Shown here: one piece after another, positions 1-64,000 of the stretch | Layout: the number at the start of each line of letters is the position of its first letter | Position numbering within the stretch: the first letter of the stretch is position 1 | NCBI GenBank assembly: GCA_014237145.1 | Contig: JAAXOC010000096.1 | Span: forward strand, 60,138-124,137 | Direction: 5' to 3' | Length of the DNA: 64,000 bases | Source: ANME-2 cluster archaeon | Lineage (GTDB): Archaea > Halobacteriota > Methanosarcinia > Methanosarcinales > Methanocomedenaceae | The notes under the pieces: generated by a model | What the model saw: only the letters and a program-made list of their open reading frames with translations | Database searches by the model: none | What the model was told of the DNA's origin: nothing | Translations under genes and position numbers: made by a program

Positions 1-701
1 AATCGGTACTGGAATGCTATACCCTCACAATCCATGCGTTTAACCTGGCTGAGAAATATCGCAGTCCAGTGATCATGCTCATGGATGGGTTAGTCGGTCA
101 TATGTGGGAAAATGTCCAGTTACCTGAAAAAATTGAGGTTATTGACAGACCTGAACCCTCTGTACCACCGGATTGGTATAATCCTTACGATGACCTGCCT
201 GGTGGTGAGATAGTACCCCTGGTGCCATTCGGTGATGGATACAGATACCATGTGACTGGAATGGTACATGACAAATCAGGCTTTCCCACACTGGTTCATG
301 AAGAAGTGGAACAGTGCCTGGACAAACTTATCTACAAGATCAAAAACAATTTGCATGATATTATCAGGATAGAGGAATATATGCTTGAAGATGCCGACAT
401 CTGTATCGTGGCACACGGAAGTGTGGCCCGCTCTGCCCGTGAGGCCGTAAATATTGCCAGGAGCGAGGGGCTAAAGGTCGGACTGCTCAGACCCATAACC
501 CTGTGGCCATTCCCCAGGTTCCATCTGGAGAACATTAGTAAGAGGGTTAAGTTGTTCGTTGTGCCAGAGATGAACTACGGGCAGGTCTATGGTGAAGTGC
601 TGAAATCCTGCCCAAAAAGAGCGGTGCGGGTCACCAGAGTAGATGGTGAACTGATAACCCCGGCCCAGATCATGGAAAAGATAGAGGGAACAGCATTATG
701 A
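1..701 (+). CDS. korA: 2-oxoacid:ferredoxin oxidoreductase alpha subunit, C-terminal part (gene runs off the 5' edge)
   Basis: Frame 3 is open from base 3. The tail (AFNLAEKYRSPVIMLMDG...GSVARSAREAV...GLLRPITLWPFP) looks like the OFOR alpha C-terminal domain. There is a 4-nt overlap with the beta subunit gene. Confidence 0.8.
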   Translation, partial: SVLECYTLTIHAFNLAEKYRSPVIMLMDGLVGHMWENVQLPEKIEVIDRPEPSVPPDWYNPYDDLPGGEIVPLVPFGDGYRYHVTGMVHDKSGFPTLVHEEVEQCLDKLIYKIKNNLHDIIRIEEYMLEDADICIVAHGSVARSAREAVNIARSEGLKVGLLRPITLWPFPRFHLENISKRVKLFVVPEMNYGQVYGEVLKSCPKRAVRVTRVDGELITPAQIMEKIEGTAL

Positions 702-1531
702 TACATACTTCAGAGACCATGTACAAGTACCTGCGGCCTGATAAGACATTCCCCCATGTATGGTGCCCGGGCTGTGGTATAGGCATAGTCATGGGTGCAC
801 TTGTCAGGGCTATTGAAAGGACAGGGTTTACCAAGGACGAGATCGTGCTTGTCAGCGGTATAGGCTGTTCAGGCAGGATGAGCACTTACCTGGACTTTAA
901 TACTCTTCATACTACCCATGGCCGGGCACTATCATTTGCTACAGGCATCAAGCTGGCAAATCCAAAACTTAACATTATCGTGGTCATGGGGGATGGTGAT
1001 GCCACTGCCATTGGCGGCAACCACCTGATACATTCCTGCCGCCGAAATATAGACCTGACCGCCCTTATTGTCAACAACAACATCTACGGCATGACCGGGG
1101 GTCAGTACTCCCCTACCACGCCCATGGAACACAAGGCCAGTACCGCCCAGTACGGCAGCATAGAAAAGCCATTCGACATCTGTAAACTGGTGGAAGCCTG
1201 TGGTGCATCCTTTGTAGCACGGTCAACTACATATCATGCCAAGATGCTGGATGCCCTGCTGTACAGGGCTATCGACAAGAAAGGTTTCAGTGTGGTAGAA
1301 GCTATGTCCCAGTGCCCGGTACAGTATGGAAGGCGCAATAAAAAAGGCAGTCCGGTGGACATGATGATGTGGTTTAAAAACAATTCCATCTCTAACCCGG
1401 CATTTAAGAAGATACCGTCCGGAGAGGTAGGCGAGCAGTTCCCTGTCGGTATTCTTGTAGATCTGGATGAACCTGATTACCTGGAAAGATACAGACAGAT
1501 TGTTAAAAAGGCAGGTGATGACAGGCTATGA
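698..1531 (+). CDS. korB: 2-oxoacid:ferredoxin oxidoreductase beta (TPP-binding) subunit
   Basis: The 277-aa ORF has WCPGCG, GIGCSGR and the GDGD...IGGNH thiamine-PP motif. Its stop and start overlap both neighbouring genes. Confidence 0.85.
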   Translation: MIHTSETMYKYLRPDKTFPHVWCPGCGIGIVMGALVRAIERTGFTKDEIVLVSGIGCSGRMSTYLDFNTLHTTHGRALSFATGIKLANPKLNIIVVMGDGDATAIGGNHLIHSCRRNIDLTALIVNNNIYGMTGGQYSPTTPMEHKASTAQYGSIEKPFDICKLVEACGASFVARSTTYHAKMLDALLYRAIDKKGFSVVEAMSQCPVQYGRRNKKGSPVDMMMWFKNNSISNPAFKKIPSGEVGEQFPVGILVDLDEPDYLERYRQIVKKAGDDRL

Positions 1532-2085
1532 CGCAACATAATTTATGCTTATCAGGTTCGGGTGGCCAGGGTCTTATCCTGGGTGGCGCGCTGCTGGCAC
1601 ATGCAGCAGTCAAGGACGGAAAGAACGTGACAATGACCAGTAGTTACGGCCCTGAAGCCAGGGGTGGTGCCAGCAAGTCAAACCTGATCATTAGTGACAA
1701 GCCCATCGATTATCCTATACCTGAAAAAATGGATATTATACTTGCTATGAACCAGGAATCATGTAATAAATTTGTTCCTGAATTGAAGGATGATGGTATT
1801 TTAATCGTGGATTCTACACTGGTCATGCACCACCCCCCTATCAAACATTATAGCATTCCCTTTACAAAACTGGCCACAAAGGCAGGTGTGGTTATTATCG
1901 CCAATGTGATCGCACTGGGAAGTATAATAGCTCTTACCGATATCGTAAGACCGGTATCGTTAAAGGAAGCACTGAAAGAGCGTATGAGGGCGGATTTGCT
2001 GCCCATTAATGAAAAGGCGTTGAAAATTGGACTTAGGGAAGGTACAAAATTGAAGAAAAACATTGATGAGTATTATACCTATTAA
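1528..2085 (+). CDS. korC: 2-oxoacid:ferredoxin oxidoreductase gamma subunit
   Basis: The 185-aa ORF has GSGGQG...SYGPEARGG, typical of the OFOR gamma subunit. It is third in the alpha-beta-gamma order. Substrate specificity (2-oxoglutarate versus another 2-oxoacid) is not determinable here. Confidence 0.8.
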   Translation: MTQHNLCLSGSGGQGLILGGALLAHAAVKDGKNVTMTSSYGPEARGGASKSNLIISDKPIDYPIPEKMDIILAMNQESCNKFVPELKDDGILIVDSTLVMHHPPIKHYSIPFTKLATKAGVVIIANVIALGSIIALTDIVRPVSLKEALKERMRADLLPINEKALKIGLREGTKLKKNIDEYYTY

Positions 2086-2203
2086 ATGTAATATTATATA
2101 TCTGTTAAATATAATATCATCTATTTAATAATATGAGATTATATATTAAATAATATGTAAGAGGGAGATACCAGGAAAATATCATTATCAAGTAAGTGAA
2201 AGA

Positions 2204-2250
2204 GCGGCCGTTTTTGGGGGGACGGCCTCCTAACCTTTTTACTTTTTCTG
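2204..2250. terminator. Hairpin plus T-tracts between convergent genes (possible bidirectional terminator)
   Basis: ggccgt(2206-2211)/acggcc(2222-2227) form a stem, followed by ttttt tracts. It lies between the korC stop (2085) and the PAC2 stop (2251). Confidence 0.4.
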
Positions 2251-3024
2251 TTAACCGATATACCGCAGGTCTTCGTCTACACCAATCTCACGTGGTCCCT
2301 GCATCTGTTCCATTTCAAGGATCTTTGCCATTATACGCTCCATGTCCTTGGCTCTTTCCTCCAGGCTTTGGGTATCGACCTGCATATCCAGGATAGAACT
2401 AAGTACGCTTAGTACGGCCTGTGCACTTTTTGGGTCTACAAGATAACCTGAAGTAGTACCCATAAGACAAGCGGCATCAATACCCCTTATTTTACTCAAA
2501 CCCAGAAGTAAGCCCGACACGCCTACTATTCCACCTGCAGGTTCGTTTTCCTTGAATTCCACACCATATCCTTTAAGTTCCTCGATCATGTCGGTATTGT
2601 TCACTGCACCCAGCACGGATTCGCTTTCAGTAAGCTGTCCTGTTCCATAGCCACCAAGGGTATAGATACGCTTAACGTTGTACTCTGTTGCTATGTTCAG
2701 GATGATACCAGAGATTTCATAATGTCCTTCATTTGTAACGCTCTGATGGTCTCCCACCACGATCAGCAGGTCATTATGGGTATCTGATTTGTGCGCATAG
2801 AATTCATTTTTTACAAGTTCAACTGAAAAATCATCTTTTACAATAACTTGTGGAGGAAAATGGGGAGAATATATCTCCACGATCTTCTCAGTTTCAAGTT
2901 CTTCCACCATCTGCTCGGCTACCAGTTTGCCCACATGGCCCACACCTGGCAGACCTTCGATCAGAATGGGGTCTTCCAGTTCGACTTCGTTTAAAATCTT
3001 TACAATTGTTTCTTTCATTTGCAT
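2251..3024 (-). CDS. PAC2-family proteasome assembly chaperone-like protein
   Basis: The 257-aa ORF starts EDPILIEGLPGVGHVGKLVAEQMVEEL, typical of archaeal PAC2/COG1938 proteins. Confidence 0.7.
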   Translation of the reverse strand: MQMKETIVKILNEVELEDPILIEGLPGVGHVGKLVAEQMVEELETEKIVEIYSPHFPPQVIVKDDFSVELVKNEFYAHKSDTHNDLLIVVGDHQSVTNEGHYEISGIILNIATEYNVKRIYTLGGYGTGQLTESESVLGAVNNTDMIEELKGYGVEFKENEPAGGIVGVSGLLLGLSKIRGIDAACLMGTTSGYLVDPKSAQAVLSVLSSILDMQVDTQSLEERAKDMERIMAKILEMEQMQGPREIGVDEDLRYIG

Positions 3025-3192
3025 TTAGCTCTCTTTTAACTGGCTTTTCATCAATCGCCTGTATCTACCGTACCTGTCTTCCAGTGAGAACCGGCCAGGT
3101 TTCGGGTTAATAGTTGTACCGCCGCAGGATGGGCACTTGTCTTTTAGAGTATAATTGGCGCATTCTGTACAGTATTTGATATGTTGACCCAT
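3025..3192 (-). CDS. nop10: H/ACA RNP component Nop10
   Basis: This 55-aa ORF is below the ORF-track cutoff: MGQHIKYCTECANYTLKDKCPSCGGTTINPKPGRFSLEDRYGRYRRLMKSQLKES. It has a CxxC...CxxC zinc ribbon plus the PxRFSxxDxY motif. It abuts the PAC2 start codon. Confidence 0.85.
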   Translation of the reverse strand: MGQHIKYCTECANYTLKDKCPSCGGTTINPKPGRFSLEDRYGRYRRLMKSQLKES

Positions 3193-3201
3193 AATAATCC
3201 T

Positions 3202-3999
3202 TCAGGCCTTGGCTTCATTATGCCTGTGGAATGAGCCTGTACCCTTGGCATTCTTTATAACCTTGATAGCTGCATCTGCCGATTGTTTAAGTACATTCTC
3301 GGCTTTTTTGTAATCAGGAGCTGTAACATGTATCCTGTATCTCGGGGCACCCATATAGGTGACATCAACTTTCACGTCTTCATCCACTTTGATCTTAGCA
3401 GCGGATTTAAGGGATTTGTTGATGGCATCCACGCCTTCGGGCGTCGGGCATGACAGGTCCATGTATCCTGTGATCTCCACATACGGTATTTTTATATTTT
3501 CAATTCCCACATTGCTGATGGCTTCGGCCTGTGCACTTTTCACCCCTGCATCTATCAATGCATCTGCCCCGTTCTGCATACCTTCTTCAAAAGCTGCATA
3601 TACGCTGTCATAAATTTCATAGAGCTGGTCGATAAGTTCTTCCAGTTCTTCAGGACCGGTTTTGGTGACCTCAGCCACGTAATTTATCCAATTTTCGGCC
3701 TTTTGCTCATTCTTCCAATCCTGTATCTTTTCCCGCCGCTGGTGTTCATTAACATCCTTCAACGACAGGTCGATATGATGCTTCGTAGGTTCAACATTCA
3801 GGACCTTACAGACGATCTTTTGCCCCTCTCTCACGTGGTCCCTGATGTATTTGACCCAACCGGCAGCTACCTCGGATATATGGATCAGGCCTTCCTTTAG
3901 GCCATATTCGTCAAGTTCGGTGAATGCACCGAAGTCCTTGACCTGCTTTACTGTACAGACAACCAGTTCATCCTCTTCAGGCCAGCCTTTTCGTTCCAT
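3202..3999 (-). CDS. eif2a: Translation initiation factor aIF2 alpha subunit
   Basis: The 265-aa ORF has an N-terminal S1 domain (GLIHISEVAAGWVKYIRDHVREGQKIVCKVL). It sits in the conserved L44e-S27e-aIF2a-Nop10 neighbourhood. Confidence 0.9.
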   Translation of the reverse strand: MERKGWPEEDELVVCTVKQVKDFGAFTELDEYGLKEGLIHISEVAAGWVKYIRDHVREGQKIVCKVLNVEPTKHHIDLSLKDVNEHQRREKIQDWKNEQKAENWINYVAEVTKTGPEELEELIDQLYEIYDSVYAAFEEGMQNGADALIDAGVKSAQAEAISNVGIENIKIPYVEITGYMDLSCPTPEGVDAINKSLKSAAKIKVDEDVKVDVTYMGAPRYRIHVTAPDYKKAENVLKQSADAAIKVIKNAKGTGSFHRHNEAKA

Positions 4000-4028
4000 A
4001 TTTATCTCCGGTATGAATTCTTATGTAT

Positions 4029-4220
4029 CTATTCCAGTACTTCGATAATCTGTGTTTTGATTATTCCCTTTCCGCCTGTGGGTTCTGCAAGTGTGCGGCC
4101 GCATACCTGACAGACAATAATACTGCTGGCACTGCCGAAGATCACCTGCTCGTTCTCGCAATCATTGCACTTGACTTTAAGGAATCTGCTTTTTGGTTCT
4201 TGTAACATTTTTGCATTCAC
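4029..4220 (-). CDS. rps27e: Ribosomal protein S27e
   Basis: The 63-aa ORF has a zinc ribbon, [27 protein letters not shown]. Confidence 0.9.
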
Positions 4221-4495
4221 CCCGTAAGTTCGAACTTACCGGCTCTGAAACATTTCTTCTGGTATGCTTTCTTACATACGGTGCACCGGTACCTCAGTGC
4301 TACTTTCTTGGTCGGCTTGTCGCCGCCAGGCACCTTTGAGAACTTGCCTGTATTGCCTATTCCCTGATGTCTGTGTTTCTGTCTCGTAATTCTCGTCATT
4401 GACGATGCCTTACCTTTCTTGACCCTTTCTACTTTATGCTCTGTGTGGGTCTTGCAAAATGGGCAATGCGTCCTGAACTTTGTTGGCATCTTCAT
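4217..4495 (-). CDS. rpl44e: Ribosomal protein L44e
   Basis: The 92-aa ORF has [10 protein letters not shown]...[10 protein letters not shown], and its stop overlaps the S27e start by 4 nt. Confidence 0.9.
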
Positions 4496-4540
4496 ATTAT
4501 TTTCATCCTTTGTGAGTGATATTATTTATTCTAATTATTG

Positions 4541-5656
4541 TCAAGTACTTTCGATCTGTACCGCTACCTTACGTTTTATGAGGGGTTTCGCATTTACTTT
4601 CGGTAAAACAGCCACGTCCTGGGCACCCAGTATATAGTTGCGTCCATCGGCACCCCTAAACTTTGGGATGTCCTTTAGTAATCGCACAACAATGTATTCT
4701 TTATTTATATCCTTTTTGCCTTTTTCATCAGAGTCCCTGCCTATTTCTTCTTTATGAAGTGGTGGAGAGGTAACCTGTGTTTTTGTTTCCTGAGGGGATG
4801 ATTTTTCAGTTCCAGGTGTACTATCGGCTGCCGATGCCCCCGATATATCCTGTTTATCATCAATTGGTACTTGATCCGACACCCCTGGTGATGTCCCTGC
4901 ATCAGTTGATATCGCTCCAGACGTTTTATCACCGACATCGTCTGCCGGAACCAGGTGTTCATCAGTATCCTGCACTGGTGTTGTGATGTCAGATTTGATG
5001 CGGGGTTTACTGTCTGGTTTATTATCTGATTTAATCTTAGGTTGAATATTTGGTTTAATACCTGATTCAATGTTGGGTTGAATGCTTGATTTAATGTCAG
5101 GTTTACTGTCTGGTTTAATACCTGATCCAATGTTAGGTTTAATGCTTGATTTAATGTCAGGTTTACTGTCTGGTTTAATACCTGATTCAATGTTAGGTTG
5201 AATACTTGATTTAATGTCAGGTTTAATATTTGGCTTACTATCCGGCTTAATACCGGGTTCATTTTCAGTTAATGTGCCAAGGATGGGTTCTATGGTATTT
5301 TTCTTACCTGAAAGGATTGCGTCCAGTACCTGCTGATATACATGCCTCTCCTCCGGGGTCATATTCTCAATATCATGAGTGATATTAGTATGATTTTTAG
5401 AAAATGCCTTGCCAGAAGCCATTTTAATAATCTTGCGTGTACGCCTGTTGAATATCTTATCAACCGTTGACAGGGCATTCTTCAGTTCATACTGGATCAT
5501 GATACTTTCCTCGGAATGTCTCCTGGATATTTTCCGGTCAGCTTCTTCCAGTTCCTTGATATATTCCTGTACTGCTGAGTAGAAACCAGGAGCTATCCTC
5601 GACAGGGTGGGTTTTTTCTCTTCCTCAAGTACACGGACAAGTTCTTCGAATTTCAT
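4541..5656 (-). CDS. GINS (Gins51-like) replication factor with a long internal low-complexity repeat insertion
   Basis: The N-terminus is helical (MKFEELVRVLEEEKK...FYSAVQEYIKELE...NRRTRKIIKMA). The C-terminus is beta-type (YIVVRLLKDIPKFRGADGRNYILGAQDVAVLPKVNAKPLIKRKVA). It overlaps priS by 4 nt, the usual archaeal pairing. Confidence 0.6.
   Translation of the reverse strand: MKFEELVRVLEEEKKPTLSRIAPGFYSAVQEYIKELEEADRKISRRHSEESIMIQYELKNALSTVDKIFNRRTRKIIKMASGKAFSKNHTNITHDIENMTPEERHVYQQVLDAILSGKKNTIEPILGTLTENEPGIKPDSKPNIKPDIKSSIQPNIESGIKPDSKPDIKSSIKPNIGSGIKPDSKPDIKSSIQPNIESGIKPNIQPKIKSDNKPDSKPRIKSDITTPVQDTDEHLVPADDVGDKTSGAISTDAGTSPGVSDQVPIDDKQDISGASAADSTPGTEKSSPQETKTQVTSPPLHKEEIGRDSDEKGKKDINKEYIVVRLLKDIPKFRGADGRNYILGAQDVAVLPKVNAKPLIKRKVAVQIEST
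4995..5262. repeat. 60-bp tandem repeat, about 4.5 copies, inside the GINS-like gene
   Basis: The units 5041-5100, 5101-5160 and 5161-5220 are near-identical (gtttactgtctggtttaatacctgat.caatgtt.ggtt.aat.cttgatttaatgtcag), with degenerate copies on both sides. They encode (GIKPDSKPDIKSSIQPNIES)n. Confidence 0.9.
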
Positions 5657-6822
5657 CTCACTCCCCCCATATATTCGGCAGCACCCTTACACATCAGGTA
5701 GATAGCCGCATATTCGGGCAGTACATTAGCCCCCTCCTCCACTTCGAATTGCTCATCCATCATCTCAACTGTAGTGGGCCTGGTGACATTTATCTTTATC
5801 TCATTATCCCCAAACACCACAGCATCCACCAGGGGTTCGAACCTGTGCAGTTCATCCACAGTCAGCGATATTACCTTCATGCCCGATTTTCCATGCAGGG
5901 ACGATGCCGCTCTTATCAGGCGTTTTATGTCGGCTGTTACAGGTTCGTCGATATGGACACTTATATGTGGTATGACCTGCTGCAAGGCAGTTTCCCAGAA
6001 CCCTGCAGGAATCGAGCTTAATGCATCAAAATTCCCCATCCTCAAAGGTTCCAGATGAACAGGATCGTTAACAGTATTTATTATCTTATTTGCAGTCTTT
6101 TTCCCGATCCTGTCAAATTCCATGAGTCTCTTTACAGGATTGTCACCACCTGCCAGTTCCTGCAGGTAGCTGATCAATTTGCGGTTCACCAGCCTGCCCC
6201 ACCCACCCTGGGATTCGGATGGAAATACCAGTATCTTTGATCTCTTATCATCACCTTCCACATATTTTTTCTTGAAAATGTGGTCCAGGTCAAGGCCGGT
6301 CCCGCTCAGGTAATCTACTATCTCCCTTCGCTGGGCGCTGTCCAGGTTCAGTACCCTTGGGTCCCTTACATGAACATGATACCCCCGCCCTCCCGAAAAG
6401 GCAATATGAAGGGTCTCCCCATCAAACCCAAAATCATCCATCAAAAACCCGATCAGTTTGATGATCTCATGCTTTGCATCATCAAGCATGACCTTGAAGG
6501 AATCAGTCTTCACAGGCAGGTGGTCGGCATCGATATCGAAGATCAGGTCTGCACCCTCCCAGTTCTTTTCCTTCATGGTAGGGGCACTAGGATGCTGGTA
6601 GTAAGCAGCCGAATGGTACACATGGGCCGGGACCATGGCCTGGATATATTCCTGCATCTCACCAACGCTTACAAATGCTTTGTGCCGCCGCATACCTGAA
6701 TCCGGCTCAAACATTAAAAATCCCCATTCCCGTTTCTCAAGACCCGGCGGAGGCTCAGGCGGCTCTTTCCTGTAATGTTCCTGGAACTTCTTTTTAATGA
6801 ACAGGATGGTATTGAGTTCCAT
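5653..6822 (-). CDS. priS: DNA primase small (catalytic) subunit PriS
   Basis: The 389-aa ORF has the catalytic DLIFDIDADH motif and FSGGRGYHVHV. Confidence 0.9.
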   Translation of the reverse strand: MELNTILFIKKKFQEHYRKEPPEPPPGLEKREWGFLMFEPDSGMRRHKAFVSVGEMQEYIQAMVPAHVYHSAAYYQHPSAPTMKEKNWEGADLIFDIDADHLPVKTDSFKVMLDDAKHEIIKLIGFLMDDFGFDGETLHIAFSGGRGYHVHVRDPRVLNLDSAQRREIVDYLSGTGLDLDHIFKKKYVEGDDKRSKILVFPSESQGGWGRLVNRKLISYLQELAGGDNPVKRLMEFDRIGKKTANKIINTVNDPVHLEPLRMGNFDALSSIPAGFWETALQQVIPHISVHIDEPVTADIKRLIRAASSLHGKSGMKVISLTVDELHRFEPLVDAVVFGDNEIKINVTRPTTVEMMDEQFEVEEGANVLPEYAAIYLMCKGAAEYMGGVR

Positions 6823-6976
6823 CTGTTACTAACTCAGACCTGATAATATGTAAAATTTGGTTTAAGTGGCAGGTTAACCTGGTAAAATAGGGAATTATTA
6901 TAACAATACGGACTGTATAATCCCGTGCACCGATATTGAGAAAATGATTATCCTGTAATGGAACAATTCCCAGATC

Positions 6977-7894
6977 ATGCGTATCCCGACCAACGACTTC
7001 GACCTTGACAGCACACTGGACTGCGGACAGGTATTCAGGTGGCAGCACAGCGGTGAATGGTGGACCGGCGTGGTCCTGGGCCATATTGTGCGGGCAAGAC
7101 AGGATGGGTGTGACCTGATAGTTGACACCGGCCTGGACAGGGACAGCATCGTCCGGTATTTCAGGCTGGATGACGATATGCCAGGGATATACGGCCGGAT
7201 AAACACCGACCCTGTAATGGACAATCTGATAAGGCGTTTCAGGGGATTGCGGCTGGTAAGGCAACAACCCTGGGAATGCCTCATATCCTACATGGCCTCA
7301 AGCTGCAAGTCCATTCCCAATATCAAGGATTCCATTTCCAACCTGTGCAGGCAGTACGGCGATGACCTGGGCCGGGATTTTTCGTTCCCCACTGCTGAAG
7401 TGCTGGCCCAGACCAGCGAGAGCAGGTTGAGGGAGACTAAACTGGGATTTAGAAGTGCTAATATACTGGAGGTGGCAAGGAAAGTGGACAGGGGAGAACT
7501 TGACCTGGGCGCGCCCTTTGAACTTGAGTACAGGGAGGCAAGGGAATTGCTGATGGAAGTGCGGGGTATCGGGCCAAAGATAGCAGATTGCGTGCTGCTG
7601 TTCGCCTATGATAAGCTGGAGGCATTCCCGGTAGATACGCATATACTGTCAGTGATGAATGAACACTACGGCCGGTTCCTGGTGGGTCCAAAAAGCAGAC
7701 AGAGTGGTATCATCGGTGAATTTGCACGCGGCTATTTCGGGCAATATGCCGGATATGCCCAGCAGTACCTGTACTATTCCAGGATATCGGGTGATAACCC
7801 ATTGACTCATTCTGTTGATTGTAAAATCATCAAAGAAACCCGGAGTATAATTAAGAGCACAAGGCTGCCAGACAGGATAACGGACAGGAGTTGA
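6977..7894 (+). CDS. ogg: HhH-GPD DNA glycosylase, Ogg1-like (8-oxoguanine N-glycosylase/DNA lyase)
   Basis: The 305-aa ORF has LDCGQVFRW near the N-terminus and the HhH-GPD element RGIGPKIADCVLLFAY...FPVDTH. Confidence 0.75.
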   Translation: MRIPTNDFDLDSTLDCGQVFRWQHSGEWWTGVVLGHIVRARQDGCDLIVDTGLDRDSIVRYFRLDDDMPGIYGRINTDPVMDNLIRRFRGLRLVRQQPWECLISYMASSCKSIPNIKDSISNLCRQYGDDLGRDFSFPTAEVLAQTSESRLRETKLGFRSANILEVARKVDRGELDLGAPFELEYREARELLMEVRGIGPKIADCVLLFAYDKLEAFPVDTHILSVMNEHYGRFLVGPKSRQSGIIGEFARGYFGQYAGYAQQYLYYSRISGDNPLTHSVDCKIIKETRSIIKSTRLPDRITDRS

Positions 7895-8200
7895 CCGGAT
7901 TATCTTTTGTGTAGTATTCAAATTAAAAGAACTTCACAAAAAAACCAGTGTTATCTTAGATCGCTATCCTACAGGGGCATCTTGTCTAAAAATGTAAATC
8001 ATGCAGGTGCTTTTAAAATTTTAATGAGGAGAATCTCTAGCAGGGCATGTAAATAATTTAATATTTTAATTTATTCAATCTAAAATATAATATGCATTTT
8101 AATAAAATTACATAAAAGAAATTCAAACCATCTGCTTTTCAGATAATTTTATAATTGATAAATGTGAAGGATTTTTTGTAAAACTTTTGGAGGTTTTAGT

Positions 8201-9835
8201 TTGAATTCGTTAGTTATAGCAGTTATAGGATTAATAGCCCTATATTTTGCATATGTTATATATGGAACAAAAATTTCAAAACTACTTGACATTAATGATG
8301 ACAATGAAACACCAGCCATTGGCATGAACGATGGTGTGGATTATGTCCCGACAAGATCACGGATTGTGTTCGGTCACCATTTTTCATCCATTGCAGGTGC
8401 AGGTCCTATAATCGGTCCGGTGGTGGCAGCGTCCCTCTTTGGCTGGCTGCCGGCATTTTTGTGGATCGTTATCGGCTCTATATTTATTGGAGGTGTCCAT
8501 GATATGAGTTCCATGGTGGCATCCATCCGGCATGAAGGTAAAAGCATTGCAAGTGTTGCCGGAAAAGTCATGAGCAGAAGAGCACAACTTATATTTGCAG
8601 CTTTTATCTGGCTTACATTGATACTCATTGTTGCGGTTTTTGCCGTAGTTGCGGCAAAAGCATTGATCAATAAACCAGAGATCGTCCTGCCCACATTGAT
8701 GCTGATACCCATTGCACTACTTGTAGGTTATATGGGTTTTAAGCTCCGGATAGATACACGTATCGGAACGGCACTGGGTTTGTTGCTTCTCTTTGCATTC
8801 ATATACCTGGGATTGAGTTTTCCCCTTGAACTGCCTGTAAGTGATCCTTTCATTTACTGGGTTGTGATACTTCTTGTGTACGCATTTATCGCATCAGTGC
8901 TGCCGGTCTGGACATTACTTCAACCCAGGGACTATCTGGCCTCATATGTGCTATTCATTGGATTAGCAATAGGATTTATTGGTGTGGCTGTGGTTCATCC
9001 GACGATTTCCACTCCAGCCTTTATCAGCGTCAATAGTAGTGCTGGATATCTTTGGCCCATACTGTTTGTGACAGTTGCATGTGGGGCAGTCTCTGGTTTT
9101 CATTCACTTGTCAGCAGCGGGACAACTTCAAAACAGATCAAGAAAGAATCCGATACAAAAGTGATAGGATACGGTGCCATGCTGGTGGAAGGTGTTCTGG
9201 CCATTCTGGCATTACTTGCAGTAACCGCAGGATTGAGCTGGGCCACCAATGACCCATCAATATCTTATCCTGTACTCCTGAAGCAGGGTTGGATACTGAC
9301 GTTCGGTACCGGCTATGGTCACCTGGTGGCCCCAATCTTTGGTTTAACGCTGGGAACTGTGGTCGGCATGATGATAATAAAGACTTTTGTCATGACCACA
9401 CTTGATACGGCAAGCAGGCTTGGAAGATTTGTAGGTACAGAACTGTTCGGAAGTAACGGACTTGGTATTACAGTGATGGATAACAGGTATGTATCCACAA
9501 TAGTTTTGATAATACCGGCAGGCGCTCTTGCTCTTACTGATAGCTGGACCATTATCTGGCCGGTTTTCGGGTCAGCGAACCAGTTGATTGCAGCCCTGAC
9601 ACTGTTTGTAGTTACTATCTGGCTTGTGGGACTGAAAAAACCGTCACGATATACTTTATATCCTGGCATTTTCATGTTGCTGACTACGATAGCGGCACTG
9701 GTGTTCCTGGCTATCGACCTGATACCGGCCAAGAATTACTTACTGGGCGGCACGGTAATTATTTTGCTTGTGCTGGCACTTCTTGTGGTGGTTGAAACCA
9801 TTTCCAGCTGGAAAAGAATTAAAGCAAGTGTATAA
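8201..9835 (+). CDS. cstA: Carbon starvation protein CstA family transporter
   Basis: The 544-aa polytopic membrane ORF has FGHHFSSIAGAGPIIGP and GAVSGFHSLVSSGTTSKQ motifs. The start is TTG, preceded by ggagg. Confidence 0.85.
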   Translation: MNSLVIAVIGLIALYFAYVIYGTKISKLLDINDDNETPAIGMNDGVDYVPTRSRIVFGHHFSSIAGAGPIIGPVVAASLFGWLPAFLWIVIGSIFIGGVHDMSSMVASIRHEGKSIASVAGKVMSRRAQLIFAAFIWLTLILIVAVFAVVAAKALINKPEIVLPTLMLIPIALLVGYMGFKLRIDTRIGTALGLLLLFAFIYLGLSFPLELPVSDPFIYWVVILLVYAFIASVLPVWTLLQPRDYLASYVLFIGLAIGFIGVAVVHPTISTPAFISVNSSAGYLWPILFVTVACGAVSGFHSLVSSGTTSKQIKKESDTKVIGYGAMLVEGVLAILALLAVTAGLSWATNDPSISYPVLLKQGWILTFGTGYGHLVAPIFGLTLGTVVGMMIIKTFVMTTLDTASRLGRFVGTELFGSNGLGITVMDNRYVSTIVLIIPAGALALTDSWTIIWPVFGSANQLIAALTLFVVTIWLVGLKKPSRYTLYPGIFMLLTTIAALVFLAIDLIPAKNYLLGGTVIILLVLALLVVVETISSWKRIKASV

Positions 9836-9865
9836 ACAAAAACCTGGATTTGAAAATTAAAGTCT

Positions 9866-9896
9866 GGCCATTTTATAATGGCCTTCCCTTTTTTAA
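9866..9896 (+). terminator. Hairpin plus T-tract after cstA
   Basis: ggccatt(9866-9872)/aatggcc(9878-9884) form a stem, followed by ttcccttttttaat. Confidence 0.45.
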
Positions 9897-9951
9897 TATT
9901 TGTATTGGGCAAAGATTATCTAAGTATATTGGATATTATAATTGGTAATAT

Positions 9952-10890
9952 ATGGCTAATAAGAAACTACGTATAGGTCACCTCTCCACATTCTACCATA
10001 CTTCGTTCATACTTATGGGTACACAATGGCTTGAGGATAAACTGGGCCTTACAGTCAAATGGAGCATGTTCGGCGGAGGCCCGGCTATCGTGGATGCTTT
10101 TTCCAGGGGCGAGGTGGATATTGGATATATCGGGCTGCCCCCTGTGATGATAGGTATTGACAGGGGCGTGCCCATCATATGCGTGGGCGGCGGCCATATG
10201 GAGGGGACTGTGATGATCGGGCCGCCCGGGTGCAGTACGCTTAAGGATAAGGGCGGGGATATGGCATCGGTCCTGGAGCAGTTCAGGGGCGGTGTAATCG
10301 GGTGTCCGCCGTCAGGTTCTATCCATGATGTAATTATCCGCAACCTGCTGGAGGAGCATGACCTTGGCGGGTCTATTGAGGTAAGGAATTTTCAGTGGGC
10401 AGATTTTATTCCCGATGCACTGGATGACGGCCAGGTGGATGCGGCTATTGGGACGCCGCCTTTGTCGGTTGCGGCTGCCAGGGTATGCGGTACAAAGGTT
10501 GTGATCCCGCCTTCAAAGCTCTGGCCCTTTAATCCAAGTTATGGTATTATTGTAAGCCGTGAACTGCTGCGGGACAGACGTGGACTGGTAGAGGATTTCC
10601 TGCAGCTCCACGAGGATGCTTCCAATCTAATACGGAATGAGCCAGGGCGTGCCGCCCAGGTAGTATCCGATCTGGTTGAAGTGGTTGACAGTGATTTTAT
10701 CATGCAGACTTACCGGGTATCTCCCAGATATTGTGCAGGTCTTCCCAGGGAGTATATTGATTCAACGATGGCTTTTGTACCAGTGCTTCGTAATCTTGGT
10801 TATGTTGAGAATGAACTGGATGAGAGTGATGTTTTTGATAGGACAGTGATTGAAAAGGTACATCCGGGGGAGTACCATTATTTTTTATAG
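9952..10890 (+). CDS. NMT1/THI5- or SsuA-like substrate-binding protein (no obvious signal peptide)
   Basis: The 312-aa ORF has a periplasmic-binding-protein-like pattern (LRIGHLSTFYHT...GGGPAIVDAFSRGEVDIGYIGLPP). The ligand is unknown. Confidence 0.5.
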   Translation: MANKKLRIGHLSTFYHTSFILMGTQWLEDKLGLTVKWSMFGGGPAIVDAFSRGEVDIGYIGLPPVMIGIDRGVPIICVGGGHMEGTVMIGPPGCSTLKDKGGDMASVLEQFRGGVIGCPPSGSIHDVIIRNLLEEHDLGGSIEVRNFQWADFIPDALDDGQVDAAIGTPPLSVAAARVCGTKVVIPPSKLWPFNPSYGIIVSRELLRDRRGLVEDFLQLHEDASNLIRNEPGRAAQVVSDLVEVVDSDFIMQTYRVSPRYCAGLPREYIDSTMAFVPVLRNLGYVENELDESDVFDRTVIEKVHPGEYHYFL

Positions 10891-10989
10891 CTTCAACTCT
10901 GCCACATATGGAAAATAACGTATTCAATAACCTCAACTCTGCCACTTATATAGAATTATTTATTCTCCCGATAAGCAAGGTAGAGGTTT

Positions 10990-11277
10990 CTAAAACATAC
11001 GCTCAAGGGCCTGCTTGGCTGGCATTCCCACTTCAATTCCCAGATCGATTGCTGCCGGGGTGGCCTCCACCACACTGGCTGCCAGAACGTCCTCGAAATT
11101 GCTTACACCGGTCACCTTTACGGCGACGTCATCCAGGCGTTCTGCCATGGAAATATCCAGGTATCCGCACATTACAAAACCCCTGGGTGCTTTTATGACC
11201 AGTAGCGGCGCATGCTCCATATCCATTTTCAGACCCAGTGCCGTGCCGTTTACCATTTCTATGGATTCGATCAGCAT
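10990..11277 (-). CDS. DUF1805 (YunC-like) protein
   Basis: The 95-aa ORF has APLLVIKAPRGFVMCGYLDISMAERLDDVAVKVTGVSNFEDVL, typical of DUF1805. Confidence 0.7.
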   Translation of the reverse strand: MLIESIEMVNGTALGLKMDMEHAPLLVIKAPRGFVMCGYLDISMAERLDDVAVKVTGVSNFEDVLAASVVEATPAAIDLGIEVGMPAKQALERMF

Positions 11278-11280
11278 ATC

Positions 11281-11385
11281 TTAATCCAGTTTTTTCAGGT
11301 CAGTGGATTGGCAGGTGGGGCAGGACAGCTTATTTCCCATACCTTTGAATCTGTTTCCACATGCACTGCATTCATATCTTGTCAT
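11281..11385 (-). CDS. Small zinc-ribbon protein (FmdB/CxxC_CxxC-like)
   Basis: The peptide is MTRYECSACGNRFKGMGNKLSCPTCQSTDLKKLD. The ORF is open up to 11517, but the upstream part does not look protein-like. Confidence 0.4.
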   Translation of the reverse strand: MTRYECSACGNRFKGMGNKLSCPTCQSTDLKKLD

Positions 11386-11540
11386 TGCAGCAGCGCTCAG
11401 GTCCACGCTATCTGCAGTGCTTGAATCAACAAAACACATATTATACTGCACCTCATAATATAGAAATCCATTATAGGTAATAAGATTTCTGCCGAAACGA
11501 AAAACACTGGCAAACACTTATATATCTCTTACAATATCAT

Positions 11541-12455
11541 ATGCGGAAAGTACTTATGCCATATTTAGCCCAGGACAATAGAAGTCCAGACCTGACAATA
11601 TTCATCCCCTCATCCCTGACAGCAGAAACAAGGGACAGGAGAATAAAGACATATAAGGTCGGACAGATTGCAAGAGCGGCATCAGTGTTCAGGGTCGGGA
11701 AGATAATCATCTACCGCGACCCGCAATTCGATGACAGTAGGTTTATAGACCTGCTGCTGAGATATGCAGAAACACCACAGTACCTGCGAAAACACCTGTT
11801 TCCCATTAGGGAGGAGCTAAAGCATGCAGGGGTGTTACCACCGCTAAGGACACTGCATCATCCCATCGAATCAAGATCATCGAACCTCAACGAAGGAGAA
11901 TTCCGGGTTGGGGTAGTGGTCCCCGGACCACAAAAAAAGAAAAGCGAGAAAAAAGTCGGATCTGACAAAAGTGCATGGGTCGATATCGGAATCGATAGCC
12001 CGATCCGCCTCGAAGCACCTTCAAGGAAAGTGCGAACTGGCGAGCGCGTTAATGTCAGAATCTTTTCGCGAAGACCAATACAAGCAAAGCTGGTAACAAA
12101 GGACGAGATTCCCATATACTGGGGATACCGTACAGCAGTAGAAGACAGCCTGTCAGGGGCGCTGGAAAAAAATTCAGAAGAAGGTGCCCTGATAATCGCC
12201 ACATCCCGCCAGGGTAAGTTGCTCGACAACACACTCCTGGCACAGATCGGTGAACAGACAAACCAGTCTATTAATACTGCTGTGGTATTTGGCTCACCCA
12301 GGCAAGGTATAGAGACCATACTGGCCGATGAGGGCTTCAAGCTCTCTGACTTCCATTGTGAAGTGCTCAATACCATACCCGGACAGGGAACAGCCACAGT
12401 AAGGACAGAAGAGGCCGTATGGGCTACACTGTCTGCGCTGAACCTGGTCAGGTAA
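11541..12455 (+). CDS. SPOUT-superfamily putative RNA methyltransferase (DUF171/COG2106-like)
   Basis: The 304-aa ORF has LTIFIPSSLTAETRDRRIKTYKVGQIARAASVFRVGKIIIY and ends FGSPRQG...LNTIPGQGTATVRTEEA. Confidence 0.65.
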   Translation: MRKVLMPYLAQDNRSPDLTIFIPSSLTAETRDRRIKTYKVGQIARAASVFRVGKIIIYRDPQFDDSRFIDLLLRYAETPQYLRKHLFPIREELKHAGVLPPLRTLHHPIESRSSNLNEGEFRVGVVVPGPQKKKSEKKVGSDKSAWVDIGIDSPIRLEAPSRKVRTGERVNVRIFSRRPIQAKLVTKDEIPIYWGYRTAVEDSLSGALEKNSEEGALIIATSRQGKLLDNTLLAQIGEQTNQSINTAVVFGSPRQGIETILADEGFKLSDFHCEVLNTIPGQGTATVRTEEAVWATLSALNLVR

Positions 12456-12511
12456 GCTGACGACCGTCCCACCACAGCGAATAGGATAATCCTATAACCA
12501 GGAGGAAGAGA

Positions 12512-13528
12512 ATGGCAAATTTACACAGACCAAGACGAGGATCACTGGCCTTCAGCCCAAGGAAAAGGGCAAAGAGCCAGGTACCTACTATGAGATCATG
12601 GTCCAAAGGAAATAATGAGCCCAAGCTGGGCGGTTTTGCCGGATATAAAGTCGGCATGACCCATGTGATCATGATGGACGATAAGCCCAAAAGTCTCACC
12701 GAAGGTACGGAAATTTCCGTTCCGGTGACAGTGCTTGAAGTACCTGCAATGAAAATTGCAGCTATCAGGGTATATGGAGAAACAGGACCTTACGGCACAA
12801 AAATACTGGGCGAAGCATGGTCCACTGACCTTGATCCCACGTTGAACAAGAAACTGTTCACACCAAAGAAAACCAATACGAAAAATGCACTTGAAAAGAT
12901 AGGGAAACTGGTTGAAGAAGGAAAGGTAGCAAACATCCATTTAATCTCTTATACGCTCCCGTCCCTGATAGCAGGAATCCCAAAAAAGACGCCTGATGTG
13001 ATGGAGAACAGGATAGTTGGCGGGGATATAGCCACAAGACTTGAATATGCAACATCCATGATCGGAAAATCAGTCGAAGTTTCTGAAATTTTCAATACCG
13101 GTGATATGATCGACGTATTAGCCATCACCATAGGTAAAGGTACACAGGGACCTGTTAAACGGTGGGGTATCAACCTGATGAAACACAAACACAGCAGACA
13201 GGGCAGTCTCAGGCAGATAGGCACCCTGGGGCCATGGAACCCCTCAAGAGTAAGCTGGCGGGTACCACAACTGGGCCAGACCGGTTATCACCAGAGAACA
13301 GAGTACAATAAACGTATCATCAAGATTGGGGAGAACGGCGTAGAAGTGACCCCTAAAGGTGGATTCCTGAACTATGGAGAAGTAAGCGGGAATTATTTGC
13401 TGTTAAAGGGCAGTGTTCCTGGTCCGAAGAGGCGGCTTATAAGGCTAAGACCGGCCATAAGGGGCGATAAACAGCAGATCGGTGCACCCCAGGTATCATA
13501 TATCAGTGTAGAGTCAAAGCAGGGGTGA
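12512..13528 (+). CDS. rpl3: Ribosomal protein L3 (uL3)
   Basis: The 338-aa ORF starts [16 protein letters not shown]...GYKVGMTHV. It is the first gene of the conserved operon, with aggagg upstream. Confidence 0.95.
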
Positions 13529-13536
13529 ATTAAGAT

Positions 13537-14292
13537 ATGAGTAAAGCAAAAATCATGGATATTACAGGAGCCTCTAAAGGCGATATCGAGCTCCCCGCTG
13601 TATTTGATGAGATGTACAGGCCCGACCTGATCAAGAAAGCTGTACTTGCAGCCCAGGCAAACAGGCTGCAGGTCTACGGCCCCACACCCTATGCCGGTAT
13701 GCAGACTTCGGCAGCTAACTGGGGTCCCGGCCGCGGTGTAGCCCGTGTACCCAGGATCAAGACAGGCAACCGTGTGGCCCGTATCTCGCAGGCAAGGGGC
13801 GGCAGGAAAGCCCACCCTCCAAAGGTTGAGAAGGATTATTCTGAGAAGATCAATAAGAAGGAACGTTACAAGGCCATCAATTCTGCAATTGCAGCCACTG
13901 CAAATCCCGAATTGGTCCGGAACAGGGGACACAGGTTCGATGCTGAGTTGCCAATTGTAGCTGATGATGAATTCCAAGATATCAAGACAATTAAAGGGGT
14001 TATCGGCTTCATGGAGGCCATTAATGTGTACGATGATGTGATAAGGGCAAAGAACGGTAAGCATATCAGGGCAGGCGGAGGCAAGAGACGCGGACGCAAG
14101 TACAAGAAGCCCAAGAGCCTGCTTATTGTAATTGGCGAGGATAACGGCATCGTACGTGCGGCAAGGAACCTATCAGGTGTGGACGTGATCAATGTGAACA
14201 GGTTGAATGCTGAACTGTTAGCACCAGGTACCCATGCAGGCAGGCTTGCCATCTGGACAGAATCTGCTATCAAGGTATTAGGGGAGGAGTGA
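13537..14292 (+). CDS. rpl4: Ribosomal protein L4 (uL4)
   Basis: The 251-aa ORF is called from its operon position and uL4-like sequence. Confidence 0.95.
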
Positions 14293-14295
14293 TCA

Positions 14296-14547
14296 ATGTC
14301 AATAATATTACATCCTTTTGTTACAGAGAAAGCTACATTCCATATCGAGGACGAGAACAAATTGCAGTTTGTGGTTGATATCAATGCCACCAAGGGCCAG
14401 ATCAAAAGAGAGATCGAGGAACTGTACGATATTCCTGTGCTTTCAGTGAGAACAATGATTACTATGAAAGGGAAGAAAAAGGCTATCGTGGCCTTCGAAG
14501 GCGATAACACAGCCGGCGAACTTGCATCCAAACTTGGAATATTCTAG
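14296..14547 (+). CDS. rpl23: Ribosomal protein L23 (uL23)
   Basis: The 83-aa ORF is called from its operon position. Confidence 0.95.
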   Translation: MSIILHPFVTEKATFHIEDENKLQFVVDINATKGQIKREIEELYDIPVLSVRTMITMKGKKKAIVAFEGDNTAGELASKLGIF

Positions 14548-14562
14548 GGAAGGTGAAAAGAT

Positions 14563-15276
14563 ATGGGAAAAAGAATTATTTCACAGAACCGGGGTAAAGG
14601 AACACCCACCTATCGGGCACCCTCCCACAAGTTCAAGGCCCAGCTTAAACACATCAAAGTGGACCAGAATGAAACAGTTAAAGGCGAGGTCATTGAGATA
14701 CTTCACGATACTGCCAGGTCTGCACCTATTGCAAGGATCAGCCTGGAGAACGGAGAAGAACGCCTGATACTGATTCCGGAAGGTATTGCAGTAGGGCAGG
14801 AGATCGCCTGCGGTATTTCTGCAGAGATACTGCAAGGTAATACGTTGCCCCTGCGTGAGATCCCTGAAGGTGTACTGTTGTGTAACATTGAGAACAAGCC
14901 CGGTGACGGCGGGCAATTTGCCAGGTCAAGCGGTGTATATGCCGTGCTGATTGCCCATGATGTGGGTAAGACCGTTGTGCAGATGCCCAGTGGAGCCACA
15001 AAATGGTTGAACCCGAAGTGCAAAGCTACCATAGGAGTAGTGGCGGGCGGAGGCAGGGTCGATAAGCCCTTTGTAAAGGCCGGGAAGAAATATCATAAAT
15101 TAAAGACAAGAGCAGCAAAGTATCCCAGGGTATCCGGTGTGGCAATGAACGCCATAGACCACCCATTCGGAGGCGGTGGATGGCAGCATCCGGGAAGACC
15201 CAAGACTGTTAGCCGAAGAGCACCGCCAGGCAGGAAGGTCGGGTCCATTGCGGCAAGAAGAACAGGAAAGAGGTGA
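14563..15276 (+). CDS. rpl2: Ribosomal protein L2 (uL2)
   Basis: The 237-aa ORF has [14 protein letters not shown]. Confidence 0.95.
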
Positions 15277-15282
15277 TAAGGC

Positions 15283-15696
15283 ATGGCAAAGAAATCATCC
15301 ACCAAACTGCCCAAGAGAAAGGGTGAGTTTACCTACAGGGGAAAGACTATCCAGGACCTGAAAAGTTTGAGCCTGGAAGAGTTCGCTGAACTCCTGCCTG
15401 CAAGACAGCGCAGGACCATCAACCGCGGGCTTGGCGATGAACATAAGAAAATATTGAACAAGATCAATGACGGAGATACAACCATCAAGACACACCTGAG
15501 GGATATGATCATCCTTCCTGGGATGGTTGGCCTCAATCTGGAGATACACAACGGGAAGAGCTTCGAAAAGGTCGAGGTCATACCCGAGATGCTGGGACAC
15601 TATTTTGGTGAATATTCCTTTACCCGCAAGCGGGTTTCACACGGTTCGGCCGGTGTGGGAGCTACCAAGTCCAGCAAGTTCGTACCGCTGAAATAA
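15283..15696 (+). CDS. rps19: Ribosomal protein S19 (uS19)
   Basis: The 137-aa ORF has [11 protein letters not shown]...[12 protein letters not shown]. Confidence 0.95.
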
Positions 15697-15710
15697 TGGA
15701 GGAAGACCAG

Positions 15711-16166
15711 ATGGCAAGAATTGCTTATTCATTACAAGCAGACCCTGATACTACATCAAGGGCCATGGCTCATGAACTCCATATTTCACCCAAGCATTCA
15801 AGGGAGATATGCAGGGCTATCAAAGGTATGAAGACAGGCCAGGCAAAAAAGTACCTTGAGGATGTAACCGTCCTTAAACAGGCAGTCCCGTTCAAGCGTT
15901 ATAACGACAGTATGGGACACCGCAGAGGCCCCATGGCTGCAGGCAGGTATCCACAGAAGGCTGCAAAGGAGTTTATTAAGTTACTGGTGAATGCCGAAGC
16001 CAATGCCGAATATAAGGGCCTGGATTCAAATAATATGAAGATAGCCCACATCGCTACCAAACAGGGCCGGGTCATCAGGGGCTACAGGCCGCGGGCAAGG
16101 GGCAGGTCATCTCCAAAGAATACAGAGACAGTGAATATAGAAATGATAATCCAGGAGGTGCAATGA
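15711..16166 (+). CDS. rpl22: Ribosomal protein L22 (uL22)
   Basis: The ORF is open from 15696. I prefer the ATG at 15711 (MARIAYS...), which follows a ggagga site. Confidence 0.9.
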
Positions 16167-16168
16167 AC

Positions 16169-17200
16169 ATGGGAATAGAAAGAAAGTTCGTGCAGGACGG
16201 GCTGACCAAGGCAAGGATCAATGAATATTTTACTAAGCAGCTTGAACGTGCCGGATACGGTGGAATGGTCATTAACCGTACGCCTATGGGCACCCAGATT
16301 ACATTATTTGCAGAGAAACCTGGAATGGTCATCGGTAAAGGCGGCAAGACCATACACCGTCTTACCAATGATATGTCCTATGTCTATAATATAGATAATC
16401 CCCAGATCGACGTACAGGAGATCAAGGTACCTGAACTCAATGCCCAGATGATGGCAAATCGTCTGGCCAATGCACTTGAAAGGGGATGGTACTTCAGGAA
16501 AGCGGGTTATAATATGCTTCGCAGAATTATGGATTCTGGAGCATTGGGCTGTGAGATAGTCCTATCAGGAAAGTTCACTGGACCCAGGTCCAAGGTATCC
16601 AAGATGGTAGAAGGATACATCAAGCATGCAGGTAAACCGGCTGAAGAACTTGTAGATACGGGTTTTGCCACTGCCGTGAAAAAGCTGGGTACTATAGGAT
16701 GCCGTGTACGTATTGTACAACCCGGCACTGAACTGCCAGGTAAGTTCTACATGCTAAAAGACGAAAAACCGGCTGCACCTGAGACCCCTGAGGCAAAGGC
16801 AAAGGAAGGTATCAAAGAGGTACTGGAAAAAACTCCGGAGAAGCCAGGGATGAAGAATATCAGGCAGGTAGGCAGTGTGTGGGAACACACACACGATGAC
16901 CTGGACTGGCATCCCATGTCTGTACCCCATCCAGCTGTTACAGCGGTCCCTGTGACCGAGGTCACTGAAGAAGAACCGGCAGCAGCCGTTGAAGCGGAAT
17001 CAACTGTTGAAGCAAAAACCGCTGTTGAAGCAGAACCCAGCATGGAAACAGTTGATAAGCCAGTTCAATCGCCTGATATTGAATTGCCGGAAGGTGAACA
17101 GACACGTATCAACGATGGTTTGGAAGAACACAAACACGAAGGTTATGATTACTGGCACCCCAGTTCCAGGACACATAAAACCAAAGGAGATGAAAATTAA
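16169..17200 (+). CDS. rps3: Ribosomal protein S3 (uS3) with an acidic C-terminal extension
   Basis: It starts [11 protein letters not shown] and has a KH domain. I chose the ATG at 16169 because it is better spaced from aggaggtg. About 140 extra C-terminal residues follow. Confidence 0.9.
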
Positions 17201-17400
17201 TGGCGATCCTGCGAGTGGACGAGATCCGTAACCTGAGCCGGGAAGAGAAACTGGACGAGCTGGAGAAACTTAATGCCGAACTCATCAGGGAACGTGCCAT
17301 TGCATCATCAGGTGGTGCCCCAGAGAACCCGGGCCGCATCGGTGAGTTGCGAAGGACCATTGCAAGGATCAAGACCATCCAGAAGGAGACCGGAGAATAA
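17200..17400 (+). CDS. rpl29: Ribosomal protein L29 (uL29)
   Basis: The 66-aa ORF is called from its operon position. Confidence 0.9.
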
Positions 17401-17410
17401 GAGGTAATAT

Positions 17411-17746
17411 ATGCAGATATCACCCCGCAACCTCATCCATCACGAATTGATAGGGCTTGAGGTAGAGGTGGTGGACAGCACTAATCCATATCAAATAGGA
17501 ATAAAAGGAAAGGTGATCGACGAAACCAGGAATATATTGAAGATCGATGTGGACGGCGGGCATGTTAGAATGGTGCCCAAATCCCATACTGATTTCATAT
17601 TTACAATACCCTGGGGCAATGGTAGACGTTACCTGCCAGATGCCCGAACGCGGGTCAAGGTAAAAGGAACTTTACTACTCTCACAACCTGAAAACCGCAT
17701 TCAGACAAAGTTCAAAAAAAGCTTCAGACGAAGAAAGAATAAATAA
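17411..17746 (+). CDS. rnp1: RNase P protein component 1 (Rpp29/Pop4 homologue)
   Basis: The 111-aa ORF has HELIGLEVEVVDSTNPYQIGIKGKVIDETRNILKI and sits in the conserved slot between L29 and S17. Confidence 0.85.
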   Translation: MQISPRNLIHHELIGLEVEVVDSTNPYQIGIKGKVIDETRNILKIDVDGGHVRMVPKSHTDFIFTIPWGNGRRYLPDARTRVKVKGTLLLSQPENRIQTKFKKSFRRRKNK

Positions 17747-17773
17747 ATATCATATAATAATGAGGAATATAAG

Positions 17774-18100
17774 ATGACACGAGACATAGGACTGGACATC
17801 AATGCTTCTCCTGATGAGGAGTGTAATGATATCAACTGTCCATTCCATGGGACACTGCCAGTAAGAGGTCAGGTTTTTACCGGGTCAGTGGTCAGCAGTA
17901 AGATGGATAAAACAGTTGTTGTGAAGAGGACCTTTGAGAAACTGGTCACTAAGTATGAGCGATATGAGAAAAGGCAGTCAAAGATGCATGCCCATAATCC
18001 CCCCTGTATCAATGCAAAGGAGGGGGACGTGGTAAAGATCGCAGAATGCAGGCCGCTTAGCAAAACTAAGAAATTCGTAGTGATCGAGGTGACCAAATGA
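17774..18100 (+). CDS. rps17: Ribosomal protein S17 (uS17)
   Basis: The 108-aa ORF is called from its operon position. Confidence 0.95.
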
Positions 18101-18495
18101 TCGGGATGAAAGCCAAGATACCCCGTGCATTGAATGCCGGTGCCAGGCTGGACTGTGTGGATAATACAGGTGCCAGGCAGGTAGAGATCATTTCCGTGAA
18201 AAAGTACAGGGGTGTCAAGAACAGGCATCCAAAAGCCGGAATAGGAGATATGCTGGTGGTCAGTGTCAAGAAGGGCACACCTGAGATGCGTAAGCAGATA
18301 CTGAATGCAGTGGTGATAAGGCAAAAAAAAGAATACAGGCGTCCGGACGGACTTCGTGTTTCCTTTGAAGATAATGCCGCAGTGATCACTGATCTGGACG
18401 GTATTCCAAAAGGTACCGAGATCAAAGGGCCGGTTGCTAGGGAAGCGGCTGAAAGATTCAGCAAGATAGCCACGGCAGCTTCAATTATAGTATGA
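18097..18495 (+). CDS. rpl14: Ribosomal protein L14 (uL14)
   Basis: The 132-aa ORF has [10 protein letters not shown]. Confidence 0.95.
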
Positions 18496-18506
18496 GGTGC
18501 TTATCA

Positions 18507-18878
18507 ATGAAGATCGAATCCAAACAACCAAGAAAACAGCGCAAGGCACGCTATAATGCGTCGCTTCACCAGCGCCAGAAATTGATGAGTGTCCAGTTAA
18601 GTCATGAACTCAGGGCCAAGTACAATAAGCGCAACATTCCTGTAAATGTGAATGACACTGTAATGGTCATGCGAGGTGACCATACCGGTACTGAAGGTAA
18701 GGTGGAACTGGTGGACTTAAAGAGAGGTACCATCGTAGTGGAAGGCGTAAGCGTGGCTAAGGCTGATGGTACAGAGGTACCCAGACCAGTACAACCGTCC
18801 AATGTAATGATAACCAAACTTGAACTCAATGACGATATAAGAATACTTACCCTCACCAGAGGAGGCGAAGAAGAGTGA
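18507..18878 (+). CDS. rpl24: Ribosomal protein L24 (uL24)
   Basis: The ORF is open from 18492. I prefer the ATG at 18507 ([14 protein letters not shown]), which follows aggtg. Confidence 0.9.
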
Positions 18879-19591
18879 GCAGACATCAGAAGAGAGTGTC
18901 AGCACCCAGAAGCTGGCCCATATCCAAGAAGACCAATATCTGGGTGACCAAACCAAAACCAGGCCCCCATTCCCTTAAACAGGCTATCTCGCTGGGTGTG
19001 CTTATCAGGGATATATTGAAATTAACAGATAATATGCGTGAGACAAAGCGTGTCTTAAACGAGGGTAACATACTGGTTGACGGTATTGTGAGAAGGGACC
19101 ATAAGTTCCCGGTTGGCATATTTGATGTGATCCAGGCCCCAAAGCTGGGAGCATCTTACAGGATGCTCCTGGACCCCAAGGGTCGATTAAGGCTCAACGA
19201 ACTGGATGTGGATAAACCAAGGAAACCATGCAAGATACTCAACAAGACCACAGTCAAGGACGGAAAGGTACAGTTGAACCTTCATGATGGGACTAATATC
19301 CTTGCCAGCAATGACTATAACACAAGGGATACGATCATTCTCGATATTCCCGAAAAAAGCGTACATAAACACATCAAGTACGAACCAGGGAACCTGGCTG
19401 TAGTCATAGGCGGTACCCATTCAGGACAGCTTGCTAAGATCAAGGAGATCAAGTCCGTACGCAGCAGCAGGCATAACATGGTAGTGCTGTTAAAAGACGA
19501 TGGTACAGAGTTCGAGACCATTGAGGATTACGTGTTCGTAGTTGGTACTGACAAACCGGAATTCAACCTGGGAGATGAGATCAATGAGTAA
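18875..19591 (+). CDS. rps4e: Ribosomal protein S4e (eS4)
   Basis: The 238-aa ORF has a GTG start that overlaps the L24 stop. Confidence 0.9.
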
Positions 19592-20102
19592 GAATAATGT
19601 TATGACAATACCCAGGGTAGATAAGGTCACAGTCCACATAGGCGTAGGCGAGAGTGGTGAGAGGCTCAATAAGGCAGAAGACATTCTTAGTGAGATCACC
19701 GGGCAGGGAGTTGTAAGGACAAAAGCCAAGAGAACACTGCAAACCTTTGCCATTAAGAAGAACGAACCTATCGGGTGTAAAGTAACACTAAGAGGCAAAC
19801 TTGCAGAGAATTTCATGAAGACCAGTCTTGGCATTATCGAGAATTCACTCGGGGAATCCCAGTTCGATGATACAGGGAATTTCAGTTTTGGGATAGAGGA
19901 ACATACCGATTATGAAGGAATGAAGTATGACCCTAATATTGGTATTTATGGCATGGATGTGACTGTGTCACTAATCAGGCCGGGTTACAGGATAAACAGG
20001 CGCAAGATTGGAAAACGAAAGATACCAAACAGTCACAAGATGACAAAGCAGGGTGCTATGGCCTTTATGAATGAGTATCACGGTGTGGAGGTAGTGGCAT
20101 GA
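19584..20102 (+). CDS. rpl5: Ribosomal protein L5 (uL5)
   Basis: The ATG at 19584 ([22 protein letters not shown]) overlaps the S4e stop by 8 nt. The ORF track extends it to 19542. Confidence 0.9.
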
Positions 20103-20266
20103 ACAAAAAAAAAGTCGCAGAGATAGAAAACAAGTTCGGCCGAGGTGCCAACGAGTGCCGCAGGTGCGGCCGGAAACAGGGTCTGGTAAGGAAATACGGA
20201 ATATACCTGTGCAGGCAGTGTTTCAGGGAAATTGCACCTGACATGGGATTTAACAAATATTCGTGA
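20099..20266 (+). CDS. rps14: Ribosomal protein S14 (uS14, zinc type)
   Basis: This 55-aa ORF is below the track cutoff: [55 protein letters not shown]. Its ATG overlaps the L5 stop. Confidence 0.9.
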
Positions 20267-20276
20267 GGTGAATGAA

Positions 20277-20669
20277 ATGGTATTATTAGACCCACTGGCA
20301 GATGCACTCTCAACCATAATCAATGCAGAGAGCACAGGAAAACCCGACTGCATCATACATCCTGCATCAAAAGTGATAAGCAATGTATTGAAAGTAATGC
20401 AGGATATAGGGTACATTGGCAATTACGAGTTCATAGACGACGGCAAGTCGGGTATGATCAAAGTGGAACTTATTGGAAAGATCAACAAATGCGGAGTCAT
20501 CAAACCCAGGTCATCTGTGGGGTACCATGACTTTGAAAAATGGGAGAAACGCTACCTTCCGGCCCGTAATTTTGGTACCTTGATACTGACCACGCCTGAT
20601 GGGGTGCTATCCCATAGTGAGGCCAGGTCCCGGGTAGTTGGCGGGCAACTGCTTGCATACGTGTACTGA
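20277..20669 (+). CDS. rps8: Ribosomal protein S8 (uS8)
   Basis: The ATG at 20277 gives [18 protein letters not shown]. The track ORF starts at 20232, inside rps14. Confidence 0.9.
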
Positions 20670-20679
20670 GGTGTGGAAA

Positions 20680-21216
20680 ATGCCAAAAGATTTGAAAAAG
20701 ACCGTGAACATTCCCGACGAGGTCACTGTAGTACTGGAAGGTAACAACATTTCAGTCACTGGTCCCAGGGGTTCATCTGTCCGTGAATTATGGTATCCGG
20801 GAATTACCATCGTACTGGAGGAAAACCAGATTACGATGGACTCGTTCAACCAAAGGAAAAAACAGGTAGCTATGATGGGTACAATTGCATCCCATATCAG
20901 TAATATGATCAATGGTGTCACCAGTGGATATACATACAGGATGAAGGTTTTATATTCACACTTCCCAATCCAGTTAAAAGTAACAGGAGATTACCTAAGT
21001 ATCGGGAATTTCCTTGGCGAAAAGAAACCAAGGAAGGCAAAGATACGTGGTGAAACAAAGGTGGAGACTAAAGGTGACGAGGTAATTGTTTCAGGTATAG
21101 CTATTGAAGATGTAGGCCAGACTGCAGCTAATATCCAGCAGGCAACCAAGATAAAAAGGTTTGACCCAAGGGTATTCCAGGATGGCATATACGTGGTGGA
21201 GAAGACGACAGCGTAG
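20680..21216 (+). CDS. rpl6: Ribosomal protein L6 (uL6)
   Basis: The ATG at 20680 gives MPKDLKKTVNIPDEVTV. The track ORF starts at 20638, inside rps8. Confidence 0.9.
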   Translation: MPKDLKKTVNIPDEVTVVLEGNNISVTGPRGSSVRELWYPGITIVLEENQITMDSFNQRKKQVAMMGTIASHISNMINGVTSGYTYRMKVLYSHFPIQLKVTGDYLSIGNFLGEKKPRKAKIRGETKVETKGDEVIVSGIAIEDVGQTAANIQQATKIKRFDPRVFQDGIYVVEKTTA

Positions 21217-21225
21217 GTGATAGTA

Positions 21226-21984
21226 ATGGAAGAAGAGATAATCAATGAATTCACTTCAATCAAAGGAGTCGGCGAATCCAGGGCAAAGGCCTTGTATGAA
21301 GCAGGATATACTTCGATTGGGGACTTGAATGATGCCACTGCTGAGGAGTTATCCAGGGTTAGAGGTATTACCGACCAGTTGGCTGAGAGGATCAAGAACG
21401 AGGTTTCCCAGATATATGAAGATATCGAGGCCGGTGAAGCAGTTGAAGAATCTACACAAGAAGTAGTCAGGACTGAAAAAGTTGAGGCTGAAAAGGAATT
21501 CGAAGAACAAGCTGGGGAAGACGACGACGAAAACAAAGAAATCGAAGCAGTCCCAAAGGCAGAACTTGAACTGGATCCCGAATCCCAGAGACTGCTGAAA
21601 GTCAGGAAGAAGCAAAAAGCCAAAAAGCCAAATTTTGTCCAGACTGATCTGCACAAGAAAAAGAGACTTAAAAATTACTGGCGGCGGCCCAAGGGATTGC
21701 ATAACAAGAAACGGCGCTATATCCTTGGAAAGAGTGGAATGGCCAGGGTAGGATATGGAAGTCCCGTTGCAGTGAAGGGGCTTCATCCCTCAGGTTTCCA
21801 GGATATGCTGATGTCCAGGGTACAGGATCTTGATGAAATAGACCCAAGTACACAGGCAGTTCGCATTGCCAGAACAGTGGGACAGCGTAAGCGTATGGAG
21901 ATTGTCAATAAAGCCAGGAGCCTTGGACTGAAGATACTGAACCCTCCAACAGAAATGCATCCAGTGGAAGAGGAGGTGCAGTGA
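21226..21984 (+). CDS. rpl32e: Ribosomal protein L32e (eL32) with N-terminal helix-hairpin-helix and acidic linker
   Basis: The ATG at 21226 follows taGGTGA. The N-terminus has [17 protein letters not shown]...[12 protein letters not shown]. The C-terminus is the L32e core ([12 protein letters not shown]). Confidence 0.9.
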
Positions 21985-21985
21985 A

Positions 21986-22438
21986 ATGACTGATCTACGT
22001 AACCAGCGCAACATCGCAGCTCATGTACTAGATGTAGGTGTCCACAGAGTATGGATGGATCCGGAAGCTGCCGGTGATATTGCTAATGCGATCACACGCC
22101 AGGATATCAGGGAACTCATATCTGAGGGCGTAATTAAAGCCAAACCTGTAAAGGGTGTATCCAGGGGCAGAGCCCGGAAACTGGATATTAAGCGGGCATA
22201 CGGACACCGCAAGGGTCACGGTTCAAGAAAAGGAGCCAAAGGTGCACGCAATCCAAAGAAAAGGCAGTGGATAAAGAAAATACGCGCATTAAGAAGAAGG
22301 CTGCATGAAATGAAAGACGATGGTACGCTGGATAAGTCCACATATAACAGGATGTACCGCAAAGCCAAAGGCGGCGTATACAGGAATGTGGCACACATGG
22401 AAGTGCATATCGAATCCCTTGAACACAAGGAGGACTGA
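21986..22438 (+). CDS. rpl19e: Ribosomal protein L19e (eL19)
   Basis: The 150-aa ORF is called from its operon position. Confidence 0.95.
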
Positions 22439-22440
22439 GA

Positions 22441-22965
22441 ATGGCAACAGGACCAAGATACAAAGTACCTTTCCGACGCAGAAGAGAGGGTAAGACCGAT
22501 TATCGTCAGCGTCTTCATCTATTGATTTCAAAACAGCCCAGGATAGTAGCACGCAGTAGCCTGCGCCACATGAAACTCCAGCTGGCCACACCAAAGCCTG
22601 AGGGGGACAATACCTGGGTTCATGCAGATTCCAGCGAACTTGAAAAATACGGCTATACAAGTAGCACAGGTAATACACCTGCGGCGTACCTTACGGGCCT
22701 GCTCTTCGGGTATAAGGCCAAGGCAGCGGGTTATGAAAACGCCATCCTGGATATGGGATTACAGGTCTCATCCAAAGGCTGCCGGGTATATGCTGCATTG
22801 AAAGGTGTGGTGGATTCGGGTTTCGAAGTACCCCATGACCCAGGGATATTCCCGAAGGAATCCAGGATAAAGGGTGAAGAGATCATGGAATACACAGGTA
22901 CGGATATACCTGCCCAGTTCGAGGAAGCTTTGGCAAAGATAAAGAATGAATTCGGGGAGGATTAA
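22441..22965 (+). CDS. rpl18: Ribosomal protein L18 (uL18)
   Basis: The 174-aa ORF has [13 protein letters not shown]. Confidence 0.95.
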
Positions 22966-22968
22966 ACA

Positions 22969-23589
22969 ATGGCATACGATTATGAAACGGAATGGGTTCC
23001 AAAGACACGATTGGGACAGCTGGTAAAAGAAGGCCAGATAACGTCAATTGAAGAGGCCCTGTCCTCTGGACTCCCTATAAAGGAACCCCAGTTGGTGGAT
23101 GCGCTGCTTCCAGAACTCAAGGAGGAAGTACTGGACATAAATATGGTCCAGAGGATGACCGATTCGGGCAGGCGTGTCAAGTTCAGGGCAGTTGTAGTAG
23201 TAGGCAATGAGGATGGTTACATAGGTCTGGGCCAGGGTAAGGATGTCCAGGTGGGACCTGCCATCAGGAAGGCCATAGATTCTGCAAAGATCAATATCTC
23301 AGGTATCAAGCGAGGATGCGGTTCCTGGGAGTGCGGATGCGATACAGAGCATACCGTGCCCTTTGAGGTCGTGGGTAAGATGGGCAGTGTAAAGGTCATA
23401 TTGAAACCCGCACCCAGGGGTCTGGGTCTGGCAGCCGGAAAAACGGCAAAGACTGTTATGCAATTGGCAGGTATCAAGGATGTCTGGACCAGGACAGAAG
23501 GGCAGACCAGGACCACCTTAAACTTTGCCAAGGCCACTTATGAAGCATTGAAAAGGACCGCAGTAGTCCGTACCGTGGGGGCAAAGTAA
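22969..23589 (+). CDS. rps5: Ribosomal protein S5 (uS5)
   Basis: The 206-aa ORF is called from its operon position. Confidence 0.95.
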
Positions 23590-24050
23590 TGTATACCGCA
23601 GTGCGGCTAAGAAGTACGGTTAATACCAGGCCAGAGATCAGGGATACCCTGAAGATGCTCAGGCTCAACAGGCTCAATCACTGTGTTGTTCTTGAAGAGA
23701 ATCCACATAACAAGGGTATGATTCAGAAAGTGAAGGACTATGTGGCATGGGGAAATATTTCCCCTGAAGCTTTATCCCAGCTTATACGCAAGCGAGGCGA
23801 ACTTAAGGGAAATGGCGCACTAGATGATGAGTACGTTAAGGAGAATACTTCCTTTGACGGTATCAATGCACTGGCACAGGCAATCTGCTCAGGTGAAGTA
23901 TCTATCAAGGATGTCCCTATGCTAAATCCTGTATTCAGGCTCCATCCGCCTAGGAAAGGACATAAAGGTATCAAGAAAACGGTGCCTGAAGGTGGAGTAC
24001 TTGGTTATCACGGCGACGATATCAATGCACTTCTTCACAAGATGAGGTGA
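23589..24050 (+). CDS. rpl30: Ribosomal protein L30 (uL30)
   Basis: The 153-aa ORF is called from its operon position. Confidence 0.95.
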
Positions 24051-24055
24051 TACTT

Positions 24056-24556
24056 ATGAAAAAGAACATAACCAAATTCAGAGGTTCCAGGACGTGCGGA
24101 GGCGGCACACATAAGAACCGCCGAGGAGGGGGAAGCCGAGGAGGCCGGGGTAACGCAGGTGGGTGCAAACATCATTTCGTGCGCAATTACATGAAAGGCA
24201 TGGCATATGGCAAGCACGGATTCAAACGTCCACAAAAGGTCCTTTCAAATAAACCCATTGTGAATGTGGGTGAACTGGACGAACTGGCTGAACAACTGGT
24301 GCAGTATGGTGAGGCGCATAAACAAGGCGATATTTATCATATCAACTTGGCAGAACTGGAATACCCAATAGTGAAAGTACTGGGTAATGGCAGGATCACC
24401 AAACCCATGGCTATCACAGTCTCTGAATGTAGTGCAAGGGCAAGATTCAAGATCGAAGAAGCTGGCGGCAGTATAGAAAAATATATCCCATCAGTCAAAG
24501 AAGTAGACATTGAACCGGAAGAAACCGGGGAACCAGATGTTGAAGAAGACGTCTGA
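24056..24556 (+). CDS. rpl15: Ribosomal protein L15 (uL15)
   Basis: The ATG at 24056 ([17 protein letters not shown]) follows aggtga. The track ORF starts at 24047. Confidence 0.9.
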
Positions 24557-24566
24557 TCATTAATTC

Positions 24567-24620
24567 ATGGAAAAAAAAACAATAATGTTAAATTATTGTT
24601 TTTCCATTCCATATTTTTAA
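24567..24620 (+). terminator. AT-rich hairpin plus T-tract between rpl15 and secY
   Basis: atggaaaaaaaaacaataat / attattgtttttccat is an inverted repeat, followed by tccatattttt. Confidence 0.35.
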
Positions 24621-24666
24621 TATCAAAATCAGTTGCATTTATTAATATCAAAATCGGGTGCATTTT

Positions 24667-26214
24667 ATGACCTTAAAGGATACAATCGAACCAATCTTGC
24701 GAAAACTTCCGGCTGTATCAAGACCGGAGGGGCATGTCCATTTCAAGAAGAAACTGACTTGGACTCTGAGCATACTAGTGATGTATTTCGCTTTGTCCAA
24801 TGTTCCGCTTTTCGGCATGTCTCCTGAATCCATAGACCTGTTCGAACAATACAGGGCATTCTTTGCAGGGGCTTCGGGCTCACTCTTGCTACTGGGTATC
24901 GGCCCCATTGTTACTGCATCCATTGTGTTACAGCTGCTGGTGGGAGCTGATGTGATCAAGATGGACCTGAGCAACCCCCAGGACCAGGCGATCTTCCAGG
25001 GAGTCCAGAAACTGCTGGTGTTTGTGATGATCATATTGACAGCGTTGCCCCAGATCTTAGGCGGGTACATCAAGCCCGATGTCGGCCTGGCAGCCATACT
25101 GGCAGCGGATTTCAACATCTCTGCCGCAGCCGGGTTGGATCTTGTGCTGTTGATCATATTCATTCAGATATTCATTGGCGGAACCTTGATATTGTTCATG
25201 GATGAGGTGGTATCCAAATGGGGAATAGGTTCCGGCGTGGGACTGTTCATTGTGGCAGGAGTGTCACAGGCGATCGTTACGGGCCTGTTCAGTATAACAC
25301 GCCCGGGAGGACCTGGCAGTGCACCAGTTGGCCTTTTACCAAAATGGCTGTATTTCACTACCGATGTGGGACTTGGCAACCTGTTCTCAGATAATGCTTT
25401 CCAGAACGTTTTCATCGATGGCGGTATCCTGGCACTGATAAGTACGGTCCTGATTTTCCTTGTGGTGGTATATGTAGAATCCACCCGTATCGAGATACCT
25501 CTGGCCCATAGTGCGGTGCGGGGTGCCAGGGGCAGGTTCCCTGTAAAGCTTATTTATGCCAGTGTACTTCCCATGATACTGGTCAGGGCACTGCAGGCAA
25601 ATATCCAAATGGTAGGCATGCTGCTGTTCAATAAAGGGATTACGTTCTTTGGTGAGTTCAGGGGCGGTACTGCTACCAGCGGCCTGATGTATTATTTATC
25701 GCCATTACACGGTCCCAGTGATTGGATACCCAGTCTGGTGAAGCAGAATTTTGATGATATTAATATGCAGTTTGCTACTGAAGCCACCGGTTTTGCACCT
25801 GTAGATGTACCGGCTACCTGGCAGATATTATTACATGTGGGCGCGGATGCTACCATGTTGATAGTTGGTGGTGTCATATTTGCGCTGTTCTGGATAGAGA
25901 CTACAGGTATGAATGCAAAGAACACGGCCCAGAAGATACACAATTCAGGTATGCAAATACCGGGATTCAGGCGGAACATTGACAGTATTGAGCGGGTTAT
26001 GAACCGTTATATTCCAAGAGTTACTATTATCGGAGGTGCGTTCATCGGACTGTTGACACTGTTGGCCAGTCTCATGGGTACGCTGGGTGGTGCAGGAGGG
26101 ACCGGTCTGCTGCTGGCTGTGAGTATTGTATATAGGCTGTACGAGGACCTGGCATCCGAACAGATGATGGAGATGCATCCAATGATGAGACAATTCCTCG
26201 GAGGTACTTCATAG
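24667..26214 (+). CDS. secY: Protein translocase subunit SecY
   Basis: This polytopic membrane ORF starts MTLKDTIEPILRKLPAVSRPEGHVHFKKKLTWT. The track ORF starts at GTG 24658. Confidence 0.95.
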   Translation: MTLKDTIEPILRKLPAVSRPEGHVHFKKKLTWTLSILVMYFALSNVPLFGMSPESIDLFEQYRAFFAGASGSLLLLGIGPIVTASIVLQLLVGADVIKMDLSNPQDQAIFQGVQKLLVFVMIILTALPQILGGYIKPDVGLAAILAADFNISAAAGLDLVLLIIFIQIFIGGTLILFMDEVVSKWGIGSGVGLFIVAGVSQAIVTGLFSITRPGGPGSAPVGLLPKWLYFTTDVGLGNLFSDNAFQNVFIDGGILALISTVLIFLVVVYVESTRIEIPLAHSAVRGARGRFPVKLIYASVLPMILVRALQANIQMVGMLLFNKGITFFGEFRGGTATSGLMYYLSPLHGPSDWIPSLVKQNFDDINMQFATEATGFAPVDVPATWQILLHVGADATMLIVGGVIFALFWIETTGMNAKNTAQKIHNSGMQIPGFRRNIDSIERVMNRYIPRVTIIGGAFIGLLTLLASLMGTLGGAGGTGLLLAVSIVYRLYEDLASEQMMEMHPMMRQFLGGTS

Positions 26215-26215
26215 T

Positions 26216-26869
26216 ATGGTCAATCTGGTATTACTTGGTGCGCCGGGTGCGGGTAAGGGCACCCAGGCCAAGATGCTGGCAGGGAAGTACGGTATCCTTC
26301 ACATATCCACAGGCGATATATTACGTGAGAATGTGAGCAATAATACCGAACTGGGCCAAAAAGCAAAGGAGTACATGGACAAGGGTGAACTCGTCCCTGA
26401 CACTGTACTGATAGATATTATCAAGGACAGGTTATCTAAACCTGACACCGATAACGGATTCCTGCTGGACGGCTATCCACGGACCATTCCCCAGGCAGTG
26501 GCACTGGACGATATCTTCAGCCAGTTGGGAAAGAGACTGGATGTAGTGATAGATATCAAGGTTCAGGACGAGGAACTGGTGGCAAGGCTGGCAGGCAGGC
26601 GGATGTGTAAATGCGGTGCCAGCTATCACGCAACGTTCAATCCTCCAAAGGAGGATGGGATATGCGATGTATGTGGCGGGGAATTGTACCAGCGTGACGA
26701 TGATACCGAAAGCTCAGTGAAGACCAGGCTGGTCGCTTATTACAACCAGACCCACCCGCTTATTGATTATTATACCGATAAAGGATTGTTGCATACTGTT
26801 AGTGGTACCGGGGATATTGAGGATATCTTTGGTGAGATCACAGTCGTTATTGATAAGATATTGGAGTAG
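26216..26869 (+). CDS. adk: Adenylate kinase (long type with a Cys4 zinc lid)
   Basis: The 217-aa ORF has the P-loop GAPGAGKGTQ and the lid CKCG...CDVCGG. Confidence 0.95.
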   Translation: MVNLVLLGAPGAGKGTQAKMLAGKYGILHISTGDILRENVSNNTELGQKAKEYMDKGELVPDTVLIDIIKDRLSKPDTDNGFLLDGYPRTIPQAVALDDIFSQLGKRLDVVIDIKVQDEELVARLAGRRMCKCGASYHATFNPPKEDGICDVCGGELYQRDDDTESSVKTRLVAYYNQTHPLIDYYTDKGLLHTVSGTGDIEDIFGEITVVIDKILE

Positions 26870-26872
26870 GAC

Positions 26873-27484
26873 ATGCCAAAATCTGACTTTAAGCAGACAC
26901 TGGAAAGGGCTGCACTTGCCCTTGGTTTCGGAATGATGTTCGGAATCATCCTGCTTGGTGAACGTTTCAGGATACAGGTGGGTGAGGTAGTACAGATATT
27001 ACTGGGGCCGCTGCCCGATATCCTGCCCTTCCATATTATGCTGTTCGTAATGGCCGCTATTACCGGCCTGTATGCATCGCTGATACAGAAATATACAATG
27101 GATTGGGAACTGATGCGCCGGGTGCAGGACCAGATGAAGAACTTCCAGAAGGAGTTCAGGGAGGCGCAGCTTGCAGATAACCAGGCTAAAGTGAAGAAAC
27201 TGGAAGCCGAGCGCTCAGCCATGATGAATGACCAGATGCAAATGACCAAACAGCAGTTCAAACCCATGGCTTATATCAGCATTATCTCGCTGCCCCTGTT
27301 CATGTGGGCGTATCTTTACATTGGGGAGCACCCTGACCCAGTCCTTATTTTCCCGTTCTGGGGTGAAAAGTCGCTGACCGGGTTTGCACTGGGTCCCATC
27401 CAGTACTGGATATACTGGTATTTCATTTGCAGTCTGCCAATCAGCCAGATTATCAGGAAGAGCCTGAATATCGGCGGCGTGTGA
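26873..27484 (+). CDS. DUF106 / EMC3-TMCO1-like membrane protein (archaeal Oxa1/YidC-superfamily member)
   Basis: The 203-aa ORF has three transmembrane segments plus a coiled-coil loop. It sits in the conserved slot between adk and cmk. Confidence 0.7.
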   Translation: MPKSDFKQTLERAALALGFGMMFGIILLGERFRIQVGEVVQILLGPLPDILPFHIMLFVMAAITGLYASLIQKYTMDWELMRRVQDQMKNFQKEFREAQLADNQAKVKKLEAERSAMMNDQMQMTKQQFKPMAYISIISLPLFMWAYLYIGEHPDPVLIFPFWGEKSLTGFALGPIQYWIYWYFICSLPISQIIRKSLNIGGV

Positions 27485-27486
27485 AC

Positions 27487-28026
27487 ATGATAATTACAGT
27501 CAGCGGTCCACCAGGGAGCGGGAAGAGTACGCTTTCAAGGATGATAGCTGAATATTTTAACCTGGAACTTGTATCTTCAGGTGACGTTTTCAGGGCCATG
27601 GCAAAGGAAAAGGGAGTGGATCTTGAAAAGTTAGGGCACATGGCCGAAGCTGATCCTGCCATTGACAAGGAGATAGACAGGCGGCAGGTGGAGCTTTCAA
27701 AGACTAAAGGGGATTTCCTGTTTGAGGGACGTCTATCGGGCTGCCTGATAGATGCGGACCTGAAGATAATGCTCAAGACTGATGTGGAGGTCAGGGCAAG
27801 GCGCATCGCAGGCAGGGAAAATATTTCCCCAAAGCAGGCCATGCACGAGACCATGGTACGCCAAAAGAGTGAAGCAAAGCGGTACAGGGTGCACTATGAT
27901 ATCGATATAACAGATTTGACCCTGTATGACCTGGTGATCGAGTCAAGTGTCTGGGACCAGGATGCTACGGCAAATGTTGCTATTACAGCAATTGGATCTA
28001 TGAAGAAAAAGGGACTGAGGGGTTAG
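27487..28026 (+). CDS. cmk: Cytidylate kinase (archaeal type)
   Basis: The ATG at 27487 gives MIITVSGPPGSGKSTLSRMIAE. The track ORF starts at 27427, inside the previous gene. Confidence 0.9.
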   Translation: MIITVSGPPGSGKSTLSRMIAEYFNLELVSSGDVFRAMAKEKGVDLEKLGHMAEADPAIDKEIDRRQVELSKTKGDFLFEGRLSGCLIDADLKIMLKTDVEVRARRIAGRENISPKQAMHETMVRQKSEAKRYRVHYDIDITDLTLYDLVIESSVWDQDATANVAITAIGSMKKKGLRG

Positions 28027-29046
28027 ATGGAGGAAAAACTTCCTGCTGACATCAAACGGGAACTGAAATGCAAAGTGGAGGATACCACTGACCCTGCTTA
28101 TGGATTTATTCCTAACAAGCGTCCTATAAGGGAGCATATTACCCATGGTGTAATTAATCTCGACAAACCGGCCGGACCTACCAGTCATGAGGTGGTGTCG
28201 TGGGTGAAGAAGATACTGGACCTTCCCAGGGCAGGGCACGGCGGGACACTGGACCCTAAGGTTACTGGTCTTTTGCCTATTATGATGGGCGATGCAACCA
28301 AGTCGGTTGGGGCGCTGATGACTGCGGGGAAGGAATATATATGTTTAATGAAATTACACACCACTGTAAAAAAGACCGTAGTTAAGGAGATTGCACAGGA
28401 GTTCACCGGACCTATCTACCAGAGACCTCCGGTAAAGTCGGCTGTGAAACGTGAGGTAAGGATACGCAATATCTATTACCTGGATATTCCTGAGATCAAT
28501 GGTACTAATGTGCTGATGCGCGTGGGCTGTGAGGCCGGTACTTATATCAGGAAATTGTGCCATGATATGGGCGAAGCTCTTGGTTCTGGTGCACATATGC
28601 AGGAGTTGCGGAGAACCCGTAGCGGACCGTTTAAGGAAGATGACAGCACGATGACGCTGTTCGACTTGAAGGATGCTATGGTCATATACCAGGAGTCAGA
28701 TGACGAGAGCGAACTGCGCCGGGTGATACAGCCAATGGAGGCAGGTCTTGTGCATCTACCCAGGATTATGATAAGGGACAGTGCTGTGGACCCTATATGT
28801 CACGGTGCCAGCCTGGCCGCACCCGGTGTGGTGAAGGTCGATACTGATATGAACACGGGCGATATGGTGCTGGTCATGCGCTTAAAAGGCGAAGCGGTTG
28901 CGCTTGCATGGAGTCTTATGGATACGGATGCCGTGCTTGAGGCCCAGACTGGTATGGTGGCCGACACCAAGCGGGTGCTGATGCCTGAGGGTACTTATCC
29001 CAAGGGCTGGACAGCGAAGACGGAAAAATCTGATGAAGCTGACTGA
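28027..29046 (+). CDS. cbf5: tRNA/rRNA pseudouridine synthase Cbf5 (TruB family, H/ACA RNP catalytic subunit)
   Basis: The 339-aa ORF has GVINLDKPAGPTSHEVV and the catalytic GHGGTLDPKVTG, plus a C-terminal PUA-like region. Confidence 0.9.
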   Translation: MEEKLPADIKRELKCKVEDTTDPAYGFIPNKRPIREHITHGVINLDKPAGPTSHEVVSWVKKILDLPRAGHGGTLDPKVTGLLPIMMGDATKSVGALMTAGKEYICLMKLHTTVKKTVVKEIAQEFTGPIYQRPPVKSAVKREVRIRNIYYLDIPEINGTNVLMRVGCEAGTYIRKLCHDMGEALGSGAHMQELRRTRSGPFKEDDSTMTLFDLKDAMVIYQESDDESELRRVIQPMEAGLVHLPRIMIRDSAVDPICHGASLAAPGVVKVDTDMNTGDMVLVMRLKGEAVALAWSLMDTDAVLEAQTGMVADTKRVLMPEGTYPKGWTAKTEKSDEAD

Positions 29047-29081
29047 AAATGTCAGTCGAACGCAAAATACGATACCTTGAT

Positions 29082-29166
29082 GCCGAGGTAGTCTAGCGGT
29101 ATGGCGCAAGCCTGGAAAGCTTGTGGGGCTTGGTTCCCCTCGGGAGTTCGAATCTCCCCCTCGGCG
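29082..29166 (+). tRNA. tRNA-Ser (anticodon GGA)
   Basis: I folded the cloverleaf by hand. The acceptor is GCCGAGG/CCTCGGC. The anticodon arm is CAAGC-CTGGAAA-GCTTG. The long variable arm is GGGG...CCCC. The T arm is GGGAG-TTCGAAT-CTCCC, and the discriminator is G. Confidence 0.85.
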
Positions 29167-29221
29167 CTTTATTATTCTACGGTTATTGTTATATTTTTTA
29201 TAACGAAACGTTTTTAAATAT

Positions 29222-29800
29222 ATGACGATATGTACAATTTATATGTACGATTTGAGCCATATATTCACGAAATCAAATCTTAAGATTTTCAGACTTTTGA
29301 AGAAGGAAGAAGGGTTATATATCAGGGAGATTGCAGAAAGACTTGCTATATCGCCTTTTTCTGTCCACAATTCGATCAAGTTATTTAAAAGATTGGGGTT
29401 TGTCGAGGTAAAGAAAGTCAAAAACAGGAAAACAATCTATCTAGTCCGGGATAATCCTATACTTAAAAAAATGCTTTCTTTGATAAATATTTCGGACCTA
29501 TCTGGGAATAAAAACTTTAAAAGGCTAATGAAATCAGGAAAGGTGGGGGTTTACGGTAGTTTTGCATCAGGAGAGGATACTAAACATAGCGACATTGATC
29601 TATGGTGCTATAAGCAGGAAAAAGTTTCAAATATTGAACTAAGAGAAATCACCAGGGAGATTGAGAAAGACTTTGGGATGGAAGTAAAACTATTTGTTTT
29701 AAATGACTCAAAGATAAAGGATATAATGGATAATGACCCTGAATTTTTTTACCGGTTGAAATTGAGTTCAATAGCTGTAAATGGTGATGTGTTTGGCTGA
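29222..29800 (+). CDS. wHTH + minimal nucleotidyltransferase (MNT-type antitoxin-like) protein
   Basis: The 192-aa ORF has an N-terminal wHTH (IFRLLKKEEGLYIREIAERL). The NTase motif is GVYGSFASGEDTKHSDIDLW. It overlaps the HEPN ORF by 20 nt. Confidence 0.65.
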   Translation: MTICTIYMYDLSHIFTKSNLKIFRLLKKEEGLYIREIAERLAISPFSVHNSIKLFKRLGFVEVKKVKNRKTIYLVRDNPILKKMLSLINISDLSGNKNFKRLMKSGKVGVYGSFASGEDTKHSDIDLWCYKQEKVSNIELREITREIEKDFGMEVKLFVLNDSKIKDIMDNDPEFFYRLKLSSIAVNGDVFG

Positions 29801-30011
29801 AGTTGAAAGATGTTTCAATAAGGGGTTATTGCAAAAGCGCGGTCCGAGTATCGATTTGGCCAGAAAGAGTATACGGCAGGCAGATATATTTCTCAAGGAT
29901 GCAGGTAAATTAATTGATTCGGACATGACCCGAATGAGTGTACTTGCTTTGTATAATGCATTTTTTCATGCAGCAAGAGCATTGCTTTTTAAAGAGTGGA
30001 GGGGTATATGA
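29781..30011 (+). pseudogene. HEPN-domain toxin gene, 3'-truncated
   Basis: It has a HEPN-like N-terminus (...ALYNAFFHAARALLFKEW) but stops at codon 76, before any Rx4-6H motif. The downstream sequence is not open in any frame. Confidence 0.5.
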
Positions 30012-30104
30012 AAAGAGCGAGGAGTGACTCCCTGGCTTTAAAAATATAAAAAATTCAATCTTAAAACCCAAATTAGCAACGTACTGATACTGACTCACAC
30101 GAAC

Positions 30105-30506
30105 TTAAAGTTCTTTTATATATTCAGCTTCAATTTCTTTAAACATATTAAAATGCTTTTCATTAGCAGTAGCCAATATGAGTTCATATTCATTGGCCGT
30201 TGCTGCAATTATGGCATCAGGAAGTTCAGTCCTATAAGCAGCATCATATTTCTGCCTCAACTTTCCGGCAGTGATGGCGATATTCCTTTCAACCTCAATC
30301 GCTTCCATACAATCCAGTATTCAATAAATTGCACATTCATCGTCAGCATTTCTTGAACCGGATAACAGTTCAGCTTCAGTTATGACCGAAAAGAACCCTA
30401 ATGCACTCTCATCAATAATCCTCATAAGAAAATCCCTGGCATTTTCCCTACCCTTCAGATAATTGATAATGATATCCGTGTCAAGAAGGAACCGGGTTCT
30501 ATACAT
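30105..30506 (-). pseudogene. vapC: PIN-domain VapC toxin interrupted by an in-frame TGA
   Basis: Track ORFs 30321..30506 and 30105..30308 are in the same frame, separated by the TGA at 30321-30323. Together they give FLLDTDIIINYL...SVITEAELL...*...DAIIAATA...LATANEKHF, which are the PIN acidic motifs. Confidence 0.7.
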
Positions 30507-30726
30507 TATCGATCCTCTTCGTTCTTTTATCCCATCCGCTCCTTATGTCATCAACATATTCTATTCCGCCTTTAATCTCGTTTCTTTCGGACCAGACACC
30601 AAATGCTTCCATTGCATTCTCTTTTTGTACATCTCTTTCTAATGTGATCTTCACCACACTATCAACTGCAAGACCCATCGCTTCTTTAATCTTGTAAGGT
30701 AGCGATATATGTCCATCAGGTAACAC
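30499..30726 (-). CDS. vapB: AbrB/SpoVT-type antitoxin (VapB)
   Basis: It has LPDGHISLPYKIKEAMGL and overlaps the vapC start by 8 nt. The frame stays open upstream (IIKTINYTAK) as far as a GGTGA site, so the true start may be a non-canonical codon near 30756. Confidence 0.65.
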   Translation of the reverse strand: MLPDGHISLPYKIKEAMGLAVDSVVKITLERDVQKENAMEAFGVWSERNEIKGGIEYVDDIRSGWDKRTKRIDNV

Positions 30727-30824
30727 TTTAGCGGTATAATTTATAGTTTTTATTATCTCACCTCATTTATGCTATTTGTAACTCCTTTAATTAAATATGT
30801 TCTTACTGGCAATCGCTTATTATT

Positions 30825-30998
30825 TCATATCATGTCCATTTCTATTCCCTCTCCTTTTTCCAGCTCCTCAATAGACTGATCGATGCTTCCAAGAGCCTCT
30901 TTATCCAAAAGAATTTCTAAAGTTTCAGATTCTGCTATACTTAGACCTTTTAAGATGTGAGCCAGTCGTTCGAGGTTAATCAGTTCGACTCTATCCAT
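30825..30998 (-). CDS. Small acidic helical protein (orphan antitoxin-like), 57 aa
   Basis: This ORF is below the track cutoff: MDRVELINLERLAHILKGLSIAESETLEILLDKEALGSIDQSIEELEKGEGIEMDMI. No partner toxin ORF is visible. Confidence 0.3.
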   Translation of the reverse strand: MDRVELINLERLAHILKGLSIAESETLEILLDKEALGSIDQSIEELEKGEGIEMDMI

Positions 30999-31444
30999 TT
31001 ATTTTATTGTTGTCGACATCTATAAATCACCTTCTTATTCTTATGTTTATAGTGATTATATAATATATTCCCTGCTTCATTCTACAATCCCTGTATCCCT
31101 TTAAGGTGGCTGTTGGTCTCTTTGACGTTAAAATCCCGATTGCAAGCATTATGCATTTCATGGATTTATTACTTCTTTAGATGATATCCTGTGGTTAATG
31201 TGGTTGAATTGTTCTTTTGGGCAGTATTTCTTGGGTTATTTTTTTGTATATAATGTGAGCTGTCCATATTAGAAGTGCTGAATAATAGAGTTGATTGAAT
31301 TATCTCTATATGCAGAGGAATAACAAACAAGGTTAAGCAAAATTCTCAATGGACTTAAATAATTTAGAAATTCTTATAACTCATAATGGCATATGATTAT
31401 GAAATATCGCTATCATATATCCCATCACAGGATGGAGGCAGTAA

Positions 31445-32182
31445 ATGTTCAAGGCAATTATAGAATCTGAAAAACTCAAAGAAACCATTGAAGCAGTTTC
31501 AAGTATTGTTGATGAGGCCAAGATCAATCTAGCTCCTGACGGGATGTCGGTAAAGGCAGTGGACCCGGCCAATGTGGCAATGATCACCCTTAACCTGAAA
31601 TCCGCTGCTTTTGAAGAGTTCACGGCCACCGAAGGCGAACTGGGTGTGGACTTGAACAGGTTGAACGATATCCTGGGTATGGCTGAAAAAGCAGAGACCG
31701 TGGAAATAGAGCTGGATGAAGAATCCCACAAACTTGTTATAGGGATGAGCGGCCTGACCTATAAGATATCGCTGCTTGATCCTGCTTCTATTCGCAAGGA
31801 ACCAAAGGTACCACAACTGGAACTTCCTGCCCGCATTGTGCTGTCTGGCAATGACCTGAAACGTGCCGTCAAGGCCGCTGAAAAGGTATCCGACCATATG
31901 GGCATGGGAATAGATGGAGAAATATTCTATCTTGAAGCAGAAGGTGACTCGGACCGGATGCGGCTTGATATGACCAGGGACCAGCTAATTAGTCTTGAAC
32001 CCGGAGATGCCCGTTCATTGTTCTCACTGGATTACCTTTCAGATATGGTCAAGTCAGCAGGCAAGGCAAATGAAGTCACTATAGAACTGGGCAAGGATTT
32101 CCCAACAATGATAAAATTCCAGATCGCTGGCGGGAATGGCGAAGTAAACTATCTCCTGGCACCGAGGATCGAATCTGATTAA
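31445..32182 (+). CDS. pcn: DNA polymerase sliding clamp PCNA
   Basis: The 245-aa ORF starts MFKAIIESEKLKETIEAVSSIVDEAKINLAPDGMSVKAVDPANVAM. Confidence 0.9.
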   Translation: MFKAIIESEKLKETIEAVSSIVDEAKINLAPDGMSVKAVDPANVAMITLNLKSAAFEEFTATEGELGVDLNRLNDILGMAEKAETVEIELDEESHKLVIGMSGLTYKISLLDPASIRKEPKVPQLELPARIVLSGNDLKRAVKAAEKVSDHMGMGIDGEIFYLEAEGDSDRMRLDMTRDQLISLEPGDARSLFSLDYLSDMVKSAGKANEVTIELGKDFPTMIKFQIAGGNGEVNYLLAPRIESD

Positions 32183-32190
32183 TATTTGCA

Positions 32191-33285
32191 ATGGATGAAG
32201 CAAGACTATCTGAATATCCATTTTTAACAAAAGCAGCTGAATATGTTGCAGGGATGGATTCCACTATAGATGAAATCCTTGTATCACGTGGATACGGCAT
32301 GGCACGCAGCCGTGCTAAATCAAGGGTCATCCAGGCCATTAAAGGGGAGATTAAGACTGAAGATATGGGGCTGGCCACACCCGAACTTTTATCATATCCC
32401 ATTGCCCGGATACTTGTCTCATGTATAGATGATGCTTTCCTGATAAGGCGGTATGCTCTTGCAGAGGCAAAGTTTGCAAATTCCAGGATGGGAAAAGAAG
32501 ATGATAATATCCTGACTGAGATCGGCCGGGATTTCAACATCAATGCCAGTATTATCGATAAGGGTTTCAGGATCCATTTTACAGATTATATCAGGGGAGC
32601 CGCTGGAATGCGGGCGCTGAAATGGAAGCTGGTGAACCGCAGGCTGGAATCCGGATACGTGAACATCACCAAGGAACAGTATGCCAGACTGCTGCAGGAG
32701 GCCGTCAGGGTCCGTATCTCGGAAGCACTTCCACTGGATGTGCCCGATATGTTCTGCCAGGCCATGGCCGACGATATCAAAGAGATCAAGACCTGCCTGG
32801 AAGAGATCAAGAAGGAGTTTGATGAGGAGGGGTTTGGCCAAGTTGAACCAGGGGATTTCCCTCCATGTATCGTACATCTCCTTTCCAGTGCCCAGGGCGG
32901 TGTCAACCTTGCCCATTCGGCCAGGTTTGCCCTGACGTCCTTTTTACTGAACATCGGCCTGTCTGTGGACCAGGTAGTACAGATGTTCAATGTCTCACCT
33001 GATTTCAATGAGGAGATGACGCATTACCAGGTAGATCATATTGCGGGCTCGACAGGCACTTCCTACAAACCTCCAGCATGCACAACCATGATCACTTACG
33101 GCAACTGCTACAACAAGGATGAAATATGCAGGACTATTGGCCATCCTCTTAGCTACTACAGGAAGAAGAAAAAAATCCAGCACGAAAAGCTGACTGGAAG
33201 CAACAAACCAGAAGGCACCATACCTAAAAGCACCATGCCTGAAAATTCAAGTGTAAAAAGTGAGGACATAAGTAACAAAGGATAA
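32191..33285 (+). CDS. priL: DNA primase large subunit PriL
   Basis: The 364-aa ORF has FPPCIVHLL...HSARFALTSFLLNIG plus C-terminal Cys residues for the Fe-S cluster. Confidence 0.85.
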   Translation: MDEARLSEYPFLTKAAEYVAGMDSTIDEILVSRGYGMARSRAKSRVIQAIKGEIKTEDMGLATPELLSYPIARILVSCIDDAFLIRRYALAEAKFANSRMGKEDDNILTEIGRDFNINASIIDKGFRIHFTDYIRGAAGMRALKWKLVNRRLESGYVNITKEQYARLLQEAVRVRISEALPLDVPDMFCQAMADDIKEIKTCLEEIKKEFDEEGFGQVEPGDFPPCIVHLLSSAQGGVNLAHSARFALTSFLLNIGLSVDQVVQMFNVSPDFNEEMTHYQVDHIAGSTGTSYKPPACTTMITYGNCYNKDEICRTIGHPLSYYRKKKKIQHEKLTGSNKPEGTIPKSTMPENSSVKSEDISNKG

Positions 33286-33291
33286 AGTTAA

Positions 33292-33343
33292 ATATTCAAC
33301 AGTCATACCAATATTCAACAGTCATACCAATATTCAACTATCA
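33292..33343. repeat. 19-nt tandem repeat, about 2.7 copies
   Basis: atattcaacagtcatacca occurs at 33292-33310 and 33311-33329, followed by a partial copy. It lies immediately after the priL stop. Confidence 0.9.
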
Positions 33344-33551
33344 TTAATAAAGTTCGTTTGGGTTTAAAAAGCTAGATACATAATATGTCAAACAAAAGAA
33401 AGGTTTAAATCCAATGCATTCCTTAATGGAGCGGTACGTCTGCATAGCATCCAGAAGTACCATATCCAAATCGGTGAAGAATTGTTCGGTAGAAAAAATT
33501 TGTGCCTAAATTTTGTAAGAGGTTTAGACATAGCTACCGCTATCCATCAGT

Positions 33552-33658
33552 GGGCTCGTAGCTCAGACAGGCAGAGCACCTGGCTTTTAAGGTGTATGGA
33601 AAAGACCCATGCATTGGAAGATACCAGATGGTCGGGGGTTCAAATCCCTCCGAGCCCG
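33552..33658 (+). tRNA. tRNA-Lys (anticodon UUU) with a 33-nt intron at the canonical 37/38 position
   Basis: The acceptor is GGGCTCG/CGAGCCC. The D arm is GCTC...GAGC. The anticodon arm is CCTGG-CTTTTA[intron 33590-33622]A-CCAGA. The T arm is GGGGG-TTCAAAT-CCCTC, and the discriminator is G. Removing the intron gives a 74-nt tRNA. Confidence 0.75.
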
Positions 33659-33690
33659 TTTTTTAGATATTTAGGGGGATGAATTAAGTA

Positions 33691-33936
33691 ATGAAAGGTA
33701 CGAAAAGTTTCAGTTTATTAGATCACAATATAGTGCCCCATCATCTATTACTGTCAGAGAATGAGGCAAGCCAGGTTTTAAAAAAATATAGCATCGATAA
33801 AGAGCAATTGCCAAAAATAAAAGTAAAGGAACCGGTGATCCTGGAAATAGGGGGCCAGGTCGGCGACATAGTCAAGATTATACGAACCAGTCAGACTGCG
33901 GGAGAGGCCGAATTCTACAGACTGGTAATTGAATAA
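33691..33936 (+). CDS. rpoH: RNA polymerase subunit H (Rpo5)
   Basis: The 81-aa ORF has HNIVPHHLLLSENEASQVLKKYSIDKEQLPKI. Confidence 0.9.
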   Translation: MKGTKSFSLLDHNIVPHHLLLSENEASQVLKKYSIDKEQLPKIKVKEPVILEIGGQVGDIVKIIRTSQTAGEAEFYRLVIE

Positions 33937-34000
33937 CCGGACAGATGAACATCAAACTGTCAATAAATCCGTTTTACTTAAACCAGGAAGGTGCAAAGCT

Positions 34001-35569
34001 GTGTTAAATAGAGAAATATTATCCCGGGCATACTTTACGCGGGATAAGATAGTCCGACACCATATAGAATCATTCAATGATTTTTTGGATTACGGAATGC
34101 AGAAGGTCATCAATGAGCAAGGGGTCATTGAGACTGATATAGAAGATACGTATGTAAAACTCGGAGAGATCAGGGTTGGCAATCCGTTGGTAAAAGAAGC
34201 CGACGGTGCCCAGGATATGCTATACCCAAATGATGCAAGATTAAGGGATATCACATACTCGGCCCCGATACATCTTGAGATGACCATCGTCCAGGGAGAA
34301 AAAGAACATGAACCAGTGGAGGCTATTATCGGTCAGCTTCCCATTATGCTGATGAGCAAAGGCTGCAACCTGGTCGATATGACCCATGATGAAATGATAG
34401 AGATGGGAGAAGACCCGCTGGACCCGGGTGGCTATTTCATTGTGAACGGAACTGAGAGGGTCCTGATGACCCTGGAAGATCTGGCTCCTAATAAGATACT
34501 GGTGGAGTTCGAGGAACGTTACGGTGACAAGATCGAAGTTGCCAAGGTGTTCAGTGAACGTAGGGGATACAGGGCACTGGCCGTTGTCGAACGCGGTCGT
34601 AAGGCCATCATAGAAGTAAGTTTCCCGTCCATTTCAGGACGTTTGGCTTTTGTTACATTAATGCGGGCCCTCGGAATTGAGACTGATGAGGATATCGTAA
34701 ATACAGTGTCATTCGACCCTGAAGTAGTGAAGTTCATGATGGAAAACCTGGAGGAAGCCGAAGCCCATACCTGTGAAGAGGCTATGGAAAAAGTGGGTAA
34801 CAGGGTTGCCGCCGGCCAGACAGGGGAATACCAGATAAAAAGAGCAAATTATGTGATCGACAGGTACCTTCTGCCGCACCTGGGTAATGACCAGTCGCAC
34901 AGGATCGTGAAAGCCCAGTACCTGGGCCGGATGGCAGAGGCCTGCTTTGAACTGGCACTGGGACGGAGACGTCCGGATGATAAGGATCATTATTCCAATA
35001 AACGTCTCAAACTTAGCGGAAATTTGATGGAAGACCTGTTCAGGGTATCTTTCAACAGGCTGGCAAGGGATGTAAAGTACCAGCTTGAGCGGGCAAATAT
35101 GCGTAACCGTGACCTCAATGTGATAACTGTGGTCAGGGCTGATGTACTTACAGAGAGACTGGGCCACCCGCTGGCCACAGGTAACTGGGTCGGAGGCAGG
35201 GCAGGCGTATCCCAACTCCTGGACCGTATAGATTACATGGCATCCCTTTCACACCTTCGCAGGGTGATATCTCCCCTTTCCAGGGCACAGCCCCATTTCG
35301 AGGCAAGGGACCTTCATCCCACCCAGTGGGGCCGCATATGTCCATCGGAAACGCCTGAAGGACCTAACTGCGGGCTGGTGAAGAACTTTGCCCAGATGGT
35401 GGAGGTATCGACCGATGTGTTTGATGTAAATGGGTTGAAACAGACACTGTATAACCTGAATGTAGTACATGTGGCACCAAATACCATGAATCTGGATGAA
35501 GCATATGGCACTTATGCCACTGAGCTTGAAGCTATGGAAGAGGAAGTTGAGTATAACGAAGGGGCGTGA
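34001..35569 (+). CDS. rpoB2: RNA polymerase subunit B'' (Rpo2 N-terminal half)
   Basis: It is homologous to the N-terminal half of Rpo2. I prefer the GTG at 34001, which follows aggaaggtg. The track ORF starts at TTG 33929. Confidence 0.9.
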
Positions 35570-37389
35570 ATCCTTTGAATAAAACAAGAGTATTCTTAAA
35601 CGGGGAACTACTTGGTTATCATGACAATCCTGAAGAACTGGTCAGCAATGTCAAACAGATGCGCAGGGCCGGTACAATACCCATACAGGTAAATGTGACC
35701 TTCCACCCAAAGACTCACGAAATAATTATAAATAGTGATGATGGCAGAGCCAGAAGACCGGTTATTATTGTTGAGAACGGAAAATCCCTGTTAAGAGAGG
35801 AACATATAGAGCTACTAAATAACAAGGAGATCGAGTTCGATGACCTGGTCAAGATGGGATTAATTGAGTATCTTGATGCCGAGGAGGAAGAGAACTGTTT
35901 CGTTGCCGTGAATGAAGCCGATATTACACCGGAACATACTCATCTTGAGATCGATCCGTCCCTTATACTTGGTATCTGTACCGGCATGATCCCGTTCCCT
36001 GAGCACAATGCATCACCCAGGAACACTATGGGTGCAGGTATGGTAAAACAATGCCTCGGAGTGCCGGTAGCAAACTTGAGATTACGACCCGATACCAGGG
36101 GACATTTAATGCATTATCCCCAGAAAGCAATGGTGCACACCCAGACCTCGGATGTGATCGGGTTCGATGAAAGGGCAGCAGGCCAGAACTTTGTTGTTGC
36201 TGTACTTTCTTATGAAGGATATAATATTGAGGATGCCCTGGTCGTTAATAAGGGTAGTATAGAACGTGGTCTTGGAAGAAGTCATTTCTTCAGGACTCTT
36301 GGAGGTGAGGAGAGGCGCTATCCCGGAGGGCAGGAGGATAAGTTCGAGATCCCTGACCAGGAAGTAAGGGGAGCACGCGGACCAGAAGTGTATTCCCAAT
36401 TGGATGAGGATGGTATTGTCAATCCTGAGGTCATTGTAGATCACAATGATGTACTTATTGGGAAGACCAGTCCACCCAGGTTCCTTGAAGAGCCCACTGA
36501 ACTGGGTCTTAGTCCCCAGCAGAGACGCGAGTCCAGCGTTACTATGCGTTCAAATGAAATGGGCATTGTGGATGCAGTTATTCTTACTGAGAGCGTAAAC
36601 GGGGCCCGGCTGGCAAAGGTCAGGGTACGTGACCAGAGAATCCCGGAACTAGGTGATAAGTTCGCATCAAGGCACGGACAGAAAGGTGTGCTTGGACTGA
36701 TACAGCCATTTGAAGATATGCCATTCACGGAATCAGGGATGGTCCCCGACCTTGTGATCAATCCCCACGCTATCCCCTCAAGGATGACTGTGGCACATGT
36801 ACTTGAGATGATCGGAGGCAAGGTGGGCAGTCTTGAAGGCAGGCGTATCAATGCCACTCCATTCTCAGGGGAATCCGAAGATGACCTGAGGCTTGACCTG
36901 AAACGTGCGGGTTATTCTCATACAGGCAAAGAAGTATTCTATGATGGTAAAACAGGAAAGAAGATCGAAGCTGACGTGTTCATTGGCGTGATCCTTTACC
37001 AGAAGCTCTACCATATGGTTTCTTCAAAGATCCATGCCAGGAGCAGGGGTCCGGTGCAGGTGCTTACCAGGCAGCCCACAGAAGGCAGGGCCAGGGAAGG
37101 CGGTCTCAGGTTCGGCGAGATGGAACGAGATGTGCTTATCGGGCACGGTGCATCCCTTACCCTGAAAGAAAGATTGCTGGATGAATCAGATAAGGTGGAC
37201 CAACTTGTTTGTTCTCATTGTGGTATGGTAGCTACCCATGACAAGAGAAGGAACATGGTGTTCTGTCCCAACTGCGGAGCAGAGACTGGAATATATACCG
37301 TTGAGATGAGCTATGCATTCAAGTTACTGCTGGATGAGATCAAGTCACTTGGTGTTGCCCCCAGGCTTATTCTGGAGGATGCGGTTTAG
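35566..37389 (+). CDS. rpoB1: RNA polymerase subunit B' (Rpo2 C-terminal half)
   Basis: The 607-aa ORF has [13 protein letters not shown] and a C-terminal zinc ribbon, CSHCG...CPNCG. Confidence 0.95.
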
Positions 37390-37399
37390 AGGTGATTAG

Positions 37400-40045
37400 A
37401 TGATTAAAACAGTTCCAAAGCGTATAAAAGAAATCAGGTTCGGGCTAATATCACCCAAAGAGTACAGGAAGATGAGTGTGACCCGTGTAATTACCGCAGA
37501 TACTTATGATGACGACGGTTTCCCAATAGAAATGGGTTTGATGGATCCCCGAATGGGTGTTATCGACCCCGGTCTTCGCTGCAAGACCTGCGGAGGCAGG
37601 GCAGGCGAGTGTCCTGGTCATTTTGGACATGTAGAACTCATCGCACCCGTCATACATGTAGGTTTTGCAAAATTGATACGCAAGGTATTAAGGGCCACAT
37701 GCAGGGAATGCAGTGCACTGCTTCTGGATTCTAACCAGAAAAAGAAATACCTTGAACAGATCAGGACAATGAGAAAGATGGGGCAGCCAATAGAGGATAT
37801 CACCAAAGAGGTATTCAAAGAGGCAAGGAAGCCCAAGACCTGCATGTATTGTGGTGCAGGGCAGCTTGATATCAAGGTGGAAAAACCATCTACATATGTC
37901 GAGAAGATGGGAGATCACGATCATAAACTAATGCCTTCTGATATAAGGGTGAGGCTGGAGAAGATAACCAACGACGATATCGAAGTCATTGGCATGGATC
38001 CCAATAACGCCAGGCCCGAATGGGTAATATTGACTGTACTGCCGGTACCGCCGGTGACCATGCGTCCAAGTATAACGCTTGAGAGCGGGCAGAGGAGCGA
38101 GGATGACCTCACCCATAAACTGGTGGATATTATCAGGATCAACCAGAGGTTCCAGGAGAACCGTGAAGCTGGTGCACCCCAGCTTATCATCGAGGACCTG
38201 TGGGAACTGCTGCAGTACCATGTGACAACGTTCATGGATAATGCGGTATCAGGCGTACCCCCTGCCAGGCACCGTTCAGGAAGGCCGCTTAAGACCCTGT
38301 CCCAGAGATTGAAGGGGAAGGAAGGCAGGTTCAGGGGCAGTTTATCAGGCAAAAGGGTAAATTTCAGTGCAAGGACCGTCATTTCACCTGACCCCAACCT
38401 GAGCGTCAGCGAAGTGGGTGTGCCACTATCCATTGCCATGGAAATGACCATACCTGTCTACGTGACAAAGCGTAATATCGAACAGGTGCGTGAATATATC
38501 AAGCGGGGGCCTGACAACCATCCCGGTGCCAATTATATCGAGCGCAGTGACAGGCGCAGGATCAAGATCACTGACAGTAATTGCGAGGAAATGGCAGAGA
38601 CTGTTGAGTTAGGATGGAAGATTGACAGGCAATTGAAGAACGGGGATATTGTGTTATTTAACAGGCAGCCTTCATTGCACAGGATGAGTATCATGGCACA
38701 TGAGGTCAAGGTACTGCCCCACAAGACTTTCAGGTTGAATCCTGCCGTATGTCCGCCCTACAATGCTGACTTTGACGGTGATGAGATGAACATGCATGTG
38801 CTCCAGACCGAAGAGGCAAGGGCAGAGGCAATGATGCTTATACATGTACAGGAAAATATCCTGTCTCCCAGGTTCGGCGGTCCCATCATTGGCGGAATAC
38901 ATGACCACATCTCTGGTATGTACTTGCTGACCAGGGGAGACAGCAGACTCAGTAAGAGTGAAATACTGGACATGCTCAGCAAAACCAAGATAGAAGAGTT
39001 ATCTGAACCGGCAGGTGAAGTGGATGGCAAGCCTTACTGGACTGGAAAACAGGCAGTCAGCCATATTCTGCCGTCTGGATTGAACATGGCATACAAGGCA
39101 GGGATATGCGAGAATTGTGATACCTGTAAAGAGGAAAACTGTGAGCTGGACGCCTATGTGCTTGTTAAGGACGGCCAGTTATTGAGCGGTACTATTGAAG
39201 AAAAAGCCGTTGGCGCATTCAAGGGATTAATAGTTGACAAGATCATCAAGGATTATGGTTCGGCCAGGGGACTGCAATTCATCAATGATGCTACCATGCT
39301 TGGAATAAAGGGTGTTATGCATTACGGTTTCAGTTTCGGGATCAATGATGAGGATATACCAGATGAGGCCAGTATCCAGATATCTGAACTGCTGAGTGAA
39401 GCTGAGGATAGGGTCATGAACCTGATTTTAGTTTATAATGAAGGAAACCTTGAACCTCTGCCAGGCAGGACCGTGGATGAGACACTGGAACTGAAGATCA
39501 TGCAGGAGCTTGGCAAGGCAAGGGATTCAACTGGTAATATTGCCGGTAAATACCTTGGCCTGGAAAATGCCGCTGTGGTTATGGCAGTTTCAGGTGCCAG
39601 GGGTTCTATGTTGAACCTGACCCAGATGGCGGGATGCGTGGGCCAGCAGGCAGTGAGGGGTGAGCGTATCAAGCGAGGTTATGCAGGCAGGACACTTTCC
39701 AATTTCCATACCGGTGACCTGGGTGCGGCAGCTCACGGGTTTGTGAAGAACAGTTATAAGAGCGGCCTCTCGCCTACCGAATACTTTTTCCATGCTATTG
39801 GTGGCAGGGAAGGGCTGGTGGATACGGCTGTCAGGACATCCCAGAGCGGTTACCTGCAGCGCAGGTTGGTCAATGCGCTCCAGGACCTGGAGGTCCAGTA
39901 TGATGGGACTGTGAAGGATACCAGGGGCATGGTTGTCCAGTTCAGGTATGGTGAAGATGGTATAGACCCAATGAAAAGTGAATTCAGCAAGCCACAGGCC
40001 ATAAAGTGGATAATAGAATCTGTTACTTCAAAGGAGGTAGAATAA
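37400..40045 (+). CDS. rpoA1: RNA polymerase subunit A' (Rpo1 N-terminal part)
   Basis: The 881-aa ORF has the catalytic [10 protein letters not shown] motif. Confidence 0.95.
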
Positions 40046-41193
40046 TGGCAGTGAGCCAGAAGACCATTGAAGAGATGACCAGAAACCTGCAACTGCCAAA
40101 GAACATCCTTGATACTCTCCATAAAGAGCTTGAAGAGACAAAAGTGACCAAAAAGCAGCTTGAGGATATCATAAAGCGGGTTATTGAAGGTTATGAATAC
40201 GCCCGTATTGAGCCGTGTGAAGCTGCCGGTGTGGTCTCGGCCCAGAGTATTGGTGAACCTGGTACCCAGATGACCATGCGGACATTCCACTATGCGGGTG
40301 TGGCTGAGATCAACGTTACACTGGGCCTGCCCAGACTGATCGAGATCGTGGATGCCAGGAAAAACCCGTCTACGCCCATGATGTCGGTCTACTTGACAGA
40401 GGATTATGCCCATGACCGGGACATGGCCCGTAAACTGGCATGGAATATAGAGGCCACCCATATCAGTCACCTGGGCAGCTTGTCTACAGATATCACAGAA
40501 ATGGCATTGATGATCGAACTCAATGAGAAAGTGATCAACCAGCGTGAGATCACACCAGAGGAAGTGGCAGGGAAACTGGAGGAGGAATTGGGATTGGCCG
40601 TACTGATAGATGGTAATGTGCTTACGGTACATCCGGAGAATGAGTCGTACAGGGAACTGCTCCAGCTTGGCAAAAATATAGAGAACGTAACCCTTAAGGG
40701 AATAAGTGATATCAAACGTGTGGTCATCAGGAAAGAGGATACCATTGACGAATATGTACTGTATACTGAAGGATCGTCGCTGAAACACATTGATGAACTG
40801 GATGGTGTGGATATGACCCGGTCCACCACTAATAATATCAATGAGATCTATGAAGTCTTCGGTATCGAGGCTGCCAGGAATAGTATAATAAAAGAAGCTA
40901 CAGACACACTTCGTGAACAGGGGCTGTCAGTTGATGTACGGCATATCATGCTGGTGGCTGATATCATGACCGTTGACGGGGAAGTGAAGGCTATTGGCAG
41001 GCACGGCATTTCGGGTGAAAAGGCCAGTGTGCTTGCACGGGCGGCTTTCGAGGTCACAGTGAACCACCTGTTGGATGCAGGTACGAGGGGAGATATTGAC
41101 GAACTGAGGGGTGTGACCGAGAATGTTATTGTGGGACAGCCAATTCAACTCGGGACCGGTCATGTCAAACTCCTGGCAGCAAAAAGAACTTAA
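40045..41193 (+). CDS. rpoA2: RNA polymerase subunit A'' (Rpo1 C-terminal part)
   Basis: The ATG at 40045 ([11 protein letters not shown]) follows aaggagg and overlaps the rpoA1 stop by 1 nt. The track ORF starts at 40006. Confidence 0.95.
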
Positions 41194-41238
41194 ATAATAA
41201 GACCCAGTAGATAAAAAAAATCATACAGGATGATATTC

Positions 41239-41529
41239 ATGGATTTAGACCTTAATAAAATACTGAGAATCGCGGTCCAGACCGGAAAGGTATCGATCGG
41301 ATCAAGGCAAACAGTGAAGGTTGTGGATAATTACCAGGCCAAGGCTGTAGTGCTTGCGTCAAACTGTCCCGCTGACGTACGGGACAGGGTTACTGGGAAA
41401 GTTCCTGTGATCGACTTTCCAGGCAATGGTGTCGAACTGGGTACGATCTGCAGCAAACCGTTCGCTGTTGCGGCAATGGCTGTGGAGGATCCAGGGGAAT
41501 CGAAAATATTAGGAATAATAAAAGGATAA
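41239..41529 (+). CDS. rpl30e: Ribosomal protein L30e (eL30)
   Basis: It starts MDLDLNKILRIAVQTGKVSIGSRQT. The track ORF starts 9 nt upstream. Confidence 0.9.
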   Translation: MDLDLNKILRIAVQTGKVSIGSRQTVKVVDNYQAKAVVLASNCPADVRDRVTGKVPVIDFPGNGVELGTICSKPFAVAAMAVEDPGESKILGIIKG

Positions 41530-41540
41530 AGGGTGTATAA

Positions 41541-41972
41541 TTGAGCGAAGTTAAACTCTCCACTGATGGAATTCGCTATATAGCATTATTCGAGAATACC
41601 ACCGGAGCCACTGCAAGGGATTGTCTCCTGGATGATGATAACAACAGGGTAATATTTGTTGTTAAAACGGGAGATATGGGCATGGCCATAGGTAAGAACG
41701 GTGAGCATGTCAACAAGCTTGTAAAAAGTATCGGGCGCCACGTTGAAGTGGTGGAGTATAACGACGACCCTGTTATTTTTATACAGAACCTGCTCCAGCC
41801 TGCCAATGCCAATAACGTAAAGATTGGATATAAGGGTGACAAACGTATAGCTTATGTAGAAGTAAAAACTAAAGAGAAGGGTCTTGCCATAGGGCGAAAT
41901 GGAAAGAACATTGAAAAAGTGAAGGTTCTTGCCAAACGACATCATGATATAGATGATGTGACAATCCAGTAG
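41541..41972 (+). CDS. nusA: Archaeal NusA-like KH-domain transcription factor
   Basis: The 143-aa ORF has a TTG start and two KH-type GxxG motifs (AIGKNGEHV and AIGRNGKNI). Confidence 0.85.
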   Translation: MSEVKLSTDGIRYIALFENTTGATARDCLLDDDNNRVIFVVKTGDMGMAIGKNGEHVNKLVKSIGRHVEVVEYNDDPVIFIQNLLQPANANNVKIGYKGDKRIAYVEVKTKEKGLAIGRNGKNIEKVKVLAKRHHDIDDVTIQ

Positions 41973-42017
41973 CCTGCAAGAATTCCAGATAATTAATTTC
42001 ACAGGAAGTATCATAAT

Positions 42018-42446
42018 ATGGGAAATGGAAAATATGCTGCCCGCAAACTAAAAGATGACCGGGAAAATTTCAGGTGGAGCGACAGGAAATACCTCAGGCG
42101 CGCCCTGAAGCTTAATGTAAAGGCAGATCCCCTTGGAGGCGCTCCACAGGGAAGGGGTATTGTACTTGAGAAAGTTGGTGTAGAGGCAAAACAGCCCAAC
42201 TCTGCCATTAGGAAATGTGTAAGGATACAATTGATCAAGAACGGACGGCAGGTTACTGCTTTTTGCCCTGGTGATGGTGCTATCAATTTCATAGATGAAC
42301 ATGATGAAGTGACCGTGGAACGTATCGGCGGCCGCATGGGCGGTGCAAAGGGTGACATTCCCGGTGTAAGGTTCAAGGTAACCGCAGTGAACGATATGAG
42401 TCTCAACGAGATGGTGATCGGACGCAAAGAGAAGCCAATGAGGTAG
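42018..42446 (+). CDS. rps12: Ribosomal protein S12 (uS12)
   Basis: The 142-aa ORF has [15 protein letters not shown]. Confidence 0.95.
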
Positions 42447-42450
42447 GTGT

Positions 42451-43011
42451 ATGAACAAGATTTTCGATAAATGGGATACTACAGAAGTTCAGGTCGATGA
42501 TATTAGCGTTGAGAGATATATCAACTTAAAGCCTGTTATGCTGCCTTATTCCGGAGGAAAACACGCCAGACAGCAGTTCAATAAGTCCAACCAGCATATT
42601 GTTGAGAGACTTATCAACAAGATGATGCAGTCTGAGAACAACACAGGCAAGAAGATGACCAACTACAGGATCGTTAAGGAATCTTTTGAGATCATTAATA
42701 AAAAGACCAAGGAAAATCCGATCCAGATACTGGTCAATGCTATCATTAATGCCGGACCCAGGGAGGAAACGGTCAGGTTGAAGTACGGGGGGATCGCTGT
42801 ACCAAAGGCTGTGGACAGTGCACCCCAGCGCAGGGTGGATACTGCACTGCGGCTTGTGGCTGCAGGAGCGTACAAGTCTTCATTTAAGAAAAGGCGGCCT
42901 ATTGAGGAAGCCCTGGCAAATGAGATAATAGCAGCCGCAAACTACGATGTCAAGTCCTATTCTATTAACAAGAAGGAAGGAAAGGAACGGGTGGCAAAGG
43001 CTGCAAGGTAA
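42451..43011 (+). CDS. rps7: Ribosomal protein S7 (uS7)
   Basis: The 186-aa ORF is called from its operon position. Confidence 0.95.
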
Positions 43012-43019
43012 TCTATAAT

Positions 43020-43049
43020 ATTGCGGCTTTGCCGCAATCATTTTTTTTA
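43020..43049 (+). terminator. Hairpin plus T8 tract after rps7
   Basis: attgcggc(43020-43027)/gccgcaat(43031-43038) form a stem, followed by tttttttt (43041-43048). Confidence 0.55.
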
Positions 43050-43141
43050 TTTTCAAGGACGGAATCTTTTTTTTATTAATACAGATACTTAAAAACCAGA
43101 TAATTAATAATCAGATACTAGAATTTATTGAGGAAATAGAT

Positions 43142-45334
43142 ATGGGACGAAGGAAAAAGATGGTTGAGCGCGTGACTGTACTTATGAATGAACCTGAAAA
43201 TGTCAGGAATATCGGAATAGTTGCACACATCGATCATGGAAAGACAACTCTTACAGATAATATCCTTGCCGGTGCCGGTATGATCTCAAAGGAACTGGCA
43301 GGCAAGCAGTTGTTCACAGATTCAGATGAAGAAGAGCAGGAGCGAGGTATCACTATTGACTCTGCCTGTGTTTCAATGGTACATGAGTTCGAGGACGGCG
43401 AATACCTGATCAATCTTATTGATACGCCGGGCCATGTGGATTTCGGCGGTGATGTGACCAGGGCCATGAGGGCCGTAGATGGTGCTGTGGTAGTTGTGGA
43501 TGCAGTGGAAGGTACCATGCCACAGACAGAGACCGTGCTCAGGCAGGCATTAAAGGAACATGTGAAGCCTGTACTGTTTATAAACAAAGTGGACAGGCTG
43601 ATCAATGAGTTGCAAGTAGACTCCCAGGAGATGCAGATCAGGCTGGGCAAGGTCATCGATCATGTGAATAAGCTCATCAAGGGCATGAACGAAGAGAAAT
43701 ACAAAGCAGGATGGCGTATGGATGCTGCCAGCGGCACTGTAGCCTTTGGTTCTGCCCTGTATAACTGGGCTATAAGCGTACCGTTTATGAAGAAATCAGG
43801 CATAGGGTTCAATGATGTTTACAATTACTGCAAGGAAGAAAACCAAAAGGAACTGGCAGATAAATGCCCGCTTCATGAGGTTTTAAATGATATGATCATC
43901 CGGTTCCTGCCCAATCCACTTACTGCCCAGAAGGATAGGGTGAATGTGATATGGCATGGCGATAAGGAATCCACGGAAGGTAAGGATATGCTAAATGCCA
44001 ACCGTGACGGTGATGTGGCATTAATGGTCACAAATATCTCATTGGACCCCCATGCGGGCGAAGTGGCCACTGGCAGGTTGTTCAGCGGTACACTGAAAAG
44101 AGGTATGGAACTTAACGTAACAGGCTCTGTAAAGACGAACAGGCTGCAGCAGGTGGGGATTTTCATGGGCCCGGAAAGGCTGGAAGTGGAACAGATCCCT
44201 GCCGGTAATATCGCAGCAGTCACCGGCCTGAAGGATGCCTATGTTGGTGCTACGGTATCGTCCATGGATGACATGATACCTTTTGAGGCCATCCAGCATG
44301 CCAGTGAACCTGTGGTTACAGTGGCTGTGGAAGCAAAGCACATGAAGGACCTGCCTAAGCTGGTTGAGGTGCTGCGGCAAGTGGCAAAGGAGGATAATAC
44401 CCTAAAAGTTACTATCGATGAAGAGACTGGTGAGCACCTGATGTCAGGTATGGGTGAACTCCATCTTGAGGTCATAGGCCACAGGATCGAACGTGATAAG
44501 GGTGTGGAGATCACTACGAGTCCGCCTATTGTGGTTTACAGGGAAACGATCCAGAAACATGCCGGTCCGGTGGAGGGTAAGAGTCCGAACCGTCACAATA
44601 GGTTCTACATCGAAGTAGAACCCATGGATAGCAATATCGTGGACCTTATTAAATCCGGTGAGGTATCCATGCGTATGCCAGAACTGGAGCGACGTGAGAA
44701 GTTCATGGAGGCCGGGCTTAAAAAGGATGAATCAAAAGGTGTTACCCATATATATGAATCAAATATCTTAATCAATATGACCAAGGGTATACAGTACCTG
44801 AACGAGACCATGGAACTGATCATCGATGGGTTTGAAGAGGTTATGAAAGCCGGCCCGCTCACAAGGGAACCATGTCAGGCAATTAGGGTCACGCTCGTAG
44901 ATGCAAAGCTGCACGAGGATGCGGTACACAGGGGTCCGGCCCAGGTTATACCTGCGTCAAGGCAGGCTATACAGGCTGCTATGCTCATGGCTGATGATAC
45001 ATTACTGGAGCCATACCAGAAGGTATACATCCAGACTCCACAGAATAATATGGGTGGGGCCACTTCAGAGATTCAGGGGCGAAGGGGTATTATTATTAAT
45101 ATGTCCCAGGAAGGGGACATGACCATCATCGAGAGCAAGGCTCCGGTGGCTGAACTCTTTGGGTTTGCAGGCGATATCAGGTCTGCCACTGAGGGTCGTG
45201 CCATGTGGAGTACCGAGTTCGCAGGATTCGAGACATTACCGGCAAGCCTGCTGAAAGAAATAGTGTTAGAGATACGCCAGCGAAAGGGATTGAAATCTGA
45301 AGTACCAAAAGCCAGTGATTTTGTAGGTCAGTAA
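43142..45334 (+). CDS. fusA: Translation elongation factor aEF-2
   Basis: The 730-aa ORF has the GTPase motifs AHIDHGKTT and DTPGH, and a diphthamide-region His near [12 protein letters not shown]. Confidence 0.95.
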
Positions 45335-45448
45335 CTGGGCATTGAAAAGCAAATGGAATCAAGCTGCAATTGACACAAAGTTTAAAAGCAGTAAAATCTA
45401 TAAAGACATTAAATCTACAATAATAAAATAAAGATTGGAGGATTAAGT

Positions 45449-46717
45449 ATGGCAGAGAAACCACATATGAACCTGGCTGTTATCGGTCATATCGACCATG
45501 GTAAATCAACCCTTGTGGGTCGATTGATGTATGATACAGGGGCCGTAGAGGCGCATGTTATTGAGAAGTATAAGGAAGAAGCAAAGGCAAAAGGAAAGGA
45601 ATCCTTCGCTTTTGCATGGGTCATGGACTCACTCAAAGAGGAGCGGGAAAGGGGTATCACCATCGATATCGCACACCAGCGGTTTGATACTGATAAGTAT
45701 TATTTTACAGTGGTAGACTGTCCCGGTCACCGTGACTTTGTTAAGAACATGATAACAGGCGCATCCCAGGCAGATGCCGCTATCCTGGTGGTATCAGGTA
45801 AGGACAGTGTACAGGCACAGACAAAGGAACATGTGTTCCTGTCCAGGACACTGGGTATCAACCAGCTCATCATTGCGATCAATAAGATGGACGAGATCAA
45901 CTATGATGAGGCTAAATATAACAAGGCAAAGGAAGATGTCAGTGCACTGCTGAAGATTGTAGGATTCAAGCCTGCTGAAATGAATTTTATCCCCACATCG
46001 GCTTTTAAGGGCGATAACATTGCCAAAAGGAGCGAAAATACTAAATGGTATAATGGTCCGTCAATCCTGGAAGCACTTGATGAACTCAAGGAACCTGAAA
46101 AGCCCACCAAACTGCCGCTGCGTATTCCTGTACAGGACGCATATACCATCAGCGGTATAGGTACTGTACCTGTAGGACGTGTTGAGACCGGTATCATGAA
46201 AAAAGGTGAAGATGTTATCTTCCAGCCAAGTGGTGCTACAGGTGAGGTCAAGTCCATTGAGATGCATCATGAAGAGCAACCCGAGGCAGTTCCCGGTGAT
46301 AATATCGGATGGAACGTCAGGGGTATCGGAAAGAACGATGTCAGAAGAGGCGATGTGTGTGGACACTCAAGCAAACCACCAACAGTAGCAGAAGAGTTTA
46401 CTGCACAGATCGTGGTGCTTCAGCACCCGTCAGCTATTTCAGCAGGATATACACCTGTGTTCCACTGTCATACAGCCCAGACAGCCTGTACACTTATGTC
46501 ACTGGACAAGAAACTTGATCCAAAGACTGGTGAGATGAAGGAAGAGAACCCGACTTTCATTAAGGCGGGCGATGCGGCAATCGTGACTGTGAGACCTACC
46601 AGGCCCCTTGTTATAGAGAATGTGAAAGAGATCCCGCAGATGGGACGCTTTGCTATTCGTGATATGGGTCAGACTGTGGCCGCTGGAATGGTCATCAGTA
46701 TTAAGGCGAGGCCATAA
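45449..46717 (+). CDS. tuf: Translation elongation factor aEF-1 alpha
   Basis: The 422-aa ORF has [17 protein letters not shown] and NKMD. Confidence 0.95.
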
Positions 46718-46752
46718 GCCTCACTCTCCTCTTTTTTTTGGAGTTTTTTTTA

Positions 46753-47064
46753 ATGGTACAAAAAGCAAGGATACGATTATCAGGGACAAGTACTTCAACA
46801 CTTGACACCCTGTGCAATCAAGTGAAGAGTATAGCAGAGAAGACCGGGGTCAATATTTCAGGCCCCATACCAATGCCTACAAAGAAACTGGTGGTACCAT
46901 CCTTAAAGAGTCCTGATGGTGAGGGGACAGCTACATGGGACCACTGGGAGATGCGTGTACATAAACGGCTTATTGACCTGGATGCAGACGAGCGGGCATT
47001 GAGACAGCTTATGCGGTTACAGGTCCCGAAAGATATAAGTATTGAGATTGTGCTGACTTCATAG
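46753..47064 (+). CDS. rps10: Ribosomal protein S10 (uS10)
   Basis: The ATG at 46753 gives [12 protein letters not shown]. The track ORF starts at TTG 46738, inside a T-tract. Confidence 0.9.
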
Positions 47065-47125
47065 TAAATTAATCTTTTTTCCACAGGGATTTTTACGGGG
47101 GTATTCATACCCTTTAGTTTTTATC

Positions 47126-47160
47126 CTTGGGTGCAAACCCAAGATTTTATAATTCTTATA
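47126..47160 (+). terminator. GCAA-tetraloop hairpin plus T-rich tail after rps10
   Basis: cttgggt-gcaa-acccaag (47126-47143) is followed by attttataattctt. Confidence 0.45.
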
Positions 47161-47173
47161 CTCTTTATGTGAT

Positions 47174-47644
47174 ATGGTGAATCAGATGATTATTGGTTTT
47201 CAGGTTAAAAATATCGAATCAAAGTCGTTTATAGGTCCCGAAGGTGCAAAGCATCAAAAAAGCATTAACATTAATTTTGATATTAATATAAGGAATCCCA
47301 CACTTGTGGTACAGAATACTCCTTTTGGAGAAAAACAGGTAATCAGGCTGGAGTATGCCCTGTCTATCAATTACCTGAACCCAAATATTGGCTATATCAG
47401 GTTTGAAGGTTCTACGGATTATTTCCAGGATGCTGATCTGGAAGCACTGCATAAACAGTGGACTGCCGGGTCTGCGCCACCTGCGGTGCAAAACGAAGTA
47501 GCTAATACTATGGTGAGTAACCTGGCACCTATGGCGCTGACTATATCCAAGACGCTGGGGTTGCCGCCTGCTGTGCCGCTGCCTGCTATTAATTTTCAGG
47601 GTAAGCAGAAGAAGCCTGAAGAGCCAACGTATTATCACGGGTGA
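47174..47644 (+). CDS. Hypothetical protein; possible SecB-like chaperone fold
   Basis: The 156-aa ORF has a residue pattern that parallels SecB (see findings): FQVKNIESKSF...ININFDI...IRLEYALSINY...GYIRFEG...ISKTLGLPPAVPLPAINF. There has been no database confirmation. Confidence 0.5.
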   Translation: MVNQMIIGFQVKNIESKSFIGPEGAKHQKSININFDINIRNPTLVVQNTPFGEKQVIRLEYALSINYLNPNIGYIRFEGSTDYFQDADLEALHKQWTAGSAPPAVQNEVANTMVSNLAPMALTISKTLGLPPAVPLPAINFQGKQKKPEEPTYYHG

Positions 47645-47675
47645 GAAAGGGTTCTTTTAAGGTATTGTAGCATAG

Positions 47676-47776
47676 TGTCAAGTCAACCATGAAACGTATA
47701 GCGACCATCTGCCCTATTTTATATGGCGTAGGCGGATTTAAATAAATCAGTGCGACACTTTACGCTTGACTTGACA
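47676..47776. repeat. 11-bp perfect inverted repeat enclosing 79 nt
   Basis: tgtcaagtcaa (47676-47686) pairs with ttgacttgaca (47766-47776). Confidence 0.8.
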
Positions 47777-47794
47777 ATAAAGTATGAAGTTGTT

Positions 47795-47935
47795 CTACAT
47801 GGCTAACTCTTCTGCTTTTTTTGTATAACCTGATTTTGATATTACGGCAAAGTGGTCGGTTCTGTCATTGATGTTCCAATCCACGAAGCCGGATTTATCC
47901 AGTAGGACGGTAAGTACGTCAATACCGGTTATCAT
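47795..47935 (-). pseudogene. Short gene remnant resembling the C-terminal end of archaeal ATPase/DUF234-type proteins
   Basis: The 46-aa ORF is MITGIDVLTVLLDKSGFVDWNINDRTDHFAVISKSGYTKKAEELAM. The ending (...SKSGYT..A) is reminiscent of DUF234 C-termini. This is a weak call. Confidence 0.25.
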
Positions 47936-48070
47936 GTTCTGTCATTTGCATTCCCAAAAAAGGATATTTTTTGAATCCTCATAAAATACTACCTATCAGT
48001 ATTATGAGACTTTTTAATTTATTCTGATCAAGTGGGATAAATGGATCCTGGCAAAGAAGATTAAACACAT

Positions 48071-48481
48071 AGAACACAGAGTATTATTGTTCATATATAC
48101 ACCTTATTGCAAGAGCAACATAAAAGTATCTTGTAGCCTACTCGAAAAGTAGGCCGAGAGGGATAACAAGTATTTTGTTTGGGATGCGTTCCCGTGAGAA
48201 AACCTGTTACCCTCTCATCCTTTTAATACACGAATAAGTACGTTTTGGACATATAAATAAATATGTATGTGACGTTAAGAAATCAACTGCCATAATGCTG
48301 TCGAGCGAAGCGAACCCTAGAGGGGCGACAGCTTTATGAGCGGTTGATTTTAGTCACGTTGGCAGGGGATGACATGGAATCCAGAACAACAACATGTATA
48401 TTTCGGGCATTTGGGGAGGGAGCGGCCCTGCCTCGTGCTGAACAAACCGAAAGGTATAATAGTACGTTTTCTCTGTGTTCT
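48071..48481. mobile_element. MITE-like non-autonomous element (411 bp) with 11-bp terminal inverted repeats and a highly structured interior
   Basis: The TIRs are agaacacagag (48071-48081) and ctctgtgttct (48471-48481). There is no credible ORF inside. The interior has consecutive stem-loops at 48137-48153, 48156-48216, 48280-48350 and 48361-48432. Confidence 0.45.
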
Positions 48482-48546
48482 CAGTGGTAAAATTACAATT
48501 AGCTGAAGATTTAAGTGTTGAGACATTAGCATCGATGATTTTTATT

Positions 48547-48590
48547 GAAGTCATCTATCGATAACTTCTATCGAAGTCATCTATCGAATA
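48547..48590. promoter_or_regulatory. Direct repeats just upstream of the putative hisB TATA box
   Basis: gaagtcatctatcga occurs at 48547-48561 and 48573-48587, with a third tctatcga between them. The TATA-like tataatta at about 48604 lies about 70 nt before the hisB ATG. Confidence 0.3.
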
Positions 48591-48675
48591 TTAGGTTCTT
48601 GACTATAATTATTGAAAGATGCAGGAAATCATACAAATCATACTTTATGCAGTGAAAAAACCAGGACGTAGGGAT

Positions 48676-49251
48676 ATGAGAATTGCAAAACAGAAACGTA
48701 AGACCAGGGAGACTGAAATTGGAATGAAACTTAACCTGGACGGCAGCGGGTCTGCCGATATAGATACTGGTATCGCTTTTTTTGATCATATGCTGACTTC
48801 ACTGACCAGGCATGGTGGACTTGACCTCACTATAAATGCCACTGGGGATGTGCATGTGGATGAGCACCATACTATAGAGGATGTGGGTATTGTGCTGGGA
48901 AAAACCCTTGAAAAAGCACTGGGTGACAAAAAGGGGATAGTAAGGTTCGGGGAAGCGAGGATACCCATGGATGAGGCGCTGGCAGAGGTAGCGCTGGACC
49001 TGGGGGGTAGGAGTTATCTTGCTTTTGATGCACGGTTCATGAGCCCGAAGGTGGGCGATTTCGGCACCCAGATGACCAGGCATTTTTTTGAGTCTTTGGT
49101 CAGCAATGCGGGTATTAATGTGCATATGAAGGTGGAAGGTGAGAACGACCACCACAAGATCGAGGTGCTGTTCAAGGCTTTTGCGGTGGCGCTGAAGCGG
49201 GCTGCAGCTGTGGTTGGGGACGATGTGCCCAGTACCAAGGGTGTGCTGTGA
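48676..49251 (+). CDS. hisB: Imidazoleglycerol-phosphate dehydratase
   Basis: It starts [25 protein letters not shown] and has [20 protein letters not shown] and ENDHHKIE motifs. The track ORF starts at 48619. Confidence 0.9.
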
Positions 49252-49370
49252 GACTTTGCCTGGTAGTTTGGTAAGATACTATCTGTTAGAGTTTACCCCT
49301 TCATTTCTACTGCAACTAATAATAGTGTAGAATGTTGCAGGGACTGGGAATATCCGGCCTTGGGACAAAA

Positions 49371-49577
49371 TTACTCAATCTGCAGTCCCATAATTTCGCA
49401 GTCTTCTTCAGTAAGCTCCACCACACGGACATAATACTCGGCAGAAAATCGTTCTAAAAAATCTATAATCCGCTTTTCATACTTATCCTGAATGACAAAT
49501 ACCCCACGTATGAGCTTACGATATGGGATATCATCCAGGATATTCGAATACAATACTTGTGAGTTTCCCGAAACCAA
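49371..49577 (-). CDS. Hypothetical small protein (TTG start; family not recognised)
   Basis: The 68-aa ORF is ...IRGVFVIQDKYEKRIIDFLERFSAEYYVRVVELTEEDCEIMGLQIE. Its 5' end is ill-defined and it may be a gene fragment. Confidence 0.25.
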   Translation of the reverse strand: MVSGNSQVLYSNILDDIPYRKLIRGVFVIQDKYEKRIIDFLERFSAEYYVRVVELTEEDCEIMGLQIE

Positions 49578-49722
49578 CTGGGATCTGTATGACTATGCTC
49601 AGATCAAAGAGTTTGCCAACTACTTAAATGATCTAAGAGATCTTGTTGATGAAGCTGACAAACGAATGAAAAAACTGACTTGTTAAAGATGGGATATATA
49701 TCATTCACTGTCTCCTTCCAGT

Positions 49723-50598
49723 TTAATCTTTTCCTGAAATAATTTCAGGCTCAAGATGCACAACCACATCCTTTACACCTTCCACCCTCTCCTTGATGCG
49801 GTTCTCAACTGCATGGGCTAAGCAGTGCGCCTCATCCATATGCATATCTGCCCTTACATGCACGTGCAGGTCCACATAGACATTATCGGCTGTACCCCTG
49901 GTCCTGATATGGTGGCAGTCCTCAACCCCCTTTATTTCCAGTGCAATCCCACACAGCATATCAGTATCCAGGACCGATGTGTCCAGCAGAGTGAAGGATA
50001 CTTCCCTCACCACATCCAGCCCGGCCTTGGCAATGACCAATGCGATTACGATACCTGCAACTACATCGATCATAGGGTAGCCTGCCTTAACTGCTATCAG
50101 ACTGCAGATAACGCCAATAGATACGAAGATATCACTCCTGGTGTGGAGGGAATCGGCAACCAGTATCTGGCTGTTATATTCCCTGCCCTTCCGGCTTTCA
50201 AGTATGGTGACAAAAAGGTTAACGGCCATGGTACCCAGCATGATGGCAAAACTCAATGAGGTGACCCTGGGGATAGAAGGTTCATATATGGTTTGAATGG
50301 CACCCCTGGCCACTTCGAACCCTGTGATGAGCAGCAGGCCGGCTATGAACAGCGAGGCGAACTGCTCATGTTTGCGGTGCCCGTAGGGGTGGGATTCATC
50401 GGGCGGACGGGACGCCACCCAGATACCCAGCATTCCCACCGTGGTCGATGCACCGTCCATTAAGGAATGGAAACCGTCAGCCTTCATGCTGATAGAACCG
50501 GTCAGGTGACCGTATACCAGCTTTGCAAATGCTACAACCAGATTCAATGACAGCGCTAAGGCCTGTACTTTAATTATCTTTTTATATTTCATGTCCAC
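49723..50598 (-). CDS. Cation diffusion facilitator (CDF) family metal efflux transporter
   Basis: The 291-aa ORF has six transmembrane segments and a cytoplasmic C-terminal domain. It also has ADGFHSLMD and HTRSDIFVS motifs. Confidence 0.85.
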   Translation of the reverse strand: MDMKYKKIIKVQALALSLNLVVAFAKLVYGHLTGSISMKADGFHSLMDGASTTVGMLGIWVASRPPDESHPYGHRKHEQFASLFIAGLLLITGFEVARGAIQTIYEPSIPRVTSLSFAIMLGTMAVNLFVTILESRKGREYNSQILVADSLHTRSDIFVSIGVICSLIAVKAGYPMIDVVAGIVIALVIAKAGLDVVREVSFTLLDTSVLDTDMLCGIALEIKGVEDCHHIRTRGTADNVYVDLHVHVRADMHMDEAHCLAHAVENRIKERVEGVKDVVVHLEPEIISGKD

Positions 50599-50708
50599 GC
50601 CTGGGAATTGACCAGTCTATATCATTTTACGGTCTTTATCAGTATACAGTCAATATCAGTATATTATCCGGCACAATATTTCTATACTTCTCTATCATAT
50701 GATGCCCC

Positions 50709-52619
50709 ATGACAAAGATATACCTGGGAAAAATGGTGCTGCACTGGTGCCCCCAATGCGATCTACCGGTACTGGAGCCCATATGTGCATGCGGCTCACC
50801 TGCTGGTAAGGTCAGGGTTACACCGCCCGGTGATATCAGGCCCACATTCCCCCATGATATTAACCTTATCAATGCTACTGCTATAACGCAGTTCGGCAGT
50901 CCCTTGATACCTGACGGGACTATCGCCATCATGAATAAAGTGCCATCGGACGACAGGATGGAAGAGATCATAGCCAGTGGAGTGCCCCTTGCCAATATCA
51001 GGTTCGATGTGGAGTCAGGTAAGTGGGTACTGCTGCCCAGGATGGAAGGGGCAGCCAGGATATTCACTAAAATGGAGGGGCGCAGCAACTGGGTGGTGAT
51101 CGACGAATCGGCAGTACCGTTCATAGAAAAAGGTGCCAGCACGCTGGCACCCGGCGTTATCGATGCCGACCCTGGGATCATCCCGGGCGCTGAGGTGATA
51201 GTGGTATCGCCTGATGGCATACCTGTGTCTGCCGGCAGGGCTAAGATGAACGGTAGGGAAATGGTGGAAGCCAAAAGGGGCGTGGCTGTCAAGACCAGGT
51301 GGAGCGGGATTGTTGAAACAGTTGCAGCACCCGTCCCCCATTCATGGGATGATGTAGTTACTGCTAATCTTAATATCCTAAAAGATTTTGAAGCTAAAGC
51401 CCATGCGTTTATCAGGAACGTGTCCCAATCCACAAACCGACCTGTAAGTGTATCATACTCGGGGGGCAAGGACAGCCTGGTCACCTTGCTGCTGGTAATG
51501 GACTGCCTGGATGGCTTCAATGTCTTGTTCGCTGATACCGGACTGGAGTTCCCAGAGACACTGGAGAATGTAAAAGAGGTTGGCAGGCATTACGGCCTGA
51601 CTGTGAAAACCTTTTATGCAGGGGACGTGTTCTGGGACTCAATCGATACTTTCGGACCACCCACGGTTGAGGCGAGATGGTGCTGCAAGACCTGTAAACT
51701 GGGCCCGATCTCCACGCTCATTGAAGAGAACTTCCCAGAAGGCTGCCTGACATTTATCGGTCAGCGCAAGTACGAAAGCGAGGGCCGGGCCAGGAGTGAT
51801 AAGATATGGAAGAATCCCTGGATAGGTAACCAGATAGCGGCCTCGCCGATCCAGAACTGGACTGCGCTGCATATCTGGCTGTACCTCTTCTGGAAAGGGG
51901 CGCCGTACAATCCGTTGTATGAACAGGGGTTCGACCGCATCGGCTGCTGGCTGTGTCCCTCGGGAAGCATGGCTGAGATGTCGCGTATTAAGGATATTCA
52001 TCCTGAAATGTGGGCCAGGTTCGAGGAGAAGCTGCACTCCCATGCAGAGAAGTTCGGCTACGGGAAGGGCTGGGTAGATTACGGGCTGTGGCGCTGGCAA
52101 AATCCTCCGAAAGTGCAGCGTAAAATGGCAGAGAGGCTGGGCATCAACCTGGTACCTGAAGGGTTCGGCGGGGAGATGGAGTTCTCAATGGTGTCTGGGT
52201 ACAGGCCATGTAAGGCTGGCGGGGTTTCGGCTGAGGGTAGTTTTGGTGTGCCCCTGAACCTTGAGGCAATCGAGGGTTCGGGTATGATGAGAGTGCTGGG
52301 TGAGGTGCATTCCATGGATGGTGTGATCACATCCAGCCAGGGTGAGGATAATGTGCAGGTGTTCGCATCTGGCACTGTGACTGCCAGGAGCGATACTGAT
52401 GCCAGAGCCAGGCGGTTGATGAGGGGGGCCGAATCTTCGATCCGGCGGGCGCTGGAGTGTACGGGCTGCGGGCTGTGTGTGGGTAAGTGCAAGGTGCGGG
52501 GTGTGAAGGTTAAGGATGGGTGGGCTATGGTGAATGAGAACTGTACGCATTGTGGGCTGTGTTTGAAAGCATGCCCGGTGGTGCGGTATTTGAATACCAA
52601 AGATCTATCGAATATATGA
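50709..52619 (+). CDS. PUA-domain + PAPS reductase-like PP-loop ATPase + 2x[4Fe-4S] ferredoxin fusion protein
   Basis: The 636-aa ORF has an N-terminal zinc ribbon (CPQCD...CACG) and a PUA-like region. The PP-loop is VSYSGGKDS. The C-terminus has CTGCGLCVGKC...CTHCGLCLKACP. Confidence 0.75.
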   Translation: MTKIYLGKMVLHWCPQCDLPVLEPICACGSPAGKVRVTPPGDIRPTFPHDINLINATAITQFGSPLIPDGTIAIMNKVPSDDRMEEIIASGVPLANIRFDVESGKWVLLPRMEGAARIFTKMEGRSNWVVIDESAVPFIEKGASTLAPGVIDADPGIIPGAEVIVVSPDGIPVSAGRAKMNGREMVEAKRGVAVKTRWSGIVETVAAPVPHSWDDVVTANLNILKDFEAKAHAFIRNVSQSTNRPVSVSYSGGKDSLVTLLLVMDCLDGFNVLFADTGLEFPETLENVKEVGRHYGLTVKTFYAGDVFWDSIDTFGPPTVEARWCCKTCKLGPISTLIEENFPEGCLTFIGQRKYESEGRARSDKIWKNPWIGNQIAASPIQNWTALHIWLYLFWKGAPYNPLYEQGFDRIGCWLCPSGSMAEMSRIKDIHPEMWARFEEKLHSHAEKFGYGKGWVDYGLWRWQNPPKVQRKMAERLGINLVPEGFGGEMEFSMVSGYRPCKAGGVSAEGSFGVPLNLEAIEGSGMMRVLGEVHSMDGVITSSQGEDNVQVFASGTVTARSDTDARARRLMRGAESSIRRALECTGCGLCVGKCKVRGVKVKDGWAMVNENCTHCGLCLKACPVVRYLNTKDLSNI

Positions 52620-52804
52620 TGAGTATACTTAACGTAGAATCGAATTTGGGTTAATTATACATGACACACATTAGACAGGTGCTGCCGGACTCCAATGAAT
52701 AGTGGAAGGGTATAAGTTTTTAGTGGATGACTATTTTGGGTAGCTATCCTAAAGTACTGAAAGTGACTGGAACGATTTTAAATTTTGATATTCACTTAAC
52801 ATAG

Positions 52805-53032
52805 TTCCAGGAGGAATCGAATGCCACGTTTTACTCTCTTAGACATAGTTTTGCCACATATCTACTGGAAAGTGGTACAGACATGCAGTATATCCAGGAG
52901 TTGCCTGAGCACAAAAGTTCAAAGATAACAGAAATATATACACATATCTGTACCAAGAATGTAGGTAAGTTTAAAAACCCATTGGATAGTTTACAGATAA
53001 AAGAAGGAGAATCACTTATTGACCCAGCTTGA
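52805..53032 (+). pseudogene. Tyrosine recombinase/integrase, C-terminal fragment only
   Basis: It reads FQEESNATFYSLRHSFATYLLESGTDMQYIQELPEHKSSKITEIYTHICTKNVGKFKNPLD, which covers the R-H-x-x-R...Y catalytic C-terminus. A TAG lies immediately upstream and there is no N-terminal part. It is AT-rich, unlike what follows. Confidence 0.75.
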
Positions 53033-53540
53033 ATACATCGAAGCTATTGAAAAGCGCCTCTGGGGTGTGGTGGACACAATGCGGGCTAACTCCAACTACG
53101 CCAGCAACGAGTACTTCCTACCCGTGATGGGGCTGGTGTTTCTCAGGCACGCCTACAGCTGCCATCTTGCGGTGAAGGGTGGTATCGAGGCTAACCTTCC
53201 CACCCGCGGCGTCAAGACGCGAGCGCTGACCAAGAAGGATTTCTCCGGGCAGGGCGCTATTTTCCTTCAACCCAGGGCGCAGTTCGACCATCTCGTGGCC
53301 CTGCCCGGCAGCGAAGACCGCTCCAAGGCGATCATTGAAGCAATGGAGTCTATAGAAGGCGACTACGACAACCTGCGTGGTGTCCTTCCCAAGAGCGAAT
53401 ATCAGGAACTGGATGACGATGTACTCGGCCAGCTCTTGCGGACGCTCAACCCCGACGAGCTGGCGAAATATAATGAGTCACTCACCCAAGCCCGCAACCT
53501 CCTCCTGCCGCGCTTGATGAATGGGGAGGTTGTCGTTTGA
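53019..53540 (+). pseudogene. hsdM: Type I R-M remnant: HsdM N-terminal domain fused in frame to an HsdS C-terminal tail
   Basis: The HsdM_N-like part is EKRLWGVVDTMRANSNYASNEYFLPVMGLVFLRHA...SIEGDYDNLRGVLPK. The HsdS-type ending is ARNLLLPRLMNGEVVV*. There is no methyltransferase catalytic domain. Confidence 0.7.
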
Positions 53541-53640
53541 GCTTAATTGTTTTCGTCAAACTCATTGCTTTGTGCGAATGGTTTACTGTAAAGCATAAAC
53601 GTACTGTAACCTCAACCAGATACTCTCAAGCCGCTGTCGG
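53537..53640 (+). pseudogene. Decayed 5' remnant of a second AlbA_2-type gene
   Basis: Track ORF 53537..53749 begins ...KLIALCEWFTVKHKRTVTSTRYS. The intact gene at 57784 has SNLIALGEGFTTEFKRTVTSSLGR. The TTGA overlap with the hsdS tail mirrors the ATGA at 57784. Confidence 0.45.
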
Positions 53641-53748
53641 TCTTGACGAGGGTTTGAGTGAACGGAGCGTTGGGTGCGTTAACATCTATGTAGCCATGTT
53701 GGTTTTTATGGCGACGATACGGGCAAGCATGCTTTTGGAGGCAGTCTG

Positions 53749-56700
53749 ATGCCAGCCTTTGTAACCAACGGACCCGATATCCCAGAGAGTCTATTGCGGG
53801 CACACGAAGATGGCCGTGTTGTATTTTTCTGCGGCGCTGGCATTTCATACCCGGCAGATCTGCCGGATTTTTGCGGTTTGATGGATCGGGTATATAGGGA
53901 GTTGGATACGACGTGGACGCAGTACCCAATCGAGAAGCAGGCTTATGATAATAAACAGTACGATGCGATGCTGGATCAGTTGGAACGCCGCTACCCCGGT
54001 CATCGCTTTAAGGTCAGAAAGGCGTTGGCAAACGTTCTCAAGCCCAAGTGGCGCAAAAAAGGCGCTACAACGACCCACCAGGCACTGCTGCAACTGGCTA
54101 TTGATCACAAGGGCAAGACCAGGCTAGTTACCACCAACTTTGACCGCATTTTCAAGTCCATAATAACACGGCATAAGCCTGAGATTCCGAGCTTTGATGC
54201 TCCTCTCCTGCCCATTCCAAAACCGACCCGTTGGCGTGGTGTGGTGCATCTGCACGGTTTATTACCTACTTCGGCCGACGAAACTGCGCTCAATCGCTTG
54301 GTTTTGACCAGTAGCGATTTTGGTCTGGCATACCTCACTGAGCGTTGGGCGGCTCGTTTTGTCAGCGAGTTGTTCCGAAATTACACGGTTTGCTTCGTCG
54401 GTTATGGCATCAACGACCCGGTATTGCGCTACATGATGGATGCGCTCGCCGCCGATGAGTTACTTGGTGAAACTCGACCTGAAGCCTATGCCTTCGCAAA
54501 CTTCCGCGATGGCGAACGGGACCAGGCGCAGATCGAATGGGAAACTAAAGGTGCCATTCCGCTGCTATACGAAGTGCCTACGGATACACAAAATCACTCA
54601 GCGCTTCATCTCACCCTCAAAGAGTGGGCTGACACGTATCGCGATGGTGTGAGTGGCAAGAAAATGATTATAACGAAGCATGCGAGTACGCCGCCGTTGA
54701 CATCGTCGCGGTCAGACTTTGCCGTCGGTCGCGTGCTGTGGGCATTGACAGACTGGCTGGCAGCCAAACACTTTGCCGACCTAAATCCCGTTCCCCCATT
54801 AGAATGGCTCGAACCGCTGACTAAAGCCCAGTTTAGTCATGACGACTTGGCGTGCTTCGGGGTGGTTCCCAAAAGCGAAAAAGATGAAAATCTGATTTTT
54901 AGCGTCATTAGCCGTCCAGCACCGTATACACATGCGCCCTTGATGTGCATTGTTGACATGGGTGCCCAGGTAAGCTATTGGGACGAACTCATGTTCCAAT
55001 TGGCACATTGGCTCACGCGGCATCTCGATGACCCTAAACTAATACTTTGGTTGTCCAATCAAGGCGGCCAGTTGCATAAGCGATTCGCATCTATGGTCCG
55101 GAGTCGAATTGAATACCTTGATAAGCTGGTACACGATGACAATCAGACTGAACTCGAACGTATCCGCGCTGCTGCTCCCAGAGCCATACCAAGCCGATTA
55201 ATGCGTATCCTCTGGAGGCTGCTGTTGTCCGGGTGTGTGAAGTCACCTCAAATCAATTTAGATCTCTACGATTGGTTACGCCGCTTTGAGCAGGACGGCC
55301 TCACGCCGACCTTGTGTATGGAACTACGTGAGTTTTTGAGGCCATATGTGATTCTTCGTGAACCATTCCGTTGGGACGAAGAAATAACCGACCTGCACGA
55401 GGCGAAGTCCATTAAAGATCTTGTAGAATGGGATATCGTACTGTCCAGCGATCATGTTCATTCCATGTTGCGCGATCAGGCGAACAAGCCGGGTTGGCAG
55501 GCGGCACTACCAGATTTGTTGCAGGACGTCACCGTTCTACTGCGTGATGCGCTCGATCTGATGCGGGAATTAAGCGGCGCAGAAGACAAGAGCGATTTGT
55601 CCTATCTCGATCAGCCTTCAATCAGCGAGCACGAACAGAACATAGGTTTTCCCGACTGGACGGCATTGATCGAACTCACACGCGATGCTTGGTTGGCTAC
55701 GGTGCAGACCAATCCAGCACAGGCACGGCATGCCGCAGAAGGCTGGTGGCAGGTGCCTTATCCGCTATTCAAACGGCTGGCCTTTTTTGCTGCGACACAG
55801 AGCGATGTAATTCCTCCTCCTCATGCGCTCAGCTGGCTGCTGGCCGATAATCACAAGTGGCTGTGGTCAATTATAACCAAGCGCGAAGCAATACGCCTGT
55901 TGGTGTCACTAACGCCAAAGTTGGATGCATTGGGGATAACTGAATTGGAGCAAGCCATTTTGGAGGGGCCACCGCATGAGATGTTTATGGATGACCTTGA
56001 TCCACAAGAGTGTGCACGCATCGTGGATCAAGATATCTGGTTGCGACTGGCAAAAGCGAGTGCTTCAGGGGCAGTACTCGGCCACGATGCCAGTACAAAA
56101 CTGGCTGATCTGACACTACAATATCCAGGTTGGAAGTTGGCTGAAGACGAAAGTGATGAGTTTCCGATTTGGATAAGCGAAGATGATAGGTGGCGCAATT
56201 TTGTCCCCACACCACGCCACCAAATCGAATTGATGGAGTGGCTCAAACAACCCGCCAGATCAGATCAGAGGCAGGAAGACGACTGGCTTCAGCGCTGTCG
56301 TGACGACTTTTCGACTACCTCTGGCGCCTTGTCTGCTTTGGCTCAGGATAAGGAGTGGCCCATCGAACGCTGGCGCGAAGCACTACAAGTTTGGGCAGAG
56401 GATAAATTGATCGAACACTCTTGGAGCATGGCGCAAGTAATTTCCAAAGCACCCGATGATGTAATTCAAGCACTTTCACATAGTCTCGGCTGGTGGCTGC
56501 AAGCACAAGCCAGAATCTTCAAGGGTCGTGAGGAGCTGTTTTTCGCTCTCATTCGTCGTATTCTGGAATTGGAACTCCAAAATGGGGTGCATAAGGATTA
56601 TGACCCTGTGTCTAGTGCAATCAACCATCCCGTCGGACTCGTGACGAAGGCGTTACTACACTGGTGGTATCAACAGAAGCCGAAAGACACAGAAGGTCTG

Positions 56701-57546
56701 AGAGACGAGGTCAAACCTCTATTCACTAAACTTTGCGATACGGGAGTTGAGAAGTTCCGCCACGGCCGCGTTTTGCTCGCAGCCCACGCGATTGCGCTGT
56801 TCCGAGTGGATGAGAAGTGGGTGAGAGAGTGTCTACTGCCCTTGTTCGACTGGCAACTATCTGAGGTTGAGGCACGTGCGGTCTGGGATGGCTTTTTGTG
56901 GTCACCTCGCCTCTACCTACCGCTGCAGTCAGCCATCAAACAGCCGTTGTTAGAAACAGCGACACACTATGAGGAACTCGGTAAGCACGCCGAGCAGTAT
57001 GCGGCATTTTTGACCTTTGCAGCCTTAGACCCGGGCGACACATTCACAACCAAAGAATTGGCGGAGGCGACGTGTAAATTACCTGTGGAGGGCTTGCAAA
57101 GTGCGGTGCAGGCAGTTATCCGTGCTCTTGATGGCGCTGGTGAACAACGTGGGGAATATTGGCGTAATCGTGTTCTTCCGTACTTTAATTTGGTTTGGCC
57201 CAAAACCATTGTTGTGATGACACCCACGATATCGGAGCTTTTCGGCCAGCTCTGCGTGGCTGCACAGGAAGCCTTTCCAGAGGCGTTGGAGAAGTTACAG
57301 CACTGGCTACAGCCAGTTGAACATCCATTTTATCTTATTCATCTCCTGAACGAAGCGAAATTGTGCAATCAATTTTCATCAGATGCTCTGGTGTTTCTGG
57401 ATACTGTTGTTGGTAATGATGCACAGTTGTTGCCACAAGAACTTAAGCAGTGCCTGGATGATATTGAAAAAGCCGACCAGACATTGGCCGAGGATGCGCG
57501 TTTTGTTCGGTTGAGTCAGGTTTTCGAAAGGCATGGCATTTCCTGA
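53749..57546 (+). CDS. SIR2-domain giant protein (defence-associated sirtuin / SIR2-DUF4020-like), 1265 aa
   Basis: ggagg precedes the ATG. The N-terminal motifs are VVFFCGAGISYPADLPDF, LVTTNFDRIF, VVHLHGLL, LTSSDFGLAY and CFVGYGINDPVLRYMMD. About 1000 aa of helical, W/L-rich C-terminal region follow. Confidence 0.8.
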   Translation: MPAFVTNGPDIPESLLRAHEDGRVVFFCGAGISYPADLPDFCGLMDRVYRELDTTWTQYPIEKQAYDNKQYDAMLDQLERRYPGHRFKVRKALANVLKPKWRKKGATTTHQALLQLAIDHKGKTRLVTTNFDRIFKSIITRHKPEIPSFDAPLLPIPKPTRWRGVVHLHGLLPTSADETALNRLVLTSSDFGLAYLTERWAARFVSELFRNYTVCFVGYGINDPVLRYMMDALAADELLGETRPEAYAFANFRDGERDQAQIEWETKGAIPLLYEVPTDTQNHSALHLTLKEWADTYRDGVSGKKMIITKHASTPPLTSSRSDFAVGRVLWALTDWLAAKHFADLNPVPPLEWLEPLTKAQFSHDDLACFGVVPKSEKDENLIFSVISRPAPYTHAPLMCIVDMGAQVSYWDELMFQLAHWLTRHLDDPKLILWLSNQGGQLHKRFASMVRSRIEYLDKLVHDDNQTELERIRAAAPRAIPSRLMRILWRLLLSGCVKSPQINLDLYDWLRRFEQDGLTPTLCMELREFLRPYVILREPFRWDEEITDLHEAKSIKDLVEWDIVLSSDHVHSMLRDQANKPGWQAALPDLLQDVTVLLRDALDLMRELSGAEDKSDLSYLDQPSISEHEQNIGFPDWTALIELTRDAWLATVQTNPAQARHAAEGWWQVPYPLFKRLAFFAATQSDVIPPPHALSWLLADNHKWLWSIITKREAIRLLVSLTPKLDALGITELEQAILEGPPHEMFMDDLDPQECARIVDQDIWLRLAKASASGAVLGHDASTKLADLTLQYPGWKLAEDESDEFPIWISEDDRWRNFVPTPRHQIELMEWLKQPARSDQRQEDDWLQRCRDDFSTTSGALSALAQDKEWPIERWREALQVWAEDKLIEHSWSMAQVISKAPDDVIQALSHSLGWWLQAQARIFKGREELFFALIRRILELELQNGVHKDYDPVSSAINHPVGLVTKALLHWWYQQKPKDTEGLRDEVKPLFTKLCDTGVEKFRHGRVLLAAHAIALFRVDEKWVRECLLPLFDWQLSEVEARAVWDGFLWSPRLYLPLQSAIKQPLLETATHYEELGKHAEQYAAFLTFAALDPGDTFTTKELAEATCKLPVEGLQSAVQAVIRALDGAGEQRGEYWRNRVLPYFNLVWPKTIVVMTPTISELFGQLCVAAQEAFPEALEKLQHWLQPVEHPFYLIHLLNEAKLCNQFSSDALVFLDTVVGNDAQLLPQELKQCLDDIEKADQTLAEDARFVRLSQVFERHGIS

Positions 57547-57628
57547 TGTAACGGGAGAAAGACAAAAGCATGATTGAGAAAATGTACGTTACTATGATTA
57601 TTAAGACGACACTGAAAAACAACGAATC

Positions 57629-57787
57629 ATGAGCACTAGCAATTACACCGAAGACACCCTCGTTCAGCAAACCATGGTCGAGTATCTGGATTCACAGCTC
57701 GGCTGGGAATCGGTCTATGCCTCCAACAACGAGGACTTCGGACAGGACCGCCTACCGCGCTTGATGAACGGGGTGGTGACAGTATGA
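57629..57787 (+). pseudogene. hsdR: Type I R-M remnant: HsdR N-terminus fused in frame to an HsdS C-terminal tail (52 codons)
   Basis: It reads MSTSNYTEDTLVQQTMVEYLDSQLGWESVYASNNEDFGQD + RLPRLMNGVVTV*. Its stop overlaps the next ATG (ATGA). Confidence 0.65.
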
Positions 57788-59190
57788 ACGAACACACGCT
57801 TTCCAACCTCATCGCCCTCGGCGAAGGCTTCACCACTGAGTTCAAACGTACGGTTACTTCCAGCCTCGGGCGGGAGATATGCGCTTTTGCCAATGCAACA
57901 GGTGGTATCATCCTGATTGGGGTGGATGATGATGGTGAGATTGTCGGGGTTGGCAAGCACAATAAACTTAAGTCTCAGGTCCAGTCCATCGCCCGTTCTG
58001 CCGAACCCCCCATCGCGGTTGATGTAGAGAACATTGGCGAAGTACTTTGCATCACTATACCTGAACAACACAGCAAGCCCTATTCCTTTAGCGGCAAGTT
58101 TTTCATTCGCGAAGGTGCGACCTCGCAGCAGATGGCCCGCAATGAAATCCGCGAGTTTTTCTTCAAGGAAGGGTTGATTCATTTTGATGAAACACCCTGT
58201 ACCAATTATGATCTGGAACGTGACCTGACCCCTGAGATCTGGAGCCGTTTTATTCAGCACGCCCGTCTTCCGGATGGGCTGGAGACTCGTCCTGCATTGG
58301 ATAACCTGCATCTGACCAAAGACAGCAAGATGACCCATGCCGGTGCCTGGCTGCTGTGTGATGACATCACCTGCTATACCTTGCAGGCGCATGTAACCTG
58401 TGCGATGTTTAGGGGAACGACCAAAACCTACATCCTAGACCGCAAGGATTTTGCTGGCGATCTCTATTCAATCTACGAAGACTGCATGGCCTACTTGCAG
58501 GCCAAGTTGAATACTGCTCTAATCCCTCATGCGAGAGGCCGGGACGAACGGCTGGAGTTGCCAGCAGATGCCCTCCGGGAAGCCCTGGTCAATGCCATTG
58601 CACACCGTGACTATCGCTCAACCGCCAATGTGCAGGTGTACGTCTTCTACGACCGTCTTGAGATTGTGACGCCGGGCGGCCTGCCCGCTGGGATGCGCGA
58701 GGAGGATTTGGGAGTGAAAAGTGTGCCGCGCAATCCATTGCTGTTTGGAATGTTCTATCGTATGGGGATGGTGGAACAGGTAGGCAGTGGCATCAAACGA
58801 ATCCGTGAGATGTGTCGCGATTATGGAGTGGCTGAGCCAGTGATTGAGGTCTCGGAGAACTGGGTGACAACCACGTTCAGGCGGCCGATCGAACAAGTTG
58901 AAGACCAGGTCACGGGTGAAGTCACGGGTGAAGTCACGGGTGAAGTCACAAGTGAAGTCAAGCAACTACTACATGTCCTCACCAGCGGCTCCATGATGAG
59001 AGCCGAACTGCAGGAAGCGCTCAATCTCAAGGGACAGACAAACTTCAGGGATCGTCATCTTACGCCGGCACTTGAAGTGGGCCTGATTGAGATGACCATT
59101 CCAGATAAGCCAAAGAGTCGCCTGCAGAAGTATCGACTGACCGAAAAAGGCAAGGCTTTACTTAAGGAGTTGGAAGGTGGATCGTCATGA
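57784..59190 (+). CDS. AlbA_2 (Schlafen-type) + HATPase_c_4-like + wHTH protein (COG2865 'RecG-like' putative DNA-binding regulator)
   Basis: The 468-aa ORF has EGFTTEFKRTV...ICAFANATGGIILIGVDDDGEIVGV (AlbA_2) and REALVNAIAHRDY...GSGIKRI (HATPase-like). The C-terminus is QKYRLTEKGKALL (wHTH). Confidence 0.8.
   Translation: MNEHTLSNLIALGEGFTTEFKRTVTSSLGREICAFANATGGIILIGVDDDGEIVGVGKHNKLKSQVQSIARSAEPPIAVDVENIGEVLCITIPEQHSKPYSFSGKFFIREGATSQQMARNEIREFFFKEGLIHFDETPCTNYDLERDLTPEIWSRFIQHARLPDGLETRPALDNLHLTKDSKMTHAGAWLLCDDITCYTLQAHVTCAMFRGTTKTYILDRKDFAGDLYSIYEDCMAYLQAKLNTALIPHARGRDERLELPADALREALVNAIAHRDYRSTANVQVYVFYDRLEIVTPGGLPAGMREEDLGVKSVPRNPLLFGMFYRMGMVEQVGSGIKRIREMCRDYGVAEPVIEVSENWVTTTFRRPIEQVEDQVTGEVTGEVTGEVTSEVKQLLHVLTSGSMMRAELQEALNLKGQTNFRDRHLTPALEVGLIEMTIPDKPKSRLQKYRLTEKGKALLKELEGGSS
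58909..58956 (+). repeat. 12-nt in-frame tandem repeat (4 copies) in the AlbA_2 gene linker
   Basis: gtcacgggtgaa occurs 3 times, then gtcacaagtgaa. They encode VTGE-VTGE-VTGE-VTSE. Confidence 0.9.
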
Positions 59191-59510
59191 ATCCCGTCCC
59201 CTACACCTAAGACACCCTTATCCAGCAGACCACCGCCGAATACCTGGAGCAGTAGCTCGGCTGGGACTCAGTCTACGCCTACAACAACGAGGACTTCAGA
59301 CCGGACAGCCTGCTGGGTCGTGCATCCGACCGTGAGGTAGTGCTGACACGCATCCTGCGTGAGAAGCTCATCGAACTGAACCCGCACCTGCCCGATAAGG
59401 CCTACGATGACGCAGTGCGCCAGATCACAGTCACCGACGCTGTGCGGGTGACCATTTGGGATTTCCTTTGGAGCGACAAAACGGGGTTGCCTGTGGAGAG
59501 TTACACATAG
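59187..59510 (+). pseudogene. hsdR: hsdR pseudogene: N-terminus with two in-frame nonsense codons joined to the extreme C-terminus
   Basis: It reads MNPVPYT*DTLIQQTTAEYLEQ*LGWDSVYAYNNEDFRPDSLLGRASDREVVLTRILREKLIELNPHLPDKAYDDAVRQI...VTIWDFLWSDKTGLPVESYT*. The stops are TAA 59208-59210 and TAG 59253-59255. The helicase/nuclease core is absent. Confidence 0.7.
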
Positions 59511-59653
59511 GATGATCTAAAAACAATATCTAATGAAGTATTTAGGCATGTTTACCGGGTATATCCATCGGTTCCATCGCCGTGTTATGCAGAAGCTGCA
59601 TGAAAAGATAAACGAAATATTTACAGAACCGCGCCCGCCTCAGTCAAACACTA

Positions 59654-59741
59654 CGATAGATAGCGCCTGGATGCTCTGTATGCGAGCTGCGGCCTCGGGC
59701 AGTGGTGGACATATTGGGGCACCTCTGCAGCTGTTGAAATA
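59654..59741 (+). repeat. Copy A of a roughly 90-nt direct repeat pair at the island's right edge
   Basis: It shares ...atagc.cctg.at...tgctct.tatgcg.gc.gcgg.ctc...gctgttgaaata with copy B. Confidence 0.6.
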
Positions 59742-60039
59742 ATCGAATAAACAGCAGAGGTTCGTAGAGCGTATTTACTTTTCTCTGAGCACTCGGCGGT
59801 TCATCTTAAACTGATTACAGCTCCTGTTAGTTTCTTCAATCATCCCACCGACAGCAACCAGGTTTTGCAATGTGCCAACCGCGTGCTAACCCATGATTGC
59901 TTCCCTCACAAGTTCAAATCCGTGTAAATCCGTATCCTAAAATATTGCCACCCCAGCCCCCATTTATTCACTACCTCGCCACCCTCTGCAAACATCTGCC
60001 TGCGCTGCCGTCAGCACTCACCCTGCCGCCCCTCCTGCT

Positions 60040-60132
60040 CGACCCCATAGCCTGCATCTCGTTGCTCTATATGCGGGCAGCGGTCTCTGGGGTTGGTTAA
60101 TGCTGCCGATAGCGGCCATGGCTGTTGAAATA
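60040..60132 (+). repeat. Copy B of the roughly 90-nt direct repeat pair
   Basis: See copy A. It has the same orientation, a 5-nt indel, a divergent middle and an identical 3' end (gctgttgaaata). Confidence 0.6.
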
Positions 60133-60146
60133 TATAATCTGTGTAA

Positions 60147-60353
60147 TGTGGTACAGATGAAGAACTTCAGGAAGCAAGGCAATTGATAAGAAAAATTCCA
60201 CAACATCCTTTAGTTAAATCTGATGTGAAAAGACCTGAGATCCTTCAGGATTTTGTTGCACTTGTTGAGGATGAGTTTAATAAAGTCCCCGAGACAGATA
60301 TTAGCAGGTGGCTGTCTAATTTTATTGACACAGATGCTAGATCGACGCCATAG
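60147..60353 (+). pseudogene. Start-less, protein-like open frame (possible C-terminal fragment of a disrupted host gene)
   Basis: It is open from a TAA at 60144-60146: CGTDEELQEARQLIRKIPQHPLVKSDVKRPEILQDFVALVEDEFNKVPETDISRWLSNFIDTDARSTP*. It is AT-rich like the host. I do not recognise the family. Confidence 0.25.
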
Positions 60354-60433
60354 TTGGTAGTGTTCAGAAAAATAAATGGCCTTTATAGTGGTAGTATTTA
60401 GTGAGATCTGGGACATGGAAAGATGATGTGAAT

Positions 60434-60607
60434 CCAACGAGGTCTAAGACCGTAGCGTGGTATCAAACGGAAACTATGGGAACTCGGGAGGGCCATTATG
60501 CTCTCCTTACAAGGGTAGGAGTTTGCAATATCAAGCCAATGAACGGTAAGACACGGTTTAATGTAATAAAAAATCTCCAGTTAGTTGCCCTAAATTTAAT
60601 GTTCAGC
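60434..60607 (+). pseudogene. Possible DDE transposase C-terminal remnant (IS5/IS1182-like ending)
   Basis: The 5' extension of the radical-SAM ORF reads ...RSKTVAWYQTE...GKTRFNVIKNLQLVALNLM. This loosely matches the R-S-x-V-E...G-x-x-K-V...A-x-N-L endings of such transposases. The call is weak and by eye only. Confidence 0.25.
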
Positions 60608-60628
60608 AGAACATATATTCCTCCTATC

Positions 60629-61696
60629 ATGGAACATGAAAACGGATCCGATTCATTCTACACCCATCTTCCACACGGCTGCCAGCTCTGCTACGAAGGC
60701 GCCAAAATGGTACTCTTCGTGACCGGATTATGCCGCAAGAGCTGTTTCTACTGCCCGGTCTCTGAAAAACGGATGCGCAAGGATGTAACATTCGCTAACG
60801 AGCGCCCGGTATCGTCAGATAATGAAATCCTGGACGAAGCCCGCAGCATGAATGCCCTGGGCACCGGGATAACCGGGGGTGAACCACTGCTGGTGCCGGA
60901 CAGGGTACTTGGTTATATCAGGCTCCTGAAAACCAGCTTTGGCAGGGAGCATCACATCCACCTTTATACTGCCCTGTCCCCTGATAGAGAAATTCTAAAA
61001 GAGCTTAAAGTGGCAGGACTCGATGAGATACGATTCCATCCGCAACCGGAAATCTGGGACCATTTGCCAGGGTCAGGGTTCGCCAGGTCGCTTGGAATTG
61101 CAAAGGGACTGGGTATAGATGCAGGTTTTGAGATACCTTCCCTGCCAGGTTCAGAGCAGGTTGCAGATTTTGCCATGGATTGTGATGTATTCATCAATCT
61201 GAATGAGCTGGAGTTCTCAGAGACCAATGCAGAAGCACTGAAAGCCCGGGGTTATTCTGCTATGGATGATGAAAGCTGTCGTGCGGCCGGGAGCAGGGAT
61301 GTGGCGTATAGTATTATCCAGCAGGACCCGGGGTCAAAGGCACATTTCTGTTCATCCCGCTTCAAGGACGCTGTCCAGTTGCGCAAGAGGCTGCTACGAA
61401 CTGCCCGGATACTGGGCCGTGAATTTGATGAAGTGAACCCGGACGGTACATTATTCTATGGGGTGATACAAGGAAATGTGGACGGGATCATAGAGATGCT
61501 GACCGGACTGGACGTGCCCTGGCAGCTTTTTGAACCGCTGGATGGCAGGGTGGAACTGGCTTGTTGGGTGCTGGAGGAGATTGCACCGGAAATTGGAGAC
61601 CGGTTCCAGTCATGGTACGAAGAATGCTACCCCACATATGGCAGATTGGTTGTTGAACGAATTCCTATAGATACGGCTGTAGATTTCACTATTTAA
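60629..61696 (+). CDS. Radical SAM protein (COG2108-like, PFL-activase related)
   Basis: I prefer the ATG at 60629 (MEHENGSDSFY...). The cluster motif is CRKSCFYCP, and GGEPLL is present. The track ORF starts at 60401. Confidence 0.75.
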   Translation: MEHENGSDSFYTHLPHGCQLCYEGAKMVLFVTGLCRKSCFYCPVSEKRMRKDVTFANERPVSSDNEILDEARSMNALGTGITGGEPLLVPDRVLGYIRLLKTSFGREHHIHLYTALSPDREILKELKVAGLDEIRFHPQPEIWDHLPGSGFARSLGIAKGLGIDAGFEIPSLPGSEQVADFAMDCDVFINLNELEFSETNAEALKARGYSAMDDESCRAAGSRDVAYSIIQQDPGSKAHFCSSRFKDAVQLRKRLLRTARILGREFDEVNPDGTLFYGVIQGNVDGIIEMLTGLDVPWQLFEPLDGRVELACWVLEEIAPEIGDRFQSWYEECYPTYGRLVVERIPIDTAVDFTI

Positions 61697-61754
61697 CGCC
61701 AACTTTTATTTACCTTAAAGTGAACATATTGAATCCCGGTTTTACTGATTAATA

Positions 61755-62072
61755 TTGATGGTGGTAATACTGAATAATACCAATAATCAAGTCAAAGAAC
61801 GGCTAATTAAATATTTACGTAAGGATGAGACCAATCTGCGTAAGACTGTCCTGCAGATGTTCCTTGTCGGAAAAATCTATACTACGAACGACATCTATAA
61901 AAACCTCATGCAGCAGGGCTTTGACTTGAACTATCGTGGCGTCTCTGCAATGGTGGGCCTGATGAATACCCGTCTTGGTATCCTTCGTGTTGATGTGACA
62001 AGAGAGCACAACCATTATTCTTTAAAAGATGATTTCAAAGAAATCGTACAGACTGTGCTGAATAATTTTTAA
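61755..62072 (+). CDS. Small conserved archaeal protein, wHTH-like (possibly DUF2551)
   Basis: The 105-aa ORF has ERLIKYLRKDETNLRKTVLQMFLVGKIYTTNDIYKNL. The family assignment is tentative. Confidence 0.45.
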   Translation: MMVVILNNTNNQVKERLIKYLRKDETNLRKTVLQMFLVGKIYTTNDIYKNLMQQGFDLNYRGVSAMVGLMNTRLGILRVDVTREHNHYSLKDDFKEIVQTVLNNF

Positions 62073-62096
62073 TAAATACTAAACAGGTGTGTTAAT

Positions 62097-62909
62097 ATGC
62101 TTCGTGTAGGAGTTGTAGGGTGTGGTGCGATCGGGTCCTTTATTTGTCATGCCCTGGATACTGAGATCGAAGGTACCCGGCTTGTTGCCGTACACGAACA
62201 CCATACAGAACTAATGGAAACTCTATGCGCCAGCCTGTCCTGTAAACCAGGGATGGTGAAGATCCGCAAGATGGTAGAAATGGTAGACCTTGTTGTAGAA
62301 GCTGCAGCACCCGAAGCTGTGCCGATAGCAGCAGTTACTGCTCTTGAGAATGGGTGTGATGTAATGATAATGAGTGTAGGCGCCCTGGTCGATTCCGACC
62401 TGATGGACAGGCTGTCGTCCCTGGCACTGGAAAATAACTGTAAGATATACCTTCCTTCAGGAGCAGTAGTGGGTATTGACGGGATCAAATCCGCATCCAT
62501 AGCTGGAATAGAATCTGTTACTCTCACCTCGACCAAACCGCCCAGGGCTCTTAGCGGAGCACCGTACGTTGTCGAAAACAATATTGACCTGGAGGGTTTC
62601 AGGGAATCCACGGTAATTTTCGAGGGTGCTGCCCATGATGCTGTGAAAGCCTTCCCCGCAAATGTCAATGTGGCTGCTGCCATCAGCCTGGCAGGTATCG
62701 GTGTGGAAAAAACAAGGGTACGCATAATAGTTGACCCGGCCAGTGACAGGAACCGACATGAGATAGAAGTAGTAGGGGACTTTGGCAGGTTTACTACACA
62801 GGTCGAGAATGTACCTTCCCCGGAAAACCCGAAAACAAGCTATCTGGCCGCCCTGTCTGCCGTGGCCACACTTAAAAAGATTGCAAGTCCGCTGCAAATC
62901 GGAACTTAA
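62097..62909 (+). CDS. nadX: L-aspartate dehydrogenase
   Basis: The 270-aa ORF has a Rossmann fold (MLRVGVVGCGAIGSF), and its length and C-terminal domain are typical of NadX. Confidence 0.8.
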   Translation: MLRVGVVGCGAIGSFICHALDTEIEGTRLVAVHEHHTELMETLCASLSCKPGMVKIRKMVEMVDLVVEAAAPEAVPIAAVTALENGCDVMIMSVGALVDSDLMDRLSSLALENNCKIYLPSGAVVGIDGIKSASIAGIESVTLTSTKPPRALSGAPYVVENNIDLEGFRESTVIFEGAAHDAVKAFPANVNVAAAISLAGIGVEKTRVRIIVDPASDRNRHEIEVVGDFGRFTTQVENVPSPENPKTSYLAALSAVATLKKIASPLQIGT

Positions 62910-62969
62910 AAAAACCAGGAAAGAGTAGTTATACTACTCCGCATGTGTAATTCGGAACTATAGATAAAA

Positions 62970-63051
62970 GCCACAGAAGTCACAGAGAACACAGAGGTAG
63001 GATTCAAAGCTGCGAAAAAGGCATCTCTGTGACCTCTGTGTTCTCTGTGGC
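62970..63051. repeat. Imperfect palindrome built from CACAGAG/CTCTGTG units
   Basis: The left arm is gccacagaagtcacagagaacacagagg (62970-62997). The right arm is ctctgtgacctctgtgttctctgtggc (63025-63051). The spacer is 27 nt. It uses the same unit as the 48071/48471 TIRs. Confidence 0.85.
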
Positions 63052-63826
63052 AAAAAATTACAAAAAACAGACACGGTTTAGTATATTTCTAAAATATGTA
63101 ACGGAGCAGATAATCATTATTTCCATCAGGCATCTGTCAAAGACTTTCGGAAACCATACTGTGCTTCGTGATATCAACCTGGATATCAAGACAGGGGATT
63201 TTTTAACCATATTCGGTCCCAACGGTGCCGGCAAGACCACCCTGGTCAAGATCATGTCCACCCTGGTCAGCCCCACTTCAGGGACTGTGCTTGTACATGA
63301 CCTCGATGTTAAGAAATCACCACTGGAAGTGAGGCGACTTATCGGTGTTATCTCGCATGAGACCTACCTGTACCAGGACCTGACTGCAAAAGAGAACTTG
63401 CTGTTCTTTGGTAGGATGTACGGTATGCACAGAGATAAGCTGGAGGCAAGGATACACGAACTTGTGAATGAAGTTGGGTTGCAGTACAGGCTGGATGACA
63501 GGGTAGGTACATTCAGCAGGGGTATGAAACAGCGCCTGAGCATTGCCCGGGCCATCCTGCATGACCCGAAGATACTGTTCCTGGATGAACCCTACACAGG
63601 GCTTGACCAGCATGCAGCAGCTACATTTGATTCTATCTTAAAAGAACTTGATGTATCAGACAAGACCCAGGTCATGGTATCCCACGATATCGAGCGTGGG
63701 CTGGCACTTGCCGATAAGGTTGTCATCCTGCATGGCGGGAATATCGTGTACGAAGCCGCTAAGGATAAGATGGAAGGCGTGGAGCAGTTCCGCCATACCT
63801 ATGAACATTATGTCAGGGAGGTGTGA
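63029..63826 (+). CDS. ccmA: ABC transporter ATP-binding protein, CcmA-like (heme exporter)
   Basis: It has Walker A GPNGAGKTTL, the signature FSRGMKQRLSIA and Walker B ILFLDEP. The N-terminus is uncertain: the only in-frame start (GTG 63029) lies inside the palindromic repeat. Confidence 0.8.
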   Translation: MTSVFSVAKNYKKQTRFSIFLKYVTEQIIIISIRHLSKTFGNHTVLRDINLDIKTGDFLTIFGPNGAGKTTLVKIMSTLVSPTSGTVLVHDLDVKKSPLEVRRLIGVISHETYLYQDLTAKENLLFFGRMYGMHRDKLEARIHELVNEVGLQYRLDDRVGTFSRGMKQRLSIARAILHDPKILFLDEPYTGLDQHAAATFDSILKELDVSDKTQVMVSHDIERGLALADKVVILHGGNIVYEAAKDKMEGVEQFRHTYEHYVREV

Positions 63827-63829
63827 CAA

Positions 63830-64000
63830 TTGAAGGATTTCCTTTACCTGGCCTGGAAGGACCTGCTAATGGAGTTTCGGACCAAGCAGATGCTGAACAG
63901 CATGGTCATATTCTCGCTGCTTGTGATCGTCATATTCAACTATTCTTTCAGCAACATCCTGTTCAATGTCGAAGTAGCAGATATAGCGCCCGGTATATTG
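63830..64000 (+). CDS. ccmB: CcmB-like heme exporter permease, N-terminal part (runs off the 3' edge)
   Basis: The TTG at 63830 lies 4 nt after the ccmA stop. It reads LKDFLYLAWKDLLMEFRTKQMLNSMVIFSLLVIVIFNYSF... and is open to the end of the window. Confidence 0.6.
   Translation, partial: MKDFLYLAWKDLLMEFRTKQMLNSMVIFSLLVIVIFNYSFSNILFNVEVADIAPGIL

What the first reader, a model, noticed from the sequence alone, without database searches (positions are those of the whole stretch)
53019..59510. Restriction-modification skeleton: three type I R-M genes reduced to in-frame stubs while the embedded cargo genes stay intact
Three remnants are visible.
- 53019-53540 encodes an HsdM N-terminal domain that jumps straight into an HsdS-type C-terminal tail (...ARNLLLPRLMNGEVVV*). 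The methyltransferase core and nearly all of HsdS are missing.
- 57629-57787 encodes an HsdR N-terminus (MSTSNYTEDTLVQQTMVEYLDSQLGWESVYASNNEDFG) fused in frame to a second HsdS tail (LPRLMNGVVTV*).
- 59187-59510 is a second HsdR N-terminus with two in-frame nonsense codons (TAA 59208, TAG 59253). It is joined to an HsdR extreme C-terminus (...VTIWDFLWSDKTGLPVESYT*), so roughly 900 codons are gone.

All three deletions keep the reading frame. They also keep the 4-nt stop/start overlaps with the next gene (TTGA at 53537, ATGA at 57784 and 59187).

The layout is what remains of two hsdM-hsdS-[cargo]-hsdR operons after the R-M enzymes were removed. The stubs may still supply promoters and translational coupling for the cargo genes. 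Such selective gutting is unusual and suggests the cargo acts independently of restriction.
Basis: partly seen in the sequence, partly recalled or inferred. Interest (0 to 1): 0.7.

Follow-up and report, generated by a model that had tools for sequence, protein, structure and literature searches.

The report
Gutted restriction operon that kept its defence cargo
In a methane-oxidising archaeon (ANME-2a), a horizontally acquired type I restriction-modification operon has lost all its enzyme genes except short end-pieces. The anti-virus genes that rode inside it (Dsr1 and an AlbA_2/Schlafen-like ATPase) remain, and sister lineages carry different cargo at the same slot.

Summary
All three stubs are hsd remnants at the stated coordinates. 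The exact 173-aa stub occurs in four independent assemblies, and 11 diverged 173-aa versions with the same junction exist.

- Stub 3 runs on to 59603, so TAG 59508 is a third premature stop and not the natural end.
- A fourth stub exists: the albA2 5' end at 53537-~53620.
- An integrase 3' fragment lies at 52790-53032.

Intact relatives show one multi-cargo operon, hsdM-hsdS-[Dsr1 or PDC-S06]-joint ORF-albA2-hsdR. Only two deletions are local. The middle stub (HsdR 1-41::HsdS tail) is a widespread joint ORF that already sits between stacked cargo modules in intact operons.

In Ca. Methanocomedens relatives the skeleton occupies one chromosomal site. Slot 1 holds Dsr1, either of two unrelated PDC-S06 genes, or nothing, and the exchange boundaries lie inside the stubs.

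- Stub 1 is the first cistron and is open in 12 of 12 lineages.
- Stub 3 has nothing downstream and is broken differently in 7 of 7 lineages.
- The HsdS tail encodes the Shine-Dalgarno sequence and the stop/start overlap for the next gene.

So the stubs are probably retained as an expression and recombination chassis. That part is inferred, not shown. I rate this a new variant of a known kind, of moderate interest.

The parts
52790..53032 (+). 3' fragment (about 75 codons) of a tyrosine-recombinase (integrase) gene, including RHSFAT...EIYTH. Its stop lies just inside the start of stub 1. An A/T-rich box (52968-52976) about 45 nt upstream of the stub 1 start is a candidate archaeal TATA box (inference).
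   Evidence: Pfam Phage_integrase E 1.4e-7, profile positions 134-168 of 172. Frame translation. Conserved 93-94% in sister lineages. Alignment.
53019..53540 (+). Stub 1, a 173-aa ORF. It joins HsdM residues 1-~148 (53019-53462) in frame to the last ~25 residues of HsdS (53463-53537). It is the first cistron of the skeleton. The tail encodes GGGGAGGT about 9 nt before the next start, plus the TTGA overlap.
   Evidence: It is open and exactly 173 aa in 12 cluster representatives of 81-100% identity, all with the same junction.
53537..53749 (+). orf70. Its first ~27 codons are a degenerate albA2 N-terminus (LIALCEWFTVKHKRTVTS against LIALGEGFTTEFKRTVTS). The origin of the rest is unknown. It overlaps stub 1 (TTGA) and Dsr1 (TGATG), so it bridges the chain of overlapping ORFs.
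   Evidence: alignment. Present and open in L007/L008 at 96% nucleotide identity. No family match.
53749..57546 (+). Dsr1, a defence-associated sirtuin of 1265 aa. It is the slot-1 cargo and is intact.
   Evidence: NCBIfam NF041818 1783 bits (cut-off 1400). PADLOC Dsr1 1619 bits. Pfam SIR2_2. A 55%-identical homologue sits between hsdS and albA2 in the intact operon L087.
57629..57787 (+). Stub 2, the joint ORF of 52 aa. It joins HsdR residues 1-41 in frame to the last 11 residues of HsdS, and its stop overlaps the albA2 start (ATGA). It is inherited rather than a local deletion.
   Evidence: 5-nt microhomology CCTGC at the junction. The same junction occurs in intact operons L018, L095, L097 and L099. 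At least 20 protein clusters of 49-52 aa carry it. It carries an internal TAA in L006/L092.
57784..59190 (+). albA2, a 468-aa protein with SLFN_AlbA_2, HATPase_c_4 and Fic-like_C (winged-helix) domains. It is the constant cargo and is intact here.
   Evidence: 80% identical to the albA2 of the near-intact operon L010. dN/dS 0.14-0.17 against sister lineages. Frameshifted in L007/L008.
59187..59603 (+). Stub 3, a mini-hsdR pseudogene. HsdR 1-83 (59187-59435) is joined in frame to HsdR 1026-1080 (59436-59600), and 942 codons are lost. It has three premature stops (59208, 59253, 59508). The natural stop is at 59601-59603.
   Evidence: The same junction occurs in L005, L007/8, L012, P0240, P0242 and P0247, with different disruptions in each.

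Best explanation
**What it is.** The locus is the eroded remnant of one horizontally acquired, integrase-associated, multi-cargo type I R-M operon: hsdM-hsdS-[slot 1 cargo]-joint ORF-albA2-hsdR. It sits at a fixed chromosomal site in ANME-2a archaea (Ca. Methanocomedens and relatives).

**How it arose.**
- Two lineage-specific deletions removed every catalytic R-M part. Both have junctions with short microhomology.
- The first runs from hsdM codon ~148 to hsdS codon ~388.
- The second removes hsdR codons 84-1025.
- The middle 'stub' is older. It is a junction scar, HsdR 1-41 fused to the HsdS tail. It arose when cargo modules from two operons were stacked, and it now travels between modules in many intact operons.

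**What survives.** The retained pieces are the gene ends that carry expression signals.
- The hsdM 5' end carries its Shine-Dalgarno sequence and the upstream promoter region.
- The HsdS tail codons ...MNGEV... spell the Shine-Dalgarno GGGGAGGT and end in the ATGA/TTGA stop-start overlap for the next gene.

**How it works now.**
- Stub 1 acts as a leader cistron. Translating it delivers ribosomes to the cargo by termination-reinitiation.
- The stubs are also nearly identical to the ends of intact hsd genes in the community. They therefore serve as homology arms through which slot 1 cargo is exchanged (Dsr1, two unrelated PDC-S06 genes, or empty).
- The cargo genes act on their own as anti-virus effectors.

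**Shown versus inferred.** The homology, the breakpoints, conservation across lineages, cargo polymorphism with boundaries inside the stubs, and differential ORF survival are shown. Promoter use, translational coupling, recombination as the exchange mechanism, and defence activity are inferred.
For: **Breakpoints and reference operons**
- Breakpoints are mapped on the near-intact operon L010, which has the same 4-nt overlaps hsdS/albA2 and albA2/hsdR.
- Intact operons have the same order and cargo. L087 is hsdS-Dsr1-albA2-hsdR. L018 is hsdM-hsdS-PDC-S06-52aa-albA2-hsdR.
- The joint ORF lies between stacked modules in L095, L097 and L099. Extra HsdR 5' stubs follow each module there, and HsdM-tail copies follow modules inserted between hsdM and hsdS.

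**Fixed site, variable cargo**
- Sister lineages are ~92% identical and syntenic, with four slot-1 alleles.
- Homology to the window breaks at 53530 (inside the HsdS tail) and resumes at 57644 (inside the HsdR N-terminus).
- The empty allele L094 has a single HsdS tail, where the two 30-nt repeats coincide.

**Differential ORF survival**
- Stub 1 is open in 12 of 12 clusters.
- Stub 3 is broken in 7 of 7 lineages, at different positions each.
- Nonsense changes number 0 of 106 in stub 1 against 6 of 71 in stub 3. Fisher p = 0.004, or 0.011 after weighting for codon content.

**Divergence profile**
- Divergence reaches the 4-fold-site level (0.15-0.17) only just 5' of the junctions.
- It stays at 0.03-0.08 in the tails, the 5' ends and the upstream region.

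**Signals and junctions**
- The Shine-Dalgarno sequence GGAGA before stub 1 is conserved with L010.
- The HsdS tails all contain GGGGAGGT before the next start.
- Junction microhomology is CCTGC at J2 and CG at J3.

**Independent case and literature**
- An independent in-frame HsdM(1-70)::HsdS-tail fusion lies directly upstream of albA2 in Halomonas salipaludis (L078).
- ATGA/TGATG overlaps mediate termination-reinitiation coupling in archaea (PMC6728339, PMC10666635).
Against: - Stub 2 has an internal stop in L006/L092. Its changes look neutral, 30 missense to 14 synonymous. Coupling through stub 2 is therefore not required everywhere.
- In the Dsr1 allele, stub 2 is separated from Dsr1 by 82 nt with no obvious Shine-Dalgarno sequence.
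- The absence of nonsense codons in stub 1 is only mildly unlikely on its own. P is 0.08 from the DNA of 5 lineages and 0.01-0.04 from the 12 proteins. The protein search could miss broken copies.
- Stub 1 protein evolves as fast as the stub 3 pseudogene, with dN 0.064-0.086 against 0.073-0.079.
- Both stubs show a synonymous excess. This probably reflects imported variation from functional hsd alleles. It blurs any selection test.
- No transcript, translation or phage-challenge data are available.
- The rest of the genome could not be checked for an intact hsd operon.
Confidence: 0.7

Rival explanations
1. First reader's model. Two complete hsdM-hsdS-cargo-hsdR operons lay in tandem at this locus. 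Three separate in-frame deletions removed the enzymes, and selection favoured keeping the frame in each case.
For: - HsdR N-terminal sequence occurs twice (57644-57753 and 59202-59311, 80% identical) and the HsdS tail occurs twice.
- The two HsdR copies are no closer to each other than to other operons. An origin from two operons at some time in the past is therefore likely.
Against: - The HsdR(1-41)::HsdS-tail fusion with the same junction exists inside intact single operons in other archaea (L018, L095, L097, L099). It also forms a widespread family of 49-52-aa proteins. It therefore predates the gutting and was not made here.
- Stub 3 keeps the frame but is a pseudogene everywhere.
- Remnants found at the DNA level elsewhere are mostly out of frame.
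Confidence: 0.1
2. Purely neutral wreckage. The stubs have no present role. They persist because the deletions are recent relative to the mutation rate and because small remnants are slow to disappear. Frame and overlaps are kept by chance. Cargo has its own signals.
For: - Stub 2 evolves neutrally and is broken in one lineage.
- Stub 3 decays.
- Stub 1 dN equals that of the pseudogene.
- The expected number of nonsense changes in stub 1 is only 2.6-4.7.
- The frame of internal deletions elsewhere fits chance.
- albA2 itself is frameshifted in L007/L008.
Against: - The contrast of 12/12 open for stub 1 against 0/7 open for stub 3.
- Low divergence of the tails, the 5' ends and the 400-nt upstream region relative to 4-fold sites.
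- The HsdS tail that is always kept, even when only 7 codons remain (L015), is exactly the part that contains the Shine-Dalgarno sequence and the overlap.
- PDC-S06 and albA2 alleles have no other ribosome-binding site than the one inside the tail.
Confidence: 0.2
3. Stub 1 encodes a functional small protein made of the HsdM N-terminal domain plus the HsdS C-terminal helix. It could act as a decoy or sensor for phage anti-restriction proteins that controls the cargo, as EcoprrI controls PrrC.
For: - The 173-aa length and the junction are conserved in 12 clusters.
- There is a synonymous excess, 53 synonymous to 53 missense against a neutral expectation of about 30 to 73.
- HsdM_N::HsdS-tail fusions recur (L078, P0116).
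- PrrC is silenced by its type I enzyme and is released by a phage peptide (PMC2610378).
Against: - The same synonymous excess is seen in the stub 3 pseudogene.
- Stub 1 dN is 2.5-3 times that of neighbouring genes.
- 72 of 172 columns vary among close relatives, including radical changes at positions conserved in functional HsdM.
- The amount of HsdM retained differs between independent fusions (70, 148 and ~155 residues).
- The cargo next to stub 1 varies between unrelated proteins.
Confidence: 0.05
4. Assembly artefact. Collapsed or chimeric assembly made the stubs, and full-length hsd genes exist in the real genome at this site.
For: The source is a metagenome-assembled genome. Repeated hsd ends could mislead an assembler.
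Against: - The same sequence is recovered at 100% identity in four independent assemblies.
- The same junctions occur in diverged lineages from other samples and assemblers: JGI, ENA, Logan and NCBI.
Confidence: 0.01

Closest known systems
PrrC / RloC and other 'restriction-linked' genes embedded in type I R-M operons (prrA-D of E. coli; PMC2610378, PMC3458546)
   Same: - A defence effector sits between hsdS and hsdR and is co-transcribed with the R-M genes.
- The alternative cargo in sister lineages is an AAA_13/ABC-ATPase protein (PADLOC PDC-S06) with weak PrrC similarity.
   Different: - PrrC depends on an intact R-M enzyme that silences it. Here the R-M enzyme is gone and the cargo (Dsr1, AlbA_2 protein) is of other families.
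- No anticodon-nuclease domain was detected.
TgvAB, a type IV restriction system embedded in the type I R-M cluster of Vibrio cholerae VPI-2, and Payne et al.'s 'embedded' defence candidates (10.1101/2024.04.04.588119)
   Same: - Independent defence genes are nested inside a type I operon.
- The embedded genes protect on their own when separated from the R-M genes.
   Different: - There the R-M system is intact and active.
- Neither stubs, nor joint ORFs, nor cargo polymorphism at stub boundaries is described.
DSR1 defence-associated sirtuin (10.1101/2021.12.14.472415)
   Same: The slot-1 cargo is a full-length member (NCBIfam equivalog above cut-off). The family is known as a single-gene NAD+-depleting anti-phage system.
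   Different: - Known examples are bacterial and were tested as stand-alone genes.
- This one is in an ANME-2a archaeon, expressed behind an hsdM/hsdS remnant, and 55% identical to one embedded in an intact bacterial type I operon (L087).
Defence hotspots with conserved flanks and swapping cargo (for example P2/P4 hotspots and core-genome defence hotspots). Also Staphylococcus aureus vSa-alpha/beta islands bounded by orphan hsdM/hsdS (PMC6805111).
   Same: - A fixed locus with conserved flanking sequence and alternative defence cargo between strains.
- hsd genes lacking a partner are associated with island cargo.
   Different: - Here the conserved flanks are not core genes or intact hsd genes. 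They are 50-170-codon remnants of the R-M genes themselves.
- The exchange boundaries lie inside those remnants.

Membership tests
Functional type I restriction-modification system | HsdM with N6-adenine methyltransferase catalytic core (N6_Mtase) | tested here: not met
   Only HsdM_N (residues 1-~148) is present. There is no N6_Mtase match. Alignment to L010 stops at HsdM ~148-158. No other hsdM in the 64-kb window. The rest of the genome was not searched.
Functional type I restriction-modification system | HsdS with two target-recognition domains (Methylase_S) | tested here: not met
   Only the last ~25 residues (stub 1) and the last 11 residues (stub 2) of HsdS remain.
Functional type I restriction-modification system | HsdR with nuclease and SF2 motor domains | tested here: not met
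   Only HsdR 1-42 (stub 2) and HsdR 1-83 plus 1026-1080 with three stops (stub 3) remain. ResIII/SWI2_SNF2 regions are absent.
Dsr1 (defence-associated sirtuin 1) | Full-length match to the curated family model with an N-terminal SIR2 domain | tested here: met
   NCBIfam NF041818 1783 bits against a cut-off of 1400, residues 4-1258. Pfam SIR2_2 E 8e-22. PADLOC Dsr1 1619 bits.
Dsr1 (defence-associated sirtuin 1) | NAD+ depletion and protection against virus infection | not testable with these tools
   Known for bacterial DSR1 (10.1101/2021.12.14.472415). There is no assay for the archaeal protein.
Type I R-M-embedded cargo (restriction-linked gene slot between hsdS and hsdR) | Cargo lies between hsdS and hsdR of one operon, in the same orientation | tested here: met
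   In the window the flanks are remnants. In intact relatives the same cargo occupies the same slot: L087 Dsr1, L018 PDC-S06, and L010/L013 albA2.
Type I R-M-embedded cargo (restriction-linked gene slot between hsdS and hsdR) | Cargo activity controlled by the R-M enzyme (PrrC type) | not testable with these tools
   The R-M enzyme is absent here. 46 of 80 albA2 loci have no hsd nearby, which argues for independence but is not a functional test.
Translationally coupled operon (termination-reinitiation) | Co-directed genes with -4 or -1 nt stop/start overlaps | tested here: met
   TTGA at 53537, TGATG at 53747-53751, ATGA at 57784 and ATGA at 59187. The same overlaps occur in L010, L018 and L097.
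Translationally coupled operon (termination-reinitiation) | Downstream translation depends on upstream translation | not testable with these tools
   Supported only indirectly, by stub 1 being open in 12/12 lineages against stub 3 in 0/7. Contradicted for stub 2 in L006.
Integrated mobile element with tyrosine recombinase | Intact integrase and flanking att repeats | tested here: inconclusive
   Only ~75 C-terminal codons of the integrase remain. A 22-nt imperfect direct repeat (19/22) brackets the island, but the right copy is native operon flank in L010. There is no tRNA gene nearby.

The most novel reading that the evidence does not exclude
The short head-to-tail ORFs are not just scars. 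These are HsdM_N::HsdS-tail, HsdR(1-41)::HsdS-tail, and the HsdM-tail copies after modules inserted between hsdM and hsdS. They could be selected 'adaptor cistrons' of a plug-and-play system.
- Each carries the ribosome-binding site and the stop/start overlap for the next gene.
- Each is near-identical to the ends of hsd genes across phyla.
- Defence modules can therefore be stacked, swapped and kept expressed by ordinary homologous recombination.
- When the R-M enzyme is lost, the adaptors persist as a minimal expression and exchange chassis. That would be an integron-like cassette platform without a dedicated recombinase.
Probability: 0.3. Interest if true: 0.6.

Novelty: new variant of a known kind. 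Interest (0 to 1): 0.4.

Why it matters
Defence genes nested in type I R-M operons are known, and R-M decay is common. What this locus adds is a natural series.
- Intact multi-cargo operons in relatives.
- The same operon stripped to its gene ends at one fixed site in an uncultured, environmentally important archaeal group (ANME-2a).
- Four alternative cargo states whose exchange boundaries lie inside the remnants.

The series gives a concrete, testable picture of three things.
- How defence cargo outlives its carrier.
- Which few dozen nucleotides of the carrier matter for that: the Shine-Dalgarno sequence plus the overlap in the HsdS tail, and the leader cistron.
- How conserved gene ends can act as homology arms for cassette exchange across domains.

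It also warns annotators that 50-170-aa 'HsdM N-terminal domain proteins' and 'hypothetical' 52-aa ORFs near defence genes are junction remnants of this kind.

Tried and rejected
- **Assembly artefact.** Rejected, because identical and diverged copies occur in many independent assemblies.
- **Private recent deletion.** Rejected, because the junctions are shared by lineages ~8% diverged.
- **Pairwise dN/dS as proof of selection on stub 1 (0.17-0.32).** Rejected, because the stub 3 pseudogene gives 0.12-0.22.
- **Sorting variants by presence in functional hsd alleles, to separate imported from in-situ changes.** The test is biased, because synonymous sites are saturated among the 13 reference alleles. 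I did not use it.
- **'Deletion allele swept by recombination'.** The divergence profile does not show the low divergence on both sides of each junction that this model predicts.
- **Cluster of ~244-aa HsdM hits on Mb-scale contigs.** These are frameshifts at various sites that end at one shared out-of-frame stop. There is nothing special about them. The protein search also returned only proteins of 303 aa or less, so full-length HsdM was not listed.
- **Rfam on 52300-60500.** No match.
- **Joint-ORF junction pattern in IMG/VR.** No match.
- **Stub 1 DNA in plasmids.** Only one distant hsdM.
- **Sigma-70 promoter scan.** Not used, because the host is an archaeon.
- **PDB sequence search.** Nothing close for Dsr1. 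For AlbA2 it found only domain-level matches: the Fic C-terminal domain (4rgl) and 3lmm.
- **Open 138-aa mini-HsdR with this junction.** None found. Only broken pieces turned up.

Full report
**1. What is in the sequence**

ORF listing and direct reading confirm the three remnants and the overlaps.
- Stub 1 (53019-53540, 173 aa) matches Pfam HsdM_N (E 4.7e-10) and PADLOC MTase_I over residues 3-153 (E 1.2e-45). Its last 27 residues match the extreme C-terminus of PADLOC type I specificity-subunit models (E 1.3e-5).
- The cargo genes are a full-length Dsr1 and a protein with three domains. Dsr1 (53749-57546) scores 1783 bits against NCBIfam NF041818, cut-off 1400. The three-domain protein (57784-59190) carries SLFN_AlbA_2, HATPase_c_4 and Fic-like_C.
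ORF 53537-53749 starts with a degenerate copy of the albA2 N-terminus, so 'HsdS tail + albA2 start' is a direct repeat (53505-53612 against 57752-57860). Upstream of stub 1 lie the last ~75 codons of a tyrosine recombinase (Pfam Phage_integrase E 1.4e-7).
- The window holds no other hsd homologue.

**2. Not an artefact, and not private**

The window is contig JAAXOD010000028.1 of GCA_014237495.1. The same sequence is present at 100% identity in three Logan assemblies.

A protein search with stub 1 returned 11 further cluster representatives. All are exactly 173 aa, 81-88% identical, and share the junction NPDE[LM]|AKYNESLTQARDLLLPRLMNGEVxV. Their contigs are ~92% identical to the window and syntenic with it. 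In each, the stub follows the same cation-efflux and PUA/PAPS-reductase genes (L005-L009 and L092-L094). The albA2 scan of species-representative genomes names the closest relative as Candidatus Methanocomedens (ANME-2a, Methanosarcinales).

**3. Breakpoints**

A near-intact archaeal operon, L010, reads hsdM (frameshifted)-2 small ORFs-hsdS-albA2-hsdR. It has the same 4-nt overlaps at hsdS/albA2 and albA2/hsdR. Against it:
- Stub 1 equals HsdM 1-~148 plus HsdS 392-411.
- Stub 2 equals HsdR 1-42 joined to the HsdS tail, and it continues colinearly into albA2.
- Stub 3 equals HsdR 1-83 plus HsdR 1026-1080, an in-frame loss of 942 codons.

The stub 3 frame continues to the natural stop at 59601-59603. 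TAG 59508 is therefore a third premature stop.

Junction microhomology is 5 nt (CCTGC) at the hsdR|hsdS-tail joint and 2 nt (CG) at the internal hsdR joint. At the hsdM|hsdS joint it is unresolved, at most 3 nt, because the donor hsdS is unknown.

**4. One operon, not two, and the middle stub is inherited**

The albA2 scan (80 loci) and three context look-ups show the standing architecture.
- hsdM-hsdS-albA2-hsdR occurs in many archaea and bacteria.
- L087 (a Thermovirgaceae bacterium) has hsdS-Dsr1 (55% identical)-albA2-hsdR, all intact.
- L018 (an ANME-2 archaeon) has hsdM-hsdS-PDC-S06-[52-aa ORF MMSSECIEDTLVQQ...NNEDFGLDSLPRLMNGEVAV]-albA2-hsdR. The 52-aa ORF has the same junction as stub 2 and ATGA overlaps on both sides.
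- The same 50-52-aa ORF separates cargo modules in the intact operons L095, L097 and L099. The modules include AAA_13, CTD6-MC2-AAA_23, GmrSD, GmrSD_N/AlbA_2, and a 264-aa protein with a DEAD helicase.
- In those operons further HsdR 5' stubs follow each module. Modules inserted between hsdM and hsdS end with copies of the HsdM C-terminal tail.

A protein search with stub 2 found at least 20 clusters of this fusion. It also found other classes:
- HsdR 1-42::MNGEVTV.
- HsdR 1-66::LPRLMNGELSI.
- HsdR_N::HsdM tail.
- HsdR_N::HsdR C-terminus.

Junction scars are therefore a general trait of this horizontally mobile operon family. Only two deletions are specific to the Methanocomedens lineage.

**5. 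Cargo polymorphism at the stubs**

At the same chromosomal site, slot 1 holds one of four states.
- Dsr1, in the window and L007/L008.
- An 858-aa PDC-S06 protein in L005/L093, 81% identical to the L018 cargo.
- An unrelated 766-aa PDC-S06 protein in L006/L092.
- Nothing, in L094, where stub 1 abuts albA2 through a single HsdS tail.

Homology between alleles breaks at 53530, inside the HsdS tail, and resumes at 57644, inside the HsdR N-terminus. This is what exchange by homologous recombination within the conserved gene ends would give. The first 99 nt of hsdR are 83-95% identical between any two operons examined, from archaea to Lentisphaerales.

**6. Are the stubs under selection?**

*Pairwise dN/dS.* The values look constrained for stub 1 (0.17-0.32). 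The stub 3 pseudogene gives 0.12-0.22, so this measure is not informative here.

*Minimal-event counts.*

| Remnant | Synonymous | Missense | Nonsense |
|---|---|---|---|
| Stub 1 | 53 | 53 | 0 |
| Stub 2 | 14 | 30 | 2 in the raw count; one is verified (TAA in L006/L092) and the other may be an N-terminal alignment artefact |
| Stub 3 | 38 | 27 | 6 |

Neutral expectation is ~28% synonymous and 2.4-4.7% nonsense. The synonymous excess in stub 1 and stub 3 probably reflects variation imported from functional hsd alleles by the same recombination that swaps cargo.

*Reading-frame survival.* This is the informative contrast.
- Stub 1 is open in 12 of 12 clusters.
- The shared stub 3 junction is broken in all 7 lineages seen, at different positions in each. 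Its ancestor was therefore open.
- Nonsense changes are 0 of 106 in stub 1 against 6 of 71 in stub 3. Fisher p = 0.004, or 0.011 after weighting for codon content.
- Taken alone, the lack of stops in stub 1 is only mildly unlikely (P 0.01-0.08).

*Stub 2.* It evolves neutrally and carries a TAA in L006/L092.

*Divergence.* It reaches the 4-fold-site level (0.15-0.17) only in the 100-200 nt 5' of each junction. It stays at 0.03-0.08 in the HsdS tails, the 5' ends and the 400-nt upstream region.

**7. Mechanism proposed**

The HsdS tail codons ...ATG AAY GGG GAG GTN... contain GGGGAGGT about 9 nt before the next start codon and end in ATGA/TTGA. Even the shortest retained tail (MNGEVTV in L015) keeps exactly this element.
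- Stub 1 keeps hsdM's own Shine-Dalgarno sequence (GGAGA), which is conserved with L010.
- Stub 1 is always the first cistron. Its stop overlaps orf70 and then Dsr1 in the window, PDC-S06 in L005/L006, or albA2 in L094.
- Overlaps of this kind couple translation by termination-reinitiation in archaea (PMC6728339, PMC10666635).

I therefore read stub 1 as a leader cistron kept open for cargo expression. I read the HsdS tails as the ribosome-binding sites of the cargo. I read all the stubs as homology arms. Stub 3 has nothing downstream and is free to decay. These functional steps are inferred.

Independent support comes from Halomonas salipaludis (L078). There an unrelated in-frame HsdM(1-70)::HsdS-tail fusion lies directly upstream of albA2.

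Frame retention is not a general rule. Of four internal-deletion remnants found at the DNA level in other genomes, only one is in frame.

**8. Comparison with what is known**

Defence genes nested in type I operons are established. Examples are PrrC and RloC (PMC2610378, PMC3458546), TgvAB and the 'embedded' candidates of Payne et al. (10.1101/2024.04.04.588119). DSR1 is a stand-alone NAD+-depleting effector (10.1101/2021.12.14.472415). The independence of the cargo from restriction is therefore not new. Here, 46 of 80 albA2 loci have no hsd gene within 10 kb.

My literature searches found no description of the following.
- The conserved skeleton of gene ends.
- The joint ORFs between stacked modules.
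- Cargo exchange bounded inside those remnants.

The locus fails every defining feature of a functional type I system. It works as a two-slot defence island built on an R-M chassis.

**9. Limits**
- There are no expression data.
- The rest of the genome was not searched for an intact hsd operon.
- The protein database returns only called ORFs, so counts of in-frame fusions from it are biased.
- Lineages share ancestry and recombine, so the P values are rough.
- albA2 is frameshifted in L007/L008. The whole island is therefore eroding in at least one lineage.

**Verdict**

This is a new variant of a known kind, of moderate interest (0.4).

Noticed in passing
window 58909-58960 (inside albA2); L095 845-2224(-); L011 7957-9348(-): A 12-nt in-frame tandem repeat GTCACGGGTGAA x4.3 (VTGE repeats) lies in the linker before the C-terminal winged-helix domain. 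Its copy number differs between lineages (a 12-nt gap against L005). Distant AlbA_2-like paralogues carry other 4-residue repeats (VGEK x3, VDGL x4) at the same position.
   Followed up: partly
window 52921-52942 and 59604-59625: A 22-nt imperfect direct repeat (19/22) brackets the island. One copy lies inside the integrase fragment (codons KITEIYT). The other lies immediately after the natural hsdR stop. It is conserved in all Methanocomedens lineages. The right copy is also native 3' flank of the operon in L010, so whether it is an att remnant or chance is unresolved.
   Followed up: partly
L047 13052-16726(-), L028 5668-9258(-), L087 1312-5097: Dsr1 homologues lie next to albA2 in genomes where no hsd genes are nearby (Caldilineaceae, Nitrospinota), as well as inside the intact operon L087. 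This hints at a Dsr1-AlbA_2 association that does not depend on R-M.
   Followed up: no
L095 446-2474(-), L011 7265-9598(-): A second degraded unit lies back to back with the intact multi-cargo operon and next to uvrA. It comprises an 85-aa ORF, a divergent AlbA_2-like gene (33-36% identical), half an HsdS or a 51-aa remnant of it, and a 96-aa HsdR C-terminal piece.
   Followed up: partly
window 59187-59603 and homologues in L005, L007, L012: Stub 3 has more nonsense changes than neutral expectation (6 against 2.3 among 71 minimal events). Mini-HsdR may be selected against, or this may be chance.
   Followed up: partly
window 59630-59699 and 60063-60138: Both stretches match one region of L005 (13420-13537). 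This indicates a small duplication or insertion of about 430 nt at the right border of the island. Gene content to the right differs between the window and L005.
   Followed up: no
L007 9388-10781, L008 8271-9664: albA2 is split into 294-aa and 182-aa ORFs by a 13-nt deletion in this sister lineage, so the constant cargo is itself decaying there.
   Followed up: yes
proteins P0234, P0237, P0241, P0246, P0249, P0271, P0272, P0289, P0308, P0211: Many independent in-frame 'mini-HsdR' ORFs (64-209 aa, N-terminus joined to the C-terminal 30-80 residues, each with different breakpoints) exist in metagenomes. The protein database lists only ORFs, so their frequency relative to out-of-frame remnants is unknown.
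   Followed up: no
proteins P0021, P0027, P0028, P0035, P0042, P0050, P0052, P0103: A cluster of HsdM fragments of 243-251 aa, some on Mb-scale contigs. They are frameshifts at various sites that all end at the same out-of-frame stop (...AWPR*). This is likely long-read homopolymer error or ordinary pseudogenes, with no biological signal.
   Followed up: yes

What the first reader, a model, noticed from the sequence alone, without database searches (positions are those of the whole stretch)
52805..60140. Sharp compositional island with bacterial-style codon usage inside an archaeal core region, bounded by an integrase stub
By eye, the segment from about 53019 to about 59510 is markedly richer in G+C than its flanks. 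Sampled 60-nt lines are around the low 50s percent, against the 30s to mid-40s in the flanks. The segment also uses CGC, GCG, CTG and GCC codons that are rare in the neighbouring genes.

The switch is abrupt at 53019. It falls inside the tail of an AT-rich tyrosine-recombinase fragment (52805-53032, which retains ...SLRHSFATYLLESG...EIYTH...), whose last codons overlap the TTG start of the hsdM stub.

This pattern fits inter-domain transfer of a bacterial defence locus into an archaeon, followed by decay. The alternative is a chimeric contig.
Basis: partly seen in the sequence, partly recalled or inferred. Interest (0 to 1): 0.6.

Follow-up and report, generated by a model that had tools for sequence, protein, structure and literature searches.

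The report
Decayed restriction operon still carrying Dsr1
A 6.6-kb foreign segment in a methane-oxidising archaeon (ANME-2) is the wreck of a mobile type I restriction-modification operon whose embedded anti-virus genes (the NAD-destroying sirtuin Dsr1 and a Schlafen-like ATPase) are still intact; its nearest relatives sit in other archaea of the same order, so a direct jump from bacteria is not shown.

Summary
The island is real, and its true limits are 52997-59633. GC alone is weak evidence: 0.521 against 0.465, and the left neighbour gene has 0.542. The clear signals are codon usage (Arg AGG 44%->10%, CGC 11%->33%, GCG 9%->25%) and CpG observed/expected (~1.0 against 0.65).

It is not an assembly chimera. 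Six independent assemblies carry it, and a second ANME-2 lineage (92% nt identity) has it at the same locus.

The content is a remnant of a type I R-M operon:
- hsdM' fused to the hsdS tail
- an intact dsr1 (NCBIfam equivalog, 1783 bits)
- a small junction ORF
- an intact Schlafen/GHKL/wHTH gene
- an hsdR remnant with three stop codons

An intact operon that is 86% nt identical defines two internal deletions, of 5.1 and 2.8 kb. That operon is labelled 'Deltaproteobacteria', but its flanks encode TFE and DUF2551, so its host is an archaeon. In that population the same slot holds Dsr1, AAA_13+GmrSD or AAA_13 alone.

The R-M backbone is 81-90% identical across archaea and bacteria. The first bacterial Dsr1 whose context I checked is 68% identical. 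The integrase stub is not part of the shared unit. The element replaced an AAA_14/DUF4143 gene from about codon 18.

Verdict: a known kind of element in an unusual host. The inter-domain reading is only partly supported.

The parts
52620..52713 (+). Conserved host sequence downstream of the PUA-PAPS-reductase gene. It includes the first ~17 codons (from ATG 52661) of an AAA_14/DUF4143 ATPase gene, which is cut off here. This is the left breakpoint of the inserted or rearranged block.
   Evidence: 89-96% identical to L019, L016, L011, L009, L010 and L008. In L011 the sequence continues as an intact 422-aa AAA_14/DUF4143 ORF, which matches PADLOC candidate PDC-S01.
52802..53032 (+). 5'-truncated tyrosine recombinase gene (C-terminal ~75 aa, ...LRHSFATYLLESG...EIYTH...), lying in an AT-rich block that spans 52714-52996.
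   Evidence: Pfam Phage_integrase 4e-11, profile positions 125-168 of 172. There is a stop codon just upstream in the same frame. GC 0.34 and CpG o/e 0.35. Present in L023 at 93% identity, but absent beside the island in L024, L047 and L049.
52997..59633 (+). The island proper: a remnant of a mobile type I R-M operon with embedded defence genes.
   Evidence: Collinear nucleotide homology of 80-90% to L024, L028, L047 and L049, starting at 52997-53006 and ending at 59632-59633. That end is 31 nt past the hsdR stop of L024.
53019..53540 (+). Fusion ORF (173 aa): HsdM N-terminal domain (~148 codons) joined in frame to the last ~25 codons of hsdS. The deletion junction lies at about 53462-53488.
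   Evidence: Pfam HsdM_N. PADLOC MTase_I profile positions 3-152 of 653, plus Specificity_I C-terminus at residues 147-173. 5.1 kb is missing relative to L024 (positions 1395-6532), with CTG microhomology at the junction.
53537..53620 (+). Degraded duplicate of the 5' end of the Schlafen-like gene. It forms the start of the spurious 'orf70' (53537-53749) and marks the old hsdS|SLFN junction into which the dsr1 module went.
   Evidence: BLASTP 13/19 identical to SLFN residues 9-27. A nucleotide alignment shows the same duplicate in L024.
53749..57546 (+). dsr1, encoding an intact defence-associated sirtuin 1 (1265 aa): an N-terminal SIR2 NADase domain plus a large C-terminal region.
   Evidence: NCBIfam NF041818 Dsr1 equivalog, 1783 bits against a cutoff of 1400. 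PADLOC Dsr1 1618 bits over the full length. Pfam SIR2_2. N130 and H169 are invariant among 12 homologues. There are 338 differences from L023 with no stop codon, against 13.6 +/- 3.4 expected.
57629..57787 (+). Small junction ORF (52 aa): a duplicate of the hsdR 5' end (~110 nt) fused to an hsdS tail. Its stop overlaps the ATG of the next gene.
   Evidence: Direct repeats 57644-57753 / 59202-59311 (80%) and 53501-53530 / 57748-57777 (87%). Alignments. A 46-52-aa counterpart is called in L024, L028, L030, L031, L047, L048 and L050-L052, and the homologous sequence is present in L023.
57784..59190 (+). Intact Schlafen/AlbA_2 + GHKL-type ATPase (HATPase_c_4) + winged-helix (Fic-like_C) gene, 468 aa. 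It is a constant passenger of this operon family, sitting between the cargo slot and hsdR.
   Evidence: Pfam SLFN_AlbA_2 2.8e-21, HATPase_c_4 4e-22, Fic-like_C 1.1e-24. PADLOC match to the SLFN-GHKL part of a pAgo model. Present before hsdR in L024, L028, L030 and L050-52. Frameshifted in L023.
59187..59606 (+). hsdR pseudogene: N-terminal ~85 codons joined at about 59440 to the C-terminal ~55 codons, with three in-frame stops (TAA at 59208, TAG at 59253, TAG at 59508).
   Evidence: Translation. Homology to L024 12259-12497 and 15315-15514, with 2.8 kb missing. L023 has the same junction but a different single stop codon.
59634..60135 (+). Non-coding spacer to the right of the island. It holds two copies of a ~110-nt repeat (59634-59745 and 60030-60135), each ending in ...GGCTGTTGAAATA.
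   Evidence: Alignment and motif scan. L023 has one hybrid copy, and its sequence diverges from the window after it. L019 joins the truncated AAA_14 stub to the equivalent of 60117-60147. No Rfam match.

Best explanation
**What it is.** Positions 52997-59633 are the remnant of a mobile type I restriction-modification operon of the form hsdM-(DUF1016)-hsdS-[cargo]-SLFN/GHKL gene-hsdR. The cargo here is dsr1.

**Where it sits and when it arrived.** It lies in a variable, defence-rich spot just downstream of a PUA-PAPS-reductase-like gene of an ANME-2 (Methanocomedenaceae-related) archaeon. There, together with an AT-rich block carrying an integrase stub, it replaced an AAA_14/DUF4143 ATPase gene from about codon 18. 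It arrived before two ANME-2 lineages split. This is inferred from equal synonymous divergence of island and host genes.

**Likely source.** It came from a pool of very similar operons circulating among seep Methanosarcinales. That pool belongs to an R-M family shared at 81-90% protein identity by anaerobic archaea and bacteria.

**Decay (shown).**
- A 5.1-kb deletion fused hsdM codon ~148 to the hsdS tail.
- A 2.8-kb deletion removed the hsdR core.
- Independent nonsense mutations followed in each lineage.

**What survives.** The two embedded genes remain intact in this genome: dsr1 and the Schlafen/GHKL/wHTH gene.

**Likely function (inferred from family membership, not tested).** Dsr1 is a stand-alone sensor-effector. 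On viral infection its SIR2 domain hydrolyses NAD+, which stalls virus replication. It does not need the R-M partner, which is why it can outlive the operon.

**How the cargo is exchanged (inferred).** The dsr1 module was originally slotted between hsdS and hsdR, as in the bacterial locus L034. It was later moved into an hsdS|SLFN junction by recombination through conserved hsdS-tail and hsdR-5' sequences. That event left the duplicated junction pieces at 53537-53620 and 57629-57787. The same slot holds other defence cargo in sister alleles.
For: **Composition.**

**Gene identities.**

**Independent assemblies.**

**Same layout in a second lineage.** L023 has the same layout and the same deletion junctions. 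Third-position identity is 0.874-0.892 for island genes against 0.884-0.897 for host genes. dS is 0.19-0.21 for island genes against 0.16-0.21 for host genes.

**Intact reference operon.**
- L024 is 80-87% nt identical in the shared blocks (86-87% across hsdM, DSR1 and SLFN) and defines both deletions and both ends.
- Its host is archaeal.
- It is itself a GC-rich island there: 0.52 against flanks of 0.31-0.35.

**Transfer between lineages.** dsr1 dS between the window and L024 is 0.30. That is less than PAPS-gene dS between two ANME-2 relatives (0.41), although the two hosts differ by about 13-15 GC points.

**Cargo alleles in the same slot.**
- Dsr1 (L024, L028, L031, L032).
- AAA_13 + GmrSD-like (L030).
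- AAA_13 alone (L050-52).
- All match PADLOC defence models or candidates.

**Origin of the hsdR-5' fragment.** A bacterial locus has hsdS-dsr1-hsdR without the SLFN gene (L034).

**Independent R-M decay around dsr1.** L047 and L049 have different junctions.

**Selection on dsr1.** The ORF has no stop codons against 13.6 expected, and none of 3000 simulations gave zero. The catalytic Asn and His are conserved.

**Dsr1 function in the literature.** Dsr1 cloned alone protects B. subtilis and causes transient NAD+ depletion (bioRxiv 10.1101/2021.12.14.472415, read).
Against: - No expression or activity data exist for this archaeon.
- The operon's own upstream region is replaced in the window by the integrase-stub block, so the promoter is unknown. 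In L024, L047 and L049 that region holds a TTTAAATA-like box about 40 nt before the start codon.
- No clean empty site was found. Relatives differ from each other downstream of the PAPS gene, so the insertion event itself cannot be reconstructed.
- dN/dS cannot be used as evidence of function here. The proven hsdR pseudogene gives 0.23 and dsr1 gives 0.375.
- Host labels of the related contigs come from MAG binning and from flanking marker genes, not from isolates.
Confidence: 0.78

Rival explanations
1. One reading: a bacterial defence locus moved directly from a bacterium, for example a syntrophic sulfate-reducing partner, into the ANME archaeon and then decayed.
For: - The Dsr1 family in cultured organisms is bacterial and often plasmid-borne. 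It is ~50% identical on plasmids or secondary replicons in PLSDB of Ralstonia, Nitrosococcus, Pantoea and Shewanella.
- Named hits at 54-65% identity are all bacterial.
- In the bacterial contig L034 the locus matches its flanks in composition.
- The HsdM, HsdR and HAD clusters include Desulfobacteria or Deltaproteobacteria labels.
- HsdM is 82-88% identical in Desulfobacterales, Chloroflexi and Acidobacteria.
Against: - The closest intact copy labelled 'Deltaproteobacteria' sits beside TFIIE_alpha, DUF2551 and AF_0843 genes, so its host is an archaeon.
- The contexts I could check at 79-87% Dsr1 identity are archaeal, and the remaining hits above 70% are unnamed short contigs or of unknown host. 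The first bacterial context I verified is at 68%.
- The nearest named HsdM hits (90%) are the ANME fosmid GZfos11A10 and Methanogasteraceae.
- The island's codon style also occurs in the flanking genes of an archaeal-labelled contig.
Confidence: 0.15
2. The island arrived as cargo of a site-specific integrative element. The stub at 52802-53032 is that element's integrase, and its attachment site lies in the 5' end of the AAA_14/DUF4143 gene.
For: - The stub lies directly against the island's left end and reads into it.
- The AAA_14 gene is truncated within about 5 nt of the same position in an independent relative, L019. There it is joined to sequence equivalent to window 60117-60147, as if a site-specific event recurs at this point.
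- L016 has a 2.4-kb insertion that duplicates the 3' end of the PAPS gene.
Against: - The stub's composition (GC 0.34, CpG o/e 0.35) is opposite to the island's.
- The stub is absent next to the island in L024, L047 and L049.
- No matching N-terminal integrase fragment, flanking direct repeats or tRNA gene was found.
- No close relative of the stub exists in IMG/VR; the best hit is 52% identical.
Confidence: 0.2
3. Assembly or binning artefact: a bacterial fragment joined to an archaeal contig.
For: The composition switch is abrupt. The sample is a consortium metagenome in which ANME and bacterial DNA co-occur.
Against: - The junctions are identical in three NCBI MAG assemblies and in Logan assemblies of separate runs (SRR1237970, SRR11888059, SRR11888060).
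- A lineage diverged by 8% (L023) has the same host-island junction.
- Island and host genes show the same synonymous divergence.
Confidence: 0.01

Closest known systems
Dsr1, defence-associated sirtuin 1 (Gao et al. 2020, cited from memory; Garb et al., bioRxiv 10.1101/2021.12.14.472415)
   Same: - Full-length equivalog-level match.
- N-terminal SIR2_2 domain with conserved Asn and His.
- About 1260 aa, encoded by a single gene.
   Different: - The host is an ANME-2 archaeon, not a bacterium.
- It is 50-52% identical to the best plasmid-borne bacterial Dsr1.
- Its activity and trigger are untested.
- It sits in the wreck of an R-M operon.
Defence genes embedded in type I R-M operons: PrrC in EcoprrI (PMC12707154), TgvAB in V. 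cholerae VPI-2 (PMC11411939), and 'guilt-by-embedding' (bioRxiv 10.1101/2024.01.29.577857)
   Same: - In the intact relatives, the cargo lies between hsdS and hsdR of a type I operon.
- One sister allele (L030) carries an AAA_13 + GmrSD-like pair in the same slot, an arrangement resembling type I-embedded GmrSD-like systems.
   Different: - In this window the carrier R-M is dead, so any cooperation or guarding relationship with it is gone.
- The hosts are archaeal.
- Duplicated hsdS-tail and hsdR-5' junction pieces flank the cargo.
Prokaryotic Schlafen-domain defence proteins: Cash (PMC13462974) and SLFN-GHKL-pAgo (bioRxiv 10.64898/2026.05.29.728809)
   Same: The 468-aa protein has a Schlafen/AlbA_2 domain followed by a GHKL-type ATPase domain. 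It matches the corresponding part of a PADLOC pAgo model.
   Different: It has no Argonaute or CARF-like sensor. It ends in a winged-helix domain. Its function is unknown.
Variable genomic hotspots of ANME archaea (PMC13385816, title and abstract only)
   Same: The position downstream of a conserved gene differs between close relatives, and in the window and in L011/L016 it holds defence or defence-candidate genes.
   Different: That work concerns ANME-1. Here the host is ANME-2, and I did not read that paper's details.

Membership tests
Dsr1 (defence-associated sirtuin 1) | Full-length match to the curated family model, above its cutoff | tested here: met
   NCBIfam NF041818 equivalog: 1783 bits against a cutoff of 1400, residues 4-1258 on profile positions 3-1261 of 1263. 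PADLOC Dsr1: 1618 bits.
Dsr1 (defence-associated sirtuin 1) | N-terminal SIR2 domain with the catalytic Asn and His | tested here: met
   Pfam SIR2_2 8.3e-22. TTNFD (N130) and HG (H169) are invariant in 12 homologues down to 57% identity.
Dsr1 (defence-associated sirtuin 1) | Protects against virus infection through NAD+ depletion as a single gene | not testable with these tools
   This is known only for a bacterial Dsr1 expressed in B. subtilis.
Functional type I restriction-modification system | HsdM with the N6_Mtase catalytic domain | tested here: not met
   Only HsdM_N is present, about 148 codons. The region corresponding to L024 1395-6532 is absent.
Functional type I restriction-modification system | HsdS with two target-recognition domains | tested here: not met
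   Only the last ~25 codons remain.
Functional type I restriction-modification system | HsdR with its nuclease and helicase/translocase core | tested here: not met
   About 85 N-terminal and 55 C-terminal codons remain, with three stop codons. 2.8 kb is missing.
Integrase-bounded genomic island / integrative element | Intact integrase, flanking direct repeats (att), often a tRNA target | tested here: not met
   The integrase is 5'-truncated. No convincing flanking repeat was found. The nearest tRNA genes (at ~29.1 and ~33.6 kb) are about 19-24 kb away.
Defence gene embedded in a type I R-M operon (PrrC / TgvAB-type arrangement) | Located between hsdS and hsdR of one operon | tested here: met
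   This holds in the intact relatives L024, L028 and L034. In the window only the remnants of hsdS and hsdR flank it.
Horizontally acquired DNA | Composition differs from the host, and near-identical copies occur in unrelated genomic contexts | tested here: met
   Composition. The shared blocks are 80-87% nt identical to L024/L028, which has different flanks and a host GC of 0.31-0.35.

The most novel reading that the evidence does not exclude
**Claim 1: a reusable junction.** The ~150-nt junction module (hsdR 5' end plus hsdS tail) precedes the Schlafen-like gene in every allele. In L028 it also recurs upstream of dsr1. It may act as a homology arm, a kind of linker, that lets type I R-M operons swap embedded defence cassettes. 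The cassettes seen so far are Dsr1, AAA_13+GmrSD and AAA_13 alone. The exchange would run between archaeal lineages and, through the cosmopolitan R-M backbone, between archaea and bacteria.

**Claim 2: a retained leader.** When the R-M part decays, the hsdM 5' end is kept each time as the leader for the surviving cargo. Three independent deletions keep it: the window/L023, L047 and L049.
Probability: 0.3. Interest if true: 0.55.

Novelty: new member of a known kind. Interest (0 to 1): 0.33.

Why it matters
- It documents Dsr1, a defence protein studied only in bacteria, under selection for an open reading frame in uncultured methane-oxidising archaea.
- It shows an embedded defence gene outliving the restriction system that carried it, with at least three different deletion junctions around dsr1, one of them demonstrably independent.
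- It gives a concrete case of cargo swapping inside a type I R-M operon in a natural archaeal population.
- It is a caution on method. GC% and 'bacterial-looking' codons did not identify the donor domain, and a MAG label ('Deltaproteobacteria') on the key comparison contig was contradicted by that contig's own flanking genes.

Tried and rejected
- **Empty site.** I scanned genome contigs with the PAPS-reductase gene. Relatives share the left flank only as far as window 52711, and each has different genes after that. No clean pre-insertion site is available, and the right flank (the radical-SAM gene and beyond) is not syntenic in any of them.
- **SSV-type split integrase.** I considered an Int(C) fragment at one end and an Int(N) fragment at the other. 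I rejected this: no Int(N) fragment or att repeat lies near 59.6-60.1 kb, and the break falls just before box II rather than near the N-terminus.
- **dN/dS as evidence that dsr1 is functional.** I rejected this because the proven hsdR pseudogene gives 0.23 and the hsdM stub 0.32. The cause may be faster change at GC- and CpG-rich third positions during amelioration, which is my inference. I replaced it with a stop-codon simulation.
- **Rfam.** Nothing was found in the right-hand spacer.
- **IMG/VR.** There is no close relative of dsr1, and only hits of 52% identity or less to the integrase stub.
- **PLSDB plasmids.** There is no DNA match above about 76%, and only over short stretches.
- **Literature.** A search for the assembly and run accessions found nothing.

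Full report
**Host and setting**

The window is a core chromosomal region of an ANME-2 archaeon. It carries ribosomal-protein genes, RNA polymerase, EF-2 and EF-1alpha. The window's Dsr1 protein is recorded in NCBI as coming from an 'ANME-2 cluster archaeon'. The nearest species representative by the neighbouring PAPS-reductase-like gene is Candidatus Methanocomedens sp., at 95%. That genus belongs to the family Methanocomedenaceae in the ANME-2 cluster.

Partly.

GC% is weak evidence:
- The stated segment has GC 0.521 against 0.465 for the rest.
- It is the GC-richest 6.5-kb stretch of the window. Other windows reach at most 0.490, which gives z of about 3.5.
- But the gene immediately to the left (50709-52619) has GC 0.542, and host genes range up to that value.
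- dsr1 (GC 0.513, GC3 0.536) lies inside the host range.
- The sharp 'edge' at 53019 is mostly the contrast with a 400-nt AT-rich block (GC 0.358) that holds the integrase stub.

The robust signal is codon and dinucleotide usage:
- Arg AGG falls from 44% to 10%.
- CGC rises from 11% to 33% of Arg codons.
- GCG rises from 9% to 25% of Ala codons.
- ATA falls from 32% to 16% of Ile codons.
- Codon-likelihood z-scores adjusted for gene length are -12.5 for dsr1, -4.9 for the SLFN gene and -4.1 for the hsdM stub. Host genes give -0.24 +/- 1.4.
- CpG observed/expected is 0.82-0.99 in the island against 0.65 +/- 0.10 in host genes.

CTG is commoner in the host, and GCC is about equal.

**What is encoded**

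| Coordinates | Content |
|---|---|
| 52802-53032 | 5'-truncated tyrosine recombinase |
| 53019-53540 | HsdM N-terminal domain fused in frame to the last ~25 codons of HsdS |
| 53749-57546 | Full-length Dsr1 (NCBIfam equivalog 1783 bits, cutoff 1400; PADLOC 1618 bits) |
| 57629-57787 | 52-aa ORF: the hsdR 5' end joined to an hsdS tail |
| 57784-59190 | Intact Schlafen/AlbA_2 + HATPase_c_4 + winged-helix protein |
| 59187-59606 | hsdR remnant with three in-frame stops |

**It is not a chimera**

The identical island and its left junction are assembled in three NCBI MAGs and in Logan assemblies of three separate runs. The right junction is present in the three MAGs.

A different lineage, L023 (GCA_021108445.1, 'Methanosarcinales archaeon'), is collinear with the window from the cation-efflux gene through the island at 92% nt identity. 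It has the same 173-aa hsdM stub and the same hsdR deletion junction.

Island and host genes have diverged equally between the two lineages:
- Third-position identity is 0.874-0.892 for island genes and 0.884-0.897 for host genes.
- dS is 0.19-0.21 for island genes and 0.16-0.21 for host genes.

So the island, already carrying both deletions, was present in their common ancestor. Point decay then went on separately. The window has three nonsense codons in the hsdR remnant. L023 has one, at a different codon, and its SLFN gene is frameshifted.

**The intact prototype and the deletions**

Contig L024 carries hsdM(704 aa)-DUF1016 x2-hsdS(388)-dsr1(79% aa)-49-aa ORF-SLFN gene(479)-hsdR(1079).

The window aligns to it at 80-87% nt in four blocks:

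| Window | L024 |
|---|---|
| 53006-53462 | 938-1394 |
| 53488-58931 | 6533-11955 |
| 59202-59440 | 12259-12497 |
| 59435-59632 | 15315-15514 |

This defines two deletions. One of 5.1 kb runs from the hsdM body to the hsdS body, with CTG microhomology at the junction. One of 2.8 kb removes the hsdR core. It also defines the true ends of the unit, 52997-53006 on the left and 59633 on the right, which is 31 nt past the hsdR stop.

**Who hosts the prototype?**

L024 is labelled 'Deltaproteobacteria bacterium', but its own flanks contradict that label:
- The flanks have GC 0.31-0.35, so the operon is an island there too.
- The adjacent HAD hydrolase clusters at 90% identity or more with proteins labelled ANME-2 cluster archaeon, Ca. 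Methanomarinus and Methanosarcinales, as well as Deltaproteobacteria and Desulfobacteria.
- On the 43-kb version of the contig (L028), the HAD gene is followed by TFIIE_alpha, DUF2551, AF_0843 and NFACT genes, which mark an archaeon.

A third context is L027 (dsr1 79% aa, 85% nt, no R-M genes). It neighbours a GTPase and a MoeA gene whose cluster members are labelled Methanosarcinaceae or Euryarchaeota.

The first bacterial context I could verify is L034 (68% aa). It sits next to PhoU and a PhoB-type response regulator, and there dsr1 lies directly between hsdS and hsdR.

The backbone is cosmopolitan. L024's HsdM is 81-90% identical to proteins from:
- an ANME fosmid (GZfos11A10), Methanogasteraceae, Methanosarcinaceae, Heimdallarchaeota, Methanofollis and Methanoculleus;
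- Acidobacteria, Chloroflexi, Desulfobacterales, Thiovibrio and Desulfatiglans.

The SLFN protein shows a similar mix. Dsr1 at 41-52% identity is on bacterial plasmids and secondary replicons listed in PLSDB.

The island's codon style (Arg CGC+CGT 61%, AGR 16%) resembles both L034's bacterial flanks and L027's archaeal-labelled flanks. It does not indicate a domain of origin.

Conclusions from this section:
- Horizontal acquisition is shown.
- Spread between archaeal lineages is shown. dsr1 dS between the window and L024 is 0.30, below the 0.41 between the PAPS genes of two ANME-2 relatives.
- An ultimately bacterial origin of Dsr1 is plausible.
- A direct bacterium-to-archaeon event for this island is not demonstrated.

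**Cassette anatomy**

- Just after the hsdS stop lies a degraded copy of the SLFN gene's first ~85 nt (53537-53620).
- Just before the real SLFN gene lies a copy of the hsdR 5' end plus an hsdS tail (57629-57787).
- Both duplicates are already present in L024.
- Homology to L027 stops inside the hsdR-5' piece. Homology to L034 ends at window 57660, just inside the hsdR-5'-like ORF, which corresponds to the spacer about 110 nt upstream of the hsdR start called in L034.

My inference is that the dsr1 module came from an hsdS-dsr1-hsdR operon and was recombined into an hsdS|SLFN junction.

In the AT-rich archaeal population the same slot holds dsr1 (L024, L028, L031, L032), AAA_13(858 aa)+GmrSD-like(700 aa) (L030) or AAA_13(720 aa) (L050-52). 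In almost every allele the cargo is followed by a called 46-50-aa junction ORF (none was called in L032), and in all by the SLFN gene and hsdR. These cargos match PADLOC models PDC-S06 and Orf5/HEC-06. Embedding of defence genes in type I operons is a known phenomenon, with PrrC, TgvAB and 'guilt-by-embedding' as examples.

**Repeated decay around dsr1**

- L047 fuses hsdM codon ~37 to the hsdS tail at a TCCTGCC microhomology.
- L049 keeps ~96 hsdM codons plus ~60 nt of hsdS, which is more hsdS than the window keeps. It therefore cannot derive from the window's deletion. It has lost the SLFN gene and hsdR.
- All three decayed forms keep the hsdM start region and dsr1.

**Insertion site**

Window 52620-52711 is conserved in six relatives. 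It contains the first ~17 codons of an AAA_14/DUF4143 ATPase gene, which is intact (422 aa) in L011. That gene is a PADLOC defence candidate, PDC-S01.

In the window the gene is cut at about 52713. It is followed by the AT-rich block with the integrase stub and then by the island.

L019 is cut within about 5 nt of the same place. There it is joined to the equivalent of window 60117-60147. L016 has a separate 2.4-kb insertion that duplicates the 3' end of the PAPS gene. The spot is therefore a recurrent target, but no empty site exists among the relatives.

The integrase stub is absent from every other copy of the island. It has GC 0.34 and CpG o/e 0.35. Its link to the island's arrival is unproven.

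**Is dsr1 still functional?**

dN/dS is uninformative here, because the proven hsdR pseudogene gives 0.23.

The reading frame tells more. The window and L023 differ at 338 positions in dsr1 with no stop codon and no indel. Random placement of the same substitutions gives 13.6 +/- 3.4 stops, and none of 3000 trials gave zero. The 420-nt hsdR remnant, by contrast, collected four nonsense codons across the two lineages. The SIR2 Asn and His are conserved.

Mechanism is inferred from the family. A bacterial Dsr1 cloned alone protected B. subtilis from phi29 with a transient drop in NAD+.

**Verdict**

This is a real, horizontally acquired, partly decayed defence island of a known kind, in a host that is rarely examined. 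The inter-domain reading is only partly supported.

Noticed in passing
window 29170-31400: AT-rich block (GC 0.36-0.37, tetranucleotide z up to 4.4) directly after tRNA-Ser (29082-29167). It holds toxin-antitoxin-like ORFs: an MntA-like nucleotidyltransferase (29222-29800), a PIN/VapC-like gene split into two ORFs (30321-30506 and 30105-30308, minus strand), and an AbrB/VapB-like ORF (30499-30726). It may be a second small integrated islet.
   Followed up: partly
window 33552-33658: Rfam finds a 107-nt tRNA here (54 bits) that ARAGORN did not report. It is probably an intron-containing archaeal tRNA.
   Followed up: no
window 11962-12058: Match to the Rfam L4-Archaeoglobi ribosomal-protein leader (48 bits, gathering score 34.5), inside the ORF 11541-12455 in the ribosomal-protein gene region.
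   Followed up: no
window 59634-59745 and 60030-60135: Two copies of a ~110-nt repeat ending in GGCTGTTGAAATA lie between the island and the radical-SAM gene. L023 has one hybrid copy, and the two genomes stop being collinear right after it. L019 joins its truncated AAA_14 stub to the tail of this repeat. There is no Rfam match. Its role (att-like site, recombination point or small RNA) is unknown.
   Followed up: partly
window 58909-58960: In-frame 12-nt tandem repeat (GTCACGGGTGAA x4.3, coding for GEVT repeats) in the linker between the ATPase and winged-helix domains of the Schlafen-like gene. The alignment with L023 has 13 gap columns in this gene, some of which may reflect a copy-number difference in this repeat.
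   Followed up: no
L024 / L028-L032 (JGI 33000363xx; NCBI proteins MDL1975349-56): Contigs deposited as 'Deltaproteobacteria bacterium' carry archaeal flanking genes (TFIIE_alpha, DUF2551, AF_0843). Their proteins cluster with proteins labelled ANME-2 or Ca. Methanomarinus. This is probably a mis-binning between ANME and their partner bacteria.
   Followed up: yes
L030 7354-12029; L050 12354-14516: In the same chromosomal operon of the AT-rich archaeon, the cargo slot holds AAA_13+GmrSD-like genes, or AAA_13 alone, in place of dsr1, depending on the sample. In L028 a second copy of the hsdR-5'/hsdS-tail junction also lies upstream of dsr1 (19640-19783).
   Followed up: partly
window 60401-60628; L001 22575-22709: The first ~50 codons of the long radical-SAM ORF resemble (62% aa) a sequence about 6 kb downstream, next to a reverse-transcriptase (RVT_1) gene. 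Gene callers start the radical-SAM gene at 60428 or 60629. The 5' extension may be a repeated non-coding element rather than coding sequence.
   Followed up: no
L016 8443-10820: In a related MAG, a 2.4-kb insertion (HTH protein, FMN reductase) sits between the PAPS-reductase gene and a duplicated copy of that gene's 3' end. The AAA_14 gene follows, and then a DDE transposase. This is another sign that the site is a hotspot.
   Followed up: partly
window 59187-59606 vs L023 9661-10090: A demonstrable pseudogene (the hsdR remnant) still shows dN/dS of 0.23 between the two lineages, and the hsdM stub shows 0.32. This is unexplained. It could be mutation bias at GC- and CpG-rich third positions, late pseudogenisation, or some constraint on these fused ORFs.
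   Followed up: partly

What the first reader, a model, noticed from the sequence alone, without database searches (positions are those of the whole stretch)
57784..59190. Intact AlbA_2/Schlafen-type + HATPase-like + wHTH protein as the second retained cargo, possibly working with the SIR2 protein
The domain order is read from motifs.
- AlbA_2: EGFTTEFKRTV...AFANATGGIILIGVDDDGEIVGV
- GHKL/HATPase_c_4-like: REALVNAIAHRDY...VEQVGSGIKRIREMC
- A repeat linker
- wHTH: QKYRLTEKGKALL

Genes of this COG2865 type often sit between hsdS and hsdR, but their role there is not established. Here it remains an uninterrupted ORF while its R-M partners are dead, and it lies 240 nt downstream of the SIR2 gene on the same strand.

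There are two hypotheses. It may be a nucleic-acid sensor or regulator that gates the SIR2 effector. Or it may be an independent Schlafen-like defence gene.
Basis: partly seen in the sequence, partly recalled or inferred. Interest (0 to 1): 0.55.

Follow-up and report, generated by a model that had tools for sequence, protein, structure and literature searches.

The report
Stand-alone Schlafen–ATPase defence gene, orphaned
An intact archaeal gene encodes a bacterial-type Schlafen nuclease fused to a small ATPase and a DNA-binding tail; this is a common, recently described kind of predicted antiviral tRNA cutter, and it has outlived the restriction system it arrived in and shows no sign of depending on the neighbouring SIR2 (Dsr1) gene.

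Summary
Window 57784..59190 (+) is an uninterrupted 468-aa ORF with SLFN_AlbA_2, HATPase_c_4 (GHKL) and a C-terminal winged-helix domain (Pfam Fic-like_C). The nuclease motif Ex4ExK, the CAFAN box, D49 and the GHKL motif E266/N270 are all conserved.

This is the "Schlatpase–HTH" or "pSlfn HisKinase–HTH" architecture described in 2025-26 papers. It is the commonest kind of prokaryotic Schlafen protein.

The upstream SIR2 gene is Dsr1, a known single-gene defence. The type I R-M genes around both are dead.

Intact relatives show the progenitor operon: hsdM–hsdS–Dsr1–scar–Slfn–hsdR. Dsr1 and Slfn are stacked cassettes in the hsdS–hsdR slot, separated by a scar made of the hsdR 5' end fused to the hsdS tail.

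- One sister lineage has Slfn without Dsr1.
- Another has Dsr1 with a frameshifted Slfn.
- Only 2 of 80 Slfn loci have a Dsr1-like gene within 10 kb, both on the opposite strand.
- Slfn stayed under purifying selection after the R-M genes died (dN/dS 0.145).

Verdict: an autonomous Schlafen-type defence gene and a new member of a known kind. The idea that it partners with SIR2 is not supported.

The parts
57784..59190 (+). Slfn gene: a 468-aa Schlafen(AlbA_2)–GHKL ATPase–winged-helix protein ('Schlatpase–HTH'), the subject of the finding
   Evidence: Intact ORF. Three Pfam domains above cut-off. E14, E19, K21, E266 and N270 are invariant and D49 is at least 90% conserved in 48 homologues. Best fold match is PDB 3LMM, followed by histidine-kinase CA domains and winged-helix proteins. 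dN/dS is 0.145 against L005.
57823..58134 (+). SLFN_AlbA_2 nuclease domain (aa 14-117), with E14-x4-E19-x-K21, C33AFAN37 and G40GIILIGVDDDG51
   Evidence: Pfam PF04326, E 2.8e-21. phmmer alignments to SLFN14/8/12/11 cover the SAFAN-GG-GVDD stretch. The motif definitions come from PMC13056530 and bioRxiv 10.64898/2026.05.29.728809.
58555..58893 (+). Minimal GHKL / HATPase_c_4 ATP-binding domain (aa ~258-370), with E266/N270, P297GGLP and G334SG336
   Evidence: Pfam PF13749, E 4e-22. Residues 258-374 align to 3LMM. Foldseek hits VanS, CusS and PDK catalytic domains. Invariant residues are listed.
58909..58960 (+). 12-nt tandem repeat of 4.3 copies, encoding the (GEVT)n flexible linker
   Evidence: TRF score 90. 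pLDDT is below 50 for residues 371-386. Copy number varies among homologues.
58954..59142 (+). C-terminal winged-helix domain (Pfam Fic-like_C, aa 391-453)
   Evidence: Pfam PF21247, E 1.1e-24. Matches the C-terminal domain of PDB 4RGL at E 5e-11. Foldseek matches to the winged-helix proteins AspA, RosR and YodB.
57629..57787 (+). Scar ORF of 52 codons: hsdR codons 1-40 fused to the last 12 codons of hsdS. Its stop overlaps the Slfn ATG.
   Evidence: Sequence read. The 110-nt direct repeat with 59202-59311 is 80% identical. The same kind of scar occurs in L092, L093, L097, L090, L006, L014, L011, L013 and L084.
53749..57546 (+). Dsr1 (defence-associated sirtuin 1), 1265 aa, a separate single-gene cassette
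   Evidence: NCBIfam NF041818 equivalog, 1783 bits. PADLOC Dsr1. Absent from L005 at the same site. Present alone in the hsdS-hsdR slot in L098-L101.
53537..53749 (+). 70-codon bridging ORF between the hsdS tail and Dsr1. Its first ~26 codons are a degenerate remnant of the Slfn 5' end.
   Evidence: tblastn similarity to Slfn N-termini. DNA alignment of 53501-53618 with 57748-57865. Kept as an open frame in L088, L091, L092, L093, L096 and L097, with pN/pS 0.5-0.7.
53019..53540 (+). Dead R-M remnant: the HsdM N-terminal 150 aa fused to the last ~25 aa of HsdS
   Evidence: Pfam HsdM_N. PADLOC MTase_I at 3-153 and Specificity_I at 147-173. The same fusion occurs in L005 and L092.
59187..59591 (+). 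hsdR pseudogene: codons 1-90 joined to 1025-1076, with in-frame TAA and TAG stops
   Evidence: Translation and tblastn. The same internal deletion is present in L092, and the same truncated end in L005. L005 carries different nonsense mutations.
52805..53033 (+). C-terminal fragment of a tyrosine recombinase at the left edge of the island
   Evidence: The translation shows RHSFATYLLESGTD...IQELPEHKSSKITEIYTH. A weak Phage_integrase hit is on record for the equivalent ORF of L004.

Best explanation
The gene encodes an autonomous, single-protein defence module of the prokaryotic Schlafen class (SLFN nuclease + GHKL ATPase = 'Schlatpase', plus a C-terminal winged helix).

**Proposed mechanism**
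1. The GHKL domain binds ATP and drives oligomerisation. This brings pairs of single-lobe SLFN domains together into an active, bilobed metal-dependent RNase.
2. On an infection cue, the RNase cuts tRNA and stops translation, giving abortive infection or growth arrest. The cue is probably sensed through the winged helix on its flexible repeat linker, or through the oligomeric state.

**History**
- The gene entered this ANME-2 archaeon inside a bacterial-type type I R-M operon: hsdM–hsdS–Dsr1–scar–Slfn–hsdR.
- The R-M genes then decayed, while Slfn, and separately Dsr1, were kept.

**Shown here**
- Domain architecture and conserved catalytic and ATP-binding residues.
- The ancestry of the locus.
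- Purifying selection after the R-M genes died.
- Lack of a conserved partner gene.

**Inferred from homologues**
- tRNase activity and ATP-driven assembly, from RzAgo, RorSlfn5 and CbCash.

**Unknown**
- The trigger.
- Whether the gene is expressed and active in an archaeal host.
For: **Architecture and motifs**
- Three Pfam domains lie above their cut-offs.
- The PADLOC pAgo model PDLC02394 matches residues 25-384. This is the SLFN-GHKL module of SLFN-pAgos.
- E14, E19 and K21 (Ex4ExK), C33AFAN and E266/N270 are invariant, and D49 is at least 90% conserved, in 48 homologues of 63-96% identity.
- D49 aligns with the GVDD aspartate of SLFN14.

**Fold**
- The best match is 3LMM, which has the same architecture. 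Histidine-kinase/PDK ATP-binding domains and winged-helix proteins follow.

**Literature**
- pSlfn proteins defend against phages by cutting tRNA. HisKinase-HTH fusions make up 19.2% of pSlfns (PMC13056530).
- In RzAgo, ATP binding by the PF13749 domain drives the tetramerisation that assembles the SLFN nuclease. Most Schlatpase proteins are small, with or without a C-terminal HTH, and some sit in type I R-M operons (bioRxiv 10.64898/2026.05.29.728809).
- The same architecture is described as a 'backup' RNase beside BREX and R-M systems (PMC12839542 and PMC13462974).

**Autonomy**
- dN/dS is 0.145 against L005 (37 synonymous and 19 non-synonymous changes, binomial p = 1e-11). The housekeeping neighbour gives 0.125. 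Both lineages share the dead R-M genes.
- Of 80 homologous loci, 49 have no type I R-M part within 10 kb.
- At least five other loci keep a full-length Slfn beside only hsdR fragments.
- No neighbouring gene family other than hsdS, hsdM and hsdR occurs in more than 11 of the 80 loci.
- Slfn is intact in 72 of the 80 loci.
Against: - No member of this exact architecture has a demonstrated phenotype. The HisKinase-type pSlfns tested in E. coli gave no protection against the phage panel used.
- The AlphaFold model is only moderate: mean pLDDT 71.9, with the active-site strand 14-28 below 50.
- The gene is of bacterial type in an archaeal host. No expression evidence is available, and the promoter and terminator scans were at chance level.
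- One close relative, L092, carries a frameshift. Six of 78 assessable homologues are truncated or carry an internal stop. The gene is therefore dispensable.
- The original tight embedding in R-M operons, with overlapping stop and start codons next to hsdS, leaves room for a function tied to R-M.
Confidence: 0.6

Rival explanations
1. R-M-linked guard, working like PrrC. The protein evolved as a second line of defence for the type I R-M enzyme that hosts it. It would be activated when phage inhibits the R-M complex, or by DNA ends that restriction produces. In this window it would be an orphan whose trigger logic is partly lost.
For: - The gene is embedded between hsdS and hsdR in intact operons, with stop and start codons overlapping (L006, L017, L020, L042, L056, L093, L097).
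- 31 of 80 loci have type I R-M parts within 10 kb.
- PrrC sets a precedent: a tRNA nuclease embedded in a type IC locus that senses R-M inhibition (PMC12707154).
- The Cash paper speculates that R-M-linked Schlafens sense DNA-cleavage products.
- A Schlatpase fused to HsdS has been reported.
Against: - The gene was kept under purifying selection after hsdM, hsdS and hsdR were destroyed in three sister lineages.
- 49 of 80 homologues have no R-M nearby. Many of these sit among conjugation or recombinase genes, or next to other defence genes.
- There is no homology to PrrC.
Confidence: 0.2
2. Two-gene system with Dsr1. The Schlafen-ATPase-wHTH protein would sense nucleic acid and gate the SIR2 NADase, or the reverse.
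For: - The two genes are on the same strand, 237 nt apart, with no terminator-like site between them.
- The Dsr1-scar-Slfn order recurs in L092, L093/L094 and L097, across 74-87% Dsr1 identity, in both archaeal and bacterial-labelled contigs.
- SIR2_2-TPR proteins lie directly upstream of Slfn in three Latescibacterota loci.
Against: - Dsr1 defends as a single gene and is a full-length equivalog.
- L005 has Slfn without Dsr1 at the same site.
- L092 has Dsr1 with a frameshifted Slfn.
- Dsr1 occurs without Slfn in L095, L096 and L098-L101.
- Only 2 of 80 Slfn loci have a Dsr1-like gene within 10 kb, both on the opposite strand.
- The two genes are separated by a recombination scar, and the same scar follows other cargo elsewhere.
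- The SIR2-TPR slot is variable in sister Latescibacterota loci.
Confidence: 0.05
3. Transcriptional regulator (the old COG2865 annotation). The winged helix would bind DNA, and the protein would control expression of neighbouring defence genes rather than acting as a nuclease.
For: - A C-terminal winged helix is present.
- Historical annotations call these proteins a 'transcriptional regulator' or 'putative DNA binding domain-containing protein'.
Against: - The nuclease triad and the ATP-binding residues are invariant or nearly so, which is not expected of a mere regulator.
- There is no conserved target gene nearby.
- Homologous SLFN domains are active tRNases.
Confidence: 0.07
4. A functionless hitch-hiker: an open reading frame that has simply not yet decayed.
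For: - Everything around it except Dsr1 is degraded.
- One relative carries a frameshift.
Against: - dN/dS is 0.13-0.15 in all three pairwise comparisons among sister lineages, equal to the housekeeping neighbour. The R-M remnant gives 0.32.
- The hsdR remnant has acquired independent nonsense mutations over the same period.
Confidence: 0.05

Closest known systems
Stand-alone 'Schlatpase' (+HTH) proteins, also called pSlfn HisKinase–HTH (Kuzmenko et al., bioRxiv 2026; Perez Taboada et al., Nat Microbiol 2026; old name COG2865)
   Same: - Same domain order: SLFN_AlbA_2 (PF04326), then GHKL (PF13749), then a C-terminal HTH.
- Same Ex4(D/E)xK and SAFAN motifs and the same E-x3-N ATP site.
- Same association with type I R-M operons and defence islands.
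   Different: Nothing structural differs. This copy sits in an archaeon (ANME-2), next to Dsr1, with its R-M host operon degraded. No member of this architecture has yet been shown experimentally to defend.
SLFN-pAgo RzAgo (Runella zeae)
   Same: It shares the N-terminal SLFN + GHKL module: the PADLOC pAgo model aligns to residues 25-384. In RzAgo, ATP binding drives tetramerisation and tRNA cleavage.
   Different: RzAgo carries a ~700-aa Argonaute core that acts as a guide-dependent DNA sensor. Here the only extra part is a ~70-aa winged helix, so the sensing step must differ.
PDB 3LMM (DIP2311, Corynebacterium diphtheriae; structural genomics)
   Same: It is the best fold match over the whole length (Foldseek E 2e-15). 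Its HATPase_c_4 region aligns by sequence (E 1e-10).
   Different: Identity is only about 19-20%, the protein is longer (583 aa), and no function is known.
PrrC / RloC anticodon nucleases embedded in type I R-M loci
   Same: Same genomic niche inside an hsd operon, and the same predicted outcome: tRNA cleavage as a second line of defence.
   Different: The folds are unrelated. No PrrC-family model appears among the Pfam or PADLOC hits for this protein. PrrC depends on its R-M complex for silencing and triggering, whereas this gene persists under selection without an R-M system.
Mammalian SLFN11/13/14 nuclease domain
   Same: Homologous to the catalytic C-lobe, with the same acidic triad and SAFAN box (phmmer E 0.003-0.1 over residues 16-61).
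   Different: The mammalian proteins have an extra N-lobe and an SF1 helicase/ATPase. The prokaryotic protein has a single lobe and an unrelated GHKL ATPase.
Dsr1 (defence-associated sirtuin 1), the neighbouring gene
   Same: It is also cargo of the hsdS–hsdR slot of the same type I R-M family.
   Different: It is an unrelated protein (a SIR2 NADase with a large C-terminal sensor), is sufficient on its own, and is gained and lost independently of Slfn.

Membership tests
Prokaryotic Schlafen nuclease (SLFN_AlbA_2, PF04326) | Profile match above the curated cut-off | tested here: met
   76.7 bits against a cut-off of 25.3, residues 14-117.
Prokaryotic Schlafen nuclease (SLFN_AlbA_2, PF04326) | Catalytic E-x4-(D/E)-x-K motif | tested here: met
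   E14-GFTT-E19-F-K21, invariant in 48 homologues. The motif is defined.
Prokaryotic Schlafen nuclease (SLFN_AlbA_2, PF04326) | SAFAN 'Schlafen box', followed by a glycine/hydrophobic core and the third acidic residue | tested here: met
   C33AFAN37-ATGG-IILIGVDDDG. A34, F35, A36, N37, G40 and G41 are invariant and D49 is at least 90% conserved. The stretch aligns to the SAFAN...GVDD segment of SLFN14. The S-to-C change at the first position is invariant in this clade.
Prokaryotic Schlafen nuclease (SLFN_AlbA_2, PF04326) | Metal-dependent tRNA/RNA cleavage | not testable with these tools
   Needs biochemistry.
Schlatpase supradomain (SLFN + GHKL PF13749) | HATPase_c_4 profile match C-terminal to the SLFN domain in the same polypeptide | tested here: met
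   78.5 bits against a cut-off of 26, residues 281-365. The PADLOC pAgo model spans residues 25-384.
Schlatpase supradomain (SLFN + GHKL PF13749) | GHKL Mg-ATP site (E-x3-N, as E314/N318 in RzAgo) and glycine loops | tested here: met
   E266, N270, G298, G299, G334 and G336 are invariant. The fold matches histidine-kinase and PDK ATP-binding domains.
Schlatpase supradomain (SLFN + GHKL PF13749) | ATP-dependent oligomerisation | not testable with these tools
   No multimer prediction or biochemistry is available here.
pSlfn HisKinase–HTH architecture | C-terminal helix-turn-helix after the GHKL domain | tested here: met
   Fic-like_C (PF21247), 86.5 bits, residues 391-453. Foldseek matches to winged-helix proteins.
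Anti-phage defence system (functional sense) | Demonstrated protection against a virus | not testable with these tools
   There is only guilt by association and homology. The HisKinase-type pSlfns tested in E. coli showed no protection.
Two-gene SIR2(Dsr1)+Slfn system | Conserved co-occurrence beyond shared descent | tested here: not met
   Only 2 of 80 Slfn loci have a Dsr1-like gene within 10 kb, both on the opposite strand. On the Dsr1 side, 4 of 7 distinct contexts lack Slfn.
Two-gene SIR2(Dsr1)+Slfn system | Neither gene persists intact without the other | tested here: not met
   L005 has Slfn only. L092 has an intact Dsr1 and a frameshifted Slfn. L098-L101 have Dsr1 only.
PrrC-type R-M-embedded anticodon nuclease | Homology to PrrC | tested here: not met
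   No such family appears among the Pfam, NCBIfam or PADLOC hits.
PrrC-type R-M-embedded anticodon nuclease | Location inside a type I hsd operon | tested here: met
   This is the ancestral arrangement, seen intact in L006, L093 and L097. Here only remnants flank the gene.
Functional type I R-M system (in this window) | Intact hsdM, hsdS and hsdR | tested here: not met
   A 173-aa HsdM-N::HsdS-tail fusion. hsdR is reduced to codons 1-90 and 1025-1076, with stop codons.
Dsr1 (the neighbouring gene) | NCBIfam equivalog score above cut-off, over the full length | tested here: met
   1783 bits against a cut-off of 1400, residues 4-1258 of 1265.

The most novel reading that the evidence does not exclude
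The hsdS–hsdR gap of this type I R-M family may behave like a cassette platform. The conserved hsdS 3' tail and the first ~40 codons of hsdR would serve as recombination anchors. Defence genes (Slfn, Dsr1, PDC-S06, GmrSD-type proteins) would then be stacked, swapped and deleted one at a time, leaving diagnostic scars: the hsdR 5' end fused to the hsdS tail, and a remnant of the Slfn 5' end. The Schlatpase–HTH gene would be the resident cassette. It would be fully autonomous, able to outlive its R-M host even after transfer into archaea. That would settle the open question of whether R-M-embedded Schlafens need their R-M system.
Probability: 0.3. Interest if true: 0.55.

Novelty: new member of a known kind. 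Interest (0 to 1): 0.3.

Why it matters
On its own this is one more copy of the commonest prokaryotic Schlafen architecture, so it adds little.

Its value lies in a natural experiment. Three sister ANME-2/Methanosarcinales lineages share the same dead R-M operon but carry different combinations:
- Dsr1 and Slfn (this window);
- Slfn only (L005);
- Dsr1 with a frameshifted Slfn (L092).

Intact progenitor-like operons survive in bacteria (L093, L097).

Together these show that an R-M-embedded Schlatpase–HTH gene is kept by selection without its R-M system and without its neighbour. This bears on how R-M- and BREX-linked Schlafens are triggered, which the 2026 papers leave open. The locus also supplies constructs for testing that question: the L093 operon against the orphan gene.

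Tried and rejected
- **NCBIfam:** no model matches the Slfn protein.
- **Promoter and terminator scans** of 52600-60500 were at chance level. They are also not designed for an archaeal host.
- **tRNA and Rfam scans** of the island found nothing, so no att-tRNA or ncRNA explains the island boundaries.
- **Metagenome scan for Dsr1 relatives** returned only four short contigs. These were useful for the flanks but not for statistics.
- **Plasmid and phage collections** hold only distant homologues, all below 60% identity and 24-37% among the listed hits. There is no characterised close relative.
- **Supplementary tables of the Nat Microbiol paper** are not held, so I could not check which pSlfn number this architecture has or which HisKinase constructs were tested.
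- **orf70 as a Dsr1 partner protein:** I considered that the 70-codon ORF upstream of Dsr1 might be a real small partner. I rejected this in favour of a remnant of the Slfn 5' end that serves as a translational bridge. Its N-terminus is homologous to Slfn, and its pN/pS is 0.5-0.7.
- **Dsr1 as a recent insertion in the window lineage:** I first read it this way, from L005 alone. I revised that after L092, L093 and L097 showed the stacked arrangement is ancestral. L005 most likely lost Dsr1 by deletion between the ~115-nt direct repeats.
- **Co-folding of Slfn with Dsr1:** not possible with the tools available.
Full report
**1. The observation**

Window 57784..59190 (+) is an uninterrupted 468-aa ORF.
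- SLFN_AlbA_2 at residues 14-117 (E 2.8e-21);
- HATPase_c_4 at 281-365 (E 4e-22);
- Fic-like_C at 391-453 (E 1.1e-24). This is the winged helix containing QKYRLTEKGKALL.

The 'repeat linker' is a real 12-nt tandem repeat of 4.3 copies at 58909..58960. The model has pLDDT below 50 there, so the linker is probably flexible.

The upstream ORF 53749..57546 is not merely 'a SIR2 protein'. It is a full-length Dsr1:
- NCBIfam equivalog NF041818, 1783 bits against a cut-off of 1400;
- a PADLOC Dsr1 hit.

The R-M genes are dead.
- 53019..53540 encodes 150 residues of the HsdM N-terminus fused to the last ~25 residues of HsdS.
- The hsdR reading frame after Slfn keeps only codons 1-90 joined to 1025-1076, and has in-frame TAA and TAG stops.
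- A tyrosine-recombinase C-terminal fragment lies at ~52805..53033.

The host is labelled 'ANME-2 cluster archaeon'. The closest named MAG is Ca. Methanocomedens.

**2. What the protein is**

In an alignment of 48 homologues at 63-96% identity:
- the Schlafen catalytic motif E14-x4-E19-x-K21 is invariant;
- the residues A34-F35-A36-N37 and G40-G41 of the 'SAFAN' box (here C33AFAN) are invariant;
- the GHKL Mg-ATP pair E266/N270 and the glycine loops P297GGLP and G334-S-G336 are invariant;
- D49 in GVDDDG is at least 90% conserved, and aligns with the GVDD aspartate of human SLFN14.

An AlphaFold2 model reaches mean pLDDT 71.9. Its Foldseek matches are:
- PDB 3LMM, an uncharacterised protein of the same architecture (E 2e-15);
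- the C-terminal domain of the Fic protein 4RGL;
- histidine-kinase and PDK ATP-binding domains;
- winged-helix proteins.

PADLOC's pAgo model PDLC02394 aligns to residues 25-384. That region is the SLFN-GHKL module that Kuzmenko et al. (bioRxiv 10.64898/2026.05.29.728809) named the 'Schlatpase' supradomain. They report the following:
- 58.6% of 103,533 prokaryotic SLFN proteins carry it;
- most are small proteins, with or without a C-terminal HTH;
- some are stand-alone genes in type I R-M operons, or are fused to HsdS;
- in RzAgo, ATP binding by this GHKL domain drives a tetramerisation that pairs single-lobe SLFN domains into an active tRNase.

Other papers describe the same class.
- Perez Taboada et al. 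(PMC13056530) class the same architecture as pSlfn 'HisKinase-HTH', 19.2% of 5,930 pSlfns. They show tRNA-cleaving defence for other pSlfn fusions. The HisKinase fusions they tested gave no protection.
- The Cash paper (PMC13462974) lists ATPase/DNA-binding Schlafens tied to R-M, BREX and type I CRISPR systems.

The protein therefore belongs to a known and very common class whose own function has not been tested.

**3. The locus history**

Four assemblies carry the identical locus.

L093/L094 and L097 are bacterial-labelled contigs with Dsr1 at 79% and 74% identity and Slfn at 78%. They show the intact progenitor arrangement: hsdM–YhcG–(YhcG)–hsdS–70-codon ORF–Dsr1–49-codon ORF–Slfn–hsdR.

The short ORF between Dsr1 and Slfn is a recombination scar. 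It consists of hsdR codons 1-40 fused to the last 8-12 codons of hsdS, and its stop overlaps the Slfn ATG. In the window it lies at 57629..57787. The same kind of scar precedes Slfn after other cargo:
- PDC-S06/AAA_13 in L006 and L014;
- an unknown ~1180-aa protein in L013;
- a first Slfn copy in L011, where the scar precedes a second Slfn paralogue.

The 70-codon ORF upstream of Dsr1 (53537..53749) begins with a degenerate copy of the first ~26 Slfn codons.
- It forms a direct repeat of about 115 nt with 57748..57865.
- It is kept open in seven loci, but with pN/pS 0.5-0.7.
- I read it as a remnant that bridges translation, not as a partner protein.

Dsr1 alone occupies the same hsdS–hsdR slot in L098/L099 and L100/L101.

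Dsr1 and Slfn are thus stacked, separable cassettes in one slot. This fits the published idea of defence genes embedded in type I R-M operons, such as PrrC, TgvAB and the cases in Payne et al..

**4. Tests of the two-gene hypothesis**

Three roughly equidistant sister lineages share the same chromosomal site, between the cation-efflux/PAPS-reductase genes and the radical-SAM gene. The housekeeping neighbour gives dS of about 0.2 between them. All three share the same 173-aa R-M remnant and the same collapsed hsdR. They differ as follows:
- the window has Dsr1 and Slfn;
- L005 has Slfn (95% identity) directly after the hsdS tail, and no Dsr1;
- L092 has an intact Dsr1 (87%) and a Slfn with a -1 frameshift at codon 264, CCCTCC→CCCCC.

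From the Slfn side, I examined 80 loci from one-per-species genomes (59-95% identity; archaea, Chloroflexota, Latescibacterota, Proteobacteria and others).
- Two have a Dsr1-like gene within 10 kb, both on the opposite strand.
- No neighbouring gene family other than hsdS (20 loci), hsdM (17) and hsdR (13) is present in more than 11 loci.

From the Dsr1 side there are seven distinct contexts.
- Three carry Slfn downstream: L092, L093/L094 and L097.
- Four do not: L095, L096, L098/L099 and L100/L101.

Dsr1 is experimentally sufficient as a single gene (Garb et al. preprint).

Three Latescibacterota loci have a SIR2_2-TPR protein directly upstream of Slfn, but sister loci have other genes or nothing in that position.

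I conclude that the adjacency is inherited within one operon lineage and is not a functional pairing. No formal null model was computed.

**5. Tests of autonomy**

Purifying selection:

| Comparison | Gene | dN/dS |
|---|---|---|
| window vs L005 | Slfn | 0.145 (37 syn, 19 nonsyn; binomial p = 1e-11) |
| window vs L005 | PAPS-reductase neighbour | 0.125 |
| window vs L005 | hsdM-hsdS remnant | 0.32 |
| window vs L092 | Slfn, codons 1-263 | 0.13 |
| L005 vs L092 | Slfn, codons 1-263 | 0.125 |
| window vs L092 | Dsr1 | 0.375 |

- Both the window and L005 already carry the dead R-M genes.
- The hsdR remnant picked up different nonsense mutations in the window and in L005 over the same period.

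Distribution among the 80 loci:
- 31 have type I R-M parts within 10 kb;
- 17 have an hsdR 5' end immediately downstream;
- at least five besides this lineage keep a full-length Slfn next to mere hsdR fragments: L021, L071, L074, L082 and L084;
- 49 show no R-M at all;
- several of the R-M-free loci lie among serine-recombinase and conjugation genes, or next to other defence genes such as a TIR protein and an ImmA/IrrE pair;
- Slfn is intact in 72 of the 80; four copies have an internal stop, two are truncated and two are cut by a contig end.

This argues that the gene works on its own, and against a strict PrrC-like dependence on R-M. An R-M-linked trigger in intact operons is not excluded.

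**6. Mechanism, with its status**

- *Shown here:* the architecture, conserved nuclease and ATP-site residues, a flexible repeat linker, the winged helix, selection, and independence from the neighbours.
- *Inferred from RzAgo, RorSlfn5 and CbCash:* ATP-dependent oligomerisation assembles SLFN pairs into a metal-dependent tRNase, whose activation arrests translation.
- *Unknown:* the trigger, and whether the gene is expressed in the archaeal host. Candidate triggers are nucleic acid sensed by the winged helix, DNA ends, or a phage protein.

**7. Verdict**

Hypothesis 2, an independent Schlafen-like defence gene, is the best reading (confidence 0.6). Hypothesis 1, gating of SIR2, is unlikely (0.05).
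- Novelty: a new member of a known kind.
- Interest is modest (0.3). It is raised slightly by the natural gene-loss series and by the cassette scars. These make the question 'do R-M-embedded Schlafens need their R-M system?' directly testable.

Noticed in passing
window 57629..57787; also L092, L093, L097, L090, L006, L014, L011, L013, L084: A recurrent recombination scar: hsdR codons 1-40 (…NNEDFGPDS) fused to the hsdS tail (LPRLMNGEVAV or LMNGEVTV). It lies directly upstream of Slfn, and different cargo genes precede it. The junction falls where the hsdR sequence 'DSLLGR' resembles the hsdS sequence 'DLLLPR', which suggests either microhomology or a single old event followed by cargo swapping.
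   Followed up: partly
window 53537..53749: A 70-codon ORF bridges the hsdS tail and Dsr1, overlapping both the hsdS stop and the Dsr1 start. Its first ~26 codons are a degenerate Slfn 5' end. It is kept open upstream of Dsr1 in seven loci, with pN/pS 0.5-0.7.
   Followed up: partly
L092:8271-9664 (Methanosarcinales MAG GCA_021108445.1, same chromosomal site): The Slfn orthologue (93.5% aa identity) is split by the loss of one base in a C-run at codon 264, while Dsr1 next to it is intact. dN/dS is still 0.13, so the change is either recent or an assembly error.
   Followed up: partly
window 59187..59591: hsdR is collapsed by an internal deletion that joins codon ~90 to codon ~1025. The same collapsed remnant is seen in the sister lineages L005 and L092. 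The nonsense mutations were then acquired independently: the window and L005 carry them at different positions.
   Followed up: yes
window 53749..57546 vs L092: Dsr1 evolves at dN/dS 0.375 between sister lineages, about three times the ratio of Slfn and of the housekeeping neighbour. This suggests relaxed or diversifying selection on its large C-terminal part.
   Followed up: no
window 58909..58960; L044:6555-7538; PDB 4RGL: The tetrapeptide-repeat linker, (GEVT)n here, varies in copy number among close homologues. A similar (QVTD)n repeat precedes the same C-terminal winged-helix domain in Fic-family proteins. The repeat therefore travels with that domain.
   Followed up: partly
L011:1318-4288: Two Slfn-family genes lie in tandem (469 and 532 aa), separated by the same scar and followed by hsdR. 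This may be the duplicated intermediate from which the Dsr1–scar–Slfn stack arose.
   Followed up: no
L022, L033, L044 (Latescibacterota), ~7600-9970: A SIR2_2–TPR protein (PADLOC: pAgo-associated SIR2-like, PDC-S65) lies directly upstream of Slfn, between a Fic gene and Slfn. Sister loci have other genes or nothing in that slot.
   Followed up: partly
L009:6444-10004 and L013:497-4045: A conserved protein of ~1180 aa, with no Pfam or PADLOC hit, occupies the hsdS–Slfn position in two type I R-M operons. It is an uncharacterised candidate embedded defence gene.
   Followed up: no
window 52805..53033: A C-terminal fragment of a tyrosine recombinase lies at the left edge of the island. There is no tRNA gene or Rfam match nearby that would mark an attachment site.
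   Followed up: partly
window 59500..60400: About 900 nt of apparently non-coding DNA lies between the hsdR remnant and the radical-SAM gene. Two short ORFs in it end similarly (…MRAAASGSGG and …MRAAVSGVG), which may mark a degraded repeat.
   Followed up: no
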